A stretch of 64,000 nucleotides of DNA, taken from NCBI GenBank assembly GCA_964442285.1, contig CAYTZH010000002.1, positions 36,260 to 100,259 of the forward strand, written 5' to 3'. Below the pieces are notes generated by a model that made no database searches, was not told the DNA's origin, and saw only the letters and a list, made by a program, of their open reading frames with translations. Source of the stretch: an uncultured Spirochaetales bacterium. Its GTDB lineage: Bacteria > Myxococcota_A > UBA9160 > JAFDET01. This document shows, one piece after another, positions 1 through 64,000 of the stretch; position 1 is the stretch's first letter, and each line of letters starts with the position of its first letter. Position numbers and translations under genes: made by a program.

Positions 1-239
1 AGCTCGTGGAGACCCGCGAGCAGCTCGACTGGATCTGCGAGGGCCGGGGACCCCTGGCGGAGCACCCGATCCTGCGGCGGACCCTGGCGGTGCGCGACCG
101 CTACCTGCACCCCCTGCACGCGCTGCAGGTGGAGCTCCTGGCCCGCACCCGTGCCATGGAGACGCCGGACCCGGACACGGACCGCGCGCTGCTGCTCACC
201 ATCAACGGGATCGCCGCGGGCCTGCGCAACACGGGCTAG
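1..239 (+). CDS. ppc: Phosphoenolpyruvate carboxylase, C-terminal fragment (gene starts upstream of window)
   Basis: Translation ends ...[19 protein letters not shown], the canonical PEPC C-terminus. Strong third-position GC. Confidence 0.85.
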
Positions 240-1144
240 TCGTCGGTGGGGCGCCGGACGTGGGGCTGGGACCGGGGCCGCGCGAGGACCAGGACGGCCA
301 GCGGCCCGAGCAGCCAGGCCAGCGCCGGCTCCGGCACCTCCTCGAAGCCCGTGGTCACGATGCGGAAGGGCGAGCCCACCCCGGCCGGGTCGCGGGCGAA
401 GGCCGAGGCGAAGGTCTCGCCGCCGCGGCCCCGGACCTTGACCCTGACGTCTCCGACGGGGTTGATCTTCTCCCCGATCGCGACCGAGCTGATGTCGACG
501 CTGATGGTGAGCGGGCGCAGCCGGTAGGTGTAGCCGGCGCCCCCGAAGGTGGGCCCCACGCCGCGATCGGGGGAGGCGGGGCCGGAGGCGGTTCCGCGGA
601 GCTCGTAGCGCTCATCGACGATGCCGTAGCCGCCCGCGTCGCCCTGGATCTTGGCCTCGACCTCGAAGCGGGCGAATCCGCAGTTCGCGCCGCAGCCGAT
701 GATCCCCACGTCCCCGACGAGCCGGAACTCGGCCTCGAGGTCGAAGCCCTGGATGACCGAGCCCCCGTCGAAGAGGTCGAGCGTGGCTCCGGTAATCTCG
801 AAGGCGAACGTGGCGTCGTCCGCCGTCCGGCGAAAGATCGTGCTGTAGAGGGCGAAAGCCTCGCCCTGGAACGCCTGGGTGCCCGTGGTCGCGCTGGCCC
901 AGAAGGTGCCGGTGGCGTCGGCGTAGCCCTCTGCGACCGCCGGCGGCGCAAAGGGCGCCTGGGGGCCGAGGTCGACGGACGTGTAGGCGGCGACGCGTGC
1001 ATTCTCCTGCGTCGACTCCAGAACCGAGCCGGTCACCGCGTTCCGCCGCCAGGCATCCACCGAGAGCGCAACCGAGGCGGAGGCGGGAAGGAGGGTGAGC
1101 AGGGTGGCGAGACCGAGGAGAGCGAGCGGGGCAGGGGTGCGCAT
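236..1144 (-). CDS. Secreted protein with C-terminal PEP-CTERM sorting signal
   Basis: N-terminal signal peptide [24 protein letters not shown]-terminus is [23 protein letters not shown] (PEP motif, hydrophobic helix, basic tail). GGAGG lies 6 nt upstream of the ATG. Confidence 0.75.
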
Positions 1145-1217
1145 GGGAGCCTCCGGTGGCAGCCCCTTCCCGGCGCCCAGAGATCGCCCACGCAGCCCGG
1201 TCGGGCCATAGGTAAAT

Positions 1218-2498
1218 CTACGACGGGCCGGGCCCGGCCCCCGCCCCGACGCCCGAGAGCTTCGCCGCCAGCTCGGCCCGCGAGCCGACGCGGAGCTTGC
1301 GATAGATGGATTGGGCCTGGTTGGCGACGGTGCGCTCGGACACGCCGCGTCGGGCGGCGATCTCCCGCGCGGTGCCGCCGAGCAGCAGCGCCACGGCCAC
1401 CTCGCGCTCGCTCTCGGTGAGGCGGGCTAGCGCCCCGGCGTCGCCGACGGCGAGCTCTCCGAACGCCAGTGGCTCCCCCGCCAGCTCGAGCTCGCGGAAG
1501 CGCTGGCGCAGACCCGTGGGCGCGAAGAACGCCGCCAGCTCCGGGAGCGAGCCGATGCCGAGCTTGCGCCGGGCGCTGGCGAGGGCGCTGGTGACGGTGG
1601 TGTAGGCGAGGCCCAGGGCGTAGGCGATCTCCTTCGGCGCGTAGCCGAAGCCGAGCTGCTCGCAGACGACGACCTCACGATGGGTGAGGCCGCGCGGATC
1701 CACCTCGCCCCGGTCGTTGCGCCGCGCCACCACGAAGCGCCGGCCGTCGCTGTCGAGGAGGTCGACCAGGGACCAGCGGCCGCGGACGAGGCCCTCCCAG
1801 AGGGTCATGGCCTCCTCGGGGTCGCTGCGACGCAGGCCGCCGCGGGCGCGCTCGGCGCGGACCACCGCGTCGTGGAGCGCCGAGCGCGCCGACTTCGACG
1901 CGGCGGAGGCCCGCGCGTCCCGCACCGCGCCCGACGGGTCGAGCACTGCCTCGACGTCTGCGTCCTCCGCCGTGGGCGCGAGGCCGGCCAAGGCGCGGCG
2001 CAGCCGGTACCCGCCCGCGACGTGAGGGGCCACGCGCCGCCAGCGCGCCTTGTCGGACTTCGACAGGAGCACGGGCTCCCGGGTGGGGGCGTTCACGGCC
2101 ACGCCCAGGCCGTCCCCGGCCTGGGCGATGATCCCGACCACGTCCGGGGCGCGACCGCCCGAGACGGCGAGCAGACGCGCGCGCGCCTCGGGCACGTCGC
2201 CGAAGAGGGCCTCCGAGAGCGAGGAGGCGGGCCGAGGCGAGCGGTAGACCCGCTCGACGCCCTGCGCCGGGATGCCCTCGATCGAGGCCGCGGCCTCCCG
2301 GGCGATCTCCGGCGAGGTGGCGGCCACGCCATCGAAGCGGACGCCGCCGGGCACCAGCGCGAAGGCCTGGGCCGAGGTGCCATCCCCGTGATCGAGGATC
2401 GGCCGGGCCGTCCGCACGAGCCCGCCGAGCCACTCCTCGAGGGAGCCGTCGAGGCGGTAGGCGGCCTCGACGATCGCGATCCAGTCCTGCCTGGGCAC
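1218..2498 (-). CDS. LuxR/GerE-family regulator with two tandem C-terminal HTH domains
   Basis: Two LuxR-type HTH segments: LTHREVVVCEQLGFGYAPKEIAYALGLAYTTVTSALASARRKLG and LTESEREVAVALLLGGTAREIAARRGVSERTVANQAQSIYRKLRV. Start is uncertain: GTG at 2498 is chosen, an ATG at 2666 is possible. The rest of the 613-aa track ORF looks non-coding. Confidence 0.7.
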   Translation of the reverse strand: MPRQDWIAIVEAAYRLDGSLEEWLGGLVRTARPILDHGDGTSAQAFALVPGGVRFDGVAATSPEIAREAAASIEGIPAQGVERVYRSPRPASSLSEALFGDVPEARARLLAVSGGRAPDVVGIIAQAGDGLGVAVNAPTREPVLLSKSDKARWRRVAPHVAGGYRLRRALAGLAPTAEDADVEAVLDPSGAVRDARASAASKSARSALHDAVVRAERARGGLRRSDPEEAMTLWEGLVRGRWSLVDLLDSDGRRFVVARRNDRGEVDPRGLTHREVVVCEQLGFGYAPKEIAYALGLAYTTVTSALASARRKLGIGSLPELAAFFAPTGLRQRFRELELAGEPLAFGELAVGDAGALARLTESEREVAVALLLGGTAREIAARRGVSERTVANQAQSIYRKLRVGSRAELAAKLSGVGAGAGPGPS

Positions 2499-2654
2499 GG
2501 GCGCGGAGCCTACCGCAGCGCGCCTCGGGTCGACCTCTCGATTCCCCCAGGGGAAAAGCCCGCTCCGGGCAAAGGCTGAGGCGCCGGCCGGCCGACAAGC
2601 AGGAGCGTCGGGGCCGTCGGTCGGCCCCGGGCCATTCCAGGGGAGGGACCGCCC

Positions 2655-3110
2655 ATGTGCCGCCATCCGCTCGCCGCCACGCTCGGGGTGCTCGCGCTGC
2701 TCGCCGTCGTCGGGGCCACGCCGGCCGAGGCCGGCCCCCGGCAGACCCAGACCGAGGCCACGTTCGTGGGCTACGACGCGGAGGCCCAGAGGATCACCGT
2801 GAAGGTGCGCCGCACCGGTCGCGGCCGGGGCGCGGCCGTGCCCGCCCAGCTCAAGCTCAAGCGCGGGGAGGAGGCGGCCTTCAACGTGAAGGACGGCTCC
2901 TCGGTGCTGACCTCCACGATTGTCAAGAGCAAGCAGGGCACGCGCATGCAGCTCCAGGAGCTGCAGCCCGGGACCAAGCTGCTCGTGTTCTGGGTGCCCG
3001 ACCCGAAGGACGGCAACGCGCGCTTCGCCCGCTCGATCTCGGTCTACGTCCACGCCCACGACTGGAAGGGGGCGAAGGACGCGCAGCTGCCCGCCGCCGC
3101 CCCGGAGTAG
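2655..3110 (+). CDS. Small secreted hypothetical protein
   Basis: Signal peptide MCRHPLAATLGVLALLAVVGATPAEA. GGGAGGGA RBS upstream of the ATG. Good GC3 bias. No recognisable domain. Confidence 0.6.
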   Translation: MCRHPLAATLGVLALLAVVGATPAEAGPRQTQTEATFVGYDAEAQRITVKVRRTGRGRGAAVPAQLKLKRGEEAAFNVKDGSSVLTSTIVKSKQGTRMQLQELQPGTKLLVFWVPDPKDGNARFARSISVYVHAHDWKGAKDAQLPAAAPE

Positions 3111-3113
3111 CCC

Positions 3114-5690
3114 CTAGGTCCGGAAGCGGCGCACGTCCTGGCGCAGGGCCTCCGCCTGCGCCCGCAGCATCTCCGTCGCTTCGCTCAGTCGTCTCGCCGC
3201 GTCCTCGTTGCTGCGGGTGCGCTGGAAGATCTGCTCGAGGCCCGAGGCCACCTCGCTGCACGACGCCGACTGCTGCTGCAGGCTGCCGTTCATGCGATCG
3301 ACCGCGTTGCGCACGTTCTCCATGCTGTCGCGGATGCCCGCCGCCCCGCGCGCCTGCTCGTCGGTCGTGCGGCTCACCTGCTGCGCGGCATTGCGGACGG
3401 CGGTGGTGCTGCGCATCACCACCTCGTTGCCGCGCTCCTGCTCCTCGCCCGCCCTGCGGATGATCGTCACCCCCTGGCTGACCCGTTCCATCAGGTCGGC
3501 CACGTGGGAGGCAGCCTGGCTCTGCTGCTGCACGGCCTGGACGATCTCCTGGATGCGCCCTCCGCTGTCGCGGGCGGCCGTCGTGATCTCCTCGAGGGAG
3601 ACTCCCGCCTCGGCGGCCAGCGCGACGCCTTCCTGCACGCGATGGGTTCCGCCTTCGATGGCGGCGACCGCGTTGCCGCTCTCGTCCTGGACGGCACGGA
3701 TCAGGCTCGCGATCTCCTTGGTGCTGGTCAGCACGCGATCGGCCAGCTCGGTGATCTCGTCGGCGACGACGGAGAACGCCTTGCCCTGATCTCCCGCCTG
3801 GGCGGCGATGATGGCGGCGTTCAGCGCGAGCAGGCTCGTCTCGTCCGCGACCTCGTCGATGACGTCGACGATCGCGCCGATCTCCTGGATGCGGGTGCCC
3901 AGCGCCCCGACGGCGGTCTCGACGGTGGAGGTCGCGTCGCGGATCGCGTCCATGCCCGCGATGGTCTGGCGGACGCGCTCGCGCCCGCTCTCGGAGGCGG
4001 TGACCACCCGCGAGGAGAGGCGCGCGGCCTCGGAGGCGTTGGCCTCCACCTCCTGCATCGAGGTCGCCATCTCGGTCATCGACGAGGAGGTCTCCGAGAC
4101 GGCGCCCGAGAGCTGCTCCGAGCTCTCCCCGATCGAACGCACGCTCCGGACCATCTGCTCGACCGAGCTCCCGGCCGTCTCGAGCTGCTCCGAGAGCGAG
4201 CCGGCCGTCTGGTTCAGCTCCGCCCCGGCGGCGCCGAGCTCGATCAGCGAGCTGCTGGCCCCCTCCACGTTGCCGTTGAGGACCTCGACGGACTGGGCCA
4301 GTCCGCCGATCTCGTCGTCCACGGCGCGCATCGAGCTCCGCGAGTGCCCCAGGGCCAGGGTCTGCTCGGAGGTGGCCTCGGCCACGCTGCCGCCGGCCTC
4401 GGCGATCGCCTGGGCCGCGTTCTCGACCCCGTCGGCCGCCTCGGCGACCCGGCCCACGGTGGCCCGCAGCGACCCGGCCATCCGTTCGAAGGCGCGCGCC
4501 AGCTCGCCGAGCTCGTCCTCGCTCTCCACCACGTCGCCCTGGGTGAGGTCGCCCCCGGAGATGCGCTCGGCCTCGCTGCGCAGGCGTCTGACGGTGGTGC
4601 CGACGTCGCGGGCCAGGAAGTGCGCGCAGGCCAGACCCACCGCGGCCAGGAAGAGGGCCAGGGTGGCGATCAGGAGCCGCGTTGCCGTGAGGTCGCCCGT
4701 GAGCGCGTCGCGCTCGATCACCGTCACGAGGAGGTGGTCCTCGTCGACCTCGATGGGCACCCAGGCGAAGGCGTGGGTCGACTCGAAGCCCATGCTGTTG
4801 GCCCCGACGCCGCCGCCTCGCACGATCCAGGCGCGCTCGCTCTCGGTGAGGGCGTCCTCGGGTCCGTCGGCGATCCGTCCGTCGTGGCGGTTCACGACCA
4901 CCAGCGCGGCGCCGATCCCGAGCTCCTGCAGGTCGTCGCGGGCGATGTTGAGGACCGGGTCGCCGGGGCCGTCGATCCGGGTGGCCATGCGCTCCAGGTA
5001 GCCGGTCTGGATGCGGGTCGCGTAGGCCTCGATGGGCCGCCGCGAGAGGAGGTCGCTCACGACGCCGGCCAGCAGGGCGCTCGAGAGGACCAGGCCGGTC
5101 AGCGAGACCCGCAGCTTGCTCCCCAGGGTGAGCGGATGCATGAGCCGCTGTCGCTCGTGGGGGTCCCGCAGGCGCGTGGCCCAGCGGTCGCGAAGCCGCT
5201 CGACCAGGCGCCGATCCAGCAGGTAGGTGAAGACGGCGCAGCTCATGCCGCCGCCCACGGTGAAGGCCAGGACCGTGACCGACGCCTCCAGCGGGAAGTC
5301 GCGGAAGCGGAGGGTCATGCAGGCGGGGATCACCACCCCGGCACCGAGCCAGGTGCCCAGGGAGAAGCGGATCCCGTGGACCGGGAACTTGACGGCCGCC
5401 GCGAAGCCCCGCCGCAGGCATTCGCCGTCCAGCGCATCCGCCGCCTCGGCGTCGAGCGCCGCCTGGATCGGCCCGTCCACCCGCGACAGCGTGAGGTGCG
5501 TGAGCGCGCCGTACACCAGGCTGTAGAGGCCCGTCACGATCGCGAACCAGCGCCACTGCTCGGAGGTCAGCTCGAGGAGCGCGAGCAGGAAGCCGGCCAT
5601 GACCGCGGCCACGCCGAAGCCGGCCAGCGCACGCCCGGCCTGTGACTTCCGGCGGAACTGGGATCCGTTGCGGTATCGACGCTCGCTCAC
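3114..5690 (-). CDS. Methyl-accepting chemotaxis protein with multi-TM N-terminal module and HAMP domain
   Basis: Conserved MCP signalling hairpin ADETSLLALNAAIIAAQAGDQGKAFSVVADEITELADRV. HAMP-like DELGELARAFERMAGSL. Several N-terminal TM helices. GTG start with GGGGAG upstream. Confidence 0.9.
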   Translation of the reverse strand: MSERRYRNGSQFRRKSQAGRALAGFGVAAVMAGFLLALLELTSEQWRWFAIVTGLYSLVYGALTHLTLSRVDGPIQAALDAEAADALDGECLRRGFAAAVKFPVHGIRFSLGTWLGAGVVIPACMTLRFRDFPLEASVTVLAFTVGGGMSCAVFTYLLDRRLVERLRDRWATRLRDPHERQRLMHPLTLGSKLRVSLTGLVLSSALLAGVVSDLLSRRPIEAYATRIQTGYLERMATRIDGPGDPVLNIARDDLQELGIGAALVVVNRHDGRIADGPEDALTESERAWIVRGGGVGANSMGFESTHAFAWVPIEVDEDHLLVTVIERDALTGDLTATRLLIATLALFLAAVGLACAHFLARDVGTTVRRLRSEAERISGGDLTQGDVVESEDELGELARAFERMAGSLRATVGRVAEAADGVENAAQAIAEAGGSVAEATSEQTLALGHSRSSMRAVDDEIGGLAQSVEVLNGNVEGASSSLIELGAAGAELNQTAGSLSEQLETAGSSVEQMVRSVRSIGESSEQLSGAVSETSSSMTEMATSMQEVEANASEAARLSSRVVTASESGRERVRQTIAGMDAIRDATSTVETAVGALGTRIQEIGAIVDVIDEVADETSLLALNAAIIAAQAGDQGKAFSVVADEITELADRVLTSTKEIASLIRAVQDESGNAVAAIEGGTHRVQEGVALAAEAGVSLEEITTAARDSGGRIQEIVQAVQQQSQAASHVADLMERVSQGVTIIRRAGEEQERGNEVVMRSTTAVRNAAQQVSRTTDEQARGAAGIRDSMENVRNAVDRMNGSLQQQSASCSEVASGLEQIFQRTRSNEDAARRLSEATEMLRAQAEALRQDVRRFRT

Positions 5691-5829
5691 GCACTCCCCA
5701 AGGGCCCACTGGGCGCTTGGGTTGGATCGGAGCTCCGAAGCGCTTTCTTGAGCCCGGAAAGGGGGTTCGAAGCGTCGCCCGCGTCCCCTCGCGCACGCGT
5801 GCCCAGGCGCCCGCGGCGCCCGGCCGGCC

Positions 5830-6189
5830 CTAGGCGGGTGCCCTCCGCGCGGTGGCGCGCTGCCTGCCCAGGAAGAGCTCGGCCCAGTCGCCCCTTGCCT
5901 GGAAGCTGGCCACGAACAGGTAGGCGGTGAGGAAGGGCGCCCCGAGGAAGAAGCCCAGGAACATCAGGACCCGTCCGGCCGGGGAGAAGTGGTGGCGCCA
6001 GCCGAGCCAGGTGCCCGAGAGCAGCAGGAAGCCCATGAAGTCCACGTTGAACTGGCCCCGCCAGCCCATCCGGACGATGTCGCCGAAGAATATGGTCAGC
6101 AGGCCCGGTCCGTGCTCCGCGACGACGACGCCGGTGTACAGGACGATCGGGACGAAGATGGCGGCGAGCAGGATGCGGAACGGGCCCAT
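5830..6189 (-). CDS. Small integral membrane protein (about 3-4 TM), unknown function
   Basis: Internal ATG at 6189 preceded by GGAGGAGACC. Hydrophobic translation MGPFRILLAAIFVPIVLYTGVVVAEHGPGLL... The upstream part of the track ORF is low-complexity. Confidence 0.6.
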   Translation of the reverse strand: MGPFRILLAAIFVPIVLYTGVVVAEHGPGLLTIFFGDIVRMGWRGQFNVDFMGFLLLSGTWLGWRHHFSPAGRVLMFLGFFLGAPFLTAYLFVASFQARGDWAELFLGRQRATARRAPA

Positions 6190-6280
6190 GGGTCTCCTCC
6201 GTGAAGCGCCCGGCAGGGGCCCGGACGCGACCAGCGCTACAGTCCGTAGCCCAGATGATCGCGAACTTCCGGAGCGCGCC

Positions 6281-7252
6281 ATGGCGAGGATCCTCGGCAA
6301 CCTGAAGCCCGAAGACGACGGCCTCCACCCCCTGGGCCCCGAGCCCAACTTCAACGAGAGCATGTACTTCAACTTCTTCGATCCGGAGAAGGCGCTGGGG
6401 GGCTTCGTGCGGCTCGGGAACCGCGCCAACGAGGGTCAGGCCGAGATGACGGTCTGCCTGTTCCTGCCCGACGAGCGCGTCCTGTTCGCGTTCAAGCGCG
6501 CGAAGATCGACTCCAACGACGCCTTCGACGCCGGCGGGCTGCGTTTCGAGGTGCTCGAGCCGACGGAGAGGCTGCGGACCCGCTACGACGGCGGCGTGAT
6601 CGAGCTCGCCAACCCCCGGGCCCTCGCCGATCCGGGCCGCGCCTTTCGCGAGAGCCCGCGTCGGCGGATCGGCCTCTCGCTCCTGCACGAGGCCGTGGGC
6701 CCCATGTACGGCCAGTCCCACGACGCGGCGGAGGCCGAGCGCGACCCGGAGAAGCAGTTCGCCAAGGCCCACTACGAGCAGCACATGCGGGTGAGCGGCA
6801 CGATCGACCTGGGCGAGGAGAGCCTCGAGATCGCCGGCTACGGCCTGCGCGACCACAGCTGGGGGCCGCGCTACTGGCAGGCCATCGAGCGCTACGAGTG
6901 GCTGACCCTGAACTTCGGGCCGGACCTGGGGGCCATGGTGAGCCGGATCCAGGTGGCGGGTGCCGCGCCCCGGGAGGGGGGCGTGATCGTGCGCGGCGAC
7001 GTCCTGGTTCCCATCACCGGGGTCGAGATCGACGCGGAGTACGAGGACAACGGCCTCTACCACCGCTCGCTGGTGGCGCGGATCGAGACCCGGGACGGCG
7101 AGCGTCACGAGATTCGCGGCGCGGTGAAGGGCTTCGTCCCCCTGCGCAACCGCCGCGGCGGCAGGACCACGCACATCGGCGAGGGGATGACCGCGTGGAC
7201 CTGGGGCGAGCGGACGGGCTTCGGGCTCTCGGAGTTCTTGCGCCAGGTCTGA
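6281..7252 (+). CDS. Conserved hypothetical protein (possibly CrtC/AttH-like beta-barrel family)
   Basis: Starts MARILGNLKPEDDGLHPLGPEPNFNESMYFNFFD and contains RDHSWGPRYW. Coding-like composition. Family assignment is only a recollection. Confidence 0.65.
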   Translation: MARILGNLKPEDDGLHPLGPEPNFNESMYFNFFDPEKALGGFVRLGNRANEGQAEMTVCLFLPDERVLFAFKRAKIDSNDAFDAGGLRFEVLEPTERLRTRYDGGVIELANPRALADPGRAFRESPRRRIGLSLLHEAVGPMYGQSHDAAEAERDPEKQFAKAHYEQHMRVSGTIDLGEESLEIAGYGLRDHSWGPRYWQAIERYEWLTLNFGPDLGAMVSRIQVAGAAPREGGVIVRGDVLVPITGVEIDAEYEDNGLYHRSLVARIETRDGERHEIRGAVKGFVPLRNRRGGRTTHIGEGMTAWTWGERTGFGLSEFLRQV

Positions 7253-8929
7253 TCAGCGCCCGGGCTCCTCGGCGGGGCCGTCGTAGACGATGTATCCGAG
7301 CGCGTTGAGGTTGGCCAGGTCCTCGTTGGAGAACTCGCCGAACTCGGCCATCTCCCGCTCCATGCCGATGGGCCCCCGGTGGTCGTCCATGCGCTGCTTC
7401 CAACCCTCGAACTCGCGGAACAGCGCCTCGGTCTTCTCCGGGTAGCGCTCCGCCAGGTCCACGCGCTCGCCGGGGTCGTTGCGCAGGTCGTATAGCTGGC
7501 GACGCTTCTCGTCCATGCGATAGATCAGCTTCCACCCGTCCCGGATGACGGCCTTCAACCAGCCGCCATCGGTGAGGACCAGGCTTCGCTCGGGATCGAC
7601 ACCACTGAGGTCCAGCGGGCGTCCCCACGAGACGTCCCGCCGGGGCGCACGAAGCCCCGCGATCTCGCGGATCGTCGGCGCCACGTCGATCAGCGACGTC
7701 TCGACCCGGTCGACCCGTCCCGTCTTCCAGTGCGGAGGCTTGATGATCAGCGGCACGCGGATCTGCTCCTGGTGCACGCTGTCCCGGTGGCCCAGGATGC
7801 CCCGCTCCCAGAACGCCTCCCCGTGGTCCGCCGTGAACACGATCAGGGCCTCGTCGTAGAGGCCGCGCTCGCGGAGGGCGTCGAGGACGCGGCCGATGTG
7901 CTCGTCGGTGAAGCGCACCTCCGAGTCGTACAGACCGCGAACGTGGGCCTTGTCTTCGGGGGGCAGGTCGTCGCCGTAGGCCTCCAGGTCGAGCAGGTAG
8001 GGTCCGTCTCCGAGCGTGCTCCTGGAATCCTGGTTGAACTCGTGCTGCCAGTGCCTGAGGTAGTCGCTGTGGGGATCGAAGTAGTGGAGCATCAGGAAGA
8101 ACTTCTCGTCGCCGTGGCGGTCGAGGAAATCGAGGGCCTTGGCGGTGATGGACGGCGACGAGATGTGGCGATGCCCGTTGGCGTTCTCCTGGTCGAAGAC
8201 CTCGAAGCCCTGATCGAAGCGGAGCTGCCGCGCCACGTAGAGATGCGAGACCACCGCATGGGTGCGGTAGTTGTTCTCCCGGAAGATCTCCGCCAGCAAC
8301 ACGAGGTTCCTGGCGAGCTGCACCGGCGGGAAGGTCCAGCTGACCTCCACCGGGTAGCGGGAGGTGAGCAGGGCCGCGGTCGACGGCGCCGTCCAGTTGC
8401 CGGCGGCGATCGCCGTCTCGAAGACGACGGCCTCCCGCGCGAAGGCGTCCAGGTTGGGGCTCGTGTCGCGCTCGTAGCCGTAGACGCCCAGGGCGTCGGC
8501 CCGCAGCGTGTCCACCACGATGAGCACCACCGGCGGGCCGTCCGGCGCGTTGATCCGTCGGTCCAGCTCGATGGCCACGGGCAGCAGCAGGGCCAGGGCG
8601 GGCGCCAGGGCGAGCAGGCGCCGGGCCGTCCCGGGCAGGGCCGGCCAGCCTCGCTCGGGCGCCCGACGGGTTCGTACGCGCCGCCACCGCTCCAGCGGCC
8701 AGCCGAGCACGAGGCCCGCCAGGATCCCCGCCGCGACCGGCAGCGGCAGGGCGAGCCCGAACTCCCGGACGGTGGTGCGCCACATCCCGTTGGCCAGGTA
8801 GGCCTGATCCCGGATGGAGTCGGCCGTCTGCCAGCCGCCGTAGCCCAGGCCGACCAGCGCCCCGAAGATCGCTGCCTCGGGCCAGGCGGTGCGCCCGAAG
8901 CGGGCCATGCGCGCCGCCATTGCTCCCAT
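7253..8929 (-). CDS. Membrane-anchored sulfatase-like hydrolase/transferase (alkaline-phosphatase superfamily, Thr at nucleophile position)
   Basis: Motifs VVLIVVDTLRADALGVYGY, NWTAPSTAALLTSRYP (T replaces the Cys/Ser of C-x-P-x-R), TADHGEAF. N-terminal TM helices. C-terminal LNALGYIV. ATG at 8929 is preferred over GTG at 8932 on SD spacing. Confidence 0.85.
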   Translation of the reverse strand: MGAMAARMARFGRTAWPEAAIFGALVGLGYGGWQTADSIRDQAYLANGMWRTTVREFGLALPLPVAAGILAGLVLGWPLERWRRVRTRRAPERGWPALPGTARRLLALAPALALLLPVAIELDRRINAPDGPPVVLIVVDTLRADALGVYGYERDTSPNLDAFAREAVVFETAIAAGNWTAPSTAALLTSRYPVEVSWTFPPVQLARNLVLLAEIFRENNYRTHAVVSHLYVARQLRFDQGFEVFDQENANGHRHISSPSITAKALDFLDRHGDEKFFLMLHYFDPHSDYLRHWQHEFNQDSRSTLGDGPYLLDLEAYGDDLPPEDKAHVRGLYDSEVRFTDEHIGRVLDALRERGLYDEALIVFTADHGEAFWERGILGHRDSVHQEQIRVPLIIKPPHWKTGRVDRVETSLIDVAPTIREIAGLRAPRRDVSWGRPLDLSGVDPERSLVLTDGGWLKAVIRDGWKLIYRMDEKRRQLYDLRNDPGERVDLAERYPEKTEALFREFEGWKQRMDDHRGPIGMEREMAEFGEFSNEDLANLNALGYIVYDGPAEEPGR

Positions 8930-9069
8930 CACCCCTCCACGCGGACCGCGGGAGTCCCTACCTTCGGCCGGGATCCGCCCTCGCTGAAGCCTCGATCTCC
9001 CCCGGGGAATCGGTCGGGGAGGCGCGAGGGCGGACGCACGGCGGGCTCGAGACGCCCGGGAGGGTCGGC

Positions 9070-9930
9070 ATGGTCGCGGCGAGCGGACCGAACGCGGAGC
9101 AGATCACCTACTGGAACGAGGTCTCGGGACCCAAGTGGGTGGCCCTGGCGGACGTGCTGCACGCCCAGATCGGGCACCTGGGCACCGCCGCCATGGATGC
9201 GCTCGGGCTCGAGCCCGGACAGCGCGTCCTCGACGTGGGCTGCGGCTGCGGGCAGACCGCCCTCGAGCTGGCCACCCGGGTGGGCGCGGGCGGCTCGGTG
9301 GTGGGCCTGGACATCTCGGCGCCCATGTTGGCGGAGGCGCGGCGCCGCGCCGGCGAGGGCGGTGCGGAGAACGTGGCCTTCGTGCACGCCGACGCCCAGA
9401 CCCACACCCTGGAGCCGCAGGCCTTCGATCGCGTCTTCTCGCGCTTCGGCGTCATGTTCTTCGAGGATCCGGCGCAGGCCTTCCGCAACCTGCTCGGCGC
9501 CGTGGCGCCGGCCGGGCGCCTCGCCTTCGTGTGCTGGCAGGCCCTCGGCGCCAACCCCTGGATGACGGTGCCCCTCGGAGCCGTGGCCGAGCACGTGCCC
9601 CTGCCGCCGCCCCCGGAGCCGGGGGCGCCCGGGCCGATGGCCTTCGCCGAACCCGGCCGCGTGGAGCGGATCCTGGGCGAGGCGGGGTGGGACGAGGTCG
9701 CGATCGAGCCCCTCGAGGGGGAGCTCATCGTGGGTCGCGGCATGGCGCTCGCCCAGGCCGTGGAGTTCATGATGCAGGTCGGGCCGGCGTCGCGGCTCCT
9801 CCAGGATGCCGACCCCGAGCTCCGCGAGGCCGCCGCGGCGTCCGTGCGCGAAGCCCTGGCTCCGTTCGAGACGCCCGAGGGCCTCCGCATGGCGTCCGCC
9901 GCCTGGATCGTGCGCGCGCACCGTCCGTGA
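9070..9930 (+). CDS. Class I SAM-dependent methyltransferase
   Basis: SAM-binding motif VLDVGCGCGQTALELA...GSVVGLDISAPML. GGGAGGG RBS 5 nt upstream of the ATG at 9070. Confidence 0.8.
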   Translation: MVAASGPNAEQITYWNEVSGPKWVALADVLHAQIGHLGTAAMDALGLEPGQRVLDVGCGCGQTALELATRVGAGGSVVGLDISAPMLAEARRRAGEGGAENVAFVHADAQTHTLEPQAFDRVFSRFGVMFFEDPAQAFRNLLGAVAPAGRLAFVCWQALGANPWMTVPLGAVAEHVPLPPPPEPGAPGPMAFAEPGRVERILGEAGWDEVAIEPLEGELIVGRGMALAQAVEFMMQVGPASRLLQDADPELREAAAASVREALAPFETPEGLRMASAAWIVRAHRP

Positions 9931-10039
9931 CCGCGAGCCCCGACCCGGGGAACGCCGAGCGCTCGGGCCGGGATCCGAGCCCGCCGAAGATCCTCAAGCC
10001 GCTGGAAGCGGCGGCAGAGTCGTTCGTCTTCGGCCCGCC

Positions 10040-10939
10040 TCAGCCCACCACCAGCGAGAGCCTCGTCGGCGCCACCTGCACCGCGACCCGCTGGCCCCAG
10101 GCGAACTCCAGGCAGTCGGCCTCGATGCCGTCGCCGAAGACGACCCCGCCCTCGTCCATCTCGGACACGAGCTCGACGGACTGCGCCTCCGAGAGGAGCC
10201 CGCAGCTGAGCGCCACCCCGGTGGCGATGCTCGGGAAGGCCTCGCGCACGAAGAAGGCCAGGCGCCGGTCCGTCGGCGCGGGAAGGTCGAGCGCGTCGCC
10301 GCGGGAGCGGTTGATCGAGCGGGCCCAGCCGGTGGCCCCCGTGCCCGTGGCCACGATCAGGCCCGAGGAGGAGTGACGCTCCTGCTGGGTCCCCACGGCC
10401 AGGCGGTAGCGCGCCGACTGGTGGCTGCGGTGCCCCACGAAGACCTCGTTCAGGGCGAGGAGGTGCTGGCCGTCGTCGAGCCGCGCCTCCACCATGGTGC
10501 GTCGATCGATCGCCGCCCGGGCGCCGGCAGCCGCGGGGATCAGGTCGGCCGCCGCCCGGGGCGGGTGGGGGACCAGGATCCCGTCGAACTCGTCCGGGAG
10601 CGGATTGATTCCGACGACGGGCTGCTCCTGCAGGTACTTGGCCACGTTGGCGACGAGCCCGTCCTGGCCCACGGCCACCACCACGTCCTCCGGCTCGAAC
10701 AGGAAGCGATCCAGGTCGCGGCGGTCGAGCCGGGTGCGACGCCACTTCGGGGGGATCGACTGCAGCACCCGGGCGAGCGCCTGCTGGCAGCGCTGGTGCG
10801 CGCCCTCGACGCGGTCGAGGTCCTCCCCGCGGCGCTCGAGGAAGAACCGGGCCTGCCCGCGCGTGGCATGGCGCTCCAGGAGGGCCTCGTAGGGCGTGCT
10901 CCGGGTGACCACCACCACGCGCGGGACCGGGACGGTCAT
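10040..10939 (-). CDS. NAD kinase-fold (ATP-NAD kinase family) protein, atypical
   Basis: VVVAVGQDGLVANVAKYL (variant of the GGDGT motif), ALNEVFVGH (NE motif), SSGLIVATGTGATGWARS. The ATG overlaps the upstream stop as ATGA. Only the C-terminal 299 aa of the 913-aa track ORF are coding-like. Confidence 0.8.
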   Translation of the reverse strand: MTVPVPRVVVVTRSTPYEALLERHATRGQARFFLERRGEDLDRVEGAHQRCQQALARVLQSIPPKWRRTRLDRRDLDRFLFEPEDVVVAVGQDGLVANVAKYLQEQPVVGINPLPDEFDGILVPHPPRAAADLIPAAAGARAAIDRRTMVEARLDDGQHLLALNEVFVGHRSHQSARYRLAVGTQQERHSSSGLIVATGTGATGWARSINRSRGDALDLPAPTDRRLAFFVREAFPSIATGVALSCGLLSEAQSVELVSEMDEGGVVFGDGIEADCLEFAWGQRVAVQVAPTRLSLVVG

Positions 10940-11970
10940 GTCTGGCCCTGCGCCTCCCGCTCGAGGCGCGCGGTGCCGGCCTGGGCCAGCCGGGTCAGCA
11001 GGTCGCCGAGCAGGTCCGGCGTGAGGTTCAGGTGCTCGATGCGCTGCAGCTTCCCCGCCAGGCGCTGGGCGGCCAGCCCGAGCAGCTGCTCGGTGGGGAA
11101 GTCGCGGTAGATCGCCATGCGCTCCTCCTCGGCCTTCACCTTCGCCTCCTCCACGAGACCGATGCTCTCCGCCTGGGCCCGCGCCCCGATGCCGGCGCGC
11201 TCGGCCTCGGCCTCGGCGCCGATGCGCGCGGCCTCCGCCTCGTCGAGCGCCCGCCGCTTCTCGTTCTCGCCGCGCCGCTCGAGCAGGCTCGCCTCCCGGC
11301 GGGCCAGCTCGATCTGGTTCTGCAGCTCGTTCTCCTGGATCGCACGCTCCTTCTCGACCGCCTCGGCGCGTCGGCGGAAGGTGGCACCGTCGGCCTCCTG
11401 CTGGATGGCCTCGCGGACGGGGATCTGCAGCGCCTTCTCCACCTCGGCGACGGGCTTCACGGCGCCCACGCGGACCGCGACGACCTCGAGCCCCATCTCC
11501 TCGAGTCCGCCCTCGGTGCGGAGGCCCTCCCCGACGCGCTCGCGGATCTCGCTCACGCCCTCGGCCAGGGCGTGGCGCAGAGGGGTCTTTGCCAGGTAGC
11601 CGAGCGCGAACTGCTGGGCGAGCTCCGTGAGCAGCACGGCCAGCTTCTCCAGCGGCTGCCTGAGCAAGCGCCCGGTCCGCAGGTCGACCGAGAAGTCGAC
11701 CCGCTCGGCGATCCGCTCCGGGTCGACCACGCGGAAGGTGATCACCCCCTGCGCGGTGGCGTCCTGGAAGTCCTGGGTGCGCCCGTGGAAGAGGAAGGGG
11801 AGCTCGCGATCGTCCAGCGGGATCTCTACCACGCTGGTGCTGAGCGGTCGGAACCAGAAGGCCAGCCCGCGCCCGCTCGCCACCTTGCGGCCGCCTCGGA
11901 AGGCCAGGACATGGGCGCTCGGCTCGGCTCGCAGGTGTCTCAGCAGCGGAAAGTGACGGATCTCGGCCAT
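10936..11970 (-). CDS. SPFH/Band 7 (prohibitin/flotillin-like) domain protein with coiled-coil tail
   Basis: SPFH-like N-terminal half, then an E/A/R-rich coiled coil (EKERAIQENELQNQIELARREASLLERRGENEKRR...). GAGAGGAG RBS. Confidence 0.85.
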   Translation of the reverse strand: MAEIRHFPLLRHLRAEPSAHVLAFRGGRKVASGRGLAFWFRPLSTSVVEIPLDDRELPFLFHGRTQDFQDATAQGVITFRVVDPERIAERVDFSVDLRTGRLLRQPLEKLAVLLTELAQQFALGYLAKTPLRHALAEGVSEIRERVGEGLRTEGGLEEMGLEVVAVRVGAVKPVAEVEKALQIPVREAIQQEADGATFRRRAEAVEKERAIQENELQNQIELARREASLLERRGENEKRRALDEAEAARIGAEAEAERAGIGARAQAESIGLVEEAKVKAEEERMAIYRDFPTEQLLGLAAQRLAGKLQRIEHLNLTPDLLGDLLTRLAQAGTARLEREAQGQT

Positions 11971-11997
11971 GACGTGCTCCTCTCTCGCTGCGCCGGC

Positions 11998-12750
11998 TCA
12001 GATCGCCGCGCGCTTCGTGAACCGGTACAGCTCCGCCGGTCGATGCCCGACCTCGCGCTCGCGCTCGCCGGTGGCCTCGAGCAGACCCGAGGCGAGCATC
12101 CGCCGCCGGAAGGAGTCCTTGTTCAGCCCGCGTCCGAGGATCGTCTCGTGGACGTCCTGCAGGCGGCGCAGGGTGAAGGTGGGCGGCAGGAGCTGGAAGC
12201 CGATCGGGGTGTAGTCGAGCTTTCCCCGGATCCGCTTCACGGCCGTGCCGAGGATGTGCGCGTGGTCGAAGGCGAGGGTGCGCTTCCGCCCGTCCGGGCC
12301 CCGCACCTCCACCGGGCCGCCGGTCTCGCCCGCCCAGGGGACCGCGATCCGGCCGAAGACGAGCTCGTGGGTCTCGCTGCCGACCCCGCGGGCCGGATCC
12401 ACCAGCGCGTAGTAGGCGACCGAGACGACCCGGGTGCGCGGATCGCGGCCGGGCGCGCCGAAGGTGTAGAGCTGCTCGAGGAAGACGTCGCGGAGCCCCG
12501 CCTTCTCGGCGAGGACCCGCGCGGCGGCCCGGTCGAGCGATTCGTCGATGCGGACGAAGCCCCCCGGCAGGGCCCAGCGCCCCTTGTGGGGCAGCTCGCG
12601 CCGCTCCACGAGGGCGGCCTCGAGCCGGCCCTCTCGCACCGTGAGGATCGCGACGTCGACCGCCAGGGAGGGGCGGTCGAAGGGGCCGGCGTCGTAGCGG
12701 GCCAGGAACTCCTGCTCCTCGGGGTCGGTGCGGCGTCCGGGCTTCGGCAT
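11998..12750 (-). CDS. NrtR-like regulator: degenerate Nudix domain plus C-terminal winged helix
   Basis: Nudix box GFVRIDESLDRAAARVLAEKAGL, with RVLAEK replacing REUxEE (catalytic Glu lost). C-terminal FTLRRLQDVHETILGRGLNKDSFRRRMLASGLL resembles the NrtR wHTH. Confidence 0.8.
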   Translation of the reverse strand: MPKPGRRTDPEEQEFLARYDAGPFDRPSLAVDVAILTVREGRLEAALVERRELPHKGRWALPGGFVRIDESLDRAAARVLAEKAGLRDVFLEQLYTFGAPGRDPRTRVVSVAYYALVDPARGVGSETHELVFGRIAVPWAGETGGPVEVRGPDGRKRTLAFDHAHILGTAVKRIRGKLDYTPIGFQLLPPTFTLRRLQDVHETILGRGLNKDSFRRRMLASGLLEATGEREREVGHRPAELYRFTKRAAI

Positions 12751-12776
12751 CGGGGCTGGGCTCCTTCAATGCACAA

Positions 12777-12805
12777 AGCATATATGTAATTAGTATCTAA
12801 GTCAA
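12777..12805 (-). promoter_or_regulatory. Sigma70-like promoter with embedded inverted repeat upstream of the NrtR-like operon
   Basis: Minus strand reads TTGACT-(17 nt)-TATGCT, then GGAGCC and the ATG at 12750. The spacer contains TTAGATACTAA (TTAG-N3-CTAA). CATATATG overlaps the -10. This is an AT-rich island in a roughly 70% GC background. Confidence 0.45.
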
Positions 12806-12949
12806 CCTCGCCTGGGCGAACCGCCCGGAGCGTCGAGCCGGGCTCCGGGGTTCGCCGGAGCCGGTCCACCGGGCTTCCACGGTCCGGGGACGCTTCGACT
12901 CAATCGCCGACTGGGGCTTCCCGATGTCGCACGCGGAGGTCCCACCCCG

Positions 12950-14167
12950 GTGCGAAGCCTGCCGCCGCTCGACATCGAGACTCCCGAGGAGGCCCTCCGC
13001 AGGAGTCTGCGCCGGCGGCGGATGGCCCGGCTCTTCGCGCCCTTCATCCGTCAGGGCACCTGCCGCGACCAGAACGACCTGCTTCGCGCGCGTCTGCTGG
13101 TCACGATCTGCTTCTCCAGCGCGGTCACGCTCGCCATCGCGGTGGGTCTGCTCGTGGCTCTCGGCGCCGAGAACTTCGACCGCGGCTCGCACTGGATCTA
13201 CCTGTCGTTCGGGGCCCCGGTGATCGCTCCCCTCGCCGTGCTGCGCTTCGTCCGCTCGCTCTCGGTCGCCGTCGGGGCCCTCAGCTTCGGGATCTTCATC
13301 AACCTGATGGTCTGTACCTACCACCTCGGGGGAACGGCGGCATCGACGTTTCCCGCCCTGGCCGTCGTTCCGGTGCTCGGGGCGCTGCTCGCGGGTCGCG
13401 CCCAGGGCGCCCTCTGGAGCGTCGCGGTGGTCGCCGCCTGGAGCGGCTTCCTGGTGGCGGAGCTGGGCGGCTGCGTCTTCCCGGACGTGTCGCCCGCGGA
13501 GACCCGGAGCCTGACCCGCACGCTGGCCCTGATTCCCACGGCCCTCACGATCTTCGTGGCGCTCCTGATCTTCGAGACCCTGAACGCCCAGCTGCGGACG
13601 CAGCTCTCCCGCGAGCGCGCGCTCTTCGAGCACATGGCGGGCCACGATCCGCTCACCCAGATCGCCAACCGCCGCAGCTTCCTGCAGCACCTCGACCTGG
13701 GTGTCGCGCGGGCCGTCGCGTCCCAGCGCCTGCTGGCCGTGATGATGCTGGACCTGAACGGGTTCAAGGCGGTGAACGACGAGCTCGGCCATCCGGCGGG
13801 CGACGCCCTGCTGAGGATCCTGGCGTCCCGCCTCCGCCGCGGCCTGCGGGAGACCGACCGGGTGGCCCGGATCGGCGGCGACGAGTTCGGGATCCTCCTG
13901 CAGGACTGTGTCGTCCGGGCGGACGTCGAGCTCGTCGCCCGCAAGGTGGCCGCCCTGGTGGCGCAGCCGGTGGAGATCCGCGGTCGCCCGGTGCGCGTGG
14001 CGGCCGCCATCGGGGTGTCGCTGCTCCCCTTGGATGGGACCCAGGCGGAGGCCCTGATCGAGCGCGCCGACACGGCCATGTACCGCTGCAAGGAGGAGCA
14101 GGGCAGTGGCGTCGTCTTCAGTGCCGACCTGGCAGACGGCCCGGAGAAGCCCCCGCTCGATCGCTAG
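12950..14167 (+). CDS. Membrane-bound diguanylate cyclase (GGDEF domain)
   Basis: DPLTQIANRRSF...LDLNGFKAVNDELGHPAGDALL...RIGGDEFGILL. About six N-terminal TM helices. GTG start with GGAGG upstream. Confidence 0.85.
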   Translation: MRSLPPLDIETPEEALRRSLRRRRMARLFAPFIRQGTCRDQNDLLRARLLVTICFSSAVTLAIAVGLLVALGAENFDRGSHWIYLSFGAPVIAPLAVLRFVRSLSVAVGALSFGIFINLMVCTYHLGGTAASTFPALAVVPVLGALLAGRAQGALWSVAVVAAWSGFLVAELGGCVFPDVSPAETRSLTRTLALIPTALTIFVALLIFETLNAQLRTQLSRERALFEHMAGHDPLTQIANRRSFLQHLDLGVARAVASQRLLAVMMLDLNGFKAVNDELGHPAGDALLRILASRLRRGLRETDRVARIGGDEFGILLQDCVVRADVELVARKVAALVAQPVEIRGRPVRVAAAIGVSLLPLDGTQAEALIERADTAMYRCKEEQGSGVVFSADLADGPEKPPLDR

Positions 14168-14198
14168 CGATGGGCCTTCGTGCCCGGGAGCCGGCGCC

Positions 14199-15041
14199 TC
14201 AGTCGAGGTCGCGGGCGCTGTGGCGCTCCGGAACCCGGAGCTCCTCCGGGCCCCAGGTGCGGTTGACCCGTTGCCCCCGCTGCACGGCAGGCCGTTCCTG
14301 GATCTCCGATGCCCACCGGACCACGTGGCGGTACGAGGTCACGTCCAGGAACTCGGCCGCCTCGTAGAGCTTGCCCATGACGAGGCCCCCGTACCAGGGG
14401 ACCGTCGCCATGTCGGCGATGGTATAGCTGTCGCCGGCGAGGAAGCGGCGCTCGGCCAGGTTCCGGTCGAGCACGTCGAGCTGGCGCTTCACCTCCATGG
14501 CGTAGCGATCGATCGGGTACTCGAGCTTCTCCGGGGCGTAGGCGTAGAAGTGGCCGAAGCCGCCACCCAGGTACGGCGCGCTGCCCATCTGCCAGAAGAG
14601 CCAGGACAGGCACTCGGCCCGCGCCGACGGCTCCGTGGGCAGGAAGAGGCCGAACTTCTCCGCCAGGTAGACGAGGATCGCGCCGGACTCGAAGACCCGG
14701 GTGGGCGGCGCGGTGCCGTGGTCGACCAGCGCGGGGATCTTCGAGTTGGGGTTGGCGGCGACGAAGCCGCTGCCGAACTGGTCGCCCTCGCCGATGTTGA
14801 TCAGCCAGGCGTCGTACTCGGCCTCCTTCACGCCGAGGGCGAGCAGCTCCTCCAGGAGCACGGTGACCTTCACCCCGTTGGGGGTCGCCAGCGAATACAG
14901 CTGCAGCGCGTGCTCGCCGACCGGCAGCTCCTTCTCGTGGGTCGCGCCCGCGATCGGGCGGTTGATCCTGGCGAAGCGGCCGCCGCTCTCGCGGTCCCAC
15001 TTCCAGACCCTGGGCGGCGTATACGCAGACGGCTCGGTCAC
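14199..15041 (-). CDS. Glutathione S-transferase, Nu-class (YghU/YfcG-like)
   Basis: LQLYSLATPNGVKVTVLLEEL...NPNSKIPALVD...ESGAILVYLAEKFG. GTG start at 15041 preceded by GGAAGGAG. Confidence 0.85.
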   Translation of the reverse strand: MTEPSAYTPPRVWKWDRESGGRFARINRPIAGATHEKELPVGEHALQLYSLATPNGVKVTVLLEELLALGVKEAEYDAWLINIGEGDQFGSGFVAANPNSKIPALVDHGTAPPTRVFESGAILVYLAEKFGLFLPTEPSARAECLSWLFWQMGSAPYLGGGFGHFYAYAPEKLEYPIDRYAMEVKRQLDVLDRNLAERRFLAGDSYTIADMATVPWYGGLVMGKLYEAAEFLDVTSYRHVVRWASEIQERPAVQRGQRVNRTWGPEELRVPERHSARDLD

Positions 15042-15111
15042 GATGGGCTCCTTCCGGCTCCCGGGGCGGGGTGAGCGGAGGCTACAGCACGACGATCCGG
15101 GCGTCCGCCCG

Positions 15112-16275
15112 TCAGGAGTCCAGCCGGTAGAGTCGGGCGGCGGTGCCGTGGAGCACCTTCTCCACCACCGGGGCCGGGATCCCGTCGAGCACCCGCGACG
15201 CGTACTCCCGGGGGTGGACCGCGGCGGACTGGGGACCGACCGACATCGAGGTCGGGTGGGGGAAGTCGGTCTCGTAGAGGATGTTGTCGGGGTAGAGCTC
15301 GAGGGCCTTGGCGAGGCCGTGCTCCTCGAACCAGAAGCAGCCATAGATCTGGCGGCGGAAGTACTCGCTCGGCAGGAGGTCGTACTCGGGGTGGTCCTTG
15401 TGGATGCCGGCGTTCCTCCACTGCCAGTCGAAGGCCTCGAGCACGAATAGCAGCCAGCCGACGCCGCTCTCGACCGAGACGAAGGCGAGCTCGGGGAAGC
15501 GGTGGCAGACGCCGCCGAACACGATGTCGGCCAGGCACTTCTCGTTGTCGATGAAGGCGTTGGCGGCCACCCGGGCGAACTGGGCCCGCAGGCCGATGTC
15601 GCCGGCGCCCCCCAGGTCCCACTCGGCGCCCGACCCGATGTGGAAGCTGATGGGGAGCCCGGCGGCCTGGGCCGCGGCCCAGATCGGGTCCCAGTGGGGG
15701 GCCGGGAGCGGCGGCTCGCCGAACGACTGGGGCTGTCCCCCGAAGAGGACGCCGCGGTGGCCCAGGGCCGCGCAGCGCTCGATCTCCCGGACCGAGGCTT
15801 CCACGTCCCAGAACGGGGTGGCCATCACCGGCACGAGCCGGCTCGCATCCGCGGCGGCCCACTCCACCAGGAAGTCGTTGTAGGCCTGCACGCACGCGAG
15901 CATCAGCGCCGGCTCCTTCAGCTTGAGGAAGGCGCCCGAGCCGAAGCCGCCCACGTTGGGGTAGAGGACCTGGGCGTGGATCCCCTCGCGGTCGAGGTGG
16001 GCCAGGCGCGCGTCGGCGCGATGGGCCGCGGGCGGGATGTCGGCCATGGTGTCGGGGAAGTCGGGCATGGTGCCGTCGTAGCCCGCGATGGCCGTGGTCC
16101 CGACGGGCAGGACCGGCTTCTCGCCGACGAACCAGACGTCCTTGCCCCGGAGGTTGCGGATGTGGGGGACCGCATCGCTCCACTTGCGCGGAACGCGCGA
16201 GGTCCACAGGTCGGCGGGCTCCGACACGTGGCTGTCGACGTCGATGACCCGGTAGCGATCGAAGAGGTCTGCCAT
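15112..16275 (-). CDS. Amidohydrolase-2 family protein (ACMSD-like metal-dependent hydrolase/decarboxylase)
   Basis: N-terminal VIDVDSHVSEP metal-binding motif. TIM-barrel-type length. GGGGGAGGAG RBS. Confidence 0.8.
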   Translation of the reverse strand: MADLFDRYRVIDVDSHVSEPADLWTSRVPRKWSDAVPHIRNLRGKDVWFVGEKPVLPVGTTAIAGYDGTMPDFPDTMADIPPAAHRADARLAHLDREGIHAQVLYPNVGGFGSGAFLKLKEPALMLACVQAYNDFLVEWAAADASRLVPVMATPFWDVEASVREIERCAALGHRGVLFGGQPQSFGEPPLPAPHWDPIWAAAQAAGLPISFHIGSGAEWDLGGAGDIGLRAQFARVAANAFIDNEKCLADIVFGGVCHRFPELAFVSVESGVGWLLFVLEAFDWQWRNAGIHKDHPEYDLLPSEYFRRQIYGCFWFEEHGLAKALELYPDNILYETDFPHPTSMSVGPQSAAVHPREYASRVLDGIPAPVVEKVLHGTAARLYRLDS

Positions 16276-16296
16276 GGCGGTCTCCTCCCCCGTAGA

Positions 16297-17514
16297 CTAC
16301 CCGGAACGCGGGTCGGCGGGGGGCCGGGGCCCACCTCCGGTGCCCAGGGCGCCGGCCTGCCACAGGGCCTCGATCTCCTCGGCCCGGAAGCCCGCCTCGG
16401 CCAGCACCTCGTGGGTGTGCTGCCCGAGGGTGGGGGCCGGCCCGCGGATCTCCGATGGGGTCGCCTCCAGCCGCTCGGCGGGGCGCGCCTGGCGCAGCGG
16501 GCCCACCACCGGGTGCTCCTCTTCGACCAGGATGCCGTTGGCGACGATCTGCGGGTGCTCGTGGACGACGTCGCGGGTCAGGACCGGCGCGCAGGGCACG
16601 TCCTCCCGATCGAGCACCTCGAGCCAGTGGTCCGTCGGGCGGGTCCGCAGCACCGAGGCCATGAGGTCGAGCCGCTCCTTGGCGTGCCGGACCAGGCCGG
16701 CGGTCGTGCGGAAGCGCTCGTCCTCGAGCCACTCGGGCCTGCCGGCCGCGCGGCAGAAGGCCTGCCACTCCCGGTGCGCCACCGTGGACACCACCACGTA
16801 GCCATCGAGGGTCTCGTACACGAGATCGCGTCTTGCCACGGGCGCGCGTCGCCGCGCGTCCGGGGACAGGAAGGTGTGGTAGGCCATGCCCTCGGGCCAG
16901 ATGAACGCGAGGACCGCGTCGAGCATGTTGAGGCGCACGTGTTGCCCCTGGCCGCTGCGCTCGCGGGCCAGCAGCGCCGCGGTGATGGCCTGGGCCGCGG
17001 TCAGGGCCGTCACCTTGTCGGGGACGATCACCCGCACCAGCCGCGGACGCTCGCCGGGTCCGCCCTGGATCTCGGTCAGGCCCGACATCCCCTGGATGAG
17101 CGGGTCGTAGACCCGCTTGTGGCGGTAGGGGCCTTCCTCCCCGAAGCCCGAGATGGAGACGTAGACGAGCCGCGGATTGAGCGCGCGCAGGGCGTCGGCG
17201 CCGATCCCCATGCGCTCGGCGGCACCCGGTCGGTAGTTCTGGACGAGGACGTCGGCGTCCGCCACCAGGCGCCTCAACGCCGCGAGGCCTTCGGCCCGCG
17301 TCAGGTCGAGGACCAGGGAGCGCTTGCTGCGGTTCGTGGTGGTGAAGGTGGGGGCGAGCCCGCCCGTGCCCCCCATGTGGCGCATCACGTCGCCGGCGGG
17401 CGGCTCGACCTTGATCACGTCGGCGCCCTGGTCGGCCAGGATCCGGGTGGCCAGGGGGCCCGAGATCACCTGGGCCAGGTCGAGCACGCGGTAGCCCTCG
17501 AGCGCTCCGGGCAT
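16297..17514 (-). CDS. Family III CoA-transferase (CaiB/BaiF)
   Basis: MPGALEGYRVLDLAQVISGPLATRILADQGADVIKVEPP is the typical N-terminus. GAGGAGGAA RBS before the ATG at 17514. Confidence 0.85.
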   Translation of the reverse strand: MPGALEGYRVLDLAQVISGPLATRILADQGADVIKVEPPAGDVMRHMGGTGGLAPTFTTTNRSKRSLVLDLTRAEGLAALRRLVADADVLVQNYRPGAAERMGIGADALRALNPRLVYVSISGFGEEGPYRHKRVYDPLIQGMSGLTEIQGGPGERPRLVRVIVPDKVTALTAAQAITAALLARERSGQGQHVRLNMLDAVLAFIWPEGMAYHTFLSPDARRRAPVARRDLVYETLDGYVVVSTVAHREWQAFCRAAGRPEWLEDERFRTTAGLVRHAKERLDLMASVLRTRPTDHWLEVLDREDVPCAPVLTRDVVHEHPQIVANGILVEEEHPVVGPLRQARPAERLEATPSEIRGPAPTLGQHTHEVLAEAGFRAEEIEALWQAGALGTGGGPRPPADPRSG

Positions 17515-17687
17515 GGGTTCCTCCTCGGGAAGGGGGGTGTCGATCCTATGGAGCCTACCGCCGATCGGGCGCTCGCGGCGGGCACGCAACGACTGCTCCC
17601 CAGCCGGCAGCCCGCGCGCAGGCGCCCGGCAGGTCGCCGTGGCGAGGCGTCAACCCGGGGCGCCGTCCCCCCGATGTACCGGGATGG

Positions 17688-18527
17688 ATGTCTGCTGGAA
17701 CCGCCAGGATCCGACGGCTGGGCCTGCTGGCCCTCCCGCTCGGCGCGCTGCTCGGCCTCGCAGCGCCGGCCGTGGCGACGCCCATCGCCTGGTGGCGGAT
17801 GGAGGTCGACGCGGACCCGACGCCCGAGGGCCTGCGCGTCGCCAGCGACGTGGCCGGGGCCAGCGACCTGGTCTCGTCGGAGGCCTTTCTCGACACCGCC
17901 AACATCCCCGGCGTGACCGTGCCGCTCACGGGCGACGGCAATACGTCGAGCGTGGGGGCCACGCGCCAGGGCGGCGGCAACGGCATCAACGCGACGGCCG
18001 CCGCCTGGCTCGGCCTCGACGTCGCGAGCTTCGGGGTCGAGTTCTGGGCCCGCACCCAGGAGAGCACGGCGACGCTGTTCCAGCGCTCCACGGGCGGGTC
18101 CGACGGCATCGTCATCGACAACCCCAACGCCCTGACCGTGACCTGGTTCGTGGACGACCCGCTGGGCGGCGTCACCCAGCTCCAGCTCACGGGTCTCGAC
18201 GACCTCGACACCAGCTGGAGCCACTACGCCTTCTCCTACGACGCCGCGACCGGCGTGGGCTCCTTCTTCGTGGACGGCAGCGAGGTGGCGTCGATCGACG
18301 GGCCCGACAATGCGCCCCTGCTCTGGGACTCCAGCACGCCCGTGGAGGTGGGCCTGCTGATGGACTTCGCCGCGGCCAACTTCGGCACCATGGACGAGGT
18401 GCGCCTGCACGACACGAGCCTCGCCCCGTCCGACTTCCTGAGCAGCGTTCCCGAGCCGGGGGCCGCGCTGCTCCTGGCCCTCACCGGCCTCGCGCTGGCC
18501 GGCCGCCGCCCGCGCGCCTGGCGCTAG
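17688..18527 (+). CDS. Secreted LamG/concanavalin-like protein with PEP-CTERM anchor
   Basis: Signal peptide. LamG-like core (WSHYAFSYDAATGVGSFFVDGSEV). C-terminal VPEPGAALLLALTGLALAGRRPR. Confidence 0.75.
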   Translation: MSAGTARIRRLGLLALPLGALLGLAAPAVATPIAWWRMEVDADPTPEGLRVASDVAGASDLVSSEAFLDTANIPGVTVPLTGDGNTSSVGATRQGGGNGINATAAAWLGLDVASFGVEFWARTQESTATLFQRSTGGSDGIVIDNPNALTVTWFVDDPLGGVTQLQLTGLDDLDTSWSHYAFSYDAATGVGSFFVDGSEVASIDGPDNAPLLWDSSTPVEVGLLMDFAAANFGTMDEVRLHDTSLAPSDFLSSVPEPGAALLLALTGLALAGRRPRAWR

Positions 18528-18550
18528 GGCCGCCGAAGGGGAGCGAGCGC

Positions 18551-19342
18551 TCAGCGCGCCCGGGTCAGCGGCTCGACGTCGGCCCAGACCGCCTCGCCGT
18601 TGCCGCGGAACACGCTCAGGACCGGCCCGGGGAGCCACTTCGCGACGGCGGTCTCGTAGGCGGGCAGGGCCTGCACCTGGGTGTACCACGCCGCCACCTG
18701 GGGCCGTGCCTCGATCGCGGGCGTGATGGCCAGGTGGTCGAGGCGCAGCACGTAGGGCAGCAGGGCCGCGTCGGCGAGCCCGAAGGCCTCGCCCGAGAGC
18801 CAGGCGCCCGGCGCGAGCGCCGCCTCCATCTCGTCGAGCAGACCGAGCATGGCGTGCAGGGCTCCGGCGAACTCCGGGGCCTTCACCCCGTGCTCGATCA
18901 CGCTCCGGCGCCCGGCCCGGCGCGCCGGGTCGGGGATGGCCTCGATGCTCGCTTCCCGCACCTCCGGCGGCTGCTGGAGCAGGAGCGGGCGCGGGCCGAT
19001 CGCGAAGGTCACGACGCCGGTTGCGGCGTGCACGCCGGTGTCGAGCTTCTTGGTCCACATGCGCCCGGCGTGGCGCCGCACCGGGTCGGCCGCGCGCATG
19101 GGCGGATCCGGGAAGGCGTCGTCCAGGTACTCGTTGATCAGCGTCGACTCGATCAGCACCGCGCCGTCGTGGACGAGGGTCGGCACCACGTGGTTGGGGT
19201 TCAGCTTGACGTACTCCGGGTCGTGCTGACCTCCGGCCAGCAGGTCGACCTCCCGGGACTCGAAGGGGAGCCCCTTGTGGTCGAGCACCAGCCGGACCTT
19301 CTGGGAGCAGGTGGAGACGGCGTTGTGGTAGAGGGCGAGCAT
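18551..19342 (-). CDS. Glutathione S-transferase
   Basis: MLALYHNAVSTCSQKVRLVLDHKGLPFESREVDL...VPTLVHDGAVLIESTLINEYL. The start overlaps the upstream stop (TGATG). Confidence 0.85.
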   Translation of the reverse strand: MLALYHNAVSTCSQKVRLVLDHKGLPFESREVDLLAGGQHDPEYVKLNPNHVVPTLVHDGAVLIESTLINEYLDDAFPDPPMRAADPVRRHAGRMWTKKLDTGVHAATGVVTFAIGPRPLLLQQPPEVREASIEAIPDPARRAGRRSVIEHGVKAPEFAGALHAMLGLLDEMEAALAPGAWLSGEAFGLADAALLPYVLRLDHLAITPAIEARPQVAAWYTQVQALPAYETAVAKWLPGPVLSVFRGNGEAVWADVEPLTRAR

Positions 19343-20271
19343 CAGCCGTTGCTCCGGTTCCAGCCGTCGACGATCTCCTGCATGTCCTCGGGCCGGAAGA
19401 AGAGCTCGGACTGCTGCCCGCTGCCGAAGACCGACCAGGAATGGCCCAGGTCCCAGTCCTCCTTCACCTCCCAGGCGTCGTCGTCCTCGATCACGTCCAT
19501 GTCGGTGAAGTGCTCGAAGAACGTGCCGCTCGGGTCCTTCAGGTACCAGAACATGTTGCCGCCGATCACGTGGCGCCCGGGGCCGTCCACCTGGACCTCC
19601 TCGCCGTGCTCGCGCCTGTAGACGCTGGCGGCCCGCATCACGGCGTCGAAGTCGTCGTACTCGAAGGCGTAGTGGTTGAGATAGGGCACGGGAGCCGGCG
19701 CCAGCAGGAAGTTGTGGTGGTCGCGGGAGCAGCGCAGGAAGTGGGCGATGCCGCCCACCACGTCCGAGGTGCGGAAGCCGAGGGCCTTGGCGAGCGCCAG
19801 GGACCTGGGGACCTCGTGGGTTCCGCACACGAAGTGGCCGAGGCGCCGGGGCGGACGCGGCCTGGCCTCCACCAGGACCTCGGCGCGCTGGTTCAGGCGG
19901 TCGCGACGGCCGGGCTTGTTCACCAGCCGCTCGGGCGCCAGGGACACGTCGTGGGGCGCGGCGGGCTCGACCCCGTAGACCCAGTGGTTGATCGGGTCGG
20001 GCACGCGCAGGCGTCCGCCGCCGATCTGGTACTTCACGCCGAGGGCGTCCAGGCGCCGGGCGGCTTCGACCAGGTCGGACTCGTCCGCGCAGCCCAGGCG
20101 GATCTCCCGCATCTGGCGGTAGGGGGCCTCCTCGATCCGGATCTGGCCGGGCAGGTCGCGGCTGCCCCAGACGCCGTCGCCCCCTTCGAGACCGATCTCG
20201 CGATAGAAGTCGTCGAGGACGGCGGGCTCGGGAACGCCGACGGTCATGCCGAGCAGTCGATGCAGTGCCAT
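19342..20271 (-). CDS. Two-domain VOC-superfamily ring-cleavage (extradiol/hydroquinone-type) dioxygenase
   Basis: About 309 aa with duplicated glyoxalase-like modules (LGHFVCGTHEV..., HHNFLLAP..., LNHYAFEY). AGGAGAG RBS. Confidence 0.75.
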   Translation of the reverse strand: MALHRLLGMTVGVPEPAVLDDFYREIGLEGGDGVWGSRDLPGQIRIEEAPYRQMREIRLGCADESDLVEAARRLDALGVKYQIGGGRLRVPDPINHWVYGVEPAAPHDVSLAPERLVNKPGRRDRLNQRAEVLVEARPRPPRRLGHFVCGTHEVPRSLALAKALGFRTSDVVGGIAHFLRCSRDHHNFLLAPAPVPYLNHYAFEYDDFDAVMRAASVYRREHGEEVQVDGPGRHVIGGNMFWYLKDPSGTFFEHFTDMDVIEDDDAWEVKEDWDLGHSWSVFGSGQQSELFFRPEDMQEIVDGWNRSNG

Positions 20272-20292
20272 GTTCTTCTCTCCTGTGTGGGT

Positions 20293-21840
20293 TCAGTGCA
20301 GGGTGGGCTCGCGGAGGGCGAGCTTGGACTCGAGGGAGGCGACGAGGCGGTCGAGGCTCCAGGCCCCGTCCACCACGCCGAAGACGTAGCGATCGGGGCG
20401 CACGATCGCGGCCGGATGGGACTCGAAGAGCTTGTCGAGCTCGTTCTCCACCACCGCCACGCCCTCGAGGGACACGCAGCGGGCGCCGATGCGGTCCAGG
20501 AAGCGGCGGCTCGCGTCGGACAGGGCGAGGTCGGCGTCGCTTCGGGCCAGCACGGCGAAGCCGCGGCCGAGCAGGGCGTCGAGGCGGCAGGGCGCGCCGC
20601 CGGGCGGGCACACCGTGGGCTGGCGGAGCAGGGTGCCGGTGGCGCTCCCGCCGCCCACCTGCTCCAGGGTGATCGCGCCGCCGTGCAGCGGCGGGGCGGT
20701 GCGTCCCTGGCCGTAGCCCGACGAGGAGTCGACCGCATGGGGCGGCGGCTTTCCGGCCTCCTGGGCCGCGAGGTTCTCCATCAGCTTGCCGATGGCGACG
20801 GCCCAGTCGACCAGGTCGTGGGCGTGGGCGTCGCGCTCCGCGGCGTAGGTGTCGAGCAGGGCGTCGCCGCAGGTGCCGTCGAGCACCCAGGGCAGCTTCC
20901 AGGCCAGGTTCACCACGTCGCGGAAGCCGGCGTTGAGGCCCTGGCCCAGGAATGGGGGCGTCTGGTGGGCGGCGTCGCCGGCCAGGAACACCCGGCCCGC
21001 CCGCCAGCGCTCCGCGGTGGCCGCGTGGAACTGGTAGACCGCGGTCCGGCGGAGGGCGTAGCGGTCGGCGGGCAGCCACTCGTCCAGCAGGGCGCGGATG
21101 CGCTCCGGCCGCAGCATCTCCTCCCGGGTCTCGCCGGGGTTCAGCTGGAACTCCCAGCGCCGGTTCGGGTCCTTCGCGCAGACGTAGGTGGCGAGCCGGG
21201 CGGGGTCGCAGACCTGCATGGTGAGGATCGGGAGGTCGCTCGGGTCCTCCACCACCACGTCGACCACGAGCCAGTCCTGGTCGTAGCCCAGGCTCTGCCA
21301 GGCAATGCCCAGGGAGCGACGCACGAAGCTGTTGGCCCCGTCGCAGGCGATCAGGTAGGCGGCGCTGAGCCGACGGGTTTCGCCGCTGGCAATGTCGCGG
21401 GTCTCGAGGAGCACCTCGTCTGCGCCCGGGTGGACGCCCGTCACCTCGTGGCCGAGGCGTAGCGCCGCCTTGCCCTGCTCCCGGATCATGCCGCGGAGGG
21501 TCCCCTCGAACTCGGGCTGGTCGAAGAGGTTCACGTCGCGATAGCCGTTGTGGCCCAGCCGCGGCACCGGCATGGTGAAGTAGGGCTCCCGCTTCGCGTT
21601 CGTGAACGCCACCGCGTCGCCCGCGCGGGGGGGCTGGAGGGTGGCGGCGATCTCCTCGCCGCGTCCCAGGCGCTGGAAGGCGCGCACGATCTCGCCGTCG
21701 ATGTTCACGGCGCGCGGGATCTCGACCACCCCGGTCTCGCGCTCCACCACGACCACCCGCAGTCCTGCGTCGGCGAGCAGGAAGGCGCCCATGGCGCCCA
21801 CCGGACCGAATCCCACGATGGCGACGTCGAAGTCCGGCAC
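20293..21840 (-). CDS. FAD-dependent aromatic-ring hydroxylase (MhpA/PcpB-like)
   Basis: DVAIVGFGPVGAMGAFLLADAGLRVVVVERE (GxGxxG), LAGDAAHQTPPFLGQGLNAGFRD. GTG start with GGAGGAG RBS. Confidence 0.85.
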   Translation of the reverse strand: MPDFDVAIVGFGPVGAMGAFLLADAGLRVVVVERETGVVEIPRAVNIDGEIVRAFQRLGRGEEIAATLQPPRAGDAVAFTNAKREPYFTMPVPRLGHNGYRDVNLFDQPEFEGTLRGMIREQGKAALRLGHEVTGVHPGADEVLLETRDIASGETRRLSAAYLIACDGANSFVRRSLGIAWQSLGYDQDWLVVDVVVEDPSDLPILTMQVCDPARLATYVCAKDPNRRWEFQLNPGETREEMLRPERIRALLDEWLPADRYALRRTAVYQFHAATAERWRAGRVFLAGDAAHQTPPFLGQGLNAGFRDVVNLAWKLPWVLDGTCGDALLDTYAAERDAHAHDLVDWAVAIGKLMENLAAQEAGKPPPHAVDSSSGYGQGRTAPPLHGGAITLEQVGGGSATGTLLRQPTVCPPGGAPCRLDALLGRGFAVLARSDADLALSDASRRFLDRIGARCVSLEGVAVVENELDKLFESHPAAIVRPDRYVFGVVDGAWSLDRLVASLESKLALREPTLH

Positions 21841-21849
21841 GGGCTCCTC

Positions 21850-22737
21850 CTAGGCGATCCGGGGGGTCGGGTCGGGCTCGTCGATCACCGCGTTGTCGAT
21901 CTCGCCGATGCCGTCGATGGCGACGCGGACCGTGTCGCCCGCCTTCAGCAGCCGGGGCGGCTTCATGGCGATCCCCACGCCGCCGGGCGTGCCGGTCGGG
22001 ATCACGTCGCCCGGCTCGAGGGTGAAGGCCGTGGAGAGGTGCTCGATCAGGAAGAAGCAGTCGAAGACCAGGTTCTTGGTGTTCGAGCTCTGGCGCAGCT
22101 CGCCGTTCACCCAGGTCTTGAGGTCGTGGCCGTGGGGGTCGCCGAACTCGTCCGCCGTCACGATCCACGGGCCCATGGGGCAGTGGGTGTCGAAGGACTT
22201 GCCCATGGTCCAGGTGGGCGTGCGCAGCTGCCAGTCCCGCACCGACACGTCGTTCACGATGGTGTAGCCGGCGATCACCTCGGCGGCGCGGTCACGGGGG
22301 ACGTGGCGACAGCGCTTGCCGACCACGATGCCCAGCTCGCCCTCGTAGTCGAGGGCGCCCGAGACCCGCGGCTTGTGGAAGGGCTCGTAGGGCGGGTGCG
22401 CCGAGGTGGACTGCTTGTTGAAGACCACCGGATGCTCGGGGATCTGGATCCCGCTCTCCTTGGCCTCCTCGATGTGGTCGCGGTAGTTGACCCCGATGGC
22501 CAGGATCTTCGGGGGGCGCAGGAGCGGCGACGCGAGCGTCACGTCCGAGAGGGCCACGCGGTGACCGCCCGCGGCGAGGGCGGTGCGGGCCGCCGCCAGG
22601 GCGGGATCGCCCGCCTCGAGGAAGGCGACCATCTCGGAGGGCAGCTCGGGGGCGGCGGTCGACAGGTCGACGACGGCTTCGCCGTCCACGACCCCGATGC
22701 GGGTGGCGCCGGCCTGGGTGAAGGTCACGAGCTTCAT
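21850..22737 (-). CDS. Fumarylacetoacetate hydrolase (FAH) family protein
   Basis: KILAIGVNYRDH...LDYEGELGIVVGK...IAGYTIVNDVSVRDWQ...PGDVIPTGTPGGVG. ATGA overlap with the TetR stop. Confidence 0.85.
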   Translation of the reverse strand: MKLVTFTQAGATRIGVVDGEAVVDLSTAAPELPSEMVAFLEAGDPALAAARTALAAGGHRVALSDVTLASPLLRPPKILAIGVNYRDHIEEAKESGIQIPEHPVVFNKQSTSAHPPYEPFHKPRVSGALDYEGELGIVVGKRCRHVPRDRAAEVIAGYTIVNDVSVRDWQLRTPTWTMGKSFDTHCPMGPWIVTADEFGDPHGHDLKTWVNGELRQSSNTKNLVFDCFFLIEHLSTAFTLEPGDVIPTGTPGGVGIAMKPPRLLKAGDTVRVAIDGIGEIDNAVIDEPDPTPRIA

Positions 22738-23414
22738 CGAGCATCTCCTCGTTCGGTGGGAGGCCCCAGGAACAGCGCGACCAGCGCGTCCGCGTGGGCC
22801 TCGATGATCTCCGGGTCGGCCGGATCGCGGCCGGTCAGGCGCCGGCACTCGGGCGCCTGGTGGAAGAGGTGGGTGGTGGCTCCCACGAGCACGTAGTGGA
22901 GGAGCATCGGGTCGATCCGGGTCGCGTGGGGGCCGCTCTCGGGGGCGAGCCCCGCCAGCCTCTCGATCGTCTCGAAGATCGGCCGCACGTGGTGATCCAC
23001 GATCCAGTGCATGCGCGGACCGTCGCGCTTGCCCTCGTCCGTCATCAGGCGGTGGAACTCGAGGTGGGTGGCGGCGAAGCGCACCAGGGCGCGGATCATC
23101 TCCTCGAGCAGCGCCGGCTCGAGCGGGCGCCCGGCCTCGGCGGCCTCGAGGGCGAAGCCCAGGCCGGATCGGATCTCGGAGAAGGCCCGGTTCACGGCCT
23201 CGCGCCAGAGGCCCTCCTTGGACCCGAAGTAGTAGGGGATGAGGCCCTGGTTCACGCGAGCGCGCGCGGCGATCTCCCGGGTGGAGGCGCCGTCGTAGCC
23301 GAGCTCCGAGAAGGCGGAGAGCGCCGCGTCGAGCATCCGCTCGCGCGTGGAGGCCTCGTCGGCCGGGGCCTGGGGGCGGGGGTGGCTGCGCGGGCGGTCC
23401 GCGGGCTGGGCCAT
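22734..23414 (-). CDS. TetR-family transcriptional regulator
   Basis: HTH region RERMLDAALSAFSELGYDGASTREIAARARVNQGLIPYYFGSKEGLW. Confidence 0.85.
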   Translation of the reverse strand: MAQPADRPRSHPRPQAPADEASTRERMLDAALSAFSELGYDGASTREIAARARVNQGLIPYYFGSKEGLWREAVNRAFSEIRSGLGFALEAAEAGRPLEPALLEEMIRALVRFAATHLEFHRLMTDEGKRDGPRMHWIVDHHVRPIFETIERLAGLAPESGPHATRIDPMLLHYVLVGATTHLFHQAPECRRLTGRDPADPEIIEAHADALVALFLGPPTERGDAR

Positions 23415-23434
23415 GGGTGTCCATCTCCCGGGCG

Positions 23435-23473
23435 TTGTTCAGCTGAACAAGGCCCATCTTATTCGATCGAATA
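23435..23473. promoter_or_regulatory. Two perfect palindromes in the TetR operon promoter region (candidate operators)
   Basis: TTGTTCAGCTGAACAA (23435..23450, 16 bp perfect) and TATTCGATCGAATA (23460..23473, 14 bp perfect), 21-60 bp upstream of the TetR ATG. Confidence 0.5.
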
Positions 23474-23548
23474 GGCACGTGCAAGCCCCCCTCGTCGGCT
23501 CTCTCACGAGCGCGCAGCGAGCGGGAAGAGTGGTGGTTCTACAGGGAC

Positions 23549-24730
23549 CTAGGTGGGTAGCACCGGCAGGCGCAGCCAGCCGCGCAGGATGCCGGTGGGA
23601 ATCCGGACGCCGCGCTCGGGGCAGACCCGGGCGTCCGCCAGCAGCGCGCCCAGGCACTCGAGGCCGACCCGCGCTTCGAGTCGCGCCAGGTGCGAGCCCA
23701 GGCAGAAGTGGATCCCGTGGCTGAAGGCCACGTGGTCGTTGGGGCGGCGGTCGAGGTCGAAGTCGTCGGGCCGCTCGAAGTGGCGGGGATCCCGGTTGGC
23801 CGCCGAGAACATCACCATCACCACGTCGCCCGCGCGGATCTTCTCCCCGCGGAGCTCCACGTCCTCCGTGGCGACCCGGGCCAGGGCGTTCACGGGAGAC
23901 TCGAGCCGCAGCAGCTCCTCGACCAGGGCCGGGATCCGTTCCGGCGTGTCGCGGACGAGGGCGAGCAGGTCGGGGCGGGCCTGCAGCACCAGGGCGGCGT
24001 TGGAGAGCAGGTTGGTGGTGGTCTCGTTTCCCGCCGTCCAGAGCAGCTGGCACAGGCCCACCAGCTCCTCGGCTGCCAGCGGGCTCTCGTCGCGCTCCGA
24101 GGCCTCGATCAGCGCCGAGAAGAGATCCTCGCGTCGATCGGTGCGGCGCTGCTCGATCAGGGCAGCGAGGGTGTCGTACATCTCCCGCATCACCCCCGGC
24201 GCGCTCGCGTCGGTGATCTCGGCCGCACCGGTGACGCTCGTCGTCGCGTTCCAGAGCCGCAGGCGGTCCCGGAGCGCTTCGGGGATCCCGAGGATCTCGG
24301 CGATGACGCCCACCGGGAAGGGGCTGGTGAAGGCGTGGACGAGGTCGACCTCCTCCCCGGCGGCGAGGCGCGCGCGAACGGCCTCGATCAGCGCCCCGGC
24401 GATCTCCCGGATCCGCGGCTCGCGGGTCGCCGTCACCCGCGGCGTGAAGGCCTTGGACAGGATGCGCCGGAGCCGGTCGTGGTGGGGCGGATCGTCCTGG
24501 ATCAGCGTCTGTCGCGGAAGGCCCACCTCCTCGGAGCGTCCGATCGGGCCGCCCTTCGACGAGAACCGCGCCGGGTCGTGGAGCACCGCGACCACGTCGT
24601 CGTAGCGGGTGATCGCCCAGAAGCGCTTCGCTGCGCACCAGTACACCGGCGCCTCGTCGCGCAGTCGCTGCCAGTGCGCGCGGGGCTCGGCCACGTAGCG
24701 CGGGTCGTCGAACGGGAGCAGGTCGTCCAT
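23549..24730 (-). CDS. Cytochrome P450
   Basis: Heme loop FSHGIHFCLGSHLARLE. ExxR motif (EELLRLESP). GAGGAGG RBS before the ATG at 24730. Confidence 0.9.
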   Translation of the reverse strand: MDDLLPFDDPRYVAEPRAHWQRLRDEAPVYWCAAKRFWAITRYDDVVAVLHDPARFSSKGGPIGRSEEVGLPRQTLIQDDPPHHDRLRRILSKAFTPRVTATREPRIREIAGALIEAVRARLAAGEEVDLVHAFTSPFPVGVIAEILGIPEALRDRLRLWNATTSVTGAAEITDASAPGVMREMYDTLAALIEQRRTDRREDLFSALIEASERDESPLAAEELVGLCQLLWTAGNETTTNLLSNAALVLQARPDLLALVRDTPERIPALVEELLRLESPVNALARVATEDVELRGEKIRAGDVVMVMFSAANRDPRHFERPDDFDLDRRPNDHVAFSHGIHFCLGSHLARLEARVGLECLGALLADARVCPERGVRIPTGILRGWLRLPVLPT

Positions 24731-24822
24731 CGGGCGCCTCCTCGTGCCCTGTGTGGACCGGATGCGCGCGGCTGTCAACGGTTTCGGGAGCGAGCCTCGG
24801 ATCGGTTCGGGAACCCGTCTAG

Positions 24823-25716
24823 CTAGGGGAGCGTCCGCAGGTAGGCGAAGAGGGCGCGCAGCTCGAGGTCGCTCATCTGGCCGTAGCGTGGCCAGGGCAT
24901 GAACTCGGGGTCGACGACCCGCCCGTCCGGCGCGATCCCCGTGCGCAGGCTGCGGACGAAGTCGGCCTCGGACCAGCCCCCGAGCGGGCCCGAGGCGGTG
25001 AGGTCCGGCGGGGGCGGCTCTCCCGGAAGGGAGAGGGGGTGGAGACCGCCCTCGAGGTCGGGCCGGTGGCAGACCCGGCAGATGCCGACGGCCACGAGGT
25101 ACTCCCCGTAGGCGGCATTCGCGGCGGGCTCCGGCCCGGGCGGGGGCGGCGTCGTGTGGTCGATGCGCTCCGCGGCCAGCAGGTCCGGCGCGAGGCCGCT
25201 GGCCAGGACGGCGCGGGTGAGCGGGCCCACGACCCGCTCCCGGGACGGACCGTCCACGGGGGGCACGCCGCGCAGCCAGGCGACGATGGCCGCCAGATCC
25301 TCGTCGCTGAGCGCGCGGAGCTGGTCCGAGGGCATCAAGGCCAGGGCGCGCCCATCCCGATCTACACCGTGGCGGATCGCGCGCGCCAGGTCCTCGTCAC
25401 GGTAGTCGGGCGGAAGGCCGCCGCGTCCCGAGGTGAGGTTCGGGGCCCACAGCCGCCCCACCCAGGGATCGTCCGCCAGCGAGCGACCGCCCAGGTCGTC
25501 CCCGTGGCAGAAGCTGCACTGGGCGATGGCCACGCCGAGGTGGCGGCCCCGGGCCAGCGTCTCCGCGTCGTGGACGACGGCGACCGAGAGGGCTCGCGTC
25601 GGGGTCGCGTAGATCCGCTCGAAGCGGAGCTCGCTGGCGCCGAAGACGGCGAGCGCCAGGAGCAGCAGCGCCGCGGAGGCGATCGACACGGCCCGGACGG
25701 CGCGGCGCGCGGTCAT
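24823..25716 (-). CDS. Membrane-anchored diheme c-type cytochrome
   Basis: Signal-anchor MTARRAVRAVSIASAALLLLALAVFG. Two CxxCH motifs (CSFCH, CRVCH). Starts 14 bp after the upstream gene's stop. Confidence 0.8.
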   Translation of the reverse strand: MTARRAVRAVSIASAALLLLALAVFGASELRFERIYATPTRALSVAVVHDAETLARGRHLGVAIAQCSFCHGDDLGGRSLADDPWVGRLWAPNLTSGRGGLPPDYRDEDLARAIRHGVDRDGRALALMPSDQLRALSDEDLAAIVAWLRGVPPVDGPSRERVVGPLTRAVLASGLAPDLLAAERIDHTTPPPPGPEPAANAAYGEYLVAVGICRVCHRPDLEGGLHPLSLPGEPPPPDLTASGPLGGWSEADFVRSLRTGIAPDGRVVDPEFMPWPRYGQMSDLELRALFAYLRTLP

Positions 25717-25730
25717 CGATCCCCGGGGCC

Positions 25731-28220
25731 TCAGGATCCGGTGCGAAGCTGCTGGATGGCGTCGAAGCTGTAGGGGTCGTCGGCGCGGACGTAGTAGACC
25801 CGCGCCGTGGGCCTCGCTCCGAAGCGGCGCTTCTCGAGCGGAGCTCCCATCCCGAAGAGCACGCGCGGGAGTCCCAGCGCCCGGGCCCGCAGCACCACGT
25901 GGCGCAGGCACTGGCGGTAGAGCCCGTGCGCGTGGACGTAGGCGTAGTCCAGGCCGATCACCATGGGGACGTAGCGGTCCTCGCCGACGAAGGAGGCCAC
26001 CACGGCGACGGGGGCGTCCGGCGCGCCGGGGAGGGCGCCGGGACGGACCCGCAGCGCCAGCAGCTCCCAGTCGGGGAACTCGAGCATGCGGGCGAACAGG
26101 TCCCGGGGGAGGGGGAAGGTGTTCAGTGCCAGGCTGCGACCCTGGACGTTGCGGTAGAGCGCGTAGAGGTGCGCGAGCTCGTCGGGGGTGGGGCGTCGGG
26201 ACCGGCCGTCCAGCACCTCGACCTCGTAGGTTCCGTTCCAGGGTTGTACGTGGCGACCGTGATGGCGCCGCAGATCTCGTGAGCCTGCCCGAAGGAACGC
26301 CTGCTCGTCGGGCCAAGTGCACTCGGCGACGAAGGTCTCGGGCGCGGGCAGTCGGGCGAAGCCCCGCTCCAGGAGCAGGGCGTCCATCTCGGGGTCGTCC
26401 GCCGGCAGGTCGCGGAGCACCAGGGTCTCGGCGCCGCGGGCCTCGGCATCGGCGTCGACGGCGGCGAGCAGGAGCGCCATCAGGTCCTTCCACTCGGACG
26501 ATCCGCCGCGCCGTGCGTCCGGGTGGAGGAAGAGGTGGTCTCCCTCAGTGAGGAGGGAGCCCATGGCGAAGGTGCGGTTGACCAGGAGGTGGGGATCCCG
26601 CGCGCGCAGCTGCTCCACCTGCCGGGACACGTCCGGCTCCGCGAGCATGTCGGCCTTCCACAGCGCATCGGTGAAGAACGTGGCGAGACGCGGTCGACCC
26701 TCGGCGTCGAGCACCCGGTAGTAGTGGAAGTGCCAGTCGTTCTCGGGCTCCGGGCGGTCGCGGAACGTCCGCTCCAGGAACCGGAGGCCCCCCCAGGTGA
26801 ACGATCCCCGTCCTCCGAGACGGGCGTTCCATTCGGCGGCGTCGATCTTCTCGATGGTGTCGGCCCGTTCGAGACGGAGTGCGGCGCCGCGGCGTCCGCG
26901 CCGCCGCTCGGCCCTTCCGGGCCGGGGGCGGGGATCGACGGTCCGCCGCCGGCCCCCGCCGGCGGGCGGGGGCAGACGCAGCGCGCTCCAGACGGACTCC
27001 GGCGTCTCTCCTTCCTCGGCGAGCACCGCATCGAAGCTGCGGGCGATGGCGTCCACCAGGCCGCGGATGTCCTCCTCGGTCTGGTGCAGGTTCAGGGAGA
27101 ACCGCACGCCCGACTTCTTGACGGCGACCGCCGGGAACTGGCCCGTGTTGACGTAGTACCCCTCGTCCATCAGCCGCAGGGCCATCTGCTGGGCCGCGCG
27201 GGTCGAGTACATGCCCACGAAGCGCACCGGCGAGTCGGGCGACGACGGCACCGGGAGGTCGACGGACGCCAGCAGGCGGCTGCAGTGGTCGAAGCGCGCC
27301 CGCAGGCGTCGCTGCAGGGCGTAGATCTCGTCGCTCAGATGGATGCGCGCCGAGGCGATGGCGGCGCCGAGCATCGGGGGCTGCAGCGGACCGGAGAAGA
27401 TCAGGGTGGCGCCGCAGTTCCGCACCCGCTGGCGGGTCGTCGCCTCCGCGAAGACCAGCGCGGCACCGCCGGCGCCGAAGGACTTGTTGAGGCTGGTGGC
27501 GACGACCATCCGGGGATGGAGCGGGACCCGGTCCAGGGCCACGCCGCGTCCGTGGCGGCCCTTCCAGCTCATGCCGTGGGCGTCGTCGACGTAGAGGCGC
27601 AGCTGCTCGTAGCGCTCGCCGAGCGCGGCGAGCTCCTCCAGGGGCGCCACGTCGCCGTACATGCTGTACACGCTGTCGAGCAGGTACCAGACGTGCCGGT
27701 GGTGGTGCCGCAGCTCGCGGATCCGCTCCTCCAGCAGATCCAGTCGGCTGTGTCGCACCAGCTCGACGTGGGTGCCGATGGGCTGGAGCTGGCGCGCCGC
27801 GAGCTGGACGCTGTTGTGGACCTGGTGGTCGAGGATCACCGCGTCCCGCTCGTCGACGAGCGCCGGGATCGCGGCCAGGTGGCCCAGGGTCGTGGACGGC
27901 GTCACGATCACCGGGGCCTCGAACACGGCGCCCAGCAGCCCCTCGAGCTCCTCGTACAGGGGCGCCGACACGTAGGCGCGCGAGGACGAGAACTGGGTTC
28001 CGAAGCGCTCGATGGCGTCGATCGCCCCCTGCTTCAGGCGGGGGTCGAGCTCGAGGCCCAGGTAGCTGCAGGACCCGAAGTGGACGAGGTCGCGACCGCC
28101 GAGGCGCAGGGTGCGCCCGGTCAAGCGCTCGTCTTCGGCCGTGAGATGCCCGAGGCCCAGGCGGACGGCCTCGGTGATCACGGCGTCGATGATCTCGAGC
28201 CGGTCGGCGTTCTGTCCCAC
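25731..28220 (-). CDS. Fusion protein: alpha-oxoamine synthase (BioF/Spt/Kbl-like, PLP) + C-terminal BioF2-like GNAT/FemAB-type acyltransferase domain
   Basis: N-terminal half: GSCSYLGL, DDAHGMSW, PLP-lysine region TSLNKSFGAGGA. Basic linker, then about 400 aa resembling the GNAT-like domain found with BioF2. GTG start at 28220 (GAGGGGA upstream) is chosen; the track ORF extends to 28457. Confidence 0.8.
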   Translation of the reverse strand: MGQNADRLEIIDAVITEAVRLGLGHLTAEDERLTGRTLRLGGRDLVHFGSCSYLGLELDPRLKQGAIDAIERFGTQFSSSRAYVSAPLYEELEGLLGAVFEAPVIVTPSTTLGHLAAIPALVDERDAVILDHQVHNSVQLAARQLQPIGTHVELVRHSRLDLLEERIRELRHHHRHVWYLLDSVYSMYGDVAPLEELAALGERYEQLRLYVDDAHGMSWKGRHGRGVALDRVPLHPRMVVATSLNKSFGAGGAALVFAEATTRQRVRNCGATLIFSGPLQPPMLGAAIASARIHLSDEIYALQRRLRARFDHCSRLLASVDLPVPSSPDSPVRFVGMYSTRAAQQMALRLMDEGYYVNTGQFPAVAVKKSGVRFSLNLHQTEEDIRGLVDAIARSFDAVLAEEGETPESVWSALRLPPPAGGGRRRTVDPRPRPGRAERRRGRRGAALRLERADTIEKIDAAEWNARLGGRGSFTWGGLRFLERTFRDRPEPENDWHFHYYRVLDAEGRPRLATFFTDALWKADMLAEPDVSRQVEQLRARDPHLLVNRTFAMGSLLTEGDHLFLHPDARRGGSSEWKDLMALLLAAVDADAEARGAETLVLRDLPADDPEMDALLLERGFARLPAPETFVAECTWPDEQAFLRAGSRDLRRHHGRHVQPWNGTYEVEVLDGRSRRPTPDELAHLYALYRNVQGRSLALNTFPLPRDLFARMLEFPDWELLALRVRPGALPGAPDAPVAVVASFVGEDRYVPMVIGLDYAYVHAHGLYRQCLRHVVLRARALGLPRVLFGMGAPLEKRRFGARPTARVYYVRADDPYSFDAIQQLRTGS

Positions 28221-28476
28221 GCTCGCAGGTCCCCTCGGCGGGCCGGTCGCTGTCGGCCCCGCTGCTGCGCTGTGGGGTTTTCCCCTTTGTTCGATCTTTC
28301 GGCAGGCGGCCGCCGCCAATTGAGGGCCGGACCGGGGCCGGAGCGCCTCCCGGCTCCTGCGGCCGTGACCCGGATCACTGGTCGACCGGCAGCCACGCCG
28401 TAACTTCGCCTTGTTTTCAGCGTTTCTTCGGGTGATCCTCGGGGCTCGACTCCCCATCCATGCACGCGAGGTTCCG

Positions 28477-29505
28477 ATGAACGAGGTCTCCTGCCTCTAC
28501 TTCGGCGGTGTTTTCGACGGACTTACGGTTCGAGGGATTCCCCACGAGCGCCTGGTCGATGGGCTGCCGGTCTCGCTCGACACGTTGCGCGGATTCCGGA
28601 AGCGGGTCGACTGGGATCTCTTCGTGCAGCTCAACGAGCGTCTGGAAGAGCTCTGCGGCGGCCCGGAAGAGCTGTTCGCCCTCGGACGCAACCACCTCCG
28701 GAGTGCGTCCAGCTTCGGGTTCATGCGGCTCGTCGCGCGCGTCTTCCGTCGGCCCCGAGACTTGTACTGGATGGGCACGGTCTGGTTCGGCCGCAGCCTG
28801 TTCTCGAATCTCGAGGACGAGTTCGAGGATCTGCCGGACGGGCGCATCCGGGAGGTCGTCCGGATCCCGGCGGCCTACCGCGATTGCCCGCAGATGTTCC
28901 ACCTGACCCACGGTGTGCTCACTGCAGTGCCGAAGCTGCTTCGCCATCCCGAGGCCGACGTCGAGATGAAGCTGGACGATCGGGAGGCGACCTACTTCAT
29001 CCGTCCGCCCGCCCAGGAGCGCTTCGCCCGGCGCAAGCTGGCCGCGCTCACCTCGCGCTTCTCGGCTTGGGAGCTCGTCGAGGCCATGAGCGAGCAGCAG
29101 GAGGAGCTGAAGCAGAGCTACCGGGAGCTCGGGGCGGCCCGCGAGCAGGTCGTCGCCCAGGCCCGCCAGCTCCAGCTCGTGCACCAGCTCGGCGAGGAGC
29201 TGAGCGCGCACGTGGGCGTCGACGCGCTCACCGACGGTCTGGCCGACGTCTTCGCGCGACATCTGCCCGACCACCGCATCGCCCTGTGGCTGCGCTCGCG
29301 GGAAGGGGAGGACGAGACGCTCCTGCGACCGGCCGCCGCGTCGGCGCCGCCGGATCGGACCTATCCGCTGAAGACGGGGAGCGGCCCGGTGGGCCGCCTC
29401 GAGGTCTGGGGCGGGCAGGTGTCGGACCGGGACGAGCTGCTCGAGGGGCTCGTGCCGTGGATCGCCCTGGCGCTCGACAACGCCCGCAGCCACGCGAGGG
29501 GGTGA
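28477..29505 (+). CDS. Hypothetical sensor-like protein with coiled coil and C-terminal GAF-like domain
   Basis: ATG at 28477. Central coiled coil (SEQQEELKQSYRELGAAREQVVAQARQLQL). The end, PVGRLEVWGG...LLEGLVPWIALALDNARSHA, is typical of a GAF C-terminus. Confidence 0.6.
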   Translation: MNEVSCLYFGGVFDGLTVRGIPHERLVDGLPVSLDTLRGFRKRVDWDLFVQLNERLEELCGGPEELFALGRNHLRSASSFGFMRLVARVFRRPRDLYWMGTVWFGRSLFSNLEDEFEDLPDGRIREVVRIPAAYRDCPQMFHLTHGVLTAVPKLLRHPEADVEMKLDDREATYFIRPPAQERFARRKLAALTSRFSAWELVEAMSEQQEELKQSYRELGAAREQVVAQARQLQLVHQLGEELSAHVGVDALTDGLADVFARHLPDHRIALWLRSREGEDETLLRPAAASAPPDRTYPLKTGSGPVGRLEVWGGQVSDRDELLEGLVPWIALALDNARSHARG

Positions 29506-29529
29506 CACCGACCCGCGCCCGGCGGCGGC

Positions 29530-30183
29530 TCAGGGGAAGCGCGGGCGCGGGGGCCGCGGCGGGCGGTAGGGCCGATAGGGCCGGCCCGGGTAGTACGGCC
29601 GCGGTGCGTAGCCGGGGACCGGCACGGGGACGACCTCGGTGTGGGTCTCGGCGCGGGGGTCGGGCACCCGCGCAATCGGGACGAGCGAGGCCTGGACCGT
29701 GAGGGTCTCGTTCGGCGGGAGATCCACCTCCTGGGCGAAGGGCGTGTAGCCCGGGCGCTCCACCCGGACGACGTGGGGCCCGGACGGCACCTCGTGTGCC
29801 TGGGGGCTCGAGGGACCCACGGGCGTGTCGTCGATCCAGACCGTGTCGCCCGAGACGTTGGAGCGCACGATCAGGTATCCGGCCAGGCCCAGGAGCTCCA
29901 CCTGCAGGACGGTCGGGCGATCCGCGCTCACCTCGATCTCCGCTGACCAGGGCTGATAGCCCTCCGCCTTCACCTCCACGGTGTGCGGCCCCGCCTCGAG
30001 CTCGAAGCCGTCGGGGCCCACGGCGCCGGTGGCGACGCCGTCGACGAAGACCTGTGCGCTGGGCTCCTCGCTGAGGACGACCACGTGGCCGCGCTCCGTA
30101 CACGCCAGCACGAGCAGGGCGACCAGGCCCGCAGCCAGCAGGCGCCGCTGCCGAGCGTCGAGACGGCGAGAGGTGGCTTCCAT
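29530..30183 (-). CDS. PEGA-domain protein with Pro/Arg/Tyr-rich tail
   Basis: Two PEGA-like repeats (VFVDGVATG...LEAGPHTVEVKAEGYQPW; VWIDDTPVG...VPSGPHVVRVERPGYTPF). Membrane anchor LLAAGLVALLVLAC. Confidence 0.75.
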   Translation of the reverse strand: MEATSRRLDARQRRLLAAGLVALLVLACTERGHVVVLSEEPSAQVFVDGVATGAVGPDGFELEAGPHTVEVKAEGYQPWSAEIEVSADRPTVLQVELLGLAGYLIVRSNVSGDTVWIDDTPVGPSSPQAHEVPSGPHVVRVERPGYTPFAQEVDLPPNETLTVQASLVPIARVPDPRAETHTEVVPVPVPGYAPRPYYPGRPYRPYRPPRPPRPRFP

Positions 30184-30344
30184 GACACCGAACGCTACCC
30201 GAAGCGCGGGACCGGCAACAGAGCGGCAGCCATATGGAGCGCCAATCCCATCGCGGGCGGGGCGGGGAGGGCAATTCGCGGCACACCTCCGCGGGCGCCG
30301 GGCGTAGACTGGAGCGACCCCCCGCCACCTCACGGAGGAGCGTC

Positions 30345-33212
30345 GTGCAGCACCGAAACCGCCTGAGTCGGATCGCCCTGCTCGTGGCCGCGGGCGTCGC
30401 CGCCCTGCAGCTCGGCATGACCTGCAACCAGAATCCCCGGCCCGGGCTGGGGGCCCAGCTCTTCACCAGCCCCCAGGCCAATCCGATCGCCCTGTCCAAC
30501 GACGGCCAGGTCCTCTACGTGGCCAACACCACCGCCGGCACCCTCACCCTCTTCGACGCCAATCCGCCCTTCGCCCCGCTCGCCATCATCCCGGTGGGGC
30601 TCGACCCGGTCGGGATCGCCGTGAAGCCCAAGGCCCAGCCGAGCGATCCGGAGATCCTGCTCGTCACCAACCACATCTCGGACACGATCTCGGTGGTGGA
30701 CGCGGGGCAGCGAGCCGTGATCCAGACCCTCCAGGAGCTGGATGGCAGCGGCGTGAGCCTGACCGACGAGCCCGTGGGCGTGGCCTTTGACGGGCCCACC
30801 CGGGCCTTCGTGACCCTGGACAACCCCAACCAGGTACTGGCGCTCACGATCGACGCCGCCGGGAACGCGGCGCTCTCCGAGGACCGGGCCACGTTGACCG
30901 CCCAGGCGCCCCGCGCCCTCACCGTGTCGGGCGGCCGGGTCTTCGTCGCCGCGTTCGAGTCGGGCAACCAGAGCGAGTTCAACTCCTGCGGCCCCGGCGG
31001 CGGCCCCGCCTACGACCCGAACGGCCACGGCGGCGATGGCACCGGCTGCGAGTTCCCGCTCAACTTCGGCACGCTGGTGGCGTTCGCCACGAGCCCGAAC
31101 ATCGGGGGCGAGGTCGTGCACAACGGGCTGATTCCCGACCGCGACCTCTTCGTGTACGACGCCGCGGACTTCTTCGACGCCGACGGGAGCGCCGAATCGG
31201 TCCAGCCCGTGGACGTCGTGGAAGGGTTGGGCACGCTGCTCTACGGCGTGGCCGCCGTGGGCGACACGGTCTTCGTCACCAACACCGAGGCCCGGAACAA
31301 GAAGGACGGGCTGGATGCCCTGGCGAACCGGATGTTCGAGAACCGGCTCTCGGTCGTCTCCTGCCCGGGCGGGGCCTGCGGCGCGCCCCTCGTGGTGGAC
31401 CTCGAGTCCGGGGCCGCCAACCCCTTCGGCGTGCCCGTGCCCACGCCCTACGGCGTGCGGGCGGCCGTCGACGGCCAGGTGCTCGTGGCGAGCGTGGCGG
31501 GCTCGGACGGCGTTCCGGCGGACGCGGGCGACCCGAGCACCGTCGACGTGGACATTCCCGGACTCGTGACCCTCGATGCGGCGGGCAACGTCCTGGGCCA
31601 CGTCCAGACCGGGGCGATTCCCCAGGGCGTGGCGTTGGCGTCGGACGGGCTCGGCGCGGCCCAGACGGCCTTCGTCCTGAACACGGTCGGCAACACCGTC
31701 TCCGTGGTGGACGTCTCGAATCCGGCGGCGCCGTCGGTGACCGCCAGCTTCTCCGCCGGCGGCGACCCCACGCCGGCCAGCGTGCGCGAGGGGCGCATCG
31801 CCTTCAGCTCCGCCCGGGCCTCCACGAGCGGCACGTTCTCCTGCGAGTCGTGCCATCCGAACGGCAACATCGATCACATCGACTGGACCATCAACACGAC
31901 CCTCGGTCCCCAGGACGCCTGCGGCGGCGGCGTGGTGTGTCCCGAGCCGCGCTCCACCATGCCGATCCGCGGGCTGCGCAACACGCTGCCGCTGCACTGG
32001 GCCGGCAACCTGGCCGACCCTTTCGCGGGGGTCGGCGTCGGCGCCCCGGAGGACCCGGTCGCGCCCGACTGCGACCTGGACGTGGACGGCGAGGTGGGCT
32101 GCATCCGTCACCTGGTGGACGCGAGCCTCTCGGGCGTGATGTGTGCGCAGAGCCCGAGCTGCGCGGCCGGACCCACCCTGCTTCCGGGCGCCCTCGACGC
32201 GGGCGAGCGCGACGCCATGGCGGCGTTCCTGGCTGCGGTGGCCTTCCCGCCGAGTCCGGAGCGGCGTCCCAGCGACGTGCTCTCGGCGTCGGCGGCCGTG
32301 GGCGTGAACGACTTCTTCCTGAACAATGGCTCGATCCTGGGAGGCGGCTGTGCCAGCGACGAGAGCGGCTGTCACGCGCTCCCGCTCACGGTGTCCACCA
32401 ACTCGCCGGTCGTGGGCGGCTTCGACGCGCCCTCGATCCGCGGGCTCTGGGACCGGCACATCACCTTCTCGAACGGGCTGACCAGCTCCTACGACAACCT
32501 GGCGGAGTCCGGGTTCGACCCGGCAACGACGGGCATGAGCGAGTTCGGCTCCCTGGCCGCGACCTTCCCCGGCTTGTTCACGCTGGCCTACAGCGTCCCG
32601 GTCACCAACATCTGGGCGCTGATCAACGAGATGAGCGTGGGCCTGCCCGGCCTCACCGGACGCCAGCTCGACCTGACCCCGACCAACGCGGCCGACGCCG
32701 GGGTCGGGGCCTCGCTCGCCCAGATCGAGGCCATGGCGGACGAGGGGCGCATCACCGCGGCGGCGGCCGCCATGGGCGTGAACCACCGTTTCGACCCGGC
32801 GAGCGGTCTCTGGGTGCCCGCGCGCGGCGCGAGCCTCACCACCGCGGAGCTTCGCGACCTGGCCGTGACCAGCGGCCGGACGATCGTGGTGACCGCGCAG
32901 CTTCCCCAGGGCATGTCGATCGGAGGCGCCGACCGCCAGCCGCTGCTCTGGGCGGACGACCTGCCCAACGCGACCGGGGGGTCGCCCACGATCACCGTGG
33001 ACGCCCAGTACGTGGAGGCCTCGGCGGCGGTGCTCGTGGACGGGGTGCGCTGCGCCGGCTGCGGCCTGGCGCTCGGGGCCGACACCGTGGACATCACCCT
33101 GAGCCCGCTGCCGTCGAACGGGCTGCACGTGGTCCAGGTCCACAACCCGGACAGCTACGCCAGCAACGAGCTGCCGGTGTGCGTGAACGGCGGCTGCAAC
33201 GCCGGCTTCTAG
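30345..33212 (+). CDS. Large lipoprotein: YVTN-type beta-propeller + single CxxCH heme motif region + IPT/TIG-like C-terminus
   Basis: GGAGGA RBS with a GTG start. Lipobox-like LQLGMTC. Repeats LYVANTTAGTLTLFD, LVTNHISDTISVVD, VLNTVGNTVSVVDVS. FSCESCHPNGNIDHIDW. Confidence 0.75.
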   Translation: MQHRNRLSRIALLVAAGVAALQLGMTCNQNPRPGLGAQLFTSPQANPIALSNDGQVLYVANTTAGTLTLFDANPPFAPLAIIPVGLDPVGIAVKPKAQPSDPEILLVTNHISDTISVVDAGQRAVIQTLQELDGSGVSLTDEPVGVAFDGPTRAFVTLDNPNQVLALTIDAAGNAALSEDRATLTAQAPRALTVSGGRVFVAAFESGNQSEFNSCGPGGGPAYDPNGHGGDGTGCEFPLNFGTLVAFATSPNIGGEVVHNGLIPDRDLFVYDAADFFDADGSAESVQPVDVVEGLGTLLYGVAAVGDTVFVTNTEARNKKDGLDALANRMFENRLSVVSCPGGACGAPLVVDLESGAANPFGVPVPTPYGVRAAVDGQVLVASVAGSDGVPADAGDPSTVDVDIPGLVTLDAAGNVLGHVQTGAIPQGVALASDGLGAAQTAFVLNTVGNTVSVVDVSNPAAPSVTASFSAGGDPTPASVREGRIAFSSARASTSGTFSCESCHPNGNIDHIDWTINTTLGPQDACGGGVVCPEPRSTMPIRGLRNTLPLHWAGNLADPFAGVGVGAPEDPVAPDCDLDVDGEVGCIRHLVDASLSGVMCAQSPSCAAGPTLLPGALDAGERDAMAAFLAAVAFPPSPERRPSDVLSASAAVGVNDFFLNNGSILGGGCASDESGCHALPLTVSTNSPVVGGFDAPSIRGLWDRHITFSNGLTSSYDNLAESGFDPATTGMSEFGSLAATFPGLFTLAYSVPVTNIWALINEMSVGLPGLTGRQLDLTPTNAADAGVGASLAQIEAMADEGRITAAAAAMGVNHRFDPASGLWVPARGASLTTAELRDLAVTSGRTIVVTAQLPQGMSIGGADRQPLLWADDLPNATGGSPTITVDAQYVEASAAVLVDGVRCAGCGLALGADTVDITLSPLPSNGLHVVQVHNPDSYASNELPVCVNGGCNAGF

Positions 33213-33253
33213 GTCGCGCGGAGTCGCCCGCCAGAACCGCAGCCGGAGCCCGG

Positions 33254-33952
33254 CTACGCCAGGTCGAACAGCAGCGCTTCGACGTCGGAGCGCGCGGACA
33301 GCTCGACGCCCGCCTCGTCAGCGAGGGCCACGCCGTCCCCGGTCGCCGCCGCCCGGCCGTTCACCTCGAGCTCGCCCCGGACCACCTGGAGCCAGCCGAA
33401 GCGCCCCGGCGCCAGGTCGTGACGGACCCTCTCGCCGGGAGCGAGGAGCGTGGCGTAGAGGGACACGTCCTGGTGGACGTGCACGGCGTCCCCCGTCGCA
33501 GCGGGCCCGGCGATCCGGTACAGCCTTCCGCGACGCGACGCCTCGGGGAACGCCCGCTGGTCGTAGGTGGGCGCGAGCCCCTTCGCGTCGGGCACGATCC
33601 AGATCTGGAGGAAGTGGACCGGCTCGGTCGCCGAGGGGTTGTACTCGCTGTGGGTCACTCCGGTGCCGGCCCGCATGAGCTGGAGCTCGCCGGGTCGGAT
33701 CACGGAGCCGTGCCCCATGCTGTCCCGATGCTCGAGGGCTCCGTCGATGACGTAGCTCAGGATTTCCATGTCCCGATGGGCGTGGGTGTCGAAGCCCTTT
33801 CCGGGCTGGACCCGGTCCTCGTTGATCACCCGCAGGGACCGGAACCCCATGAAGCGCGGATCGTGGTAGCCGGCGAACGAGAAGGTGTGACGGCTCTCGA
33901 GCCAGCCGTGCTGCGCGTGGCCGCGCTCTTCGGACTTGCGCACTTCCAGCAT
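33254..33952 (-). CDS. Pirin family protein
   Basis: HGWLESRHTFSFAGYHDP...GFDTHAHRDMEILSYVIDGALEHRDSMG is the classic pirin cupin signature. Confidence 0.9.
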   Translation of the reverse strand: MLEVRKSEERGHAQHGWLESRHTFSFAGYHDPRFMGFRSLRVINEDRVQPGKGFDTHAHRDMEILSYVIDGALEHRDSMGHGSVIRPGELQLMRAGTGVTHSEYNPSATEPVHFLQIWIVPDAKGLAPTYDQRAFPEASRRGRLYRIAGPAATGDAVHVHQDVSLYATLLAPGERVRHDLAPGRFGWLQVVRGELEVNGRAAATGDGVALADEAGVELSARSDVEALLFDLA

Positions 33953-34223
33953 GGTTCCCTCTCTCCAGGCGATGAGGTAGGCGATGAAGCAGGAGCAGTC
34001 CAGCAGCGACTCGCCGCCGTTCGGCGCGAGGGGGGCCGTGGATGCAGGCTGTGGTGTGGGCGCGGCGTGGACCACCTGGCCTCCCGCCCCAGGGCGAGCG
34101 CGCCCTGGAGCAGGATGAGGTCTTCGGGCGGACTGAGGTACGCCTACACGATGGTGCACAAGGCGGACGAGCGGGTGAAGCACGGCAAGCGGCTGCAGCC
34201 GATCGCCGCGAAGCCCCAGCGGC

Positions 34224-35096
34224 TCAGCGCGGCCGCTCGGCCGCGACCATGTAGCGCCAGAACCGGCGCGGCTCGCCCAGGGCGAAGTCCCCGCCGGCCT
34301 TGTGCTGCAGCGAGGCGTTGTCCCACACGAGCACGTCGTGGTCGCGCCAGGGATGCTCGCAGCGGGGGGCCTCGGCCTCGGCGCGATCCTGCAGCCCCTG
34401 GAGCAGCGACCGGCCCTCGTCCACGGGCAGGCCCTCCACGTGCTTCGCCCGGTCGAGGTCGAGGAACAGCGCCCGGGTGCCCGCCACCGGATGGGTGCGC
34501 ACCAGGGGGTGGGTCACCTCCACCAGCGCCTCCGGGGGCCCGTGGGCCGCGCGCCGCGGAGGAAAGGCGTCCTCGTTGTTGTAGGCGTAGACCACCCGCA
34601 GCGCGGCGATACGGTCGCGGGTGGGCCCGCCCAGCCGGGCATAGGCGGCCCGCATGTCGAGAAAGCAGGTGGGGCCACCCCGCGAAGGCAGCGCCCGGGC
34701 GTGGAGCACCGTGACCCGGGCCGGATCCTCGGTGAAGGTGTCGTCGGTGTGGTAGGTCTCGAACAGGCCCGGGCGCTCGTCGTCGAGGCCGCCGAGCTGG
34801 AGCTCGCCGCGGGCCTCCGGCGTCATCACGAAGCCGGAGTCGATGGTCTGGCGCCGGTCGGCATAGCGGAGGACGCCGCCGTCGCGGGTGCGGCCCACGG
34901 GATCCTTGATCGGGCCGAACGCCTCGGCGACCGACTGCAGCTCCGCGTCGTCGAGTCGGCGTCCCAGGCGCAGGCACAGGACGCCGGCCTCGGCGAGCAG
35001 GGAGCGCAGCCGATCCCCGTTCGCGGCGACACGGTCGGGCGCGACGCCCAAGACGTCCGCCACCGAGAAGCCCTCGCCCCTCGAAACCTCGAGCAT
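34224..35096 (-). CDS. TauD/TfdA-family Fe(II)/2-oxoglutarate dioxygenase
   Basis: YHTDDTF (HxD), VTVLHA, VLVWDNASLQHKA. Confidence 0.8.
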   Translation of the reverse strand: MLEVSRGEGFSVADVLGVAPDRVAANGDRLRSLLAEAGVLCLRLGRRLDDAELQSVAEAFGPIKDPVGRTRDGGVLRYADRRQTIDSGFVMTPEARGELQLGGLDDERPGLFETYHTDDTFTEDPARVTVLHARALPSRGGPTCFLDMRAAYARLGGPTRDRIAALRVVYAYNNEDAFPPRRAAHGPPEALVEVTHPLVRTHPVAGTRALFLDLDRAKHVEGLPVDEGRSLLQGLQDRAEAEAPRCEHPWRDHDVLVWDNASLQHKAGGDFALGEPRRFWRYMVAAERPR

Positions 35097-35207
35097 CGAC
35101 TCGGTCCCCTCGACCTCCTCCCGCGGTATCCTAGCGGCTCCCGGATGGCCACCGTACGGCTCCGGCCGGGCGCCGGGCGGCTCCCGGGCGGGTTGAGGAG
35201 GCGCGAA

Positions 35208-36263
35208 GTGCACGACGACGAGCGAGCCCGCGACGGCCTGAGCCGCCGTCGCTTCGTGCAGCTCCTGGCGATGCTCGCCGTGGGCGGCCGGACCCTGCTG
35301 CAGTCCCGCGACGCCCGGGCCGCGGTCTACGCCGCCCGGGAGGCCGCGGGGGCGTCCGGCGGGTGGCCGGCCATGAGCTACCGCACCCTCGGCCGCACCG
35401 GGTTCCGCGCCAGCCGCCTCGTCTTCGGCTGCGGCGCGGCCCTGATGTTCCGGCCGAAGGACGCCCTCCTCGACGCCGCCCTCGACGCCGGGGTCAACGT
35501 CTTCGACGTGGGCTATCGGGGCTACTACCGCAACGCCGAGGAGCACCTCGCGCCCTTTCTCCAGAAGGCGCGCGACCGGATCTTCCTCATCTCGAAGGCC
35601 CCGGCGCCCCTGGAGGCGGAGCCGGATGCCGAGGTGAGCGTCGCCCAGGCGCGGACGTCGGCCGCCACCTGGGCGGAGCGGCTCGACGGCAGCCTGAAGG
35701 AGCTCCGGGTCGACCGCGTCGACGCCTACTACCTGATGGCCGCGTACAACCCGTCGCTGGTCGCCAGCGACGAGGTCTACGCCGCCTTCCAGAAGGCGAA
35801 GCAGGCGGGGAAGGTGCGCTTCTTCGGCCTGAGCACCCACCGCAACGCCGAGCGCGTGCTGCTGGCCGCCGCCGGAACGGGCCACTTCGACCTGGCCATG
35901 ATCGCGATCACCCCGGGCGGCTGGTACGACTGGGAGAGCAAGGCCGTGCTCCCCGGGTCCCCGCCCCTGACCGGCCTGCGCTCGGTGCTCGAGACGGCGC
36001 GCGCGGCGGGCATGGGCCTGGTGGGGATGAAGGCGGCCCGCCACCTGGCCGGGATGCCCTTCCTGGGCTGGTTCGACAAGCCCGGCGCCTTCGACCGCTA
36101 CTACGACGAGCGCCTGAGGGCCGCACCGCTCTCGGCCTTCCAGCGCACCTACGCCTACGTGCTGGCCCACGGGCTGGACGTGGTGAACGCGGACATGGGC
36201 TCGTTCGCCCACCTGAAGGAGAACGTCGAGGCGGCGACGACGTCGCAGAGCTACTTCGCCTAG
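35208..36263 (+). CDS. Aldo/keto reductase with predicted twin-arginine (Tat) signal peptide
   Basis: GTG at 35208, 7 nt after GAGGAGG. SRRRFVQLLAMLAVGG...ARA Tat-type leader. AKR core YRTLGRTGFRASRLVFGCG...VDAYYL...FFGLSTH. Confidence 0.8.
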   Translation: MHDDERARDGLSRRRFVQLLAMLAVGGRTLLQSRDARAAVYAAREAAGASGGWPAMSYRTLGRTGFRASRLVFGCGAALMFRPKDALLDAALDAGVNVFDVGYRGYYRNAEEHLAPFLQKARDRIFLISKAPAPLEAEPDAEVSVAQARTSAATWAERLDGSLKELRVDRVDAYYLMAAYNPSLVASDEVYAAFQKAKQAGKVRFFGLSTHRNAERVLLAAAGTGHFDLAMIAITPGGWYDWESKAVLPGSPPLTGLRSVLETARAAGMGLVGMKAARHLAGMPFLGWFDKPGAFDRYYDERLRAAPLSAFQRTYAYVLAHGLDVVNADMGSFAHLKENVEAATTSQSYFA

Positions 36264-36289
36264 ACGGAGGTGCCACCGCTCCGCCCGCC

Positions 36290-37168
36290 ATGGGAACGCT
36301 TCCGGCCAAGTTCGTCCTGCTCGCGATCCTGCTGGGCGCCGTGGCCGGCGCCTACGCCTTCGTGGCCCGTCCCTACCAGCTCCACTGGGGCGCGACGGCG
36401 GAGGAGATCGCGCGGTCCATGCCCGGCGACGAGCTCCACGGCGCGCCCACCTTCCTGGCCACCCGCGCCATCACCATCGAGGCCGGCCCCGACGCGATCT
36501 GGCCCTGGCTGATCCAGATGGGGTGGGGCCGAGGTGGCTTCTACGCCTACGACGTCATCGAGAACCTGGGCAGCCCACGCGGGATCCGCAGCGCGGACCG
36601 CATCCTGCCCGAGTACCAGCAGCTCCGGGCGGGCGACGAGGTCCCGATCAGCGCAGTCCACAGCATGGTGTTCCATCGGATCGAACGGGGTCGGCTCGTG
36701 GTGTGGGCCGGAACGGCCCCGGAGGCGCCCGGCGCCTTCGCGTGGGTGCTCTATCCGGAGGGCCCGGGCCGCACGCGGCTCGTGAGCCGGATCGGCTGGA
36801 CCCATCGCTGGACGAGCCCCGCGACGCTTCCTCTGGAGCTCTTCACGGAGCTCGCCGACCACGTGGCGGTCCGCAGGGTCCTGCGGGGCGTGAAGGACCG
36901 GGCCGAGGGACGTACCGAGCCGTTCTTCGTGCACGTGCTGGAGCTCGCCGTCTACGTGCTGGCGCTCCTCACGGCGCTCGCGGCGGGGGCGGGCCTCCTG
37001 CTCCGCCCGCTGCGGGGACGCACGGTCGTGTGCGCCCTGGGCGCGGGTCTCGCCTGGCTCGTCGTCTGGTACGCGCCCCTGCCGACGGCCGGAGCCGCCG
37101 CGGTCGCCCTCGCCAGCGCCGCGGGAACCGGCTGGGGGATCAGCGGGGGACGTCGCCCTCGACGGTGA
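36290..37168 (+). CDS. Membrane protein with SRPBCC-like domain (hypothetical)
   Basis: N-terminal TM helix, soluble core (IWPWLIQMGWGRGGFYAYD), two C-terminal TM helices. 29-nt convergent overlap with the next gene. Confidence 0.6.
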   Translation: MGTLPAKFVLLAILLGAVAGAYAFVARPYQLHWGATAEEIARSMPGDELHGAPTFLATRAITIEAGPDAIWPWLIQMGWGRGGFYAYDVIENLGSPRGIRSADRILPEYQQLRAGDEVPISAVHSMVFHRIERGRLVVWAGTAPEAPGAFAWVLYPEGPGRTRLVSRIGWTHRWTSPATLPLELFTELADHVAVRRVLRGVKDRAEGRTEPFFVHVLELAVYVLALLTALAAGAGLLLRPLRGRTVVCALGAGLAWLVVWYAPLPTAGAAAVALASAAGTGWGISGGRRPRR

Positions 37169-37937
37169 TCCGGAGCATGTTGCGGGGCGCGTCGCCGTAG
37201 TCGTGCACGGCGTAGTGCAGGACCGAGCGGTTGTCCCACATCACGAGGTCGCCCGGGCGCCAGCGGTGGCGGTACTGCAGGTCCGGCGCCGTGGCGCGCT
37301 CGCTCAGCAGGTCGAGCAGCGGTCGGCTCTCCTCGGGAGTCATGTCCTCGAAGGCCAGGGTGAAGGCGCGACTCACGTAGAGGGCCTTGCGCCCGGTCTC
37401 CGGGTGGGTGCGCACCACGGGGTGGAGCTGCCCGTGCTCCCGCCAGGCCTCCGGCTTGCTCAGCGCGGCGCCGAGGCCCCGGCCCGTGTGCACGGCCCGC
37501 AGACCCTCGAGCATGCGCCGCAGCCCGGCGGAGAGGCGCTCGAAGGCCAGGTGCTGATTGGCGAAGAGCGTGTCGCCGCCGGCCTCCGGGACCTCCTGGG
37601 CGTAGAGCGCGCTCGCCAGGGGAGGCCGCTCGGCGAAGCTCACGTCCGAGTGCCAGACCTCGGTGATGGTGCGGCGCTTGCCCCGGTTGACGATCGGAAT
37701 CACCTCCTCGTGGTCCGGCAGGTGCGGCACGATGGGGTGCACGTAGAGGGAGCCGAAGTGGCGGCCGAAGGCCACCAGGGCCGCCGGATCGAGCTTCTGG
37801 TCCCGGAAGACCAGCACGTGGTGGTCGAGGAAGGCCCGCTGGATCCGCTCGAACTCCTCGGGCTCGAGGTGCCCGAGGTCGACCCCTCGCACCTCCGCGC
37901 CCAGGGATCCGGTCTGGGGAGCGATGTCGATCCGCAT
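37140..37937 (-). CDS. Taurine dioxygenase-like TauD/TfdA-family dioxygenase
   Basis: SLGAEVRGVDL, WHSDVSFAERPP, GGDTLFAN, VMWDNRSVLHYA. Confidence 0.9.
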   Translation of the reverse strand: MRIDIAPQTGSLGAEVRGVDLGHLEPEEFERIQRAFLDHHVLVFRDQKLDPAALVAFGRHFGSLYVHPIVPHLPDHEEVIPIVNRGKRRTITEVWHSDVSFAERPPLASALYAQEVPEAGGDTLFANQHLAFERLSAGLRRMLEGLRAVHTGRGLGAALSKPEAWREHGQLHPVVRTHPETGRKALYVSRAFTLAFEDMTPEESRPLLDLLSERATAPDLQYRHRWRPGDLVMWDNRSVLHYAVHDYGDAPRNMLRITVEGDVPR

Positions 37938-38080
37938 GGCCGGCAGGGTATCACGGCTCGGGGGAAGCCCGGGGCCGCAGCGCGGCCCCGGGGGCGCCCG
38001 GGCGCCGGTCCGGGGGCGCCCTCGGGGGCCGGCCCGGATCCCCTCAACTGTCCGGGCCCGTTCTCCGAAGACAGCCGTCG

Positions 38081-39370
38081 ATGACCTATCCCCGAGACCT
38101 CGCCCGCAAGCGCGGTGCCCCGGAGGCCGTGCTGGACACGATCCCCGAGGGCGCCGACCTGATCGTCCCCCTCGCCAACGGGGAGCCGACGCTGCTGATG
38201 GACGCGCTGGAGGCCGGAGCCGACCGGCTTTCCGACGTGCGCGTCCACCAGATGCACACGCTGCACGACCGCGCCTACCTGCACGACGCCTTCCCCGGTC
38301 GACTGCGGCACGTGTCCTACTTCCTCTCCCACGTCACCCGGGGCCCGTACCGGAAAGGCACGCTCGACCTGGTGCCGAGCCACTTCAGCGAGGTTCCCCT
38401 GCACCTTGCGCGCTCCACGCGCTGCACCCTGGTGCTGGCCGCCGCGAGCCCGCCCGACCGCCACGGCTTCTTCTCCCTGGGCACGAACGCGGACTACACC
38501 GCGAGCTTCATCGGCAAGGTGCCGTTCTTCCTCGAGGTCACGCCGGCCATGCCGCGCACCTTCGGTCGCAACCAGCTCCACGTGAGCCAGGTGGCCGGCT
38601 TCGCCGAGTCGGAGCGGGGCCTGCTGGAGGTCCATCCGCCCCAGCCCGGCGAGGCCGAGCAGCGGATCGCGGAGTTCGTGGTGGAGCGGATCCGCCCGGG
38701 CGCGACGATCCAGATGGGGATCGGCTCGATCCCCAATGCGGTGCTCGATCTGCTGACGGAGCACCGCGAGCTGGGGGTCCACACGGAGCTGGTGAGCGAC
38801 GGTCTCGTCGATCTCTTCGAGCGCGGGGTCATCACCGGAACGGCCAAGACGCTCAACCCGGGCAAGGTCGTCAGCACCTTCGCGCTGGGGACGCGACGGC
38901 TCTACGACTTCCTGGAGGACAACCCCTCCGTGGAGTTCTGGCCCGTCGACTACGTGAACAACCCCCGGGTGATCGCCCGGGAGGACAATTTCGTCTCCGT
39001 CAACGCGGCCCTCGAGGTCGATCTCCTCGGCCAGTGCGCCTCGGAGTCGATCGGCAGCGCCTACTACTCGGGCTCCGGCGGGCAGTCGGACTTCGCGCGG
39101 GGCTGCATGTACTCGAGGGGCGGCGTCGCCGTGATCGTGCTGCGGTCGACGACTTCCGACGGCGCCACCTCGCGCATCCGGTCCCAGCTCACCCCCGGCG
39201 CCGTGGTGACCACCAACAAGAACACGGTGGACAACGTGGTCACGGAGTTCGGCCTGGCCGAGCTGCGCGGACGCAGCATCCGCGAGCGGGCGCGCGCCCT
39301 GATCGAGGTCGCCCATCCGCGCTTCCGCGACGAGCTCCGCCACGAGGCGGGCCAGCTCGGCTTCCTCTGA
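38081..39370 (+). CDS. Acetyl-CoA hydrolase/transferase family protein (4-hydroxybutyrate CoA-transferase-like)
   Basis: GATIQMGIGSIPNAVL, SVNAALEVDLLGQCASES, GSGGQSDFARG. Confidence 0.85.
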   Translation: MTYPRDLARKRGAPEAVLDTIPEGADLIVPLANGEPTLLMDALEAGADRLSDVRVHQMHTLHDRAYLHDAFPGRLRHVSYFLSHVTRGPYRKGTLDLVPSHFSEVPLHLARSTRCTLVLAAASPPDRHGFFSLGTNADYTASFIGKVPFFLEVTPAMPRTFGRNQLHVSQVAGFAESERGLLEVHPPQPGEAEQRIAEFVVERIRPGATIQMGIGSIPNAVLDLLTEHRELGVHTELVSDGLVDLFERGVITGTAKTLNPGKVVSTFALGTRRLYDFLEDNPSVEFWPVDYVNNPRVIAREDNFVSVNAALEVDLLGQCASESIGSAYYSGSGGQSDFARGCMYSRGGVAVIVLRSTTSDGATSRIRSQLTPGAVVTTNKNTVDNVVTEFGLAELRGRSIRERARALIEVAHPRFRDELRHEAGQLGFL

Positions 39371-39397
39371 CCCGGGGCCCTGGTCTACGCTCCGTCC

Positions 39398-40242
39398 GTG
39401 CACGTGCCCCGACACTGGGCCCCCGCCACGGGGTCGGCGACCGGTCCCGAGGGCCGGCGCTATCGGCTGAAGATCTGGGGATGGTCGGACGAGAGCCCGG
39501 CCGACGCACTGCGACGGGCGCGGGAACGCGTGTCGGAGGTGGCGGCGCGGCTGGCCCGGGGCGAGGCGACCGCCGCGGGCTACGCCTACGGCAGTCGACC
39601 CCTGCGGGAGGAGATCCTGCGCCCCCTCGGCCGCGGCCGGGACGCGCCCGAGGCCCTCGTCACGCGCAACCGCTACGGCGCCGAGGTGCTCAACACCGCC
39701 CGGGTCCCGTTCGTCGACGTGGACGTCCCCCCGGTGGGCCGACTGGGACGCCTGTTCCGGCGCCTGCGCGGCCGGCCCGCCACCCGCGAGGCGGAGGTTC
39801 TGGCGCGCATCCGCGCGGCGTGTGCAGACCGCGGCGAGCACAGCTTTCGCCTCTATCGCACCCGTGCCGGCTTCCGGCTCCTGGTGACGGATCGGCTGCT
39901 CGACCCGGAAGGCGCGGAGTCGCGCGCGCTCTTGGAGGCATTCGGGGCGGACCCCGCGTTCGTGAGGCTGTGCGCGGTGCAGGCCTGCTTCCGGGCCCGA
40001 CTCACGCCCAAGCCCTTCCGCTGCGGCTGCAGCCGCCGCCCGGCCGGCATCCGCGCGAGGAAGGTCGCCTCCGCGAGGCCTTCGACCTGTGGCTGCGTCG
40101 CTACGAGGAGGCCTGCCACGCCTACGCCACCTGCCGCTATCTCGAGACCCTGGGCCCCGGTCGCCAGCTCCGGGAGGCGCGCGCGGTGGTGGACGAGCAC
40201 GATCGGACCTCGCGGGCGGACTCGGGTCTTCCCCTGGCCTGA
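39398..40242 (+). pseudogene. Conserved hypothetical gene with apparent -1 frame change near 40010-40075
   Basis: The 5' part is coding-like in frame 2 (...[16 protein letters not shown]...[14 protein letters not shown]). The 3' part is coding-like only in frame 1 (...[41 protein letters not shown]...PLA*). Total length 845 nt equals 3n-1. Confidence 0.45.
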
Positions 40243-40260
40243 GTCGGTCGAGCCGCTCGG

Positions 40261-40304
40261 GTGTGCAGGCATTTTCCCGGCTACCGGAAACGCCGGCTGC
40301 ACAC
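40261..40304. promoter_or_regulatory. Nested inverted repeat between the upstream gene and nrfH (hairpin or operator)
   Basis: GTGTGCAG (40261..40268) and CTGCACAC (40297..40304) are perfect complements and enclose an inner TTTCC...GGAAA pair. Ends 15 nt before the nrfH ATG. Confidence 0.35.
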
Positions 40305-40319
40305 TAGCCTCCGGCCCCG

Positions 40320-40822
40320 ATGCGGCTGCTGCCCACGCTGTGCACACTCGCGGTCGCGGTCTTCGTGGGCGTCGGCCTCGCCACCTTCCAGTACGCCGAG
40401 GGCAGCTCCTACCTGAGCACCGATCCGGCGGCCTGCGCCAACTGCCACATCATGCAGAGCCAGCTGGACTCCTGGGAGAAGTCGAGCCACGCCGCCGTCG
40501 CCGGCTGCATCGACTGCCACCTGCCCCACGACCTCGTGGGCAGGTACTGGGCGAAGGCGGAGAACGGCTTCAACCACTCGCGCGCCTTCACCTTCCAGGA
40601 CTTCCCGGAGCCGATCCGGCTCACGTCGAAGAACGCGGCGATCCTCCAGGAGAGCTGCCTGCACTGTCACGCCGACCTCGTGCACGGGCAGATCGGCGCG
40701 CCGACCGCCGGCGCGCCCCGCTGCGTCCAGTGCCACGCCTCCGTCGGCCACGGCGAGTCGGTCGGCCTCGGCGGGCCCCTCGACGAGCTTCCCACGCGAC
40801 CCCCGATCTCTGGAGAATCCCG

Positions 40823-40826
<4 letters not shown>
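40320..40826 (+). CDS. nrfH: Tetraheme cytochrome c NrfH (NapC/NirT family quinol dehydrogenase)
   Basis: N-terminal TM helix. Four CxxCH motifs (CANCH, CIDCH, CLHCH, CVQCH). ATGA overlap with nrfA. Confidence 0.9.
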
Positions 40827-42262
<1,436 letters not shown>

Positions 42263-42285
42263 AGGCCGCCGTCCGGGTCGCGGTC

Positions 42286-44361
42286 TCAGCCCTCGGGGCG
42301 GCGGTCCAGGGCCTCGCGCAGCCGGCGCAGCAGCTCCCGGGGCGTGAACGGCTTGTTGAGCAGCAGGGCGTCGCCGTCCAGGCCGCGCGCGGCCATGCCG
42401 TTCTCGGTGTAGCCCGAAACGAAGAGCACGGGGAGCCCCGGGCGCAGCTCGCGCAGGCGGCGGGCGAGCTCGAGGCCACCGAGGCCGGGCATCATGAGGT
42501 CCGTCACGACCGCGTCGAGGCCCCCCATGGCCTGTGCCCCCTCCAGGGCGGCGTGCCCGTCGGGGGCCTCGATGACCCGATAGCCGTTGGCTTCGAGGAT
42601 CTGCCTCACGTGCTGTCGCACCAGCTCTTCATCCTCGGCCACCAGCACGGTCTCGGTGCCGCGGAAGTCGAGGACCTCCGGCAACGGCGCGTCGGGTGCG
42701 TCGGCGCTGTCCTCCACGCGCGGGAGGTAGATCTTCACCGTCGTACCCTCGCCGACCTCGCTGTAGAGCTCGATGTGGCCTCCGTGCTGCCTCACGATGC
42801 CGTGCACCACGGCCAGTCCGAGGCCGGTTCCTTCCCCCGCCGGCTTGGTGGTGAAGAAGGGCTCGAAGGCCTGACTCGTCGTGTCGGCGTCCATGCCGCC
42901 CCCGGTGTCGGAGACCGCCAGCATCACGTGGCGTCCGGGGCGGGCGTCGGCGTGCAGTCTGACGTACTCGGGATCGAGGAACAGGTTCGCCGTCTCGATC
43001 ACCAGGGTACCGCCCTGGGCCATGGCGTCGCGCGCGTTGATGGCGAGGTTCAGGATCACCTGCTCGAGCTGCGAGGGGTCGGCCCGCACCCGTCCGAGTC
43101 CGCCGCCGCGCACCGAGTCCAGGGTGATGTTGGCGGGGAGGACGCGCCGCAGCAGCCGGTCCATGTCGCCGAGCAGCCGGTTCAGATCCACGATGCGGGG
43201 CTGGAAGGGCTGGCGCCGACCGAAGGCGAGGAGCTGGCGGGTCAGGCCCGCCGAGCGCCGGCCCGCCTCCTCGATCTCCCCGACGCGTTCGGAGAGGGGT
43301 CCTTCCTTGGGGAGCTCCTCGCGCAGCCACTCCGCGGAGCCGAGGATCACCGTGAGGAAGTTGTTGAAGTCGTGGGCGACGCCGCCCGCGAGTCGGCCGA
43401 GGGCGTCGAGGCGCTGGGCCCGCTGGAGCTGTGCCTGGAGGTCCCGATACGCCGTCAGGTCGCGTCCGACGCTCACGACCCGGGGCTGGCCGTCCGCGCT
43501 GGTGTAGGTCCTGGCCTCGAAGTCGAACCAGCGCCAGCTGCCGTCCTGGTGCTGGAGCCGCATGGTTCCGATCCGGTGGTCCCCGGCGAGCACGCGCTCG
43601 AGGACGTCGCTCAGCGCCGGCCGGTCGTCGGGGTGCACCAGAGCGATGGGATCGAGGCGTGCCAGCGCCTCAGGCGTGTAGCCGAGCGCCCGCGTGTATC
43701 CGCTGCTGGCGTAGAGCAGGCGCCCGCGTGTGTCGACCTCGGCGATGAGGTCCGGGGCGTTCTCGGTGATGGCGCGGAAGCGCGCCTCGCTCTCGGCCAG
43801 CTGGTCCTCGCGCCCGCGGATCGCCCGGTTGGCCAGCCAGATCAGGACGACGGCCAGTGCCACCGTCGTCGCACCGAGGGCGATGCTGCGGCCGATGCTG
43901 GGCGGGAGGGGCTCCAGCGGCAGCACGCCCCGCAGCTCGCCGAGGCCGACCCCGATCAGCGCCGCGACCGCGAGCACCGCCATCCAGACCAGGGTCCGCA
44001 GGCCGAGCATGAGCCCGGCGGTGGCGACGCAGACGATGAAGGTGCCGCTGATCGGGCTCCCCACGCCAGCCCCGGCCAACGACGTGGCGGTCGCCAGGAA
44101 GGAGATGGCCACCACCAGCCCCGCGCCGGCGCGGACCCGGCCGGCCCGGACCAGGGCGGCGGCGACCAGGTGAAGGGCCCCGGTCCCACCGGCGATCGCC
44201 GGCCAGAGGGGACCCGGGAAGAGCCATGGGGCCAGCGGAACCCAAGCGAGGCCCAGCACCCCGAAGAGCGTCGCCAGGGGTAGGGCCAACGCCGCGATCT
44301 TCTGCTCCTCGGGGTCCGGGAGCTCCGGGGGCTTCCACCAGGATGCGAAGGACCTACGCAT
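42286..44361 (-). CDS. Hybrid sensor histidine kinase/response regulator (TM - PAS - HisKA - HATPase - REC)
   Basis: PAS (FRAITENAPDLIAEVD), H-box (LAGGVAHDFNNFLTVILG), G-boxes (GTGLGLAVVHGIV), REC (VLVAEDEELV...DLMMPGLGG). ATG at 44361 is chosen; the track ORF extends to 44610. Confidence 0.85.
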   Translation of the reverse strand: MRRSFASWWKPPELPDPEEQKIAALALPLATLFGVLGLAWVPLAPWLFPGPLWPAIAGGTGALHLVAAALVRAGRVRAGAGLVVAISFLATATSLAGAGVGSPISGTFIVCVATAGLMLGLRTLVWMAVLAVAALIGVGLGELRGVLPLEPLPPSIGRSIALGATTVALAVVLIWLANRAIRGREDQLAESEARFRAITENAPDLIAEVDTRGRLLYASSGYTRALGYTPEALARLDPIALVHPDDRPALSDVLERVLAGDHRIGTMRLQHQDGSWRWFDFEARTYTSADGQPRVVSVGRDLTAYRDLQAQLQRAQRLDALGRLAGGVAHDFNNFLTVILGSAEWLREELPKEGPLSERVGEIEEAGRRSAGLTRQLLAFGRRQPFQPRIVDLNRLLGDMDRLLRRVLPANITLDSVRGGGLGRVRADPSQLEQVILNLAINARDAMAQGGTLVIETANLFLDPEYVRLHADARPGRHVMLAVSDTGGGMDADTTSQAFEPFFTTKPAGEGTGLGLAVVHGIVRQHGGHIELYSEVGEGTTVKIYLPRVEDSADAPDAPLPEVLDFRGTETVLVAEDEELVRQHVRQILEANGYRVIEAPDGHAALEGAQAMGGLDAVVTDLMMPGLGGLELARRLRELRPGLPVLFVSGYTENGMAARGLDGDALLLNKPFTPRELLRRLREALDRRPEG

Positions 44362-44695
44362 GGCGCGGTCAGGGTAACGGTCGGCCCGCGAGCCCGCTGC
44401 TGTCGGGATTCCGGGCCCCGACCCGCCTGAGCGGGTCCCGATCGATACAGGACTACCGCCGACATGGAGCACGCCTCGGAACGGAGACGCCGTTCGTGCG
44501 CTCACTTCTCGCCATCGTGGCCGTCGACGACGTGTGGGGAGCTCGGGCGCCCTCGGTGGGGTCGTCGTCGCCTCCACCTTCCTGTTCGAGGTCGTCCGTC
44601 CGATCGCCACGCGCTACGTCCTCGATCGCGCGGTCTGAGCCGCCCCCCGGAGATCCCGGTTCAGCTCCGAGCGCCGATCGGCCGATGGACGCGCC

Positions 44696-45838
44696 ATGGC
44701 CAGCTTCACCGTCCGGCTGCTCGTCCCGGCGCTCCTGGCGACGGGCTGCGCGGCGGGCGACGCCGCGTCCACGGCCCGGGATCGGCTCAACGTCCTGCTG
44801 ATCGTCTGCGACACCCTGCGGGCCGACGCCCTGGGCCTCTACAACGGCGACCCGGCGGCCTCCCCCGAGATCGACGCTCTCGGACGGACCGGCCTGGTGG
44901 CGGAGCGCACCTACGCCCAGGCGCCCTGGACCCCGCCCTCGATGTCGTCGCTGTTCACGAGCACCTACCAGTCGGTGCACGGCGTGATCAACGCGCCCAG
45001 CGACCGGGAGAAGTTCACCCCACTGCCCGAGAGCTTCGCCACCCTGCCGGAGATCCTTCGCGACCACGGCTATCGCACCGCCGCCGTCTCGGCCCAGCCC
45101 TGGGTGAGCCCGCGCACGGGGTTCGGCCAGGGCTTCGACGAGTTCGCCATCGTGTCCGACATCAAAGACGTCTACTCCACCGACAAGGTGGCCCAGGCGG
45201 CGATCGCCCGGATCGACGCGTGGCAGCGGGAGGCCGCGGCGCCCTTCTTCCTGTTCGTCAACTTCCTGAATCCCCACGACCCCTACGAGCCGCCCCCGCC
45301 CTTCGACACCCTGTTCTGGGACGGTCCGCCGCCGCCTCGTCTGGCGGACCTCCGGGGCCGGAGCTGGCAGGAGCAGGCCCGGTTCCTGCTGAAGCTCGAG
45401 GGGGGCGAGATCCCGCCGGCCAGCGACGCGGAGCTCCGCTACCTCCGCGCCCTGTACCGCGCGGAGGTCCGCTACGTGGACTGGTGGATCGGGGTGCTGC
45501 GGCGTCACCTCGACGCCCTCGACCTGACCCGGTCGACCCTCGTCGTGTTCACCTCGGACCACGGGGAGAGCTTCCTCGAGCACGGCCGCATGCGACACAC
45601 GACCCACGTCTACAACGAGAACCTCCACGTGCCGCTGCTCTTCAGCAATCCGGCGCGGTTCCCGGAGGCGCAGCGCCATGCCGCGGTCTCCGAGTCGATC
45701 GACGTGCTGCCCACGCTGCTGGGGCTGCTCGGCCTGCCGGTTCCGGCCCAGGCCCAGGGTCGGGACCTGCGGCAGCCCGACGGCGCCGAGCGCCTGGCGT
45801 TCGCGGAGGGCCTGGGCCTGACGCCCGTCAAGGTGTAG
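44696..45838 (+). CDS. Sulfatase-like lipoprotein (Thr-type), truncated by TAG relative to its paralogs
   Basis: Lipobox LLATGC. NVLLIVCDTLRADALGLY, APWTPPSMSSLFTS, TSDHGESFLEHG. Ends ...GLTPVKV* at TAG 45836..45838. Confidence 0.75.
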   Translation: MASFTVRLLVPALLATGCAAGDAASTARDRLNVLLIVCDTLRADALGLYNGDPAASPEIDALGRTGLVAERTYAQAPWTPPSMSSLFTSTYQSVHGVINAPSDREKFTPLPESFATLPEILRDHGYRTAAVSAQPWVSPRTGFGQGFDEFAIVSDIKDVYSTDKVAQAAIARIDAWQREAAAPFFLFVNFLNPHDPYEPPPPFDTLFWDGPPPPRLADLRGRSWQEQARFLLKLEGGEIPPASDAELRYLRALYRAEVRYVDWWIGVLRRHLDALDLTRSTLVVFTSDHGESFLEHGRMRHTTHVYNENLHVPLLFSNPARFPEAQRHAAVSESIDVLPTLLGLLGLPVPAQAQGRDLRQPDGAERLAFAEGLGLTPVKV

Positions 45839-46093
45839 AGCGCCGAGTGGAGCTTCATCGTCGGGCCGGCTGCGGACGGCGCGCCGCGCCGCGAGCTATA
45901 CGCCCTGGGCGACGACCCCGCCGAGGCGCGGCCGCTGCCGGATCCCTCGGCGCACGTGGTCCGGAGCTTCGAGGCGGCCATGCGCGCCCGGGCCGAGGCG
46001 AACCGCGCCCATCCGCTGCGCCAGCGCGCGACGCCGCAGGCCATGGATCCCCAGATGGCGGAGCAGCTTCGGGCTCTCGGCTATCTCGAGTAG
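45839..46093 (+). other. In-frame continuation of the preceding sulfatase-like gene after the TAG (family C-terminal module)
   Basis: Same frame reads SAEWSFIVGP...RELYALGDDPAEARPL...MAEQLRALGYLE*. This parallels the paralog C-termini (ELYDLARDPQEEDDL...LRELGYIR; LFEDASDPHQQ...LRQLGYLP). Confidence 0.6.
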
Positions 46094-46118
46094 CCCCCCC
46101 GCCGGTCCATCGGAAGCT

Positions 46119-46145
46119 CGTGGTGGAGAAGGAGAAGGCACCACG
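46119..46145 (+). terminator. Hairpin followed by a pyrimidine tract (candidate terminator or leader structure)
   Basis: CGTGGTG-gagaaggagaagg-CACCACG (7-bp stem, 13-nt loop) followed by TCTTCTCTCTCT. The loop GAGAAG can alternatively pair with the downstream CTTCTC. Confidence 0.3.
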
Positions 46146-46247
46146 TCTTCTCTCTCTGGACGTTGTGCCAACGCAAGGGACGGAAGATCAACGATAAGGG
46201 ATCTCTTCGTCGATTCTCGTGGCTTCCTGGTTGCACGGTCACACCAG

Positions 46248-46259
46248 AGGCTATAGCCT
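46248..46259. promoter_or_regulatory. 12-bp perfect palindrome upstream of the betaine-synthesis genes
   Basis: AGGCTATAGCCT lies about 90 bp upstream of the ATG at 46350. It overlaps a weak TTGCAC...TATAGC promoter-like pair. Confidence 0.3.
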
Positions 46260-46349
46260 GAGGCTTCCCCTGATCATTACCTGCTCGACTGCCGTGGCGG
46301 CCCGAGAAGCCGTCCGAGTCGTCGCGCCCTGCTCTGCCTGGGAGGCTCC

Positions 46350-47235
<886 letters not shown>

Positions 47236-47243
<8 letters not shown>

Positions 47244-48081
47244 GGGCCCGAAGGCGGACGCGGTCCAGGCAACGACGGAGGCCTACTACGACAGCGGCGA
47301 GGCGGACTCCTTCTACGCCGCCATCTGGGGCGGAGAGGACATCCACATCGGGATCTACGCCTCGGACGACGAGCCGGTCGCCCGTGCCAGCGCACGCACC
47401 GTCGAGCGCATGGCGGCACGGCTCCCCGCCCTCGGACCGGCGCAGCGCCTGCTCGACATCGGTGCCGGCTACGGCGGTGCGGCACGGGCCCTCGCCTCGC
47501 GCTTCGGCTTCCGCGTCGACTGCCTGAACCTCAGCGAGGTCCAGAATGCGCGAAACCGCCGGCTCACGCGGGACGCCGGTCTCGAGGACCGGGTCCGCGT
47601 CGTCCACGGGAGCTTCGAGTCCATCCCGGAAGGGGAGGGCTGCTACGACGCGGTCTGGTCCCAGGACGCGATCCTCCACAGCGGACGGCGCGAGCGCGTG
47701 CTCGCGGAGGTGTCCCGGGTGCTCGCGCCCGGCGGATGCTTCGTGTTCACGGATCCCATGCAGACCGACGATTGTCCGCCCGACGTGCTCGGTCCCGTCC
47801 TCGCCCGGATCCACCTGGACTCGCTCGCCTCGCCGGGCTTCTACCGCAAGACCCTGGCGGCCCTGGGCTTCGCGGAGGTGGCGTTCCAGGCGATGCCCGA
47901 TCAGCTCCGGACCCACTACGACCGGGTACGCGGCGCGCTCGAGGCGCGGCGCGAGGAGATGCGGGCCCGCTGCGGTCCAGACTACGTGGACCGGATGCTG
48001 GAGGGCTTGGGGCACTGGGTGGCCGCGGCCGACAGCGGCTACCTGACGTGGGGGATCTTCCACTTCGCCAAGCAGGCCTGA
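47236..48081 (+). CDS. Sarcosine/dimethylglycine N-methyltransferase (SDMT)
   Basis: YYDSGEADSFYAAIWGGEDIHIGIY, LLDIGAGYGGAARALA, WSQDAILHS. 8-nt overlap with the GSMT stop. Confidence 0.85.
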
Positions 48082-48091
48082 GCGGTTCCCC

Positions 48092-49663
48092 GTGAAGGCG
48101 GACTGGTCGCGCGTCGAGCCGGCAGTCTTCCTCTCTTCTGCCGGCGTGGTGAGCGCCGTCCTGCTGTTCGGCGTCGTCGATCCCGATTCGGCCAGGCGCC
48201 TCTTCCTCGGCCTCCAGGACCGGATCGTCGAGTTCTGGGGCTGGCTCTTCGTGGCGGCGACGGCGTTCTTCCTCGTCTTCGCGCTCTGGTGCGCCCTGGG
48301 GAAGCGGGGTGGCCTCCGACTCGGGCCCGAGGGCGAGCCGCCCGCGTTCGCCCTCCGCTCCTGGTTCGCCATGCTCTTCAGCGCGGGCATGGGCATCGGT
48401 ATCATGTTCTACGGCGTCGCCGAGCCGGTGCTGCACTACGCGAGTCCGCCCGCCGGCGAGAGCGGGACGCCCGCCGCCGCCCGCCAGGCCATGACCCTCA
48501 CCTTCTTCCACTGGGGCCTCCACGCCTGGGGCGTCTATGCGGTGATGGGGCTCGCCATCGCCTACTTCGGTCATCGACAGGGCCTGCCGCTGGCGATCCG
48601 CTCGACGCTGCACCCTCTCCTCGGCGACCGGATCCACGGCTGGCTCGGCCATGCGGTCGACGTCTTCGCCGTGTTCGGGACGTTGTTCGGGCTGGCGACG
48701 TCGCTCGGCCTCGGCGCGATCCAGATCAATGCGGGCCTGGGGCGCCTCGTCGGCGCGCCCGAGACGGCGGGCGTGCAGGTGGCCCTGATCGCCGTGATCA
48801 CCGCGGGCGCCACGACTTCCGTGGTGCTCGGCCTCGACAAGGGGATCCGCCGGCTCTCCGAGCTGAACGTCGGTCTGGCGGCCGTGCTCTTCCTCTTCGT
48901 GGCTGCAGCCGGACCCACCCTGGCGGTGGCGCAGCGCCTTCCCGGCAGCCTGGTGGACTACGCGGTGGGGCTCGTCCCGTTGAGCGTCGGCTACACGCAG
49001 TCCGGAAGCGACGACTGGCAGAAGTCGTGGACCCTCTTCTACTGGGCGTGGTGGATCGCCTGGTCCCCGTTCGTCGGGATGTTCATCGCGCGGATCTCCC
49101 GGGGAAGGACGGTGCGGGAGTTCGTGCTCGGCGTGCTCATCGTTCCCACGCTGGTGAGCTTCTGCTGGTTCGGCGTGTTCGGGGGGGCCGCCCTGGAACT
49201 CGACCTCCAGCGTCCCGGGATCGCCGCCGCCGTGCAGGCAGACATCTCCACCGGGATCTACGCACTTCTGGATCGCCTGCCCCTGGCCCGGGTGACCTCC
49301 CTGCTCGCGGCGTTGGTGGTGGCGATCTTCTTCGTGACCTCCTCGGACTCGGGCTCGTTCGTGGTCGACATGCTCACATCCGGCGGCCACCCGAACCCGC
49401 CGGTGTGGCAGCGCGTCTTCTGGGCCGTGAGCGAGGGCGCCGTGGCGGCCACGCTGCTCGTGAGCGGGGGGCTCGCCGCGCTCCAGTCCGCCGCCATCAA
49501 TACCGGCCTGCCGTTCTGCCTGATCCTGGTGGCCGCGTGCTTCGGGCTCGGCCGCGCGCTGCTGCGGGAGGAGAAGGCCCCCCGCCAGCGGGGAGGAGAA
49601 GGCCCCCCGCTAACGGGGAGGGGAGGCACCCCGCTGGCGGGTAGGGAAGGCCCCGCGCGCTAG
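48092..49663 (+). CDS. BCCT-family (betaine/carnitine/choline) transporter
   Basis: FSAGMGIGIMFYGVAEP, WTLFYWAWWIAWSPFVGMFIARISRGRT (BCCT signature). 12-TM-type hydrophobicity. GTG start. Confidence 0.9.
   Translation: MKADWSRVEPAVFLSSAGVVSAVLLFGVVDPDSARRLFLGLQDRIVEFWGWLFVAATAFFLVFALWCALGKRGGLRLGPEGEPPAFALRSWFAMLFSAGMGIGIMFYGVAEPVLHYASPPAGESGTPAAARQAMTLTFFHWGLHAWGVYAVMGLAIAYFGHRQGLPLAIRSTLHPLLGDRIHGWLGHAVDVFAVFGTLFGLATSLGLGAIQINAGLGRLVGAPETAGVQVALIAVITAGATTSVVLGLDKGIRRLSELNVGLAAVLFLFVAAAGPTLAVAQRLPGSLVDYAVGLVPLSVGYTQSGSDDWQKSWTLFYWAWWIAWSPFVGMFIARISRGRTVREFVLGVLIVPTLVSFCWFGVFGGAALELDLQRPGIAAAVQADISTGIYALLDRLPLARVTSLLAALVVAIFFVTSSDSGSFVVDMLTSGGHPNPPVWQRVFWAVSEGAVAATLLVSGGLAALQSAAINTGLPFCLILVAACFGLGRALLREEKAPRQRGGEGPPLTGRGGTPLAGREGPAR
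49566..49663. repeat. Four degenerate tandem copies of a 24-25 bp G-rich unit at the 3' end of the BCCT gene
   Basis: Units at 49566, 49590, 49615 and 49639. The first two share the identical 20-mer GGGAGGAGAAGGCCCCCCGC. Each unit can form a CCCCG-N4-CGGGG mini-hairpin. Confidence 0.7.
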
Positions 49664-51729
49664 CGGATGTAGCCGAGCTCGCGGAGGCGCTGCCGCGCGG
49701 CTTCGTCGAGGGCCGGGGTGTCGGAGGCGTCGGCGCGCGCGGCCCAGCGCTCGAGGTCTTCACGGAGCGCGTTCGCGGTGTCCGCCCGCGACGCGGCGAG
49801 ATCGTCCTCCTCCTGCGGATCGCGGGCGAGGTCGTAGAGCTCGCTCCCCCCGTCGGCGTGCAGGATCAGCTTCTCGGAGCCCGCAAACACGGCCCGGGCG
49901 CGCGGCCCCTCGTCGGCGAAGGACTCGGCGTAGAGCGGACGATCGGCCGGCGGCCCGGCGAGGCTTCTTCCCTCGGCGTCGGGCTCCGGCGGCAGCCCGA
50001 GCACGTCGAGCACCGTGGGCAGCAGGTCCAGGCCGCTCGCCCGGTCGGTCCGCACCCGCCCGGTCCGCTGCTGCGGGAGCTTGACGAGCAGCGGGACCGC
50101 CACCACGTCCTGATAGACCGACTGCCCGTGCCCGAAGGCGGGCCGCGCCCCGAATCCGGGCTCCCCGAAGGAGGTGCCGTGGTCCGACGTGATCAGGATC
50201 AGGCTGCGATCGAACAGCTCCAGCCCCGCGAGGTGCCGGAAGAGCCGCCCGAGCTCGGCGTCCATGTAGGCGATGGCCCCGTCGTACTGGGAGGCGATGT
50301 GTGCGCGATCCCGCTCGGAGACCGTGGCGCCCTTCGGTACGCCGAGGAGCAGTCGGCTCCAGTCGCGCTGCATGTCGAAGCCCTCGTCGCGGCCGGGAAA
50401 GCGCGTATCGAAGGGCGGGGGCGGATGCAGGGGCCGGTGCGCGTCCATGTAGTTCACGAACAGGAGGAAGGGGGACCCAGCCAGGTGGTCGAGCAGCACC
50501 ACGGCCTCGTCGGTGATCTCGCCGGCGTCGCGCCAGCGCCAGCTCGCCCGCTCGGGAAAGAAGCGGCGGCGGATCCAGCGCCGAGGCAGCTCGCGCAGGT
50601 ACCAGCTGGGGACGCGCAGGAAGGGTGAGGTCCCGCAGCGGGCGTCGTAGTAGGCGAAGCCCTGGGCCATGCCGTGGCTCTCCGCCAGCCAGCCGCAGTT
50701 CGCGAGTACGGCGGCCGTCGCGAGGCCGCTCCCGCCGAGGATCTCGGCGAGGGTGCGCGCCTCGTCGGGGAGCACGCCGCTCTTGGTGTGCGCGCGGTGA
50801 CGCGAGACGTGCTGGCCTGTGAACATCGAGGCGTGGCTCGGCAGGGTGAAATCGCCCGGCATGATCGCCTCGCGGAACACGGTGGCGCCCTCGGCGAATC
50901 GGCGGAGCTGCGGATCGGTGTCGCGGGCGTAGCCGTAGAGCGAGAGGTGATCGGCCCGCACCGTGTCGAGCACCACCAGCACCACGGGGGTCTCGGAGGC
51001 CGGCGGGCGCCCCGGCGGCGCGGGGAGCGCCGGCCGAACGCTCCGCCCGGTTCCGGCGCACAGCGCGAGGACGAGGGCGGTGGTCGGGATCAGGAGCCAG
51101 CGGCGCGGGGAGGCGACGCGCTGGAGCAGGGCGGCCCCGAGCCCGAGCGCGAAGGCCAGCCCGGCGGCCGCCGCCGCCGTGACGCCGAGGGGGAGTTCGC
51201 CCACCCCCGGCAGGCGCGGAAGGTCCCGGGTCAGCCAGACCAGGCCGAGCAGCAGGCCGAGCGCGGCCCACGGGTGGAGGGCGGCGCGAAGGCCGCGCGG
51301 TGCCCGCGCGCCGTCGAGCATCGCCCAGGCCAGGACGATCAGCGGCGGAAGGCCGAGGCTGGCCATCCCGGTCCGTCCGAGATAGGGCACGCGCCCGGCC
51401 TGGATCGACACCAGGAAGTGGATCGCGAAGCCGGCCATCGCCGTCCACGCCGCGACGGCGAGGGCGAGCGATCGCGCCCGACGGGCGGGGAGCTGTCGCT
51501 CCAGGGGCGCCAGCGCGGCGCCCACCAGGCTTCCGAGGACGGCTCCCACGCCGCCGTAGAGCACCAGCAGCCCGGCGCTGACGCGCCAGTCCAGCAGGAA
51601 CTCGCGGTCCGCCGCCCGGGCGAGCGCCCCCGGCACGACGGCCACCGCGACGGCTTCCCAGAGTCCGAGGACGAGCCAGGCGAGGGCGGTCTCCCGCACG
51701 TACGAGGGCCGACGATCGACGCCGCTCAC
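49660..51729 (-). CDS. Polytopic membrane sulfatase-like hydrolase/transferase (Thr-type)
   Basis: About 8 N-terminal TM helices. VVLVVLDTVRADHLSLYGY, DFTLPSHASMFTG, TSDHGTSFGEPG. C-terminal LRELGYIR. GTG start overlaps the upstream stop (GTGA). Confidence 0.85.
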   Translation of the reverse strand: MSGVDRRPSYVRETALAWLVLGLWEAVAVAVVPGALARAADREFLLDWRVSAGLLVLYGGVGAVLGSLVGAALAPLERQLPARRARSLALAVAAWTAMAGFAIHFLVSIQAGRVPYLGRTGMASLGLPPLIVLAWAMLDGARAPRGLRAALHPWAALGLLLGLVWLTRDLPRLPGVGELPLGVTAAAAAGLAFALGLGAALLQRVASPRRWLLIPTTALVLALCAGTGRSVRPALPAPPGRPPASETPVVLVVLDTVRADHLSLYGYARDTDPQLRRFAEGATVFREAIMPGDFTLPSHASMFTGQHVSRHRAHTKSGVLPDEARTLAEILGGSGLATAAVLANCGWLAESHGMAQGFAYYDARCGTSPFLRVPSWYLRELPRRWIRRRFFPERASWRWRDAGEITDEAVVLLDHLAGSPFLLFVNYMDAHRPLHPPPPFDTRFPGRDEGFDMQRDWSRLLLGVPKGATVSERDRAHIASQYDGAIAYMDAELGRLFRHLAGLELFDRSLILITSDHGTSFGEPGFGARPAFGHGQSVYQDVVAVPLLVKLPQQRTGRVRTDRASGLDLLPTVLDVLGLPPEPDAEGRSLAGPPADRPLYAESFADEGPRARAVFAGSEKLILHADGGSELYDLARDPQEEDDLAASRADTANALREDLERWAARADASDTPALDEAARQRLRELGYIR

Positions 51730-53105
51730 GGCAGGTAGCCGAGCTGCCGCAGGCGCTCCTGCTCGGCCGCATCGGGGGCGAGCACTTCTCCGGCGGCCAG
51801 CGCGCGGGCGGCCTCCTTCTGGACGGCGTGGAAGCGCCGGGCCGTCTCGGTGAGGCGCGCCACTCGCTCCGGGTGCTCGCCCGCGCGATCCTGCTGCTGG
51901 TGGGGGTCGGAGGCGTCCTCGAAGAGGGCGGGCTCGCCGGTCTGGTTCACCAGCACGAAGCCCTGCGCGCGGACGCTCACGCGGGACGGCTTGCCGAAGT
52001 GGTTGAAGAAGACGGGCCTCGCCTCCACGGTCCCGCCGGTGAGCAGCGGCAGGAGCGACCTCCCCTGGACGCCGGCCGGTGCGGGCACGCCGACGCCCGC
52101 CAGGAGGGTGGGCATCACGTCCACGTGGGCGACGGGCAGGGGGATTCGCGCGGGCGAGAGCCCCAGGGAGGTCGGGGCGCGTATCAGCAGCGGCACCCGG
52201 GCCGTGTGATCGTAGGCCTGGCCGTGCAGCATCTTGCCGTGCTCCAGGAACTCCTCGCCGTGGTCGGCGGTGATCGCGATCCAGCTCGCCTCGCGCAGGC
52301 CTTCCCGACCGAGCGTCTCGAGCAGCGCGCCGATGCGGTCGTCCAGGTAGCGGATGCCCGCGGCGTAGAGGCGGCGGGTCCAGTCGAGCTCCACCTCGGA
52401 GAGGGTCGCCTCGCCGCGCTTCACGGCGAGCAGGAGCCGGGAGGCACAGAGGTTGCCGCGGCAGCCGTCGAAGCCGTCGACGGCGTCGGGGATCCCGGTC
52501 CGGAAGGGCGCGGGCGGGTCATAGGGCCGGCGCTCCCAGTCCGAGTGCGCGTCGTAGTAGTGCAGGAAGAGGAAGAGCGGCCGGCTGCGGTCGCGTCCCG
52601 GCAGCCAGGCCTGCAGCCGGGCGTGTAGGGCGTCCGCATCGCCGTAGGCGGCATCGAAGTGGTCGAAGCCCTGCGCGAAGCCCTTCTCGGCGCTCAGGTA
52701 GTCGCCGTGGGTGACGAAGCCGGCGGTCTCGTAGCCGGCGGCGGCGAGGACCTCCGCCAGGGTGACGGCGGCGTCGCCCAGGGGGCGCTCCGGGCGGGCC
52801 CCGTGGGCGACGGGATGCAGCGAGGTCAGCAGGCTGGCGTGGGCGACCAGGGTGTTGGGTGAGTGGGTGAAGGCCCGCTCGAAGACGAACGACTCGTCCG
52901 CCAGGGCGTCGAGCCGCGGACTGAGGTCGTCGCCGTCGCCGTAACATCCCAGATGGTCGGCCCGGACCGTGTCGAGGGAGACCAGGATCACGTTCGCGCC
53001 GGCAGCGACCGGCTCCGGCCGCGGCGCTTCGCCGCAGGCGAGGAGCAGGAGGCAGGCCGCTCCCGCGAGGGAGCCGCGGGTGGCGCGGAGACGGCGTCGG
53101 GCCAT
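51726..53105 (-). CDS. Sulfatase-like lipoprotein (Thr-type)
   Basis: Lipobox LLLLACG. NVILVSLDTVRADHLGCYG, SPNTLVAHASLLTS, TADHGEEFLEHG. C-terminal LRQLGYLP. Confidence 0.85.
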   Translation of the reverse strand: MARRRLRATRGSLAGAACLLLLACGEAPRPEPVAAGANVILVSLDTVRADHLGCYGDGDDLSPRLDALADESFVFERAFTHSPNTLVAHASLLTSLHPVAHGARPERPLGDAAVTLAEVLAAAGYETAGFVTHGDYLSAEKGFAQGFDHFDAAYGDADALHARLQAWLPGRDRSRPLFLFLHYYDAHSDWERRPYDPPAPFRTGIPDAVDGFDGCRGNLCASRLLLAVKRGEATLSEVELDWTRRLYAAGIRYLDDRIGALLETLGREGLREASWIAITADHGEEFLEHGKMLHGQAYDHTARVPLLIRAPTSLGLSPARIPLPVAHVDVMPTLLAGVGVPAPAGVQGRSLLPLLTGGTVEARPVFFNHFGKPSRVSVRAQGFVLVNQTGEPALFEDASDPHQQQDRAGEHPERVARLTETARRFHAVQKEAARALAAGEVLAPDAAEQERLRQLGYLP

Positions 53106-53188
53106 GGCGCCGGAGTCTATCGACTCGCTCCGCGCGTGACAGGGCGGCACAGCAGAGCGTACACTGCCCGGGTGCGCGGGAGGTCTCC

Positions 53189-54151
53189 GTGAACGGGCCT
53201 TGCGAATCCGGGCTGCGGGTCCTTCGCGGTGCGGAGCGGATCTTCGCCGTGGCGGCGTTTCCCGCGCTGCTGGCGGCGACCACCTGGCTCGGGCTCGCGC
53301 TGATGGACGCCGGCGTCGAGCCCGCACTGTCCATCGGCCCGCCCATTGCCCTGGCCTACCTGTTCCTGGCCGTGTCCGAACGGCTGCTCCCCTGGCACCG
53401 GAGCTGGCTGCACTCCCAGGGAGACCTGCGCACCGACGTCGCGCTCCTGGTCACGAACGGGGTCATGAACGCAACCGCCACCCCAGCGGTGCTGATCGGC
53501 GCTACGGCGCTGGGCGCGGTCCTGGCGGAGCGGTGGGGCTTCGGTCTCTGGCCGGGGCAATGGCCGATCCTCCTGCAGATGGCGCTCGCGCTGGTCGTCG
53601 CCGAGCTCGTGGAGTACGGCTTCCACCGCGCCATGCACGAGGTGCCATGGCTCTGGCGCTTCCACGCCACGCATCACAGCGCCCCGCGCCTCTACTGGCT
53701 GAACGCGGCCCGCTTCCACCCGATCGACCTCTTCCTGGTGGGCAGCCTGAAGCTCGTCCCGCTGGTGCTTCTCGGCGCCGGGGCGCCGGTGCTGGCGCTG
53801 GTGAACCTCTTCTCCGGCGTCCACGGCTCCTTTCAGCACGCCAACGTGCCGGTCCGGATCGGGCCGCTGAACTGGATCTTCAGCATGAGCGAGCTCCACC
53901 GTTGGCACCATGCGCCGTCCCCCGAGCTGGCCAATCACAACTACGGGGGGAACCTGATCGTATGGGACGTCGTCTTCGGGACGCGCTTCCTTCCCGCAGA
54001 CCGCGAGCCGCCCGAGGAGATCGGCATCGAGTCCCTGCCCCGCTTCCCCATGGGCTGGTGGGCCAACCTCGCCGCGCCCTTCCGCTGGCGACGGGTCGTG
54101 GCCGAGTCGAGCGCGTCGAGGCCCGTCACGGAGGCGCAGCTCTCCGCCTAG
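53189..54151 (+). CDS. Fatty acid hydroxylase/sterol desaturase superfamily membrane protein
   Basis: Histidine boxes HRAMH, HATHH, HRWHH. Multiple TM helices. GGGAGG RBS with a GTG start. Confidence 0.85.
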   Translation: MNGPCESGLRVLRGAERIFAVAAFPALLAATTWLGLALMDAGVEPALSIGPPIALAYLFLAVSERLLPWHRSWLHSQGDLRTDVALLVTNGVMNATATPAVLIGATALGAVLAERWGFGLWPGQWPILLQMALALVVAELVEYGFHRAMHEVPWLWRFHATHHSAPRLYWLNAARFHPIDLFLVGSLKLVPLVLLGAGAPVLALVNLFSGVHGSFQHANVPVRIGPLNWIFSMSELHRWHHAPSPELANHNYGGNLIVWDVVFGTRFLPADREPPEEIGIESLPRFPMGWWANLAAPFRWRRVVAESSASRPVTEAQLSA

Positions 54152-54254
54152 TGGACCGGCGCGCCGGTGGGTTCGGAGCCGCTTCCGGTTCGCCGCCCCG
54201 GTGCGCGCGGCGATGGGGTAGGATGCCGGCTCCTCCAACGAGCCCAGCTGAGCC

Positions 54255-56507
54255 ATGCCGAAGATGTCCCGACGCTCCCGATCCGCACGACTCCTGCTCC
54301 TCGCCACCGTCGCCCTGGGTCTGCAGGCCTGCTACGACGGCCGCCCGGTATACGACGTGGCCAACCGCTGCTACGCCGTCGGCGCCCTGCAGCCCGGCCG
54401 CTTCCTGCCGCAGATGCTCACGCCCGACGAGGTCGGCGACGGCTACGCCTTCGAGCGGCGCTGGCCCTGGCGGGCCACCCCGTTCTTCCTGAAGCCCTCG
54501 CGCCTGGGCGCGTATCTCTTCTACGACGACGCCGGCTCCTATCTGGTGTCGGACGGCATCGGGCTCCAGCGCGCCGACCAGCTGCTCTCCGACGTGCTGC
54601 TGGTCGACGACGGCTTCGAGTCCGACGCGGAGTGGGAGCTCGAGGCGATGGGGCGCCAGCGCTGGGCCCCGCTGCGCCTGCGCCATCGCAAGACGGGTGG
54701 CTACCTGACCCTCGACGGGCTCAGCGCCGACCCCGAGGATGCGGCTCACCTGGTGCTGCTGCCGCGAAAGGGCTGTGCGGCCTTCCCCGAGGTGAGCGTC
54801 GACGCCGAGGGGCGGGTGGAGGCGGTGGAGTTCGAGGACGGCTCGCTCTTCGGCATCGTCGACACCCACTCCCACATCCTGTCGAACCTGTCCTTCGGTG
54901 GCGGCGGCATCTTCCACGGCGCGCCGTTCCACCCGCTGGGGATCGAGCACGCCCTCTCGGACTGTGCCCTCTTCCACGGGGTCGACGGCCGCAAGGATCT
55001 CTTTGGCTTCGCCTTCGACAACCAGGACGCAGACCTCACGAGCCTGCTGATCGCCCTGATCCTCGGGGAGCTGCCGGAGCCCAACCACGCCACCGCCGGG
55101 TGGCCCGACTTCACCGACTGGCCCGCGGCTCCGGAGAGCTCGACCCACCAGACCCAGTACTACAAGTGGCTCGAGCGGGCCTACCTGGGCGGCCTGCGCC
55201 TGGTGGTGCAGCACGCCACCAGCAACCAGATCATCTGCGACCTCATCGTCGGCCTGAACGTCCAGCCCGTCCGCTACGCCTGCAACGACATGGTGGCCGT
55301 CGACCGGATCCTCGAGGCGACCTACGAGATGCAGGACTACATCGACGCCCAGGAGGGCGGGCCCGGGAAGGGCTGGTTCCGGATCGTGTTCTCGCCCGAG
55401 GAGGCGCGCCGGGTGATCCGCCGCGGCAAGATGGCGGTGATCCTGGGGATCGAGACGTCGAACCTCTTCGACTGCTTCCTGGTCCCGCCGCCCGGCGTTC
55501 CCGCCTGCACCGCGGAGGACGTGATCGAGAAGCTCGACTACTACCACGAGCTCGGGGTCCGCGCGATGTTCCCCGTGCACAAGTTCGACAACGCCTTCTC
55601 GGCCGGCGACGGTCAGAAGCTCTTCATCGAGCTCGGCAACTTCATCCAGACCGGCCACAACTCGAACTACACGGCCGACTGCCCGGACCTCCCGAGCGTC
55701 TTCGACAAGGGCGTGGCGGCCTTCCCGAGCCTGATCCAGGTGCGGGACGACTACTTCGCGCCGCCGCCGAACGATTTCAGCAACTTCGCCCAGGATCCCG
55801 TCGGCTCGCTGCTGCCGTTCCTCGGCGTGCTGCTGGACCCGCCGGGCACCGAGGAGGTCTGCCAGGCCGCTGGCCTGACGTTCCTGGGCGAGCTCCTCAT
55901 GGGGGAGATGATCAAGCGTGGCATGATCATCGAGCTCGATCACATGCCGCGTCGCGCCTACCGGCGCGCCTTCGAGATCCTGGAGGCCCACGACTACCCG
56001 GCGGCGGGCACCCACGGGCTGAACAACCGCGGCGCGCTCTATCGCCTCGGGGGGGTGTCGAAGACGGGCCTCGGCCGCTGCCAGGTGGCGGGCCGGCCCG
56101 GCAGCATGGACGACGGGCTGCAGGGGCGGGTCCAGCTGATCGAACAGAACGGCGGCTTTCCGGCGGAGGGCTTCGGCTTCGACCTGAACGGCTTCGCCGG
56201 CGCGCCGGGGCCGCGCTTCGGGCCGGACAGCGGCTGCTCGGATCCCCAGTCCAACCCGGTCACCTATCCGTTCCGATCCTACGCGGGTGACGTGGACTTC
56301 GAGCAGCCCCGGCTGGGCAACCGGGTCGTGGACTTCAACACGGAGGGCCTGGTGCACATCGGCCTGCTGCCGGAGCTGATCGAAGACGCCCGTCTGGACG
56401 GCGTGACGGACGCGGACCTGGAGCCGCTCTTCAAGTCGGCGGAGGGCTACCTCCGGATGTGGGAGAAGGCCGAGCGTCGGGCTCGGGCGCTTCGTCGACG
56501 GGAGTGA
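54255..56507 (+). CDS. Lipoprotein with N-terminal beta-rich domain and membrane-dipeptidase (M19/COG2355)-like TIM-barrel
   Basis: Lipobox ALGLQAC. GIVDTHSHI, MAVILGIETSNLFD, ELGVRAMFPVHKFDNAF, MIKRGMIIELDHMP. Confidence 0.7.
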   Translation: MPKMSRRSRSARLLLLATVALGLQACYDGRPVYDVANRCYAVGALQPGRFLPQMLTPDEVGDGYAFERRWPWRATPFFLKPSRLGAYLFYDDAGSYLVSDGIGLQRADQLLSDVLLVDDGFESDAEWELEAMGRQRWAPLRLRHRKTGGYLTLDGLSADPEDAAHLVLLPRKGCAAFPEVSVDAEGRVEAVEFEDGSLFGIVDTHSHILSNLSFGGGGIFHGAPFHPLGIEHALSDCALFHGVDGRKDLFGFAFDNQDADLTSLLIALILGELPEPNHATAGWPDFTDWPAAPESSTHQTQYYKWLERAYLGGLRLVVQHATSNQIICDLIVGLNVQPVRYACNDMVAVDRILEATYEMQDYIDAQEGGPGKGWFRIVFSPEEARRVIRRGKMAVILGIETSNLFDCFLVPPPGVPACTAEDVIEKLDYYHELGVRAMFPVHKFDNAFSAGDGQKLFIELGNFIQTGHNSNYTADCPDLPSVFDKGVAAFPSLIQVRDDYFAPPPNDFSNFAQDPVGSLLPFLGVLLDPPGTEEVCQAAGLTFLGELLMGEMIKRGMIIELDHMPRRAYRRAFEILEAHDYPAAGTHGLNNRGALYRLGGVSKTGLGRCQVAGRPGSMDDGLQGRVQLIEQNGGFPAEGFGFDLNGFAGAPGPRFGPDSGCSDPQSNPVTYPFRSYAGDVDFEQPRLGNRVVDFNTEGLVHIGLLPELIEDARLDGVTDADLEPLFKSAEGYLRMWEKAERRARALRRRE

Positions 56508-56970
56508 ACGAGTCCCAGAGCAGCACCACGGCGCCCACGACGATCGCGCTGTCGGCGACGTTGAAGGTCGGCCACGAGTAGCCCCCCCAGAGGAAGACGT
56601 CGATCCAGTCGACGACGCCGCCGTAGGCCAGGCGGTCGAAGAGATTGCCGACGGCGCCGCCGAGCACCATCCCCAGGGCCAGCGGCCCGCGCCGCTGCTC
56701 GGGCTCGAGGCGCCGGTAGAACACGAAGACCATCCCGATCCCGAGGGTCGCCACGCCCACGTGCAGGAACATCCGCTGGGCCCAGGGGGCGTCGGCCATG
56801 AAGCTGAAGGCACCGCCGGGGTTGCGCACGTGGAAGAGGTGGAAGAGCTCGGGGATCACCACCACACGCTCGCCGTACGCCAGGGTGGCGGCGATCGACT
56901 GCTTCGTGCCCTGGTCGAGCAGGAGCGCCAGGAGGAAGGCCGTGAGGAAGTAGCGCAGGCGGGGCGTCAT
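56431..56970 (-). CDS. lspA: Lipoprotein signal peptidase II
   Basis: DQGTKQ, FHVRNPGGAFSF, GGAVGNLFDRL, VVDWIDV, FNVADSAIVVGAVVLL. A long C-terminal tail overlaps the convergent gene by 77 nt. Confidence 0.85.
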   Translation of the reverse strand: MTPRLRYFLTAFLLALLLDQGTKQSIAATLAYGERVVVIPELFHLFHVRNPGGAFSFMADAPWAQRMFLHVGVATLGIGMVFVFYRRLEPEQRRGPLALGMVLGGAVGNLFDRLAYGGVVDWIDVFLWGGYSWPTFNVADSAIVVGAVVLLWDSFTPVDEAPEPDARPSPTSGGSPPPT

Positions 56971-57190
56971 GCGCCGAGGATGGCGTCGAGCACCCGCTCC
57001 ATCAAGGCGCCGCCCACCCAGCCGCCGACGGGGATGAGCAGCAGGGCCGCAGCCCGAAGCAGGGCGCCGTTGGCGATGGCGCCGTAGGTGGCCACGCAGA
57101 AGGGGACGAGATGGGTGAGCGAGCCATCGGACCATCATATCGACAACCCGTCTTGACGTCGCCGGGGGCGCCGTGTTACTCGCTTCTCCC

Positions 57191-58048
57191 ATGAAGCGCA
57201 CCGTCGATCCCTGGCGCTTCGCCGGGGGCTTCCTGAAGAACGTGCTCTCCCGGGCGATCCCCGACGAGCCCGCGTACGACGGGATCCCGTGGACCCCCGT
57301 CGCCAAGCCCCTCGCCGCGTCCAAGCTGGCCCTGCTCTCGACGGCGGGGATCTCCATGCGCGACGACCGCCCCTTCGACATGGACTTCGAGCGCAGGAAC
57401 CCCACCCGGGGCGACCCGGGCTGGCGGCGGCTGCGCGCCGACGCCACGGCGGCCGCGATCCGGGCCGACCACCTCCACATCGATACGGGCTACATCGAGC
57501 GCGACCTGAACGTGGCCCTGCCGCTCGACCGGCTGCGCGCGCTGGTGGAGGCCGGCGAGGTGGGCGCCATGGCGCCGAGCCACTACTCGATCATGGGCTA
57601 CCAGGGCAACGACCCGGGCCCCCTGGTGGCGCAGAGCGCCCCGGAGATCGCGGCGGCGATGCGAAGCGAGGAGGTCGACCTGGCCCTCCTCGCGCCCGTC
57701 TGACCCGACTGCTGCCGGTCCGTGGGACGGGTCGCGCGGGTGATCGAGGCGGCGGGAATCCCGACCGTCACCCTCAACATGATCTGGGTCTACCAGAACC
57801 TCGTGGGCATGCCGCGGGTGGCTGCCATCGAGCACCCCTTCGGTCGTCCCTACGGCGACGTGGACGACGTGGAGACGCAGACTGCCGTGCTGCGGGCGGC
57901 GCTGGCCGTCTTCTCCGAGGCGCGCGAGCCGGGCCACGTGGCGCAGCTGCCCTTCGTCTGGCACGAGCACCCGGCGGAGACGAAGTGGCACCCGGCCGAG
58001 CCCAGCCCGATCATCGCCCTGATCAACGCCCGACGCGGCAAGGCCTGA
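57191..58048 (+). CDS. GrdB/PrdB-family selenoprotein (selenoprotein B-like), with in-frame UGA (Sec) at 57701..57703
   Basis: Track ORFs 57173..57703 and 57722..58048 share one frame. Read-through gives ...DLALLAPV-U-PDCCRSVGRVARVIEAAGIPTVTLNMIWVY... (UxxC motif and the family's E.AGIPTV segment). Start is uncertain (ATG 57191 or GTG 57173). Confidence 0.7.
57715..57731 (+). promoter_or_regulatory. Candidate SECIS hairpin
   Basis: 17-nt CCGGUCC-GUG-GGACGGG starts 11 nt after the UGA. There are 6 pairs plus one G-G mismatch, and G/U in the apical loop. Confidence 0.3.
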
Positions 58049-58071
58049 AACCCGGTCGGCATCGCCGAGGC

Positions 58072-59073
58072 TCAGTCGGCCTCGCCCTCGGAGCCCGGCG
58101 CCCGCCGGGTGAGGCCCCGGTAGGCGTCCCGCGCCGTCCGACCCTCGTAGAGCACGCCGTGTACCTCGCTCGCGATCGGCAGGTCGACCTCGTGGACGGC
58201 GCCCAGCTCCATCACCACCCGGGTGGTCTTCACGCCCTCGGCCACCTGGTTCATGGCGGCCACGATCTCGTCGAGGGTGCGACCCTGGCCGAGTTCCTCG
58301 CCCACGTGGCGGTTGCGGCTCTGACGGCTGGTGCAGGTGGCGATGAGGTCGCCCATGCCCGTGAGCCCGGAGAACGTGGCCGGCTCGCCGCCCATGGCGA
58401 CGCCCAGGCGCGTCAGCTCGGCGAGTCCCCGGGTGATGACCGCCGAGCGCGTGTTGTCGCCCACCCCGAGGCCGTCGCCCATGCCGGTGGCGATGGCGAT
58501 CACGTTCTTCAAGGCGCCGCCCAGCTCGCAGCCGCGAACGTCGTGATTGGTGTACACCCGGAACACGCCCGAGTGGAACACCGCCTGGAGCTGGCGTGCG
58601 ATCTCCGGGCGCTCGAAGGCGATCACGCTGGCCGCCGCGTAGCCGGCCATGATCTCCTTGGCCAGGTTGGGGCCGGTGAGCACGCCCGTGGGATGGTCGG
58701 GCAGGATCTCCTGCACCACCTGGGTCATGCGCAGGTGGCTGCCGCGCTCGAGGCCCTTGGCCAGGCTCACCACCGGGACCCAGGGCCGGATGAACCCGGC
58801 CACCTGCTTCAGTACCTCCCGCATGCCCAGGGAGGGAACGCCCATCACCACCACGTCGGCCGTGCGCACCACCTCCTCGAGTGAGTCCGAGGCGCGCACG
58901 GCCTCGGCGATCCGGTAGCCGGGCAGGTAGCGCTCGTGGGTGTGCTCCCGATTGATCTCGTCGGCGGTCTCCGTCCGCCGACACCAGAGCTGGGTGGGCG
59001 CGTTGCGGCTGGCCAGATGGGCGATGGTGGTGCCGAAGGAGCCGGCGCCGACGACGCCGATGCGCAGGGTCAT
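58072..59073 (-). CDS. gpsA: NAD(P)H-dependent glycerol-3-phosphate dehydrogenase
   Basis: IGVVGAGSFGTTIAHLAS, SLAKGLE, GPNLAKEI, ELGGALKNVIAIATGMGDGLG, GDLIATCTS..SRNR. GAGGAGGAG RBS. Confidence 0.9.
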   Translation of the reverse strand: MTLRIGVVGAGSFGTTIAHLASRNAPTQLWCRRTETADEINREHTHERYLPGYRIAEAVRASDSLEEVVRTADVVVMGVPSLGMREVLKQVAGFIRPWVPVVSLAKGLERGSHLRMTQVVQEILPDHPTGVLTGPNLAKEIMAGYAAASVIAFERPEIARQLQAVFHSGVFRVYTNHDVRGCELGGALKNVIAIATGMGDGLGVGDNTRSAVITRGLAELTRLGVAMGGEPATFSGLTGMGDLIATCTSRQSRNRHVGEELGQGRTLDEIVAAMNQVAEGVKTTRVVMELGAVHEVDLPIASEVHGVLYEGRTARDAYRGLTRRAPGSEGEAD

Positions 59074-60545
59074 GGGGTCTCCTCCTCGCGCTGGCCGAGC
59101 ACCTCGAGGTAGCGCTGCCGGATGGCGTGAACCTCCGCGTCGAGACCTGCCGCGGTCCAGTCCCGGGTGTCGACGGGCGGGAGCACCACCGCCTCGATGG
59201 TGGCCGGGCGCACCACCAGGGCGTCCTTCGGCAGGGCGTCGAGCACGTTGCGGAAGACCACGGGCACGAGGGGGACGCCCGCCTGCATGGCCATGTGGAA
59301 GGCGCCCTTCTTGAAGCGGCCGAGCCGGGGGGTAAGGGAGCGCGTTCCCTCGGGCGCGATGGCCAGCGACCGGCCCTGGCGAAGGGCCTCCACGGCGGGC
59401 TCGAGGGCCTCGATGGCCTTGGCCCGGTCCCCGCGGTCGATGAACACCACGCCCGCGGCGCCGAAGAGCGGTCCGAAGATCGGGTTGTTGCGCAGCTCGC
59501 GCTTGGCCACGGCGGTCAGGTCGCGCCGCAGCATCTTCAGCAGGAGCACGGCGTCGAGCCCGCTCTGGTGGTTGAAGATGAAGACGGCCGGACGCTGGGA
59601 CCAGAGGTGCTCCTCGCCCTCCACCCGCAGGTCGATGCCGGCGAGCGATGCGGCCAGGTCGCTCCACACCGAGCCCATCACGTTGGTGCCCTCGCGCCAG
59701 GAGCGGTTGAGGAGCCCGCTGGCGGTGCCGGCCCAGACGGCCGGGACGAGGCTGCCGTAGACCAGGCCCGTCCGGACCACGTCGCCCGCGCTGGGCCGGC
59801 CGCGGCTGTGGAAGCGGCGCACCGGCCAGCGGCGCTCCTTGGCGATCTGGGAGAGCCGGCGGTTGGGGTTCAGGGGCCGCGGCTGGCCCACGATCTCGAG
59901 CAGCGGCAGGTCCTCGTGGCTGTCGGTGTAGAACCAGCTGCGGGAGAGGTCCAGGTCGTGGGCCTCGGCCAGGTCGCGGGCCGCCTTGGCCTTGCCCGGG
60001 CCGTAGCAGGTGGGGTGGAGGATCCCGCCGGTCAGGACGCCGTCGCGCACCTCCAAGCGGGTGCAGAGCACGTGGCGGATGCCCAGGTCGCGGGCCAGGG
60101 GCTCCGCCTGATAGCGGGTGGCCGAAGAGACGATCGCGACCGTGTGGCCTGCCTCGCGGTGGGCCGACACCAGGGCCCGGGACTCGGGATAGATCTGGGT
60201 CGCCAGGTGCTTCTCGAACACCTCCTCGCCGAGCTCCTGGAGGGCGCTCTCGGCGAAGCCCCGGTAGGCCGCCGTGGTGGTGGCCATCAGCCCCGAGAAG
60301 CCGGTCCGGCCCAGGGCGAAGGAGAGGGTGCCGATGAGGGTCTCGGCCACCTCGCGGGGGGCCATGCGGCCGGAGAGGAAGCGCTCCTGGAGGAAGGACG
60401 TCGCCGAGAAGCCGGCCAGGAGGGTCTGGTCCAGGTCGAAGAGCGCGGCGATCTTGGGCCCGCGTGGGCCCTCGCGGATCTCCCGGGTCAGCCGCTGGTG
60501 GAGGCTCATCGGCGCCATTATGGGCGCCCGGGCCGCCGCTGCCAA
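59070..60545 (-). CDS. Bifunctional HAD-IB hydrolase / lysophospholipid (1-acyl-G3P) acyltransferase PlsC-like fusion
   Basis: HAD motif I FDLDQTLL. Acyltransferase motifs NHQSGLD and APEGTRS. Stop overlaps the gpsA ATG (ATGA). TTG start at 60545 with AGAGGAG RBS; ATG at 60509 is an alternative. Confidence 0.85.
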   Translation of the reverse strand: MAAAARAPIMAPMSLHQRLTREIREGPRGPKIAALFDLDQTLLAGFSATSFLQERFLSGRMAPREVAETLIGTLSFALGRTGFSGLMATTTAAYRGFAESALQELGEEVFEKHLATQIYPESRALVSAHREAGHTVAIVSSATRYQAEPLARDLGIRHVLCTRLEVRDGVLTGGILHPTCYGPGKAKAARDLAEAHDLDLSRSWFYTDSHEDLPLLEIVGQPRPLNPNRRLSQIAKERRWPVRRFHSRGRPSAGDVVRTGLVYGSLVPAVWAGTASGLLNRSWREGTNVMGSVWSDLAASLAGIDLRVEGEEHLWSQRPAVFIFNHQSGLDAVLLLKMLRRDLTAVAKRELRNNPIFGPLFGAAGVVFIDRGDRAKAIEALEPAVEALRQGRSLAIAPEGTRSLTPRLGRFKKGAFHMAMQAGVPLVPVVFRNVLDALPKDALVVRPATIEAVVLPPVDTRDWTAAGLDAEVHAIRQRYLEVLGQREEETP

Positions 60546-60577
60546 ACGGCTCCTCTTCCCGTCCCCGCGCGGCTAGG

Positions 60578-61648
60578 ATGGCGGCCATGGCCAGCGACGC
60601 CCCGTCCCGCGAGCCCGGCGCCGACGGTCTCGGCGCTCCGCCGTGGTTCCTGCGCGGGGCCGAGCTCCTGCGCTGGAGCCCCCTGGGCCTCGGCCTGGCG
60701 AGTGCGGCGCTGCTGGTGGTCCTGCAGGTGGCCGCCTGGCTGGGGCTGCAGCGGGTGCTCGACCAGCCACCGGCCATCGGCGAGACGGAGCTCCGGCCGA
60801 TGCTCTTCTTCGCGGTGCTGATCGCCTTCACGCCGGCGGCCGTGGCCCATTGCGCGCGACGCCTCCGGCGCGACCTGGAAGACCTCGAGCCGGTGCTCAC
60901 CCTGGATGCGGGCGAACGCCGGCGCGGCCTGGCTCGGATGGAGCACGTACCCCTCGGCCGTTTCCTGGCGGTGGCCGGCGCCTTCCAGCTCCTGGCCTTC
61001 GTGGCCATGGAGGCCAACATCGGGCGGATCTCGACGGTCCTCTCCGCCGAGCGGACCCCCTTCGACGTCTACATCGTGGCCATGTCGTTCCTGGTGATCG
61101 GGTCGATCACGGCGCCCGTCCTGGTGCTGCTCCAGGTCGCCCTGGGCTTCCGGCAGCTGGGCTGGGAGCACGCGCGGGTGGAGCTCTTCGAGCTCGGACG
61201 GCTCGAGCCCTTCGGGCGGATGGGCGTGCGGGCGGCCCTCATCAGTCCGCTGGTCATGGGGCTCGCCATGCTGCTCGGTACGGGGGTCCATCTCGGCGCC
61301 GTGGTCGGCGCCACCGTGTTCGTAGGGGTCCTGTCCGGCTCGCTCCTGCTGCTGCCCTCCCTGGGCGTCCGCCGGCGGGTGGCCCAAGCCAAGGCGGCGG
61401 AGGAGGCCCGGGTTGCCCGCGCGCTGCGGGGCGAGCCGGGTGCCCTCGACGACTCCCCGATCGGCCACGAGGCCGAGCGCCTGCGCATGGTGGACCTGCT
61501 GGCCTACCGGGCCATGGTGGCCGACCTGCGCGAGTGGCCGATCGCCTACGGCCAGTGGCGTCGGGTCGGCGTCTACATGCTGATCCCCCTGGCCACGTGG
61601 ACGGCCAAGGCCCTGGTGGAGCGGATCGTGGGCAGCCTGCTGGGCTAG
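60578..61648 (+). CDS. Hypothetical polytopic membrane protein
   Basis: Several TM helices (LGLASAALLVVLQVAAWLG, MLFFAVLIAFTPAAV, VYIVAMSFLVIGSITAPVLVLL...). Good GC3 bias. No recognisable domain. Confidence 0.6.
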   Translation: MAAMASDAPSREPGADGLGAPPWFLRGAELLRWSPLGLGLASAALLVVLQVAAWLGLQRVLDQPPAIGETELRPMLFFAVLIAFTPAAVAHCARRLRRDLEDLEPVLTLDAGERRRGLARMEHVPLGRFLAVAGAFQLLAFVAMEANIGRISTVLSAERTPFDVYIVAMSFLVIGSITAPVLVLLQVALGFRQLGWEHARVELFELGRLEPFGRMGVRAALISPLVMGLAMLLGTGVHLGAVVGATVFVGVLSGSLLLLPSLGVRRRVAQAKAAEEARVARALRGEPGALDDSPIGHEAERLRMVDLLAYRAMVADLREWPIAYGQWRRVGVYMLIPLATWTAKALVERIVGSLLG

Positions 61649-62778
61649 GCGGGCGGCTCGTCGCCGCCGGCCCAGCCGTCCAGGCGCTCCATGGTGTCGG
61701 CGTACTCCTGGACCAGCTCCTGCATCACCGTCCGCACGGACTTCACGTGCTTCAAGGAGCCGACGATCTGGCCCACGAAGTAGTTGGCCAGGTCCGCCGC
61801 CCCCGGCGACTTGTGGGCCGAGCGCGAGATCCGCGCCTGGGCTTCGCGGACGAGCTGGGGCTGGAGGGGCATCGGCAGCGGATCCGGGTTCGCGGGATCC
61901 TCCCAGGCGTCGGTCCAGGCGCTGCGCAGCTGACGCGCCGGCTTGCCGGTGAGCGAGCGGCTGCGGACGGTGTCGCTGGACGATGCCCGCAGGAACTTCT
62001 CCTTCACCACGGAGTGGGTCTCCGCCTCCTCGGTGATCAGCCACAGGGATCCCATCCACACGCCCTGGGCGCCGAGGGCGAGGGCGGCGGTGACCTGGCG
62101 CCCGTTGCCGATGCCGCCCGCCGCCAGCACCGGAATCGGGGCGACGGCGTCCACGACCTCGGGCACGAGCACCAGCGTGGAGACGTCGCCGGTGTGCCCG
62201 CCCGCCTCGGTGCCCTGGGCGACGACCAGGTCGACCCCGGCTTCGGCGTGGCGCCGGGCGTGCTCCACGGTGCCCGCCAGCGCCGCGACCTTCACCCCGT
62301 GCTCGCGACCCTGCTCCACCATCCAGGCCGGCGGCGGCCCGAGCGCCGACGCGATCAAGGAGATCCGCCGCCGGAAGACGAACTCGATCACATCGCGCTG
62401 CCGCTCGTAGCCGACGCTGAACGCCGGAGCGACCCGCGTGTCGGGGGGCAGGGGGGGGACCTCGTGGCGCGCCAGCAGGTCGTCGAGGAAGCGCCGATGC
62501 CCCTCCGGGATGCGGGCCTCGAGCTCGTCGGCGCCGAGGCCGCCGCGGTCGCTGCCCACGAAGCGGGCCGGCAGCAGCAGGTCGACGCCGTAGGGCCGGT
62601 CGCCGATCTCGTTCTCGATCCAGTCGAGCTCCATCTTCAAGTGGTCGAGGGAGTGGCCGGCCACCCCCAGCACGCCGAGGCCTCCGGCTTTCGACACGGC
62701 CGCCGCCACGTCGCGGCAGTGGGTGAACGCGAAGATCGGAAACTCCAGTCCGAGGTCGCGGGCGAGCTGGGTGTGCAT
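61645..62778 (-). CDS. Nitronate monooxygenase/NAD(P)H-dependent flavin oxidoreductase (NMO family)
   Basis: FPIFAFTHCRDVAAAVSKAGGLGVLG, VVAQGTEAGGHTG, PVLAAGGIGNGRQVTAALALGAQGVWMGS. GGAAGGAG RBS. Confidence 0.85.
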   Translation of the reverse strand: MHTQLARDLGLEFPIFAFTHCRDVAAAVSKAGGLGVLGVAGHSLDHLKMELDWIENEIGDRPYGVDLLLPARFVGSDRGGLGADELEARIPEGHRRFLDDLLARHEVPPLPPDTRVAPAFSVGYERQRDVIEFVFRRRISLIASALGPPPAWMVEQGREHGVKVAALAGTVEHARRHAEAGVDLVVAQGTEAGGHTGDVSTLVLVPEVVDAVAPIPVLAAGGIGNGRQVTAALALGAQGVWMGSLWLITEEAETHSVVKEKFLRASSSDTVRSRSLTGKPARQLRSAWTDAWEDPANPDPLPMPLQPQLVREAQARISRSAHKSPGAADLANYFVGQIVGSLKHVKSVRTVMQELVQEYADTMERLDGWAGGDEPPA

Positions 62779-62791
62779 GGGGCTCCTTCCG

Positions 62792-63871
62792 TCAGGCGAA
62801 GCCCTGCAGCTTCGCGGCCCGCGCGCGCAGGAGCTCGGGTCCGCCGAGCAGGTGCCGCGCGCTCCCGATGCGCTTGTACCAGAAGTGCAGGTTCTGCTCG
62901 TCGGTCCAGCCGATGCCGCCGTGGACCTGGGTGGCCACGCTCGCGATCTCGCGACCGATCTCCGAGACGTGGGCGAGGGCGTGACACGCCATCAACGGCG
63001 CCTCGTCGGGCTGGGCGTCGAAGCTGTGGGCGGCGTACCAGAGCAGCGAGCGGGCGGGCTCGAGCTCGGCCACCATCTCGGCGCACAGGTGCTTCACCGC
63101 CTGGAACGAGCCGATCACGCGGTCGAACTGCTTGCGCTGCAGGGCGTAGGCCACCGACTGCTCGAGCATCGACGCGCAGGCGCCGAGGGCGTCGGCGGCC
63201 AGGACGATGCGGCCCGCGTCGAGCACCCGGTCGACGACCGCCGCGGCGTCGTCGAAGACGGCCTCGGGCTCGACGTCGTCGAGCACCAGCTCCGACGTGC
63301 AGCGGGTGGCGTCGACGGTCGCCAGGCGCGCGATCGCGAGCCCCGGTGCGTCGGCGCGGACCACCGCCAGCCGCGCGCCCTCGACGGCCAGCAGCAGCAG
63401 GTCGGCGCTGGGGGCGTCGAGGGCCATGAGGGCCTTGCCCCGGAGGCGGCCGTCCGAGACCCGGAGGCCGGCATCCTCGCGCACGGAGAAGGCCTCGGTC
63501 ACGGCGACCCCGAAGATCTGCTCGCCGGAGGCGATGCCGGCCAGCCACTCGGCGCAGCGGGGGCCATCGAGGGCGGCGAGCGCGGTGGGCGCCATCACGG
63601 CCGAGGCGAGGAAGGGGGAGGGGGTGGCCGCGTGGCCCAGGGCCTCGCCCACCAGCGCGGCGTCGAGCAGCGAGAGGCCGCTGCCCCCGTGCTTCTCGTC
63701 GATGCGGATGCCGGTGACGCCGAGCTCGGCCAGCGCCTTCCACAGGCTGCGGTCGTTCGGGCACTCCGCCTCCCGCAGCGCGCGCACGCGCTCGATCGGG
63801 ACCTGATCCCGGAGGAAGCTCCGCACGGTCTCCTCGAGGAGCTGCTGGTCGTCGGAGAGTCCGAAGTCCAC
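62792..63871 (-). CDS. Acyl-CoA dehydrogenase family protein
   Basis: MDFGLSDDQQLLEETVRSFL, YALQRKQFDRVIGSFQAVKHLCAEM, ATQVHGGIGWTDE. GTG start with GAGGAGG RBS. Confidence 0.8.
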   Translation of the reverse strand: MDFGLSDDQQLLEETVRSFLRDQVPIERVRALREAECPNDRSLWKALAELGVTGIRIDEKHGGSGLSLLDAALVGEALGHAATPSPFLASAVMAPTALAALDGPRCAEWLAGIASGEQIFGVAVTEAFSVREDAGLRVSDGRLRGKALMALDAPSADLLLLAVEGARLAVVRADAPGLAIARLATVDATRCTSELVLDDVEPEAVFDDAAAVVDRVLDAGRIVLAADALGACASMLEQSVAYALQRKQFDRVIGSFQAVKHLCAEMVAELEPARSLLWYAAHSFDAQPDEAPLMACHALAHVSEIGREIASVATQVHGGIGWTDEQNLHFWYKRIGSARHLLGGPELLRARAAKLQGFA

Positions 63872-63881
63872 CGCCGCCTCC

Positions 63882-64000
63882 TCAGGCCGCCGCCGGCCTG
63901 GGCTCGCGGGGGAGGCCCAGGCCGCGCTCGGCGATGATGTTCTTCTGGATCTGGGCGGTGCCGCCCCCGATGATCAGCCCGAGGGAGAACATCGAGAAGG
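63882..64000 (-). CDS. Acyl-CoA dehydrogenase, C-terminal fragment (gene starts beyond window)
   Basis: Translation ...FSMFSLGLIIGGGTAQIQKNIIAERGLGLPREPRPAAAA* is the typical ACAD C-terminus. Confidence 0.7.
   Translation of the reverse strand, partial: FSMFSLGLIIGGGTAQIQKNIIAERGLGLPREPRPAAA

Follow-up and report, generated by a model that had tools for sequence, protein, structure and literature searches.

A sensor-like gene, an α-oxoamine synthase–GNAT fusion gene and a dihaem cytochrome c gene recur together in Myxococcota and may couple the synthesis of a small molecule to its detection

In the window (the whole stretch of DNA analysed, 64,000 nucleotides), a stand-alone sensor gene on the plus strand (28477–29505, 342 aa) was separated by a divergent intergenic region of 256 bp (28221–28476) from three genes on the minus strand. 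The first of these encodes an 829-aa fusion protein and runs from a GTG start at 28220 to a stop codon at 25731. Its N-terminal α-oxoamine synthase (AOS) domain, of PLP fold-type I, occupies positions 27030–28172 (residues 17–397; PF00155, E 5e-21), and its C-terminal tandem-GNAT domain, a Fem/MprF-like acyl- or aminoacyl-transferase, occupies positions 25731–26903 (residues 440–829 and the stop codon; PF13480, E 6e-10). The next two genes encode an exported dihaem class-I cytochrome c (24823–25716, 297 aa, two PF13442/PF00034 domains) and a cytochrome P450 (23549–24730, 393 aa; PF00067, E 4e-32), the latter adjacent to the conserved module described below and outside it. The four genes stand where the earlier note put them, and its spacing also holds: the cytochrome c gene follows the fusion after 14 bp, the P450 comes 92 bp further on, and the divergent region spans 256 bp. 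The coding status of all genes was backed by GC3 frame analysis, and the same 829-aa fusion was called on four independent Logan contigs. The T-rich patches claimed for the divergent region were present on reading the sequence. Neither a sigma-70 consensus match nor a credible terminator was found within 28221–28476, and an Rfam search of it returned no family; conserved blocks were shared with the closest relatives only (L085 and L086). Promoters for the sensor gene on one side and for the fusion operon on the other presumably lie here.

The complete triad of sensor, fusion and cytochrome c was found at 13 other Myxococcota-type loci (L005, L007, L025, L029, L049, L069 and L085–L091). The fusion–cytochrome pair was also present at L018 and L044, both on contigs truncated upstream, so that the pair recurs at 15 other loci, where the identity to the proteins studied here was 45–72% for the fusion and 48–69% for the cytochrome c. 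The stop and start of the two genes overlapped by 4 bp at L087–L089 and L091 and, according to our ORF calls, likewise at L029, L049 and L069, and a gap of 9–40 bp was observed at L085, L086 and L090 (39 bp in L090). When loci were chosen by cytochrome homology alone, all four carried the cytochrome directly 3' of a fusion of 803–813 aa, three with the 4-bp overlap and L090 with its gap. Because the three genes recur jointly at so many other loci, the co-occurrence of sensor, fusion and cytochrome c exceeds chance, and the adjacency of the P450 does not. Judged from gene order, the fusion and the cytochrome c genuinely make up an operon, faced by the divergent sensor gene; in several relatives, translation of the cytochrome c is coupled to that of the enzyme. 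The co-transcription of this pair had been anticipated, together with a conserved neighbourhood of five genes, and the check on relatives returned a three-gene unit instead. No description of the sensor/fusion/cytochrome system was found in the searchable literature.

Within the AOS domain, the catalytic residues His135, Asp212/Asp213, His215 and Lys246 were invariant among 21 homologues. The domain scored under the NCBIfam cut-offs for BioF, Spt, Kbl, ALAS and CqsA-type enzymes, with 133.5, 124.2 and 101.4 against the cut-offs of 500, 640 and 670 of three Spt equivalogs, and 63 bits against the cut-off of 428 of the autoinducer-synthase model. Its best solved relative was Alb29 (8xha, 148 bits), and serine palmitoyltransferase reached about 92 bits. 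Alb29, from albogrisin biosynthesis in Streptomyces albogriseolus, aligned over fusion residues 17–385 and has the DDAHG/DEAHS and SLNK motifs in common with the fusion; it condenses L-glutamate with acyl-CoAs (PMC11906848). Nevertheless, the relationship is distant: Alb29, encoded in a natural-product cluster, is about 400 aa long and stands alone, without the GNAT domain of the fusion and without a sensor or cytochrome partner.

The GNAT domain contained 27 residues invariant across 50 homologues and was modelled by AlphaFold2 with a pLDDT of 94.6 and a pTM of 0.91. The best Foldseek matches of the model were FemX (E 2e-11), the aminoacyl-tRNA-dependent peptide synthases Sbb17 and Sba18, the aminoacyl-phosphatidylglycerol synthase domains of MprF and the tandem GNATs VipF and MAB_4324. 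The predicted fold allows the C-terminal domain to be assigned with confidence as a tandem GNAT, whose nearest solved folds are aminoacyl-tRNA-dependent transferases. It is established PLP chemistry that an AOS substrate must carry a free amino group, so the AOS step must come before N-acylation. The fusion probably makes an N-acylated amino-ketone. An extra domain of the GNAT type is also carried by Mycobacterium tuberculosis BioF2 (Rv0032), which has been reported only in the M. tuberculosis complex and has no described sensor linkage, whereas members of the fusion family are spread over at least four phyla. Like the fusion, BioF2 is an uncharacterised AOS with an additional domain that does not act as a BioF, although this domain is N-terminal in BioF2 (PMC12910592) and C-terminal in the fusion.

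The cytochrome c has the haem motifs CSFCH and CRVCH, and Met128-Pro129 and Met273-Pro274-Trp275 are conserved. Its N-terminus, with a positive n-region, a hydrophobic stretch and the sequence VFGA/SE, may be a Sec signal peptide that is cleaved off, instead of a membrane anchor. The best sequence matches were with cytochrome subunits of membrane-bound dehydrogenases for fructose, glucose and alcohol (E 8e-20 to 1e-8), whose haem domains it resembles. Class-I His/Met haem domains are common to this protein and to such flavoprotein and PQQ dehydrogenase subunits, but the latter have 440–490 aa and three haems and are encoded with their dehydrogenase, whereas the protein described here has 297 aa and two haems, and no dehydrogenase partner gene is encoded near it. 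The family also has invariant loops of its own, NLT.GRGG and GGLHPL..PGEP.PP, and its conserved position marks it as a partner dedicated to the fusion in Myxococcota. Dihaem cytochromes of class I with His/Met ligation normally carry electrons and do not act as catalysts. The earlier note had regarded the pairing of a cytoplasmic PLP enzyme with this cytochrome as an unusual compartment mix; the enzyme is indeed cytoplasmic and the cytochrome exported, but the arrangement is less odd in view of ceramide synthesis in Caulobacter, where Spt and bCerS work in the cytoplasm and a redox enzyme, CerR, in the periplasm (PMC11087976).

The AlphaFold2 model of the sensor (pLDDT 82.9) consisted of an H-NOX-like region (residues 1–180), a long coiled coil (186–243) and a GAF-like domain (248–341), and the 342-aa protein has no kinase or DNA-binding output. 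The best 16 Foldseek matches in the PDB were H-NOX domains or an H-NOX-containing guanylate cyclase (E 4e-5, TM 0.64 on target), and the GAF domain of PDE5A was among the weaker ones. The protein had been called coiled-coil/GAF-like, and the model does contain both elements, the GAF-like domain being small, but the profile search gave zero Pfam or NCBIfam matches, GAF included, and the N-terminus is H-NOX-like. Its homologues comprised a close clade of 341–362 aa, and the remainder had PAS, HisKA or LuxR HTH outputs; in most relatives the module was the N-terminal input of histidine kinases of 616–877 aa. Being joined to a histidine kinase, a PAS domain, a LuxR HTH or nothing, the module behaves as is typical of a ligand-binding input domain, and this architecture in a conserved partner upholds the earlier suggestion of a possible ligand sensor. 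H-NOX sensors with partner histidine kinases are alike in the fold of residues 1–180 and in the kinase coupling of the relatives, whereas here that fold is followed by the coiled coil and then the GAF-like domain, and the gene is tied to an AOS–GNAT enzyme. Two PAS-output paralogues (P0138 and P0140, 32–36% identity) had no adjoining fusion gene, so the sensor family is not exclusive to the fusion enzyme.

The fusion family was present in at least 571 species genomes, and signalling genes lay beside the fusion at 48/48 loci in Bacteroidota, 10/12 in Myxococcota (the other two being truncated upstream) and 11/13 in Actinomycetota. All Bacteroidota loci had, no further than 1 kb away, a DUF7793 protein, a PAS histidine kinase or both, and many of them a LuxR-type response regulator as well. 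A PAS-GGDEF-EAL gene faced the fusion at 8/8 loci in Solirubrobacteraceae, and hybrid kinases were found near it at three more Actinomycetota loci; the exceptions in this phylum were Mycobacterium angelicum (L056), with a PKS context, and Blastococcus (L072), where the fusion lies beside an AMP-binding enzyme. In total, 59 kinase ORFs were located within 1 kb of the fusion, and the density in the distal flanks was 0.024 per kb. Since the fusion lies beside sensors in several phyla, its product may be what these sensors detect. Furthermore, GGDEF-EAL or output-less sensors cannot alone control the transcription of a neighbour, which would favour a receptor for the product over a regulator of the enzyme gene. 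The idea of a module that makes a molecule and senses it, put forward before from adjacency, gains from this link of the enzyme to PAS, GAF and H-NOX-like signalling proteins across phyla.

Gene context and predicted folds would be best explained by an enzyme that makes a small molecule and a partner sensor that binds this molecule, a reading to which we assign a probability of about 0.5. The steps of the mechanism are proposed from the domain families. The AOS domain would join an amino acid to an acyl thioester in a condensation that releases CO2 and yields an α-aminoketone, and the Fem-like tandem-GNAT domain would acylate or aminoacylate the fresh amine, with an acyl-CoA or an aminoacyl-tRNA as the possible donor. 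The product would be an N-acyl aminoketone, and an aminoacyl variant could cyclise and oxidise to a pyrazinone. This small hydrophobic product would be the ligand of the divergently encoded sensor, which drives a histidine kinase in most relatives and, being stand-alone here, would have to act via a partner. The weakest link is the cytochrome c, which may carry out, or assist in, a redox reaction of the exported product in the periplasm, or may link production to the respiratory chain. Autoinducer synthases of the AOS type are known to be paired with sensor kinases, as in CqsA/CqsS and LqsA/LqsS. A further precedent is CerR, which acts in the periplasm once Spt and bCerS have acted in the cytoplasm (PMC11087976). 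In α-hydroxyketone quorum sensing by CqsA/CqsS (Vibrio) and LqsA/LqsS/LqsR (Legionella), the gene for the AOS-family PLP enzyme likewise adjoins that of its sensor kinase, the signal is small, hydrophobic and ketone-bearing, like that proposed for the fusion, and the AOS domain has a detectable relationship to CqsA structures (E 1e-6). In contrast to CqsA and LqsA, the fusion has an additional tandem-GNAT domain of 390 aa, the sensors linked to it are soluble (H-NOX-like, PAS, GAF) whereas CqsS-type receptors are membrane-integral, and in Myxococcota it has a dihaem cytochrome c as an obligatory partner in the operon.

A rather unlikely alternative is that the locus makes a ceramide-like envelope amino-lipid, the AOS domain corresponding to serine palmitoyltransferase and the GNAT domain to the bacterial ceramide synthase (bCerS), itself of the GNAT type. 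An oxidised N-acyl long-chain base would be flipped to the periplasm, the cytochrome c would back a redox step and the sensors would merely regulate the pathway. Sphingolipid producers exist in both Myxococcota and Bacteroidota. Solved structures related to the AOS domain include serine palmitoyltransferases, but Alb29 is much closer and the scores are far under all three Spt cut-offs; a 2026 review tentatively has M. tuberculosis BioF2 as a serine palmitoyltransferase (PMC12910592). The fused activities match the order of Spt, bCerS and then periplasmic CerR (PMC11087976, PMC11324152), and the Caulobacter pathway has in common the AOS condensation, the cytoplasmic N-acylation of the aminoketone by bCerS, for which the description given is just that of an acyltransferase, and the periplasmic redox step (PMC11087976). 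Nevertheless, both cytoplasmic activities are fused here, the locus is tied to sensor genes, and the periplasmic partner is a cytochrome c, as against an NAD(P)-dependent reductase in Caulobacter. Genes for a CerR-like reductase, an acyl carrier protein and an acyl-ACP synthetase are not conserved beside the fusion, the latter two having no linked copy at this locus. The fold of the GNAT domain, nearest to aminoacyl-tRNA-dependent transferases, also argues against such a lipid, as do the partner sensors, which are soluble and in part have outputs (GGDEF-EAL, none) that cannot regulate transcription.

An improbable reading is a redox- or gas-responsive module, in which haem or a different redox cofactor would sit in the H-NOX-like domain and let it sense O2, NO or the redox state. 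The cytochrome c and the enzyme would be under the control of this sensor or share its regulation, and the product would be an adaptive metabolite and not the ligand. The sensor fold is that of H-NOX, histidine kinases are classic H-NOX partners and in Myxococcota the operon has a c-type cytochrome as a fixed member; however, the conserved His of the H-NOX proximal-His helix and the YxSxR motif are absent from the sensor and no Pfam HNOB match was obtained even at E<=10, so that haem binding is doubtful. In favour of this reading, at the position of YxSxR the family has a nearly invariant Cys137-Pro138, which resembles a haem-regulatory Cys-Pro motif. Other phyla pair the enzyme with PAS, GAF or DUF7793 proteins and have no cytochrome, and the common denominator is thus the enzyme and not the redox proteins.

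The pathway of the earlier note, a single operon of fusion, cytochrome c and P450 whose products would build an amino-lipid and then hydroxylate it, the cytochrome c acting in the service of the P450, is hardly tenable and was largely refuted by comparative genomics: the three genes share a strand with short gaps and no terminator was detected between them, but a P450 followed the cytochrome at 0/15 related module loci, the P450 orthologues (69–77% identity, 16 metagenome contigs) were never near a fusion, cytochrome, sensor or TetR cluster and had no conserved neighbours, and an exported cytochrome c is, by established topology, unable to reduce a cytoplasmic P450. The operon, the sensor partner and the make-and-sense idea were retained from that interpretation, and the membership of the P450 and the five-gene unit were not. 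As had been stated, no ferredoxin or ferredoxin reductase adjoins the P450, whose flanking gaps are just 92 and 134 bp, but lone bacterial P450 genes of this kind are common. The P450, which has the haem-thiolate motif FSHGIHFCLG, and the TetR-controlled genes for ring cleavage downstream of it adjoin the module but are unrelated to it. The sole P450 found anywhere nearby, at L041, had 35% identity and lay 2.5 kb off on the opposite strand.

Since the G+C content of the window is 72%, raw ORF lists were noisy, and the true reading frames were picked by third-position GC analysis. On the minus strand, an 829-aa fusion of an alpha-oxoamine synthase (AOS) domain and a tandem-GNAT domain (PF00155 and PF13480; GTG start at 28220, stop codon at 25731) is followed by the genes of a 297-aa cytochrome c (24823-25716, two PF13442/PF00034 domains with the motifs CSFCH and CRVCH) and a 393-aa cytochrome P450 (23549-24730, PF00067), and it faces the plus-strand gene of a 342-aa putative sensor (28477-29505). 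The fusion start agreed with the gene call in each of four independent Logan contigs, which were 99.8-99.9% identical to the window across the module, and the best named homologues came from Myxococcota and Myxococcales metagenome-assembled genomes. The genes and spacings described in an earlier note (gaps of 14 bp and 92 bp along the minus strand and, between the divergent genes, 256 bp with T-rich patches) were reproduced, as was its remark that no ferredoxin or ferredoxin reductase gene adjoins the P450.

A scan of positions 22500-30500 for sigma-70 promoters and terminators yielded no signals beyond those expected from shuffled sequence, the one terminator-like match being located within the sensor coding region, and an Rfam scan returned neither a riboswitch nor any other RNA family. 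When 11 divergent intergenic regions were aligned, conserved blocks were observed only among the closest relatives, and no shared operator was seen. Next to the sensor gene, 676 bp of the window (29496-30171), containing most of a minus-strand gene for a PEGA-domain lipoprotein (stop at 29530, ATG near 30183, lipobox LVLAC), were replaced by 37 bp in Logan contigs otherwise 99-99.9% identical (L001, positions 3759-3795, and L003). The start codon of the lipoprotein is kept in these contigs, and the replacement gives the sensor gene different final codons (342 vs 348 aa). The difference reflects either a deletion at the strain level or a collapsed assembly.

The comparison set comprised 80 loci of fusion relatives from one-genome-per-species contigs and ten loci reached via individual homologues, and was searched with the window proteins by tblastn. 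Fifteen other loci (L005, L007, L018, L025, L029, L044, L049, L069 and L085-L091) have a cytochrome c gene (48-69% identity) directly 3' of the fusion. The sensor gene was directly upstream of the fusion in 13 of these 15, the contigs of L018 and L044 ending upstream. A 4-bp overlap joins the fusion gene to the cytochrome gene as called in L087-L089 and L091, and also in L029, L049 and L069 according to our own ORF calls; in L085, L086 and L090, 9-40 bp separate the two. In four loci a sensor homologue preceded the fusion and no cytochrome c was found (L010, L021, L040 and L041), the downstream side of L010 not being visible since its contig ends 2 bp after the fusion gene. As an independent test, four homologues on long contigs were picked by cytochrome similarity alone (47-52% identity); all four follow a fusion of 803-813 aa, which faces a histidine kinase gene of 617-709 aa. 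Hence, this cytochrome subfamily is a dedicated partner of the fusion.

The protein encoded by the third minus-strand gene was confirmed as a P450 (PF00067, E 4e-32), with the Cys-ligand loop FxxGxHxCxG present as the haem-thiolate loop FSHGIHFCLG. Its inclusion in a common pathway, proposed in the earlier note, was not supported. No P450 followed the cytochrome in any related module locus, and the sole P450 within 10 kb among these loci (L041, 35% identity) was on the opposite strand, 2.5 kb off. A metagenome scan yielded 16 contigs with P450 orthologues (69-77% identity); the fusion, cytochrome, sensor and TetR genes were absent from all of them, and the only ORF clusters shared among them overlap the P450 itself. 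Downstream of the P450, a tightly packed minus-strand cluster (18551-23414) encodes TetR, an FAA-hydrolase-family protein, an FAD monooxygenase, a glyoxalase-fold protein and a GST. Grouping the P450 with this cluster found no support either, because the P450 orthologues lack conserved neighbours. The cluster looks like one for ring cleavage of the gentisate/homogentisate type; it was absent from the related loci and is unrelated to the module. As both the P450 and the ring-cleavage-like genes are missing from related loci, comparison of gene order indicates that the conserved unit is the sensor facing the fusion-cytochrome c pair, and that the P450 is a local neighbour.

Genes for sigma-54-dependent and LuxR-type response regulators were observed within a few kb of the module in several Myxococcota relatives (L087, 11370-14581; L090, 56-1471 and 8139-8783), with LuxR-type regulators seen in L005 by ORF clustering only. 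These regulators are candidate downstream signalling partners.

Residues 17-397 of the fusion align to alpha-oxoamine synthases, a superfamily of PLP fold-type I enzymes (PF00155, E 5e-21). The Schiff-base Lys246 and the residues His135, Asp212/213 and His215 are invariant in 21 fusion homologues and align with the PLP-site motifs of Alb29 and of serine palmitoyltransferase (Spt). Among solved relatives, Alb29 (8xha) was the nearest with 148 bits, and Spt scored about 92 bits; Alb29 catalyses the condensation of L-glutamate and acyl-CoAs (PMC11906848). The NCBIfam equivalog cut-offs were taken as the criterion of family membership. The scores were 133.5, 124.2 and 101.4 bits against the Spt cut-offs of 500 (NF047599), 640 (NF047600) and 670 (NF047603), 155.8 against 426.45 for BioF (TIGR00858) and 63.1 against 428 for the CqsA/LqsA autoinducer synthases (NF005526), whose CqsA structures matched the domain at E 1e-6 only; the Kbl and ALAS models were likewise far under their cut-offs. 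The best NCBIfam model corresponded to an uncharacterised subfamily (PRK07505, 257.6 bits vs a cut-off of 342). By these curated cut-offs, the fusion is an AOS-superfamily enzyme outside Spt, BioF, Kbl, ALAS and CqsA.

The last 390 residues of the fusion adopted a tandem-GNAT fold in an AlphaFold2 model built with 50 homologues (pLDDT 94.6, pTM 0.91). The closest solved folds found by Foldseek were those of FemX (E 2e-11, TM 0.56-0.66), of the peptide synthases Sbb17/Sba18, which depend on aminoacyl-tRNA, and of the MprF domain that acts as aminoacyl-phosphatidylglycerol synthase; the acyl-CoA tandem GNATs VipF and N-myristoyltransferase appeared lower in the list. The sole Pfam match of this domain was PF13480 (Acetyltransf_6), not FemAB, and no NCBIfam model matched it even at E<=10. 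An AOS-type PLP enzyme requires a free amino group on its substrate; from this established chemistry, the AOS step must precede, and the GNAT domain would modify the newly formed aminoketone. The architecture recalls that of Mycobacterium tuberculosis BioF2, an uncharacterised AOS with an extra domain (PMC12910592), although this domain is N-terminal in BioF2 and the GNAT domain of the fusion is C-terminal.

The sensor gave no Pfam or NCBIfam match, even at E<=10, and matched no solved structure by sequence. In its AlphaFold2 model (23 sequences, pLDDT 82.9), residues 1-180 form a helical/beta domain and residues 186-243 a helix of 58 residues; a small alpha/beta domain follows at 248-341, in which a helix precedes a four-stranded sheet and the C-terminal helix. 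All of the 16 best Foldseek matches in the PDB were H-NOX domains or guanylate cyclase containing H-NOX (E 4e-5 to 6e-4, with TM values of 0.55-0.64 for stand-alone targets). Pfam HNOB did not match even at E<=10, the alignment contains no conserved His in residues 1-180, at the haem-ligating place of H-NOX, and YRDCP (residues 134-138) replaces the haem-propionate motif YxSxR. Canonical haem binding therefore seems unlikely, and the first domain was treated, on the basis of the model, as a putative haem-less H-NOX-like ligand pocket. Cys137-Pro138 is nearly invariant in the alignment and resembles a haem-regulatory Cys-Pro motif. For residues 248-341, the PDE5A GAF domain and the GAF entry 3k2n were among the weaker Foldseek matches, and Pfam GAF gave none. 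The earlier description of a coiled-coil/GAF-like possible ligand sensor was thus broadly right.

The sensor of the window lacks HisKA and HATPase_c domains and ends after the GAF-like domain. In most Myxococcota loci, its 340 residues correspond to the N-terminus of a HisKA-HATPase kinase, and both kinase domains are present in the relatives L025, L029, L087-L089 and L091; more distant relatives gain PAS, HisKA or a LuxR-type HTH. A recently truncated kinase pseudogene was ruled out, since 16 relatives conserve the stand-alone form at about 350 aa (49-72% identity, all 341-362 aa). The sensor does not always travel with the fusion, as PAS-output paralogues (P0138 and P0140) occur in unrelated contexts. 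These paralogues, with 32-36% identity and no fusion gene nearby, were located in L171 (6001-7410), adjoining a nitroreductase gene, and in L172 (6001-7404), adjoining glycosyltransferase and guanylate-cyclase-domain genes.

The cytochrome is a class-I dihaem protein with CSFCH, CRVCH, distal Met ligands and two PF13442 domains. Across 25 homologues, the two CXXCH motifs are conserved, as are Met128-Pro129, Met273-Pro274-Trp275 and the subfamily-specific loops NLT.GRGG and GGLHPL..PGEP.PP. Judged by eye, its N-terminus looks like a Sec signal peptide or a signal anchor. The best solved matches were haem domains from the cytochrome subunits of fructose, glucose and alcohol dehydrogenases of the membrane-bound type; however, those subunits have three haems and are co-encoded with a dehydrogenase, whereas this protein has two CXXCH motifs in 297 aa and no dehydrogenase gene adjoins it in any of the 16 loci.

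The fusion family extended well beyond Myxococcota, with 1991 matches among 8000 scored candidates and relatives in at least 571 species genomes. It was found in Myxococcota, Bacteroidota (Chitinophagales and Cytophagales), Actinomycetota (Solirubrobacteraceae, Geodermatophilaceae, Dactylosporangium and one Mycobacterium) and a cyanobacteria-labelled MAG. After clustering of every ORF in the 80 loci, representatives were scanned against Pfam. Among Myxococcota, an H-NOX-like kinase or sensor was present within 1 kb in 10 of 12 loci, the contigs of the other two ending upstream. Every one of the 48 Bacteroidota loci (range L023-L084) contained DUF7793 (PF25056) and/or a PAS-HisKA_3 kinase within 1 kb, and many also a LuxR-type response regulator. 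DUF7793, of about 130 aa and in one to seven tandem copies, was directly beside the fusion in 47 of them (for example L058, 7438-9889, and L081, 6576-9828); its profile matched only the uncharacterised PDB entry 3bl4, and profile-profile comparison showed no relationship to the Myxococcota sensor. In all eight Solirubrobacteraceae loci (L009, L011, L012, L015, L016, L017, L020 and L022), the fusion faces a PAS-GGDEF-EAL gene for c-di-GMP turnover (about 750 aa, 60-89% identity, at about 7650-9925 in the loci with full flanks). GAF-PAS or hybrid kinases were nearby in the other Actinomycetota loci L039, L055 and L078, giving a signalling neighbour in 11 of 13 Actinomycetota loci; two had no sensor neighbour. 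Overall, kinase ORFs occurred 59 times within 1 kb of the fusion vs 0.024 per kb in the distal flanks. The gene of the putative synthase is genomically coupled to a sensor gene, as in CqsA/LqsA-type systems. Only this gene is constant; sensor type and output (kinase, c-di-GMP enzymes, HTH or none) vary by lineage.

In Mycobacterium angelicum (L056, 2085-15100), the fusion is surrounded by large PKS-type genes, with a 2174-aa ORF upstream, a KS-AT-ACP protein downstream and no sensors. This arrangement suggests use of the enzyme in a natural-product pathway in that lineage.

A conserved enzyme whose soluble sensor partners differ between lineages bears the hallmark of a synthase-receptor pair, and the odds that the neighbouring sensor binds the product of the fusion were judged to be about even. 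The AOS-type autoinducer synthases CqsA and LqsA pair with sensor kinases. Since some partner sensors, namely the GGDEF-EAL proteins and those with no output, cannot regulate transcription themselves, product binding is favoured over regulation of the enzyme gene. In its full form, our tentative explanation (probability roughly 0.3) is that the fusion would be the synthase of unrecognised, widespread N-acyl or N-aminoacyl aminoketone signals, with lineage-specific cytoplasmic receptors and, in Myxococcota, processing by the cytochrome c. As receptors, Myxococcota would use H-NOX-like kinases, Bacteroidota DUF7793 plus PAS kinases, and Solirubrobacteraceae PAS-GGDEF-EAL proteins. An N-acyl aminoketone is a plausible product, as is, should aminoacyl-tRNA be the donor for the Fem-like domain, an N-aminoacyl aminoketone. 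N-aminoacyl aminoketones can cyclise and oxidise to pyrazinones, as in the signals DPO and AI-3, and the N-aminoacyl signals might mature in this way.

The role of the cytochrome is the weakest part of this explanation, a His/Met dihaem cytochrome normally being an electron carrier only. The dedicated periplasmic protein would oxidise or otherwise process the signal, in a redox step following the two cytoplasmic ones. A precedent for such an order is the ceramide route of Caulobacter, in which Spt and the bacterial ceramide synthase (bCerS) are cytoplasmic and the redox enzyme CerR is periplasmic (PMC11087976). The same route inspires the best-placed rival, a regulated ceramide-like amino-lipid pathway, whose reaction logic fits the fusion. 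Some bacteria fuse Spt and bCerS; the Caulobacter bCerS is CCNA_01212 (CC_1154). Nevertheless, the scores under the Spt cut-offs, the lack of CerR and ACP genes at the loci and the nature of the partner sensors make this pathway a doubtful, though possible, alternative. A module for redox or gas sensing, with the H-NOX-like domain and the cytochrome at its core, is improbable, given the missing haem ligands of that domain and the lack of cytochromes in the other phyla. The P450-containing pathway of the earlier note, with no P450 after the cytochrome in related loci, is very improbable indeed.

In the literature searched, which covered few subscription journals, no account of the fusion family, DUF7793 or the sensor linkage was found, nor any described precedent for a cytoplasmic PLP enzyme obligatorily paired with an exported cytochrome c. 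Within that literature, a cytochrome c partner of a signal-synthase/receptor module, or of an AOS-plus-N-acyltransferase lipid pathway, is unprecedented. If the enzyme makes the sensor ligand, chemical signalling systems of a new family would exist in hundreds of Myxococcota, Bacteroidota and Actinomycetota species, from phyla in which small-molecule signalling is poorly understood. A function would also be provided for a large enzyme family, for DUF7793 and for the haem-less H-NOX-like sensor domain, and M. tuberculosis BioF2 might be illuminated. The pairing with an exported cytochrome could indicate an unusual periplasmic redox maturation step. Should the amino-lipid alternative be true, a fused Spt/bCerS-type enzyme with a cytochrome would constitute a new variant of bacterial amino-lipid synthesis.

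Additionally, two SAM-dependent methyltransferase genes followed by a BCCT-family transporter gene were located elsewhere in the window (46257-49663, plus strand), possibly serving glycine betaine synthesis and uptake.
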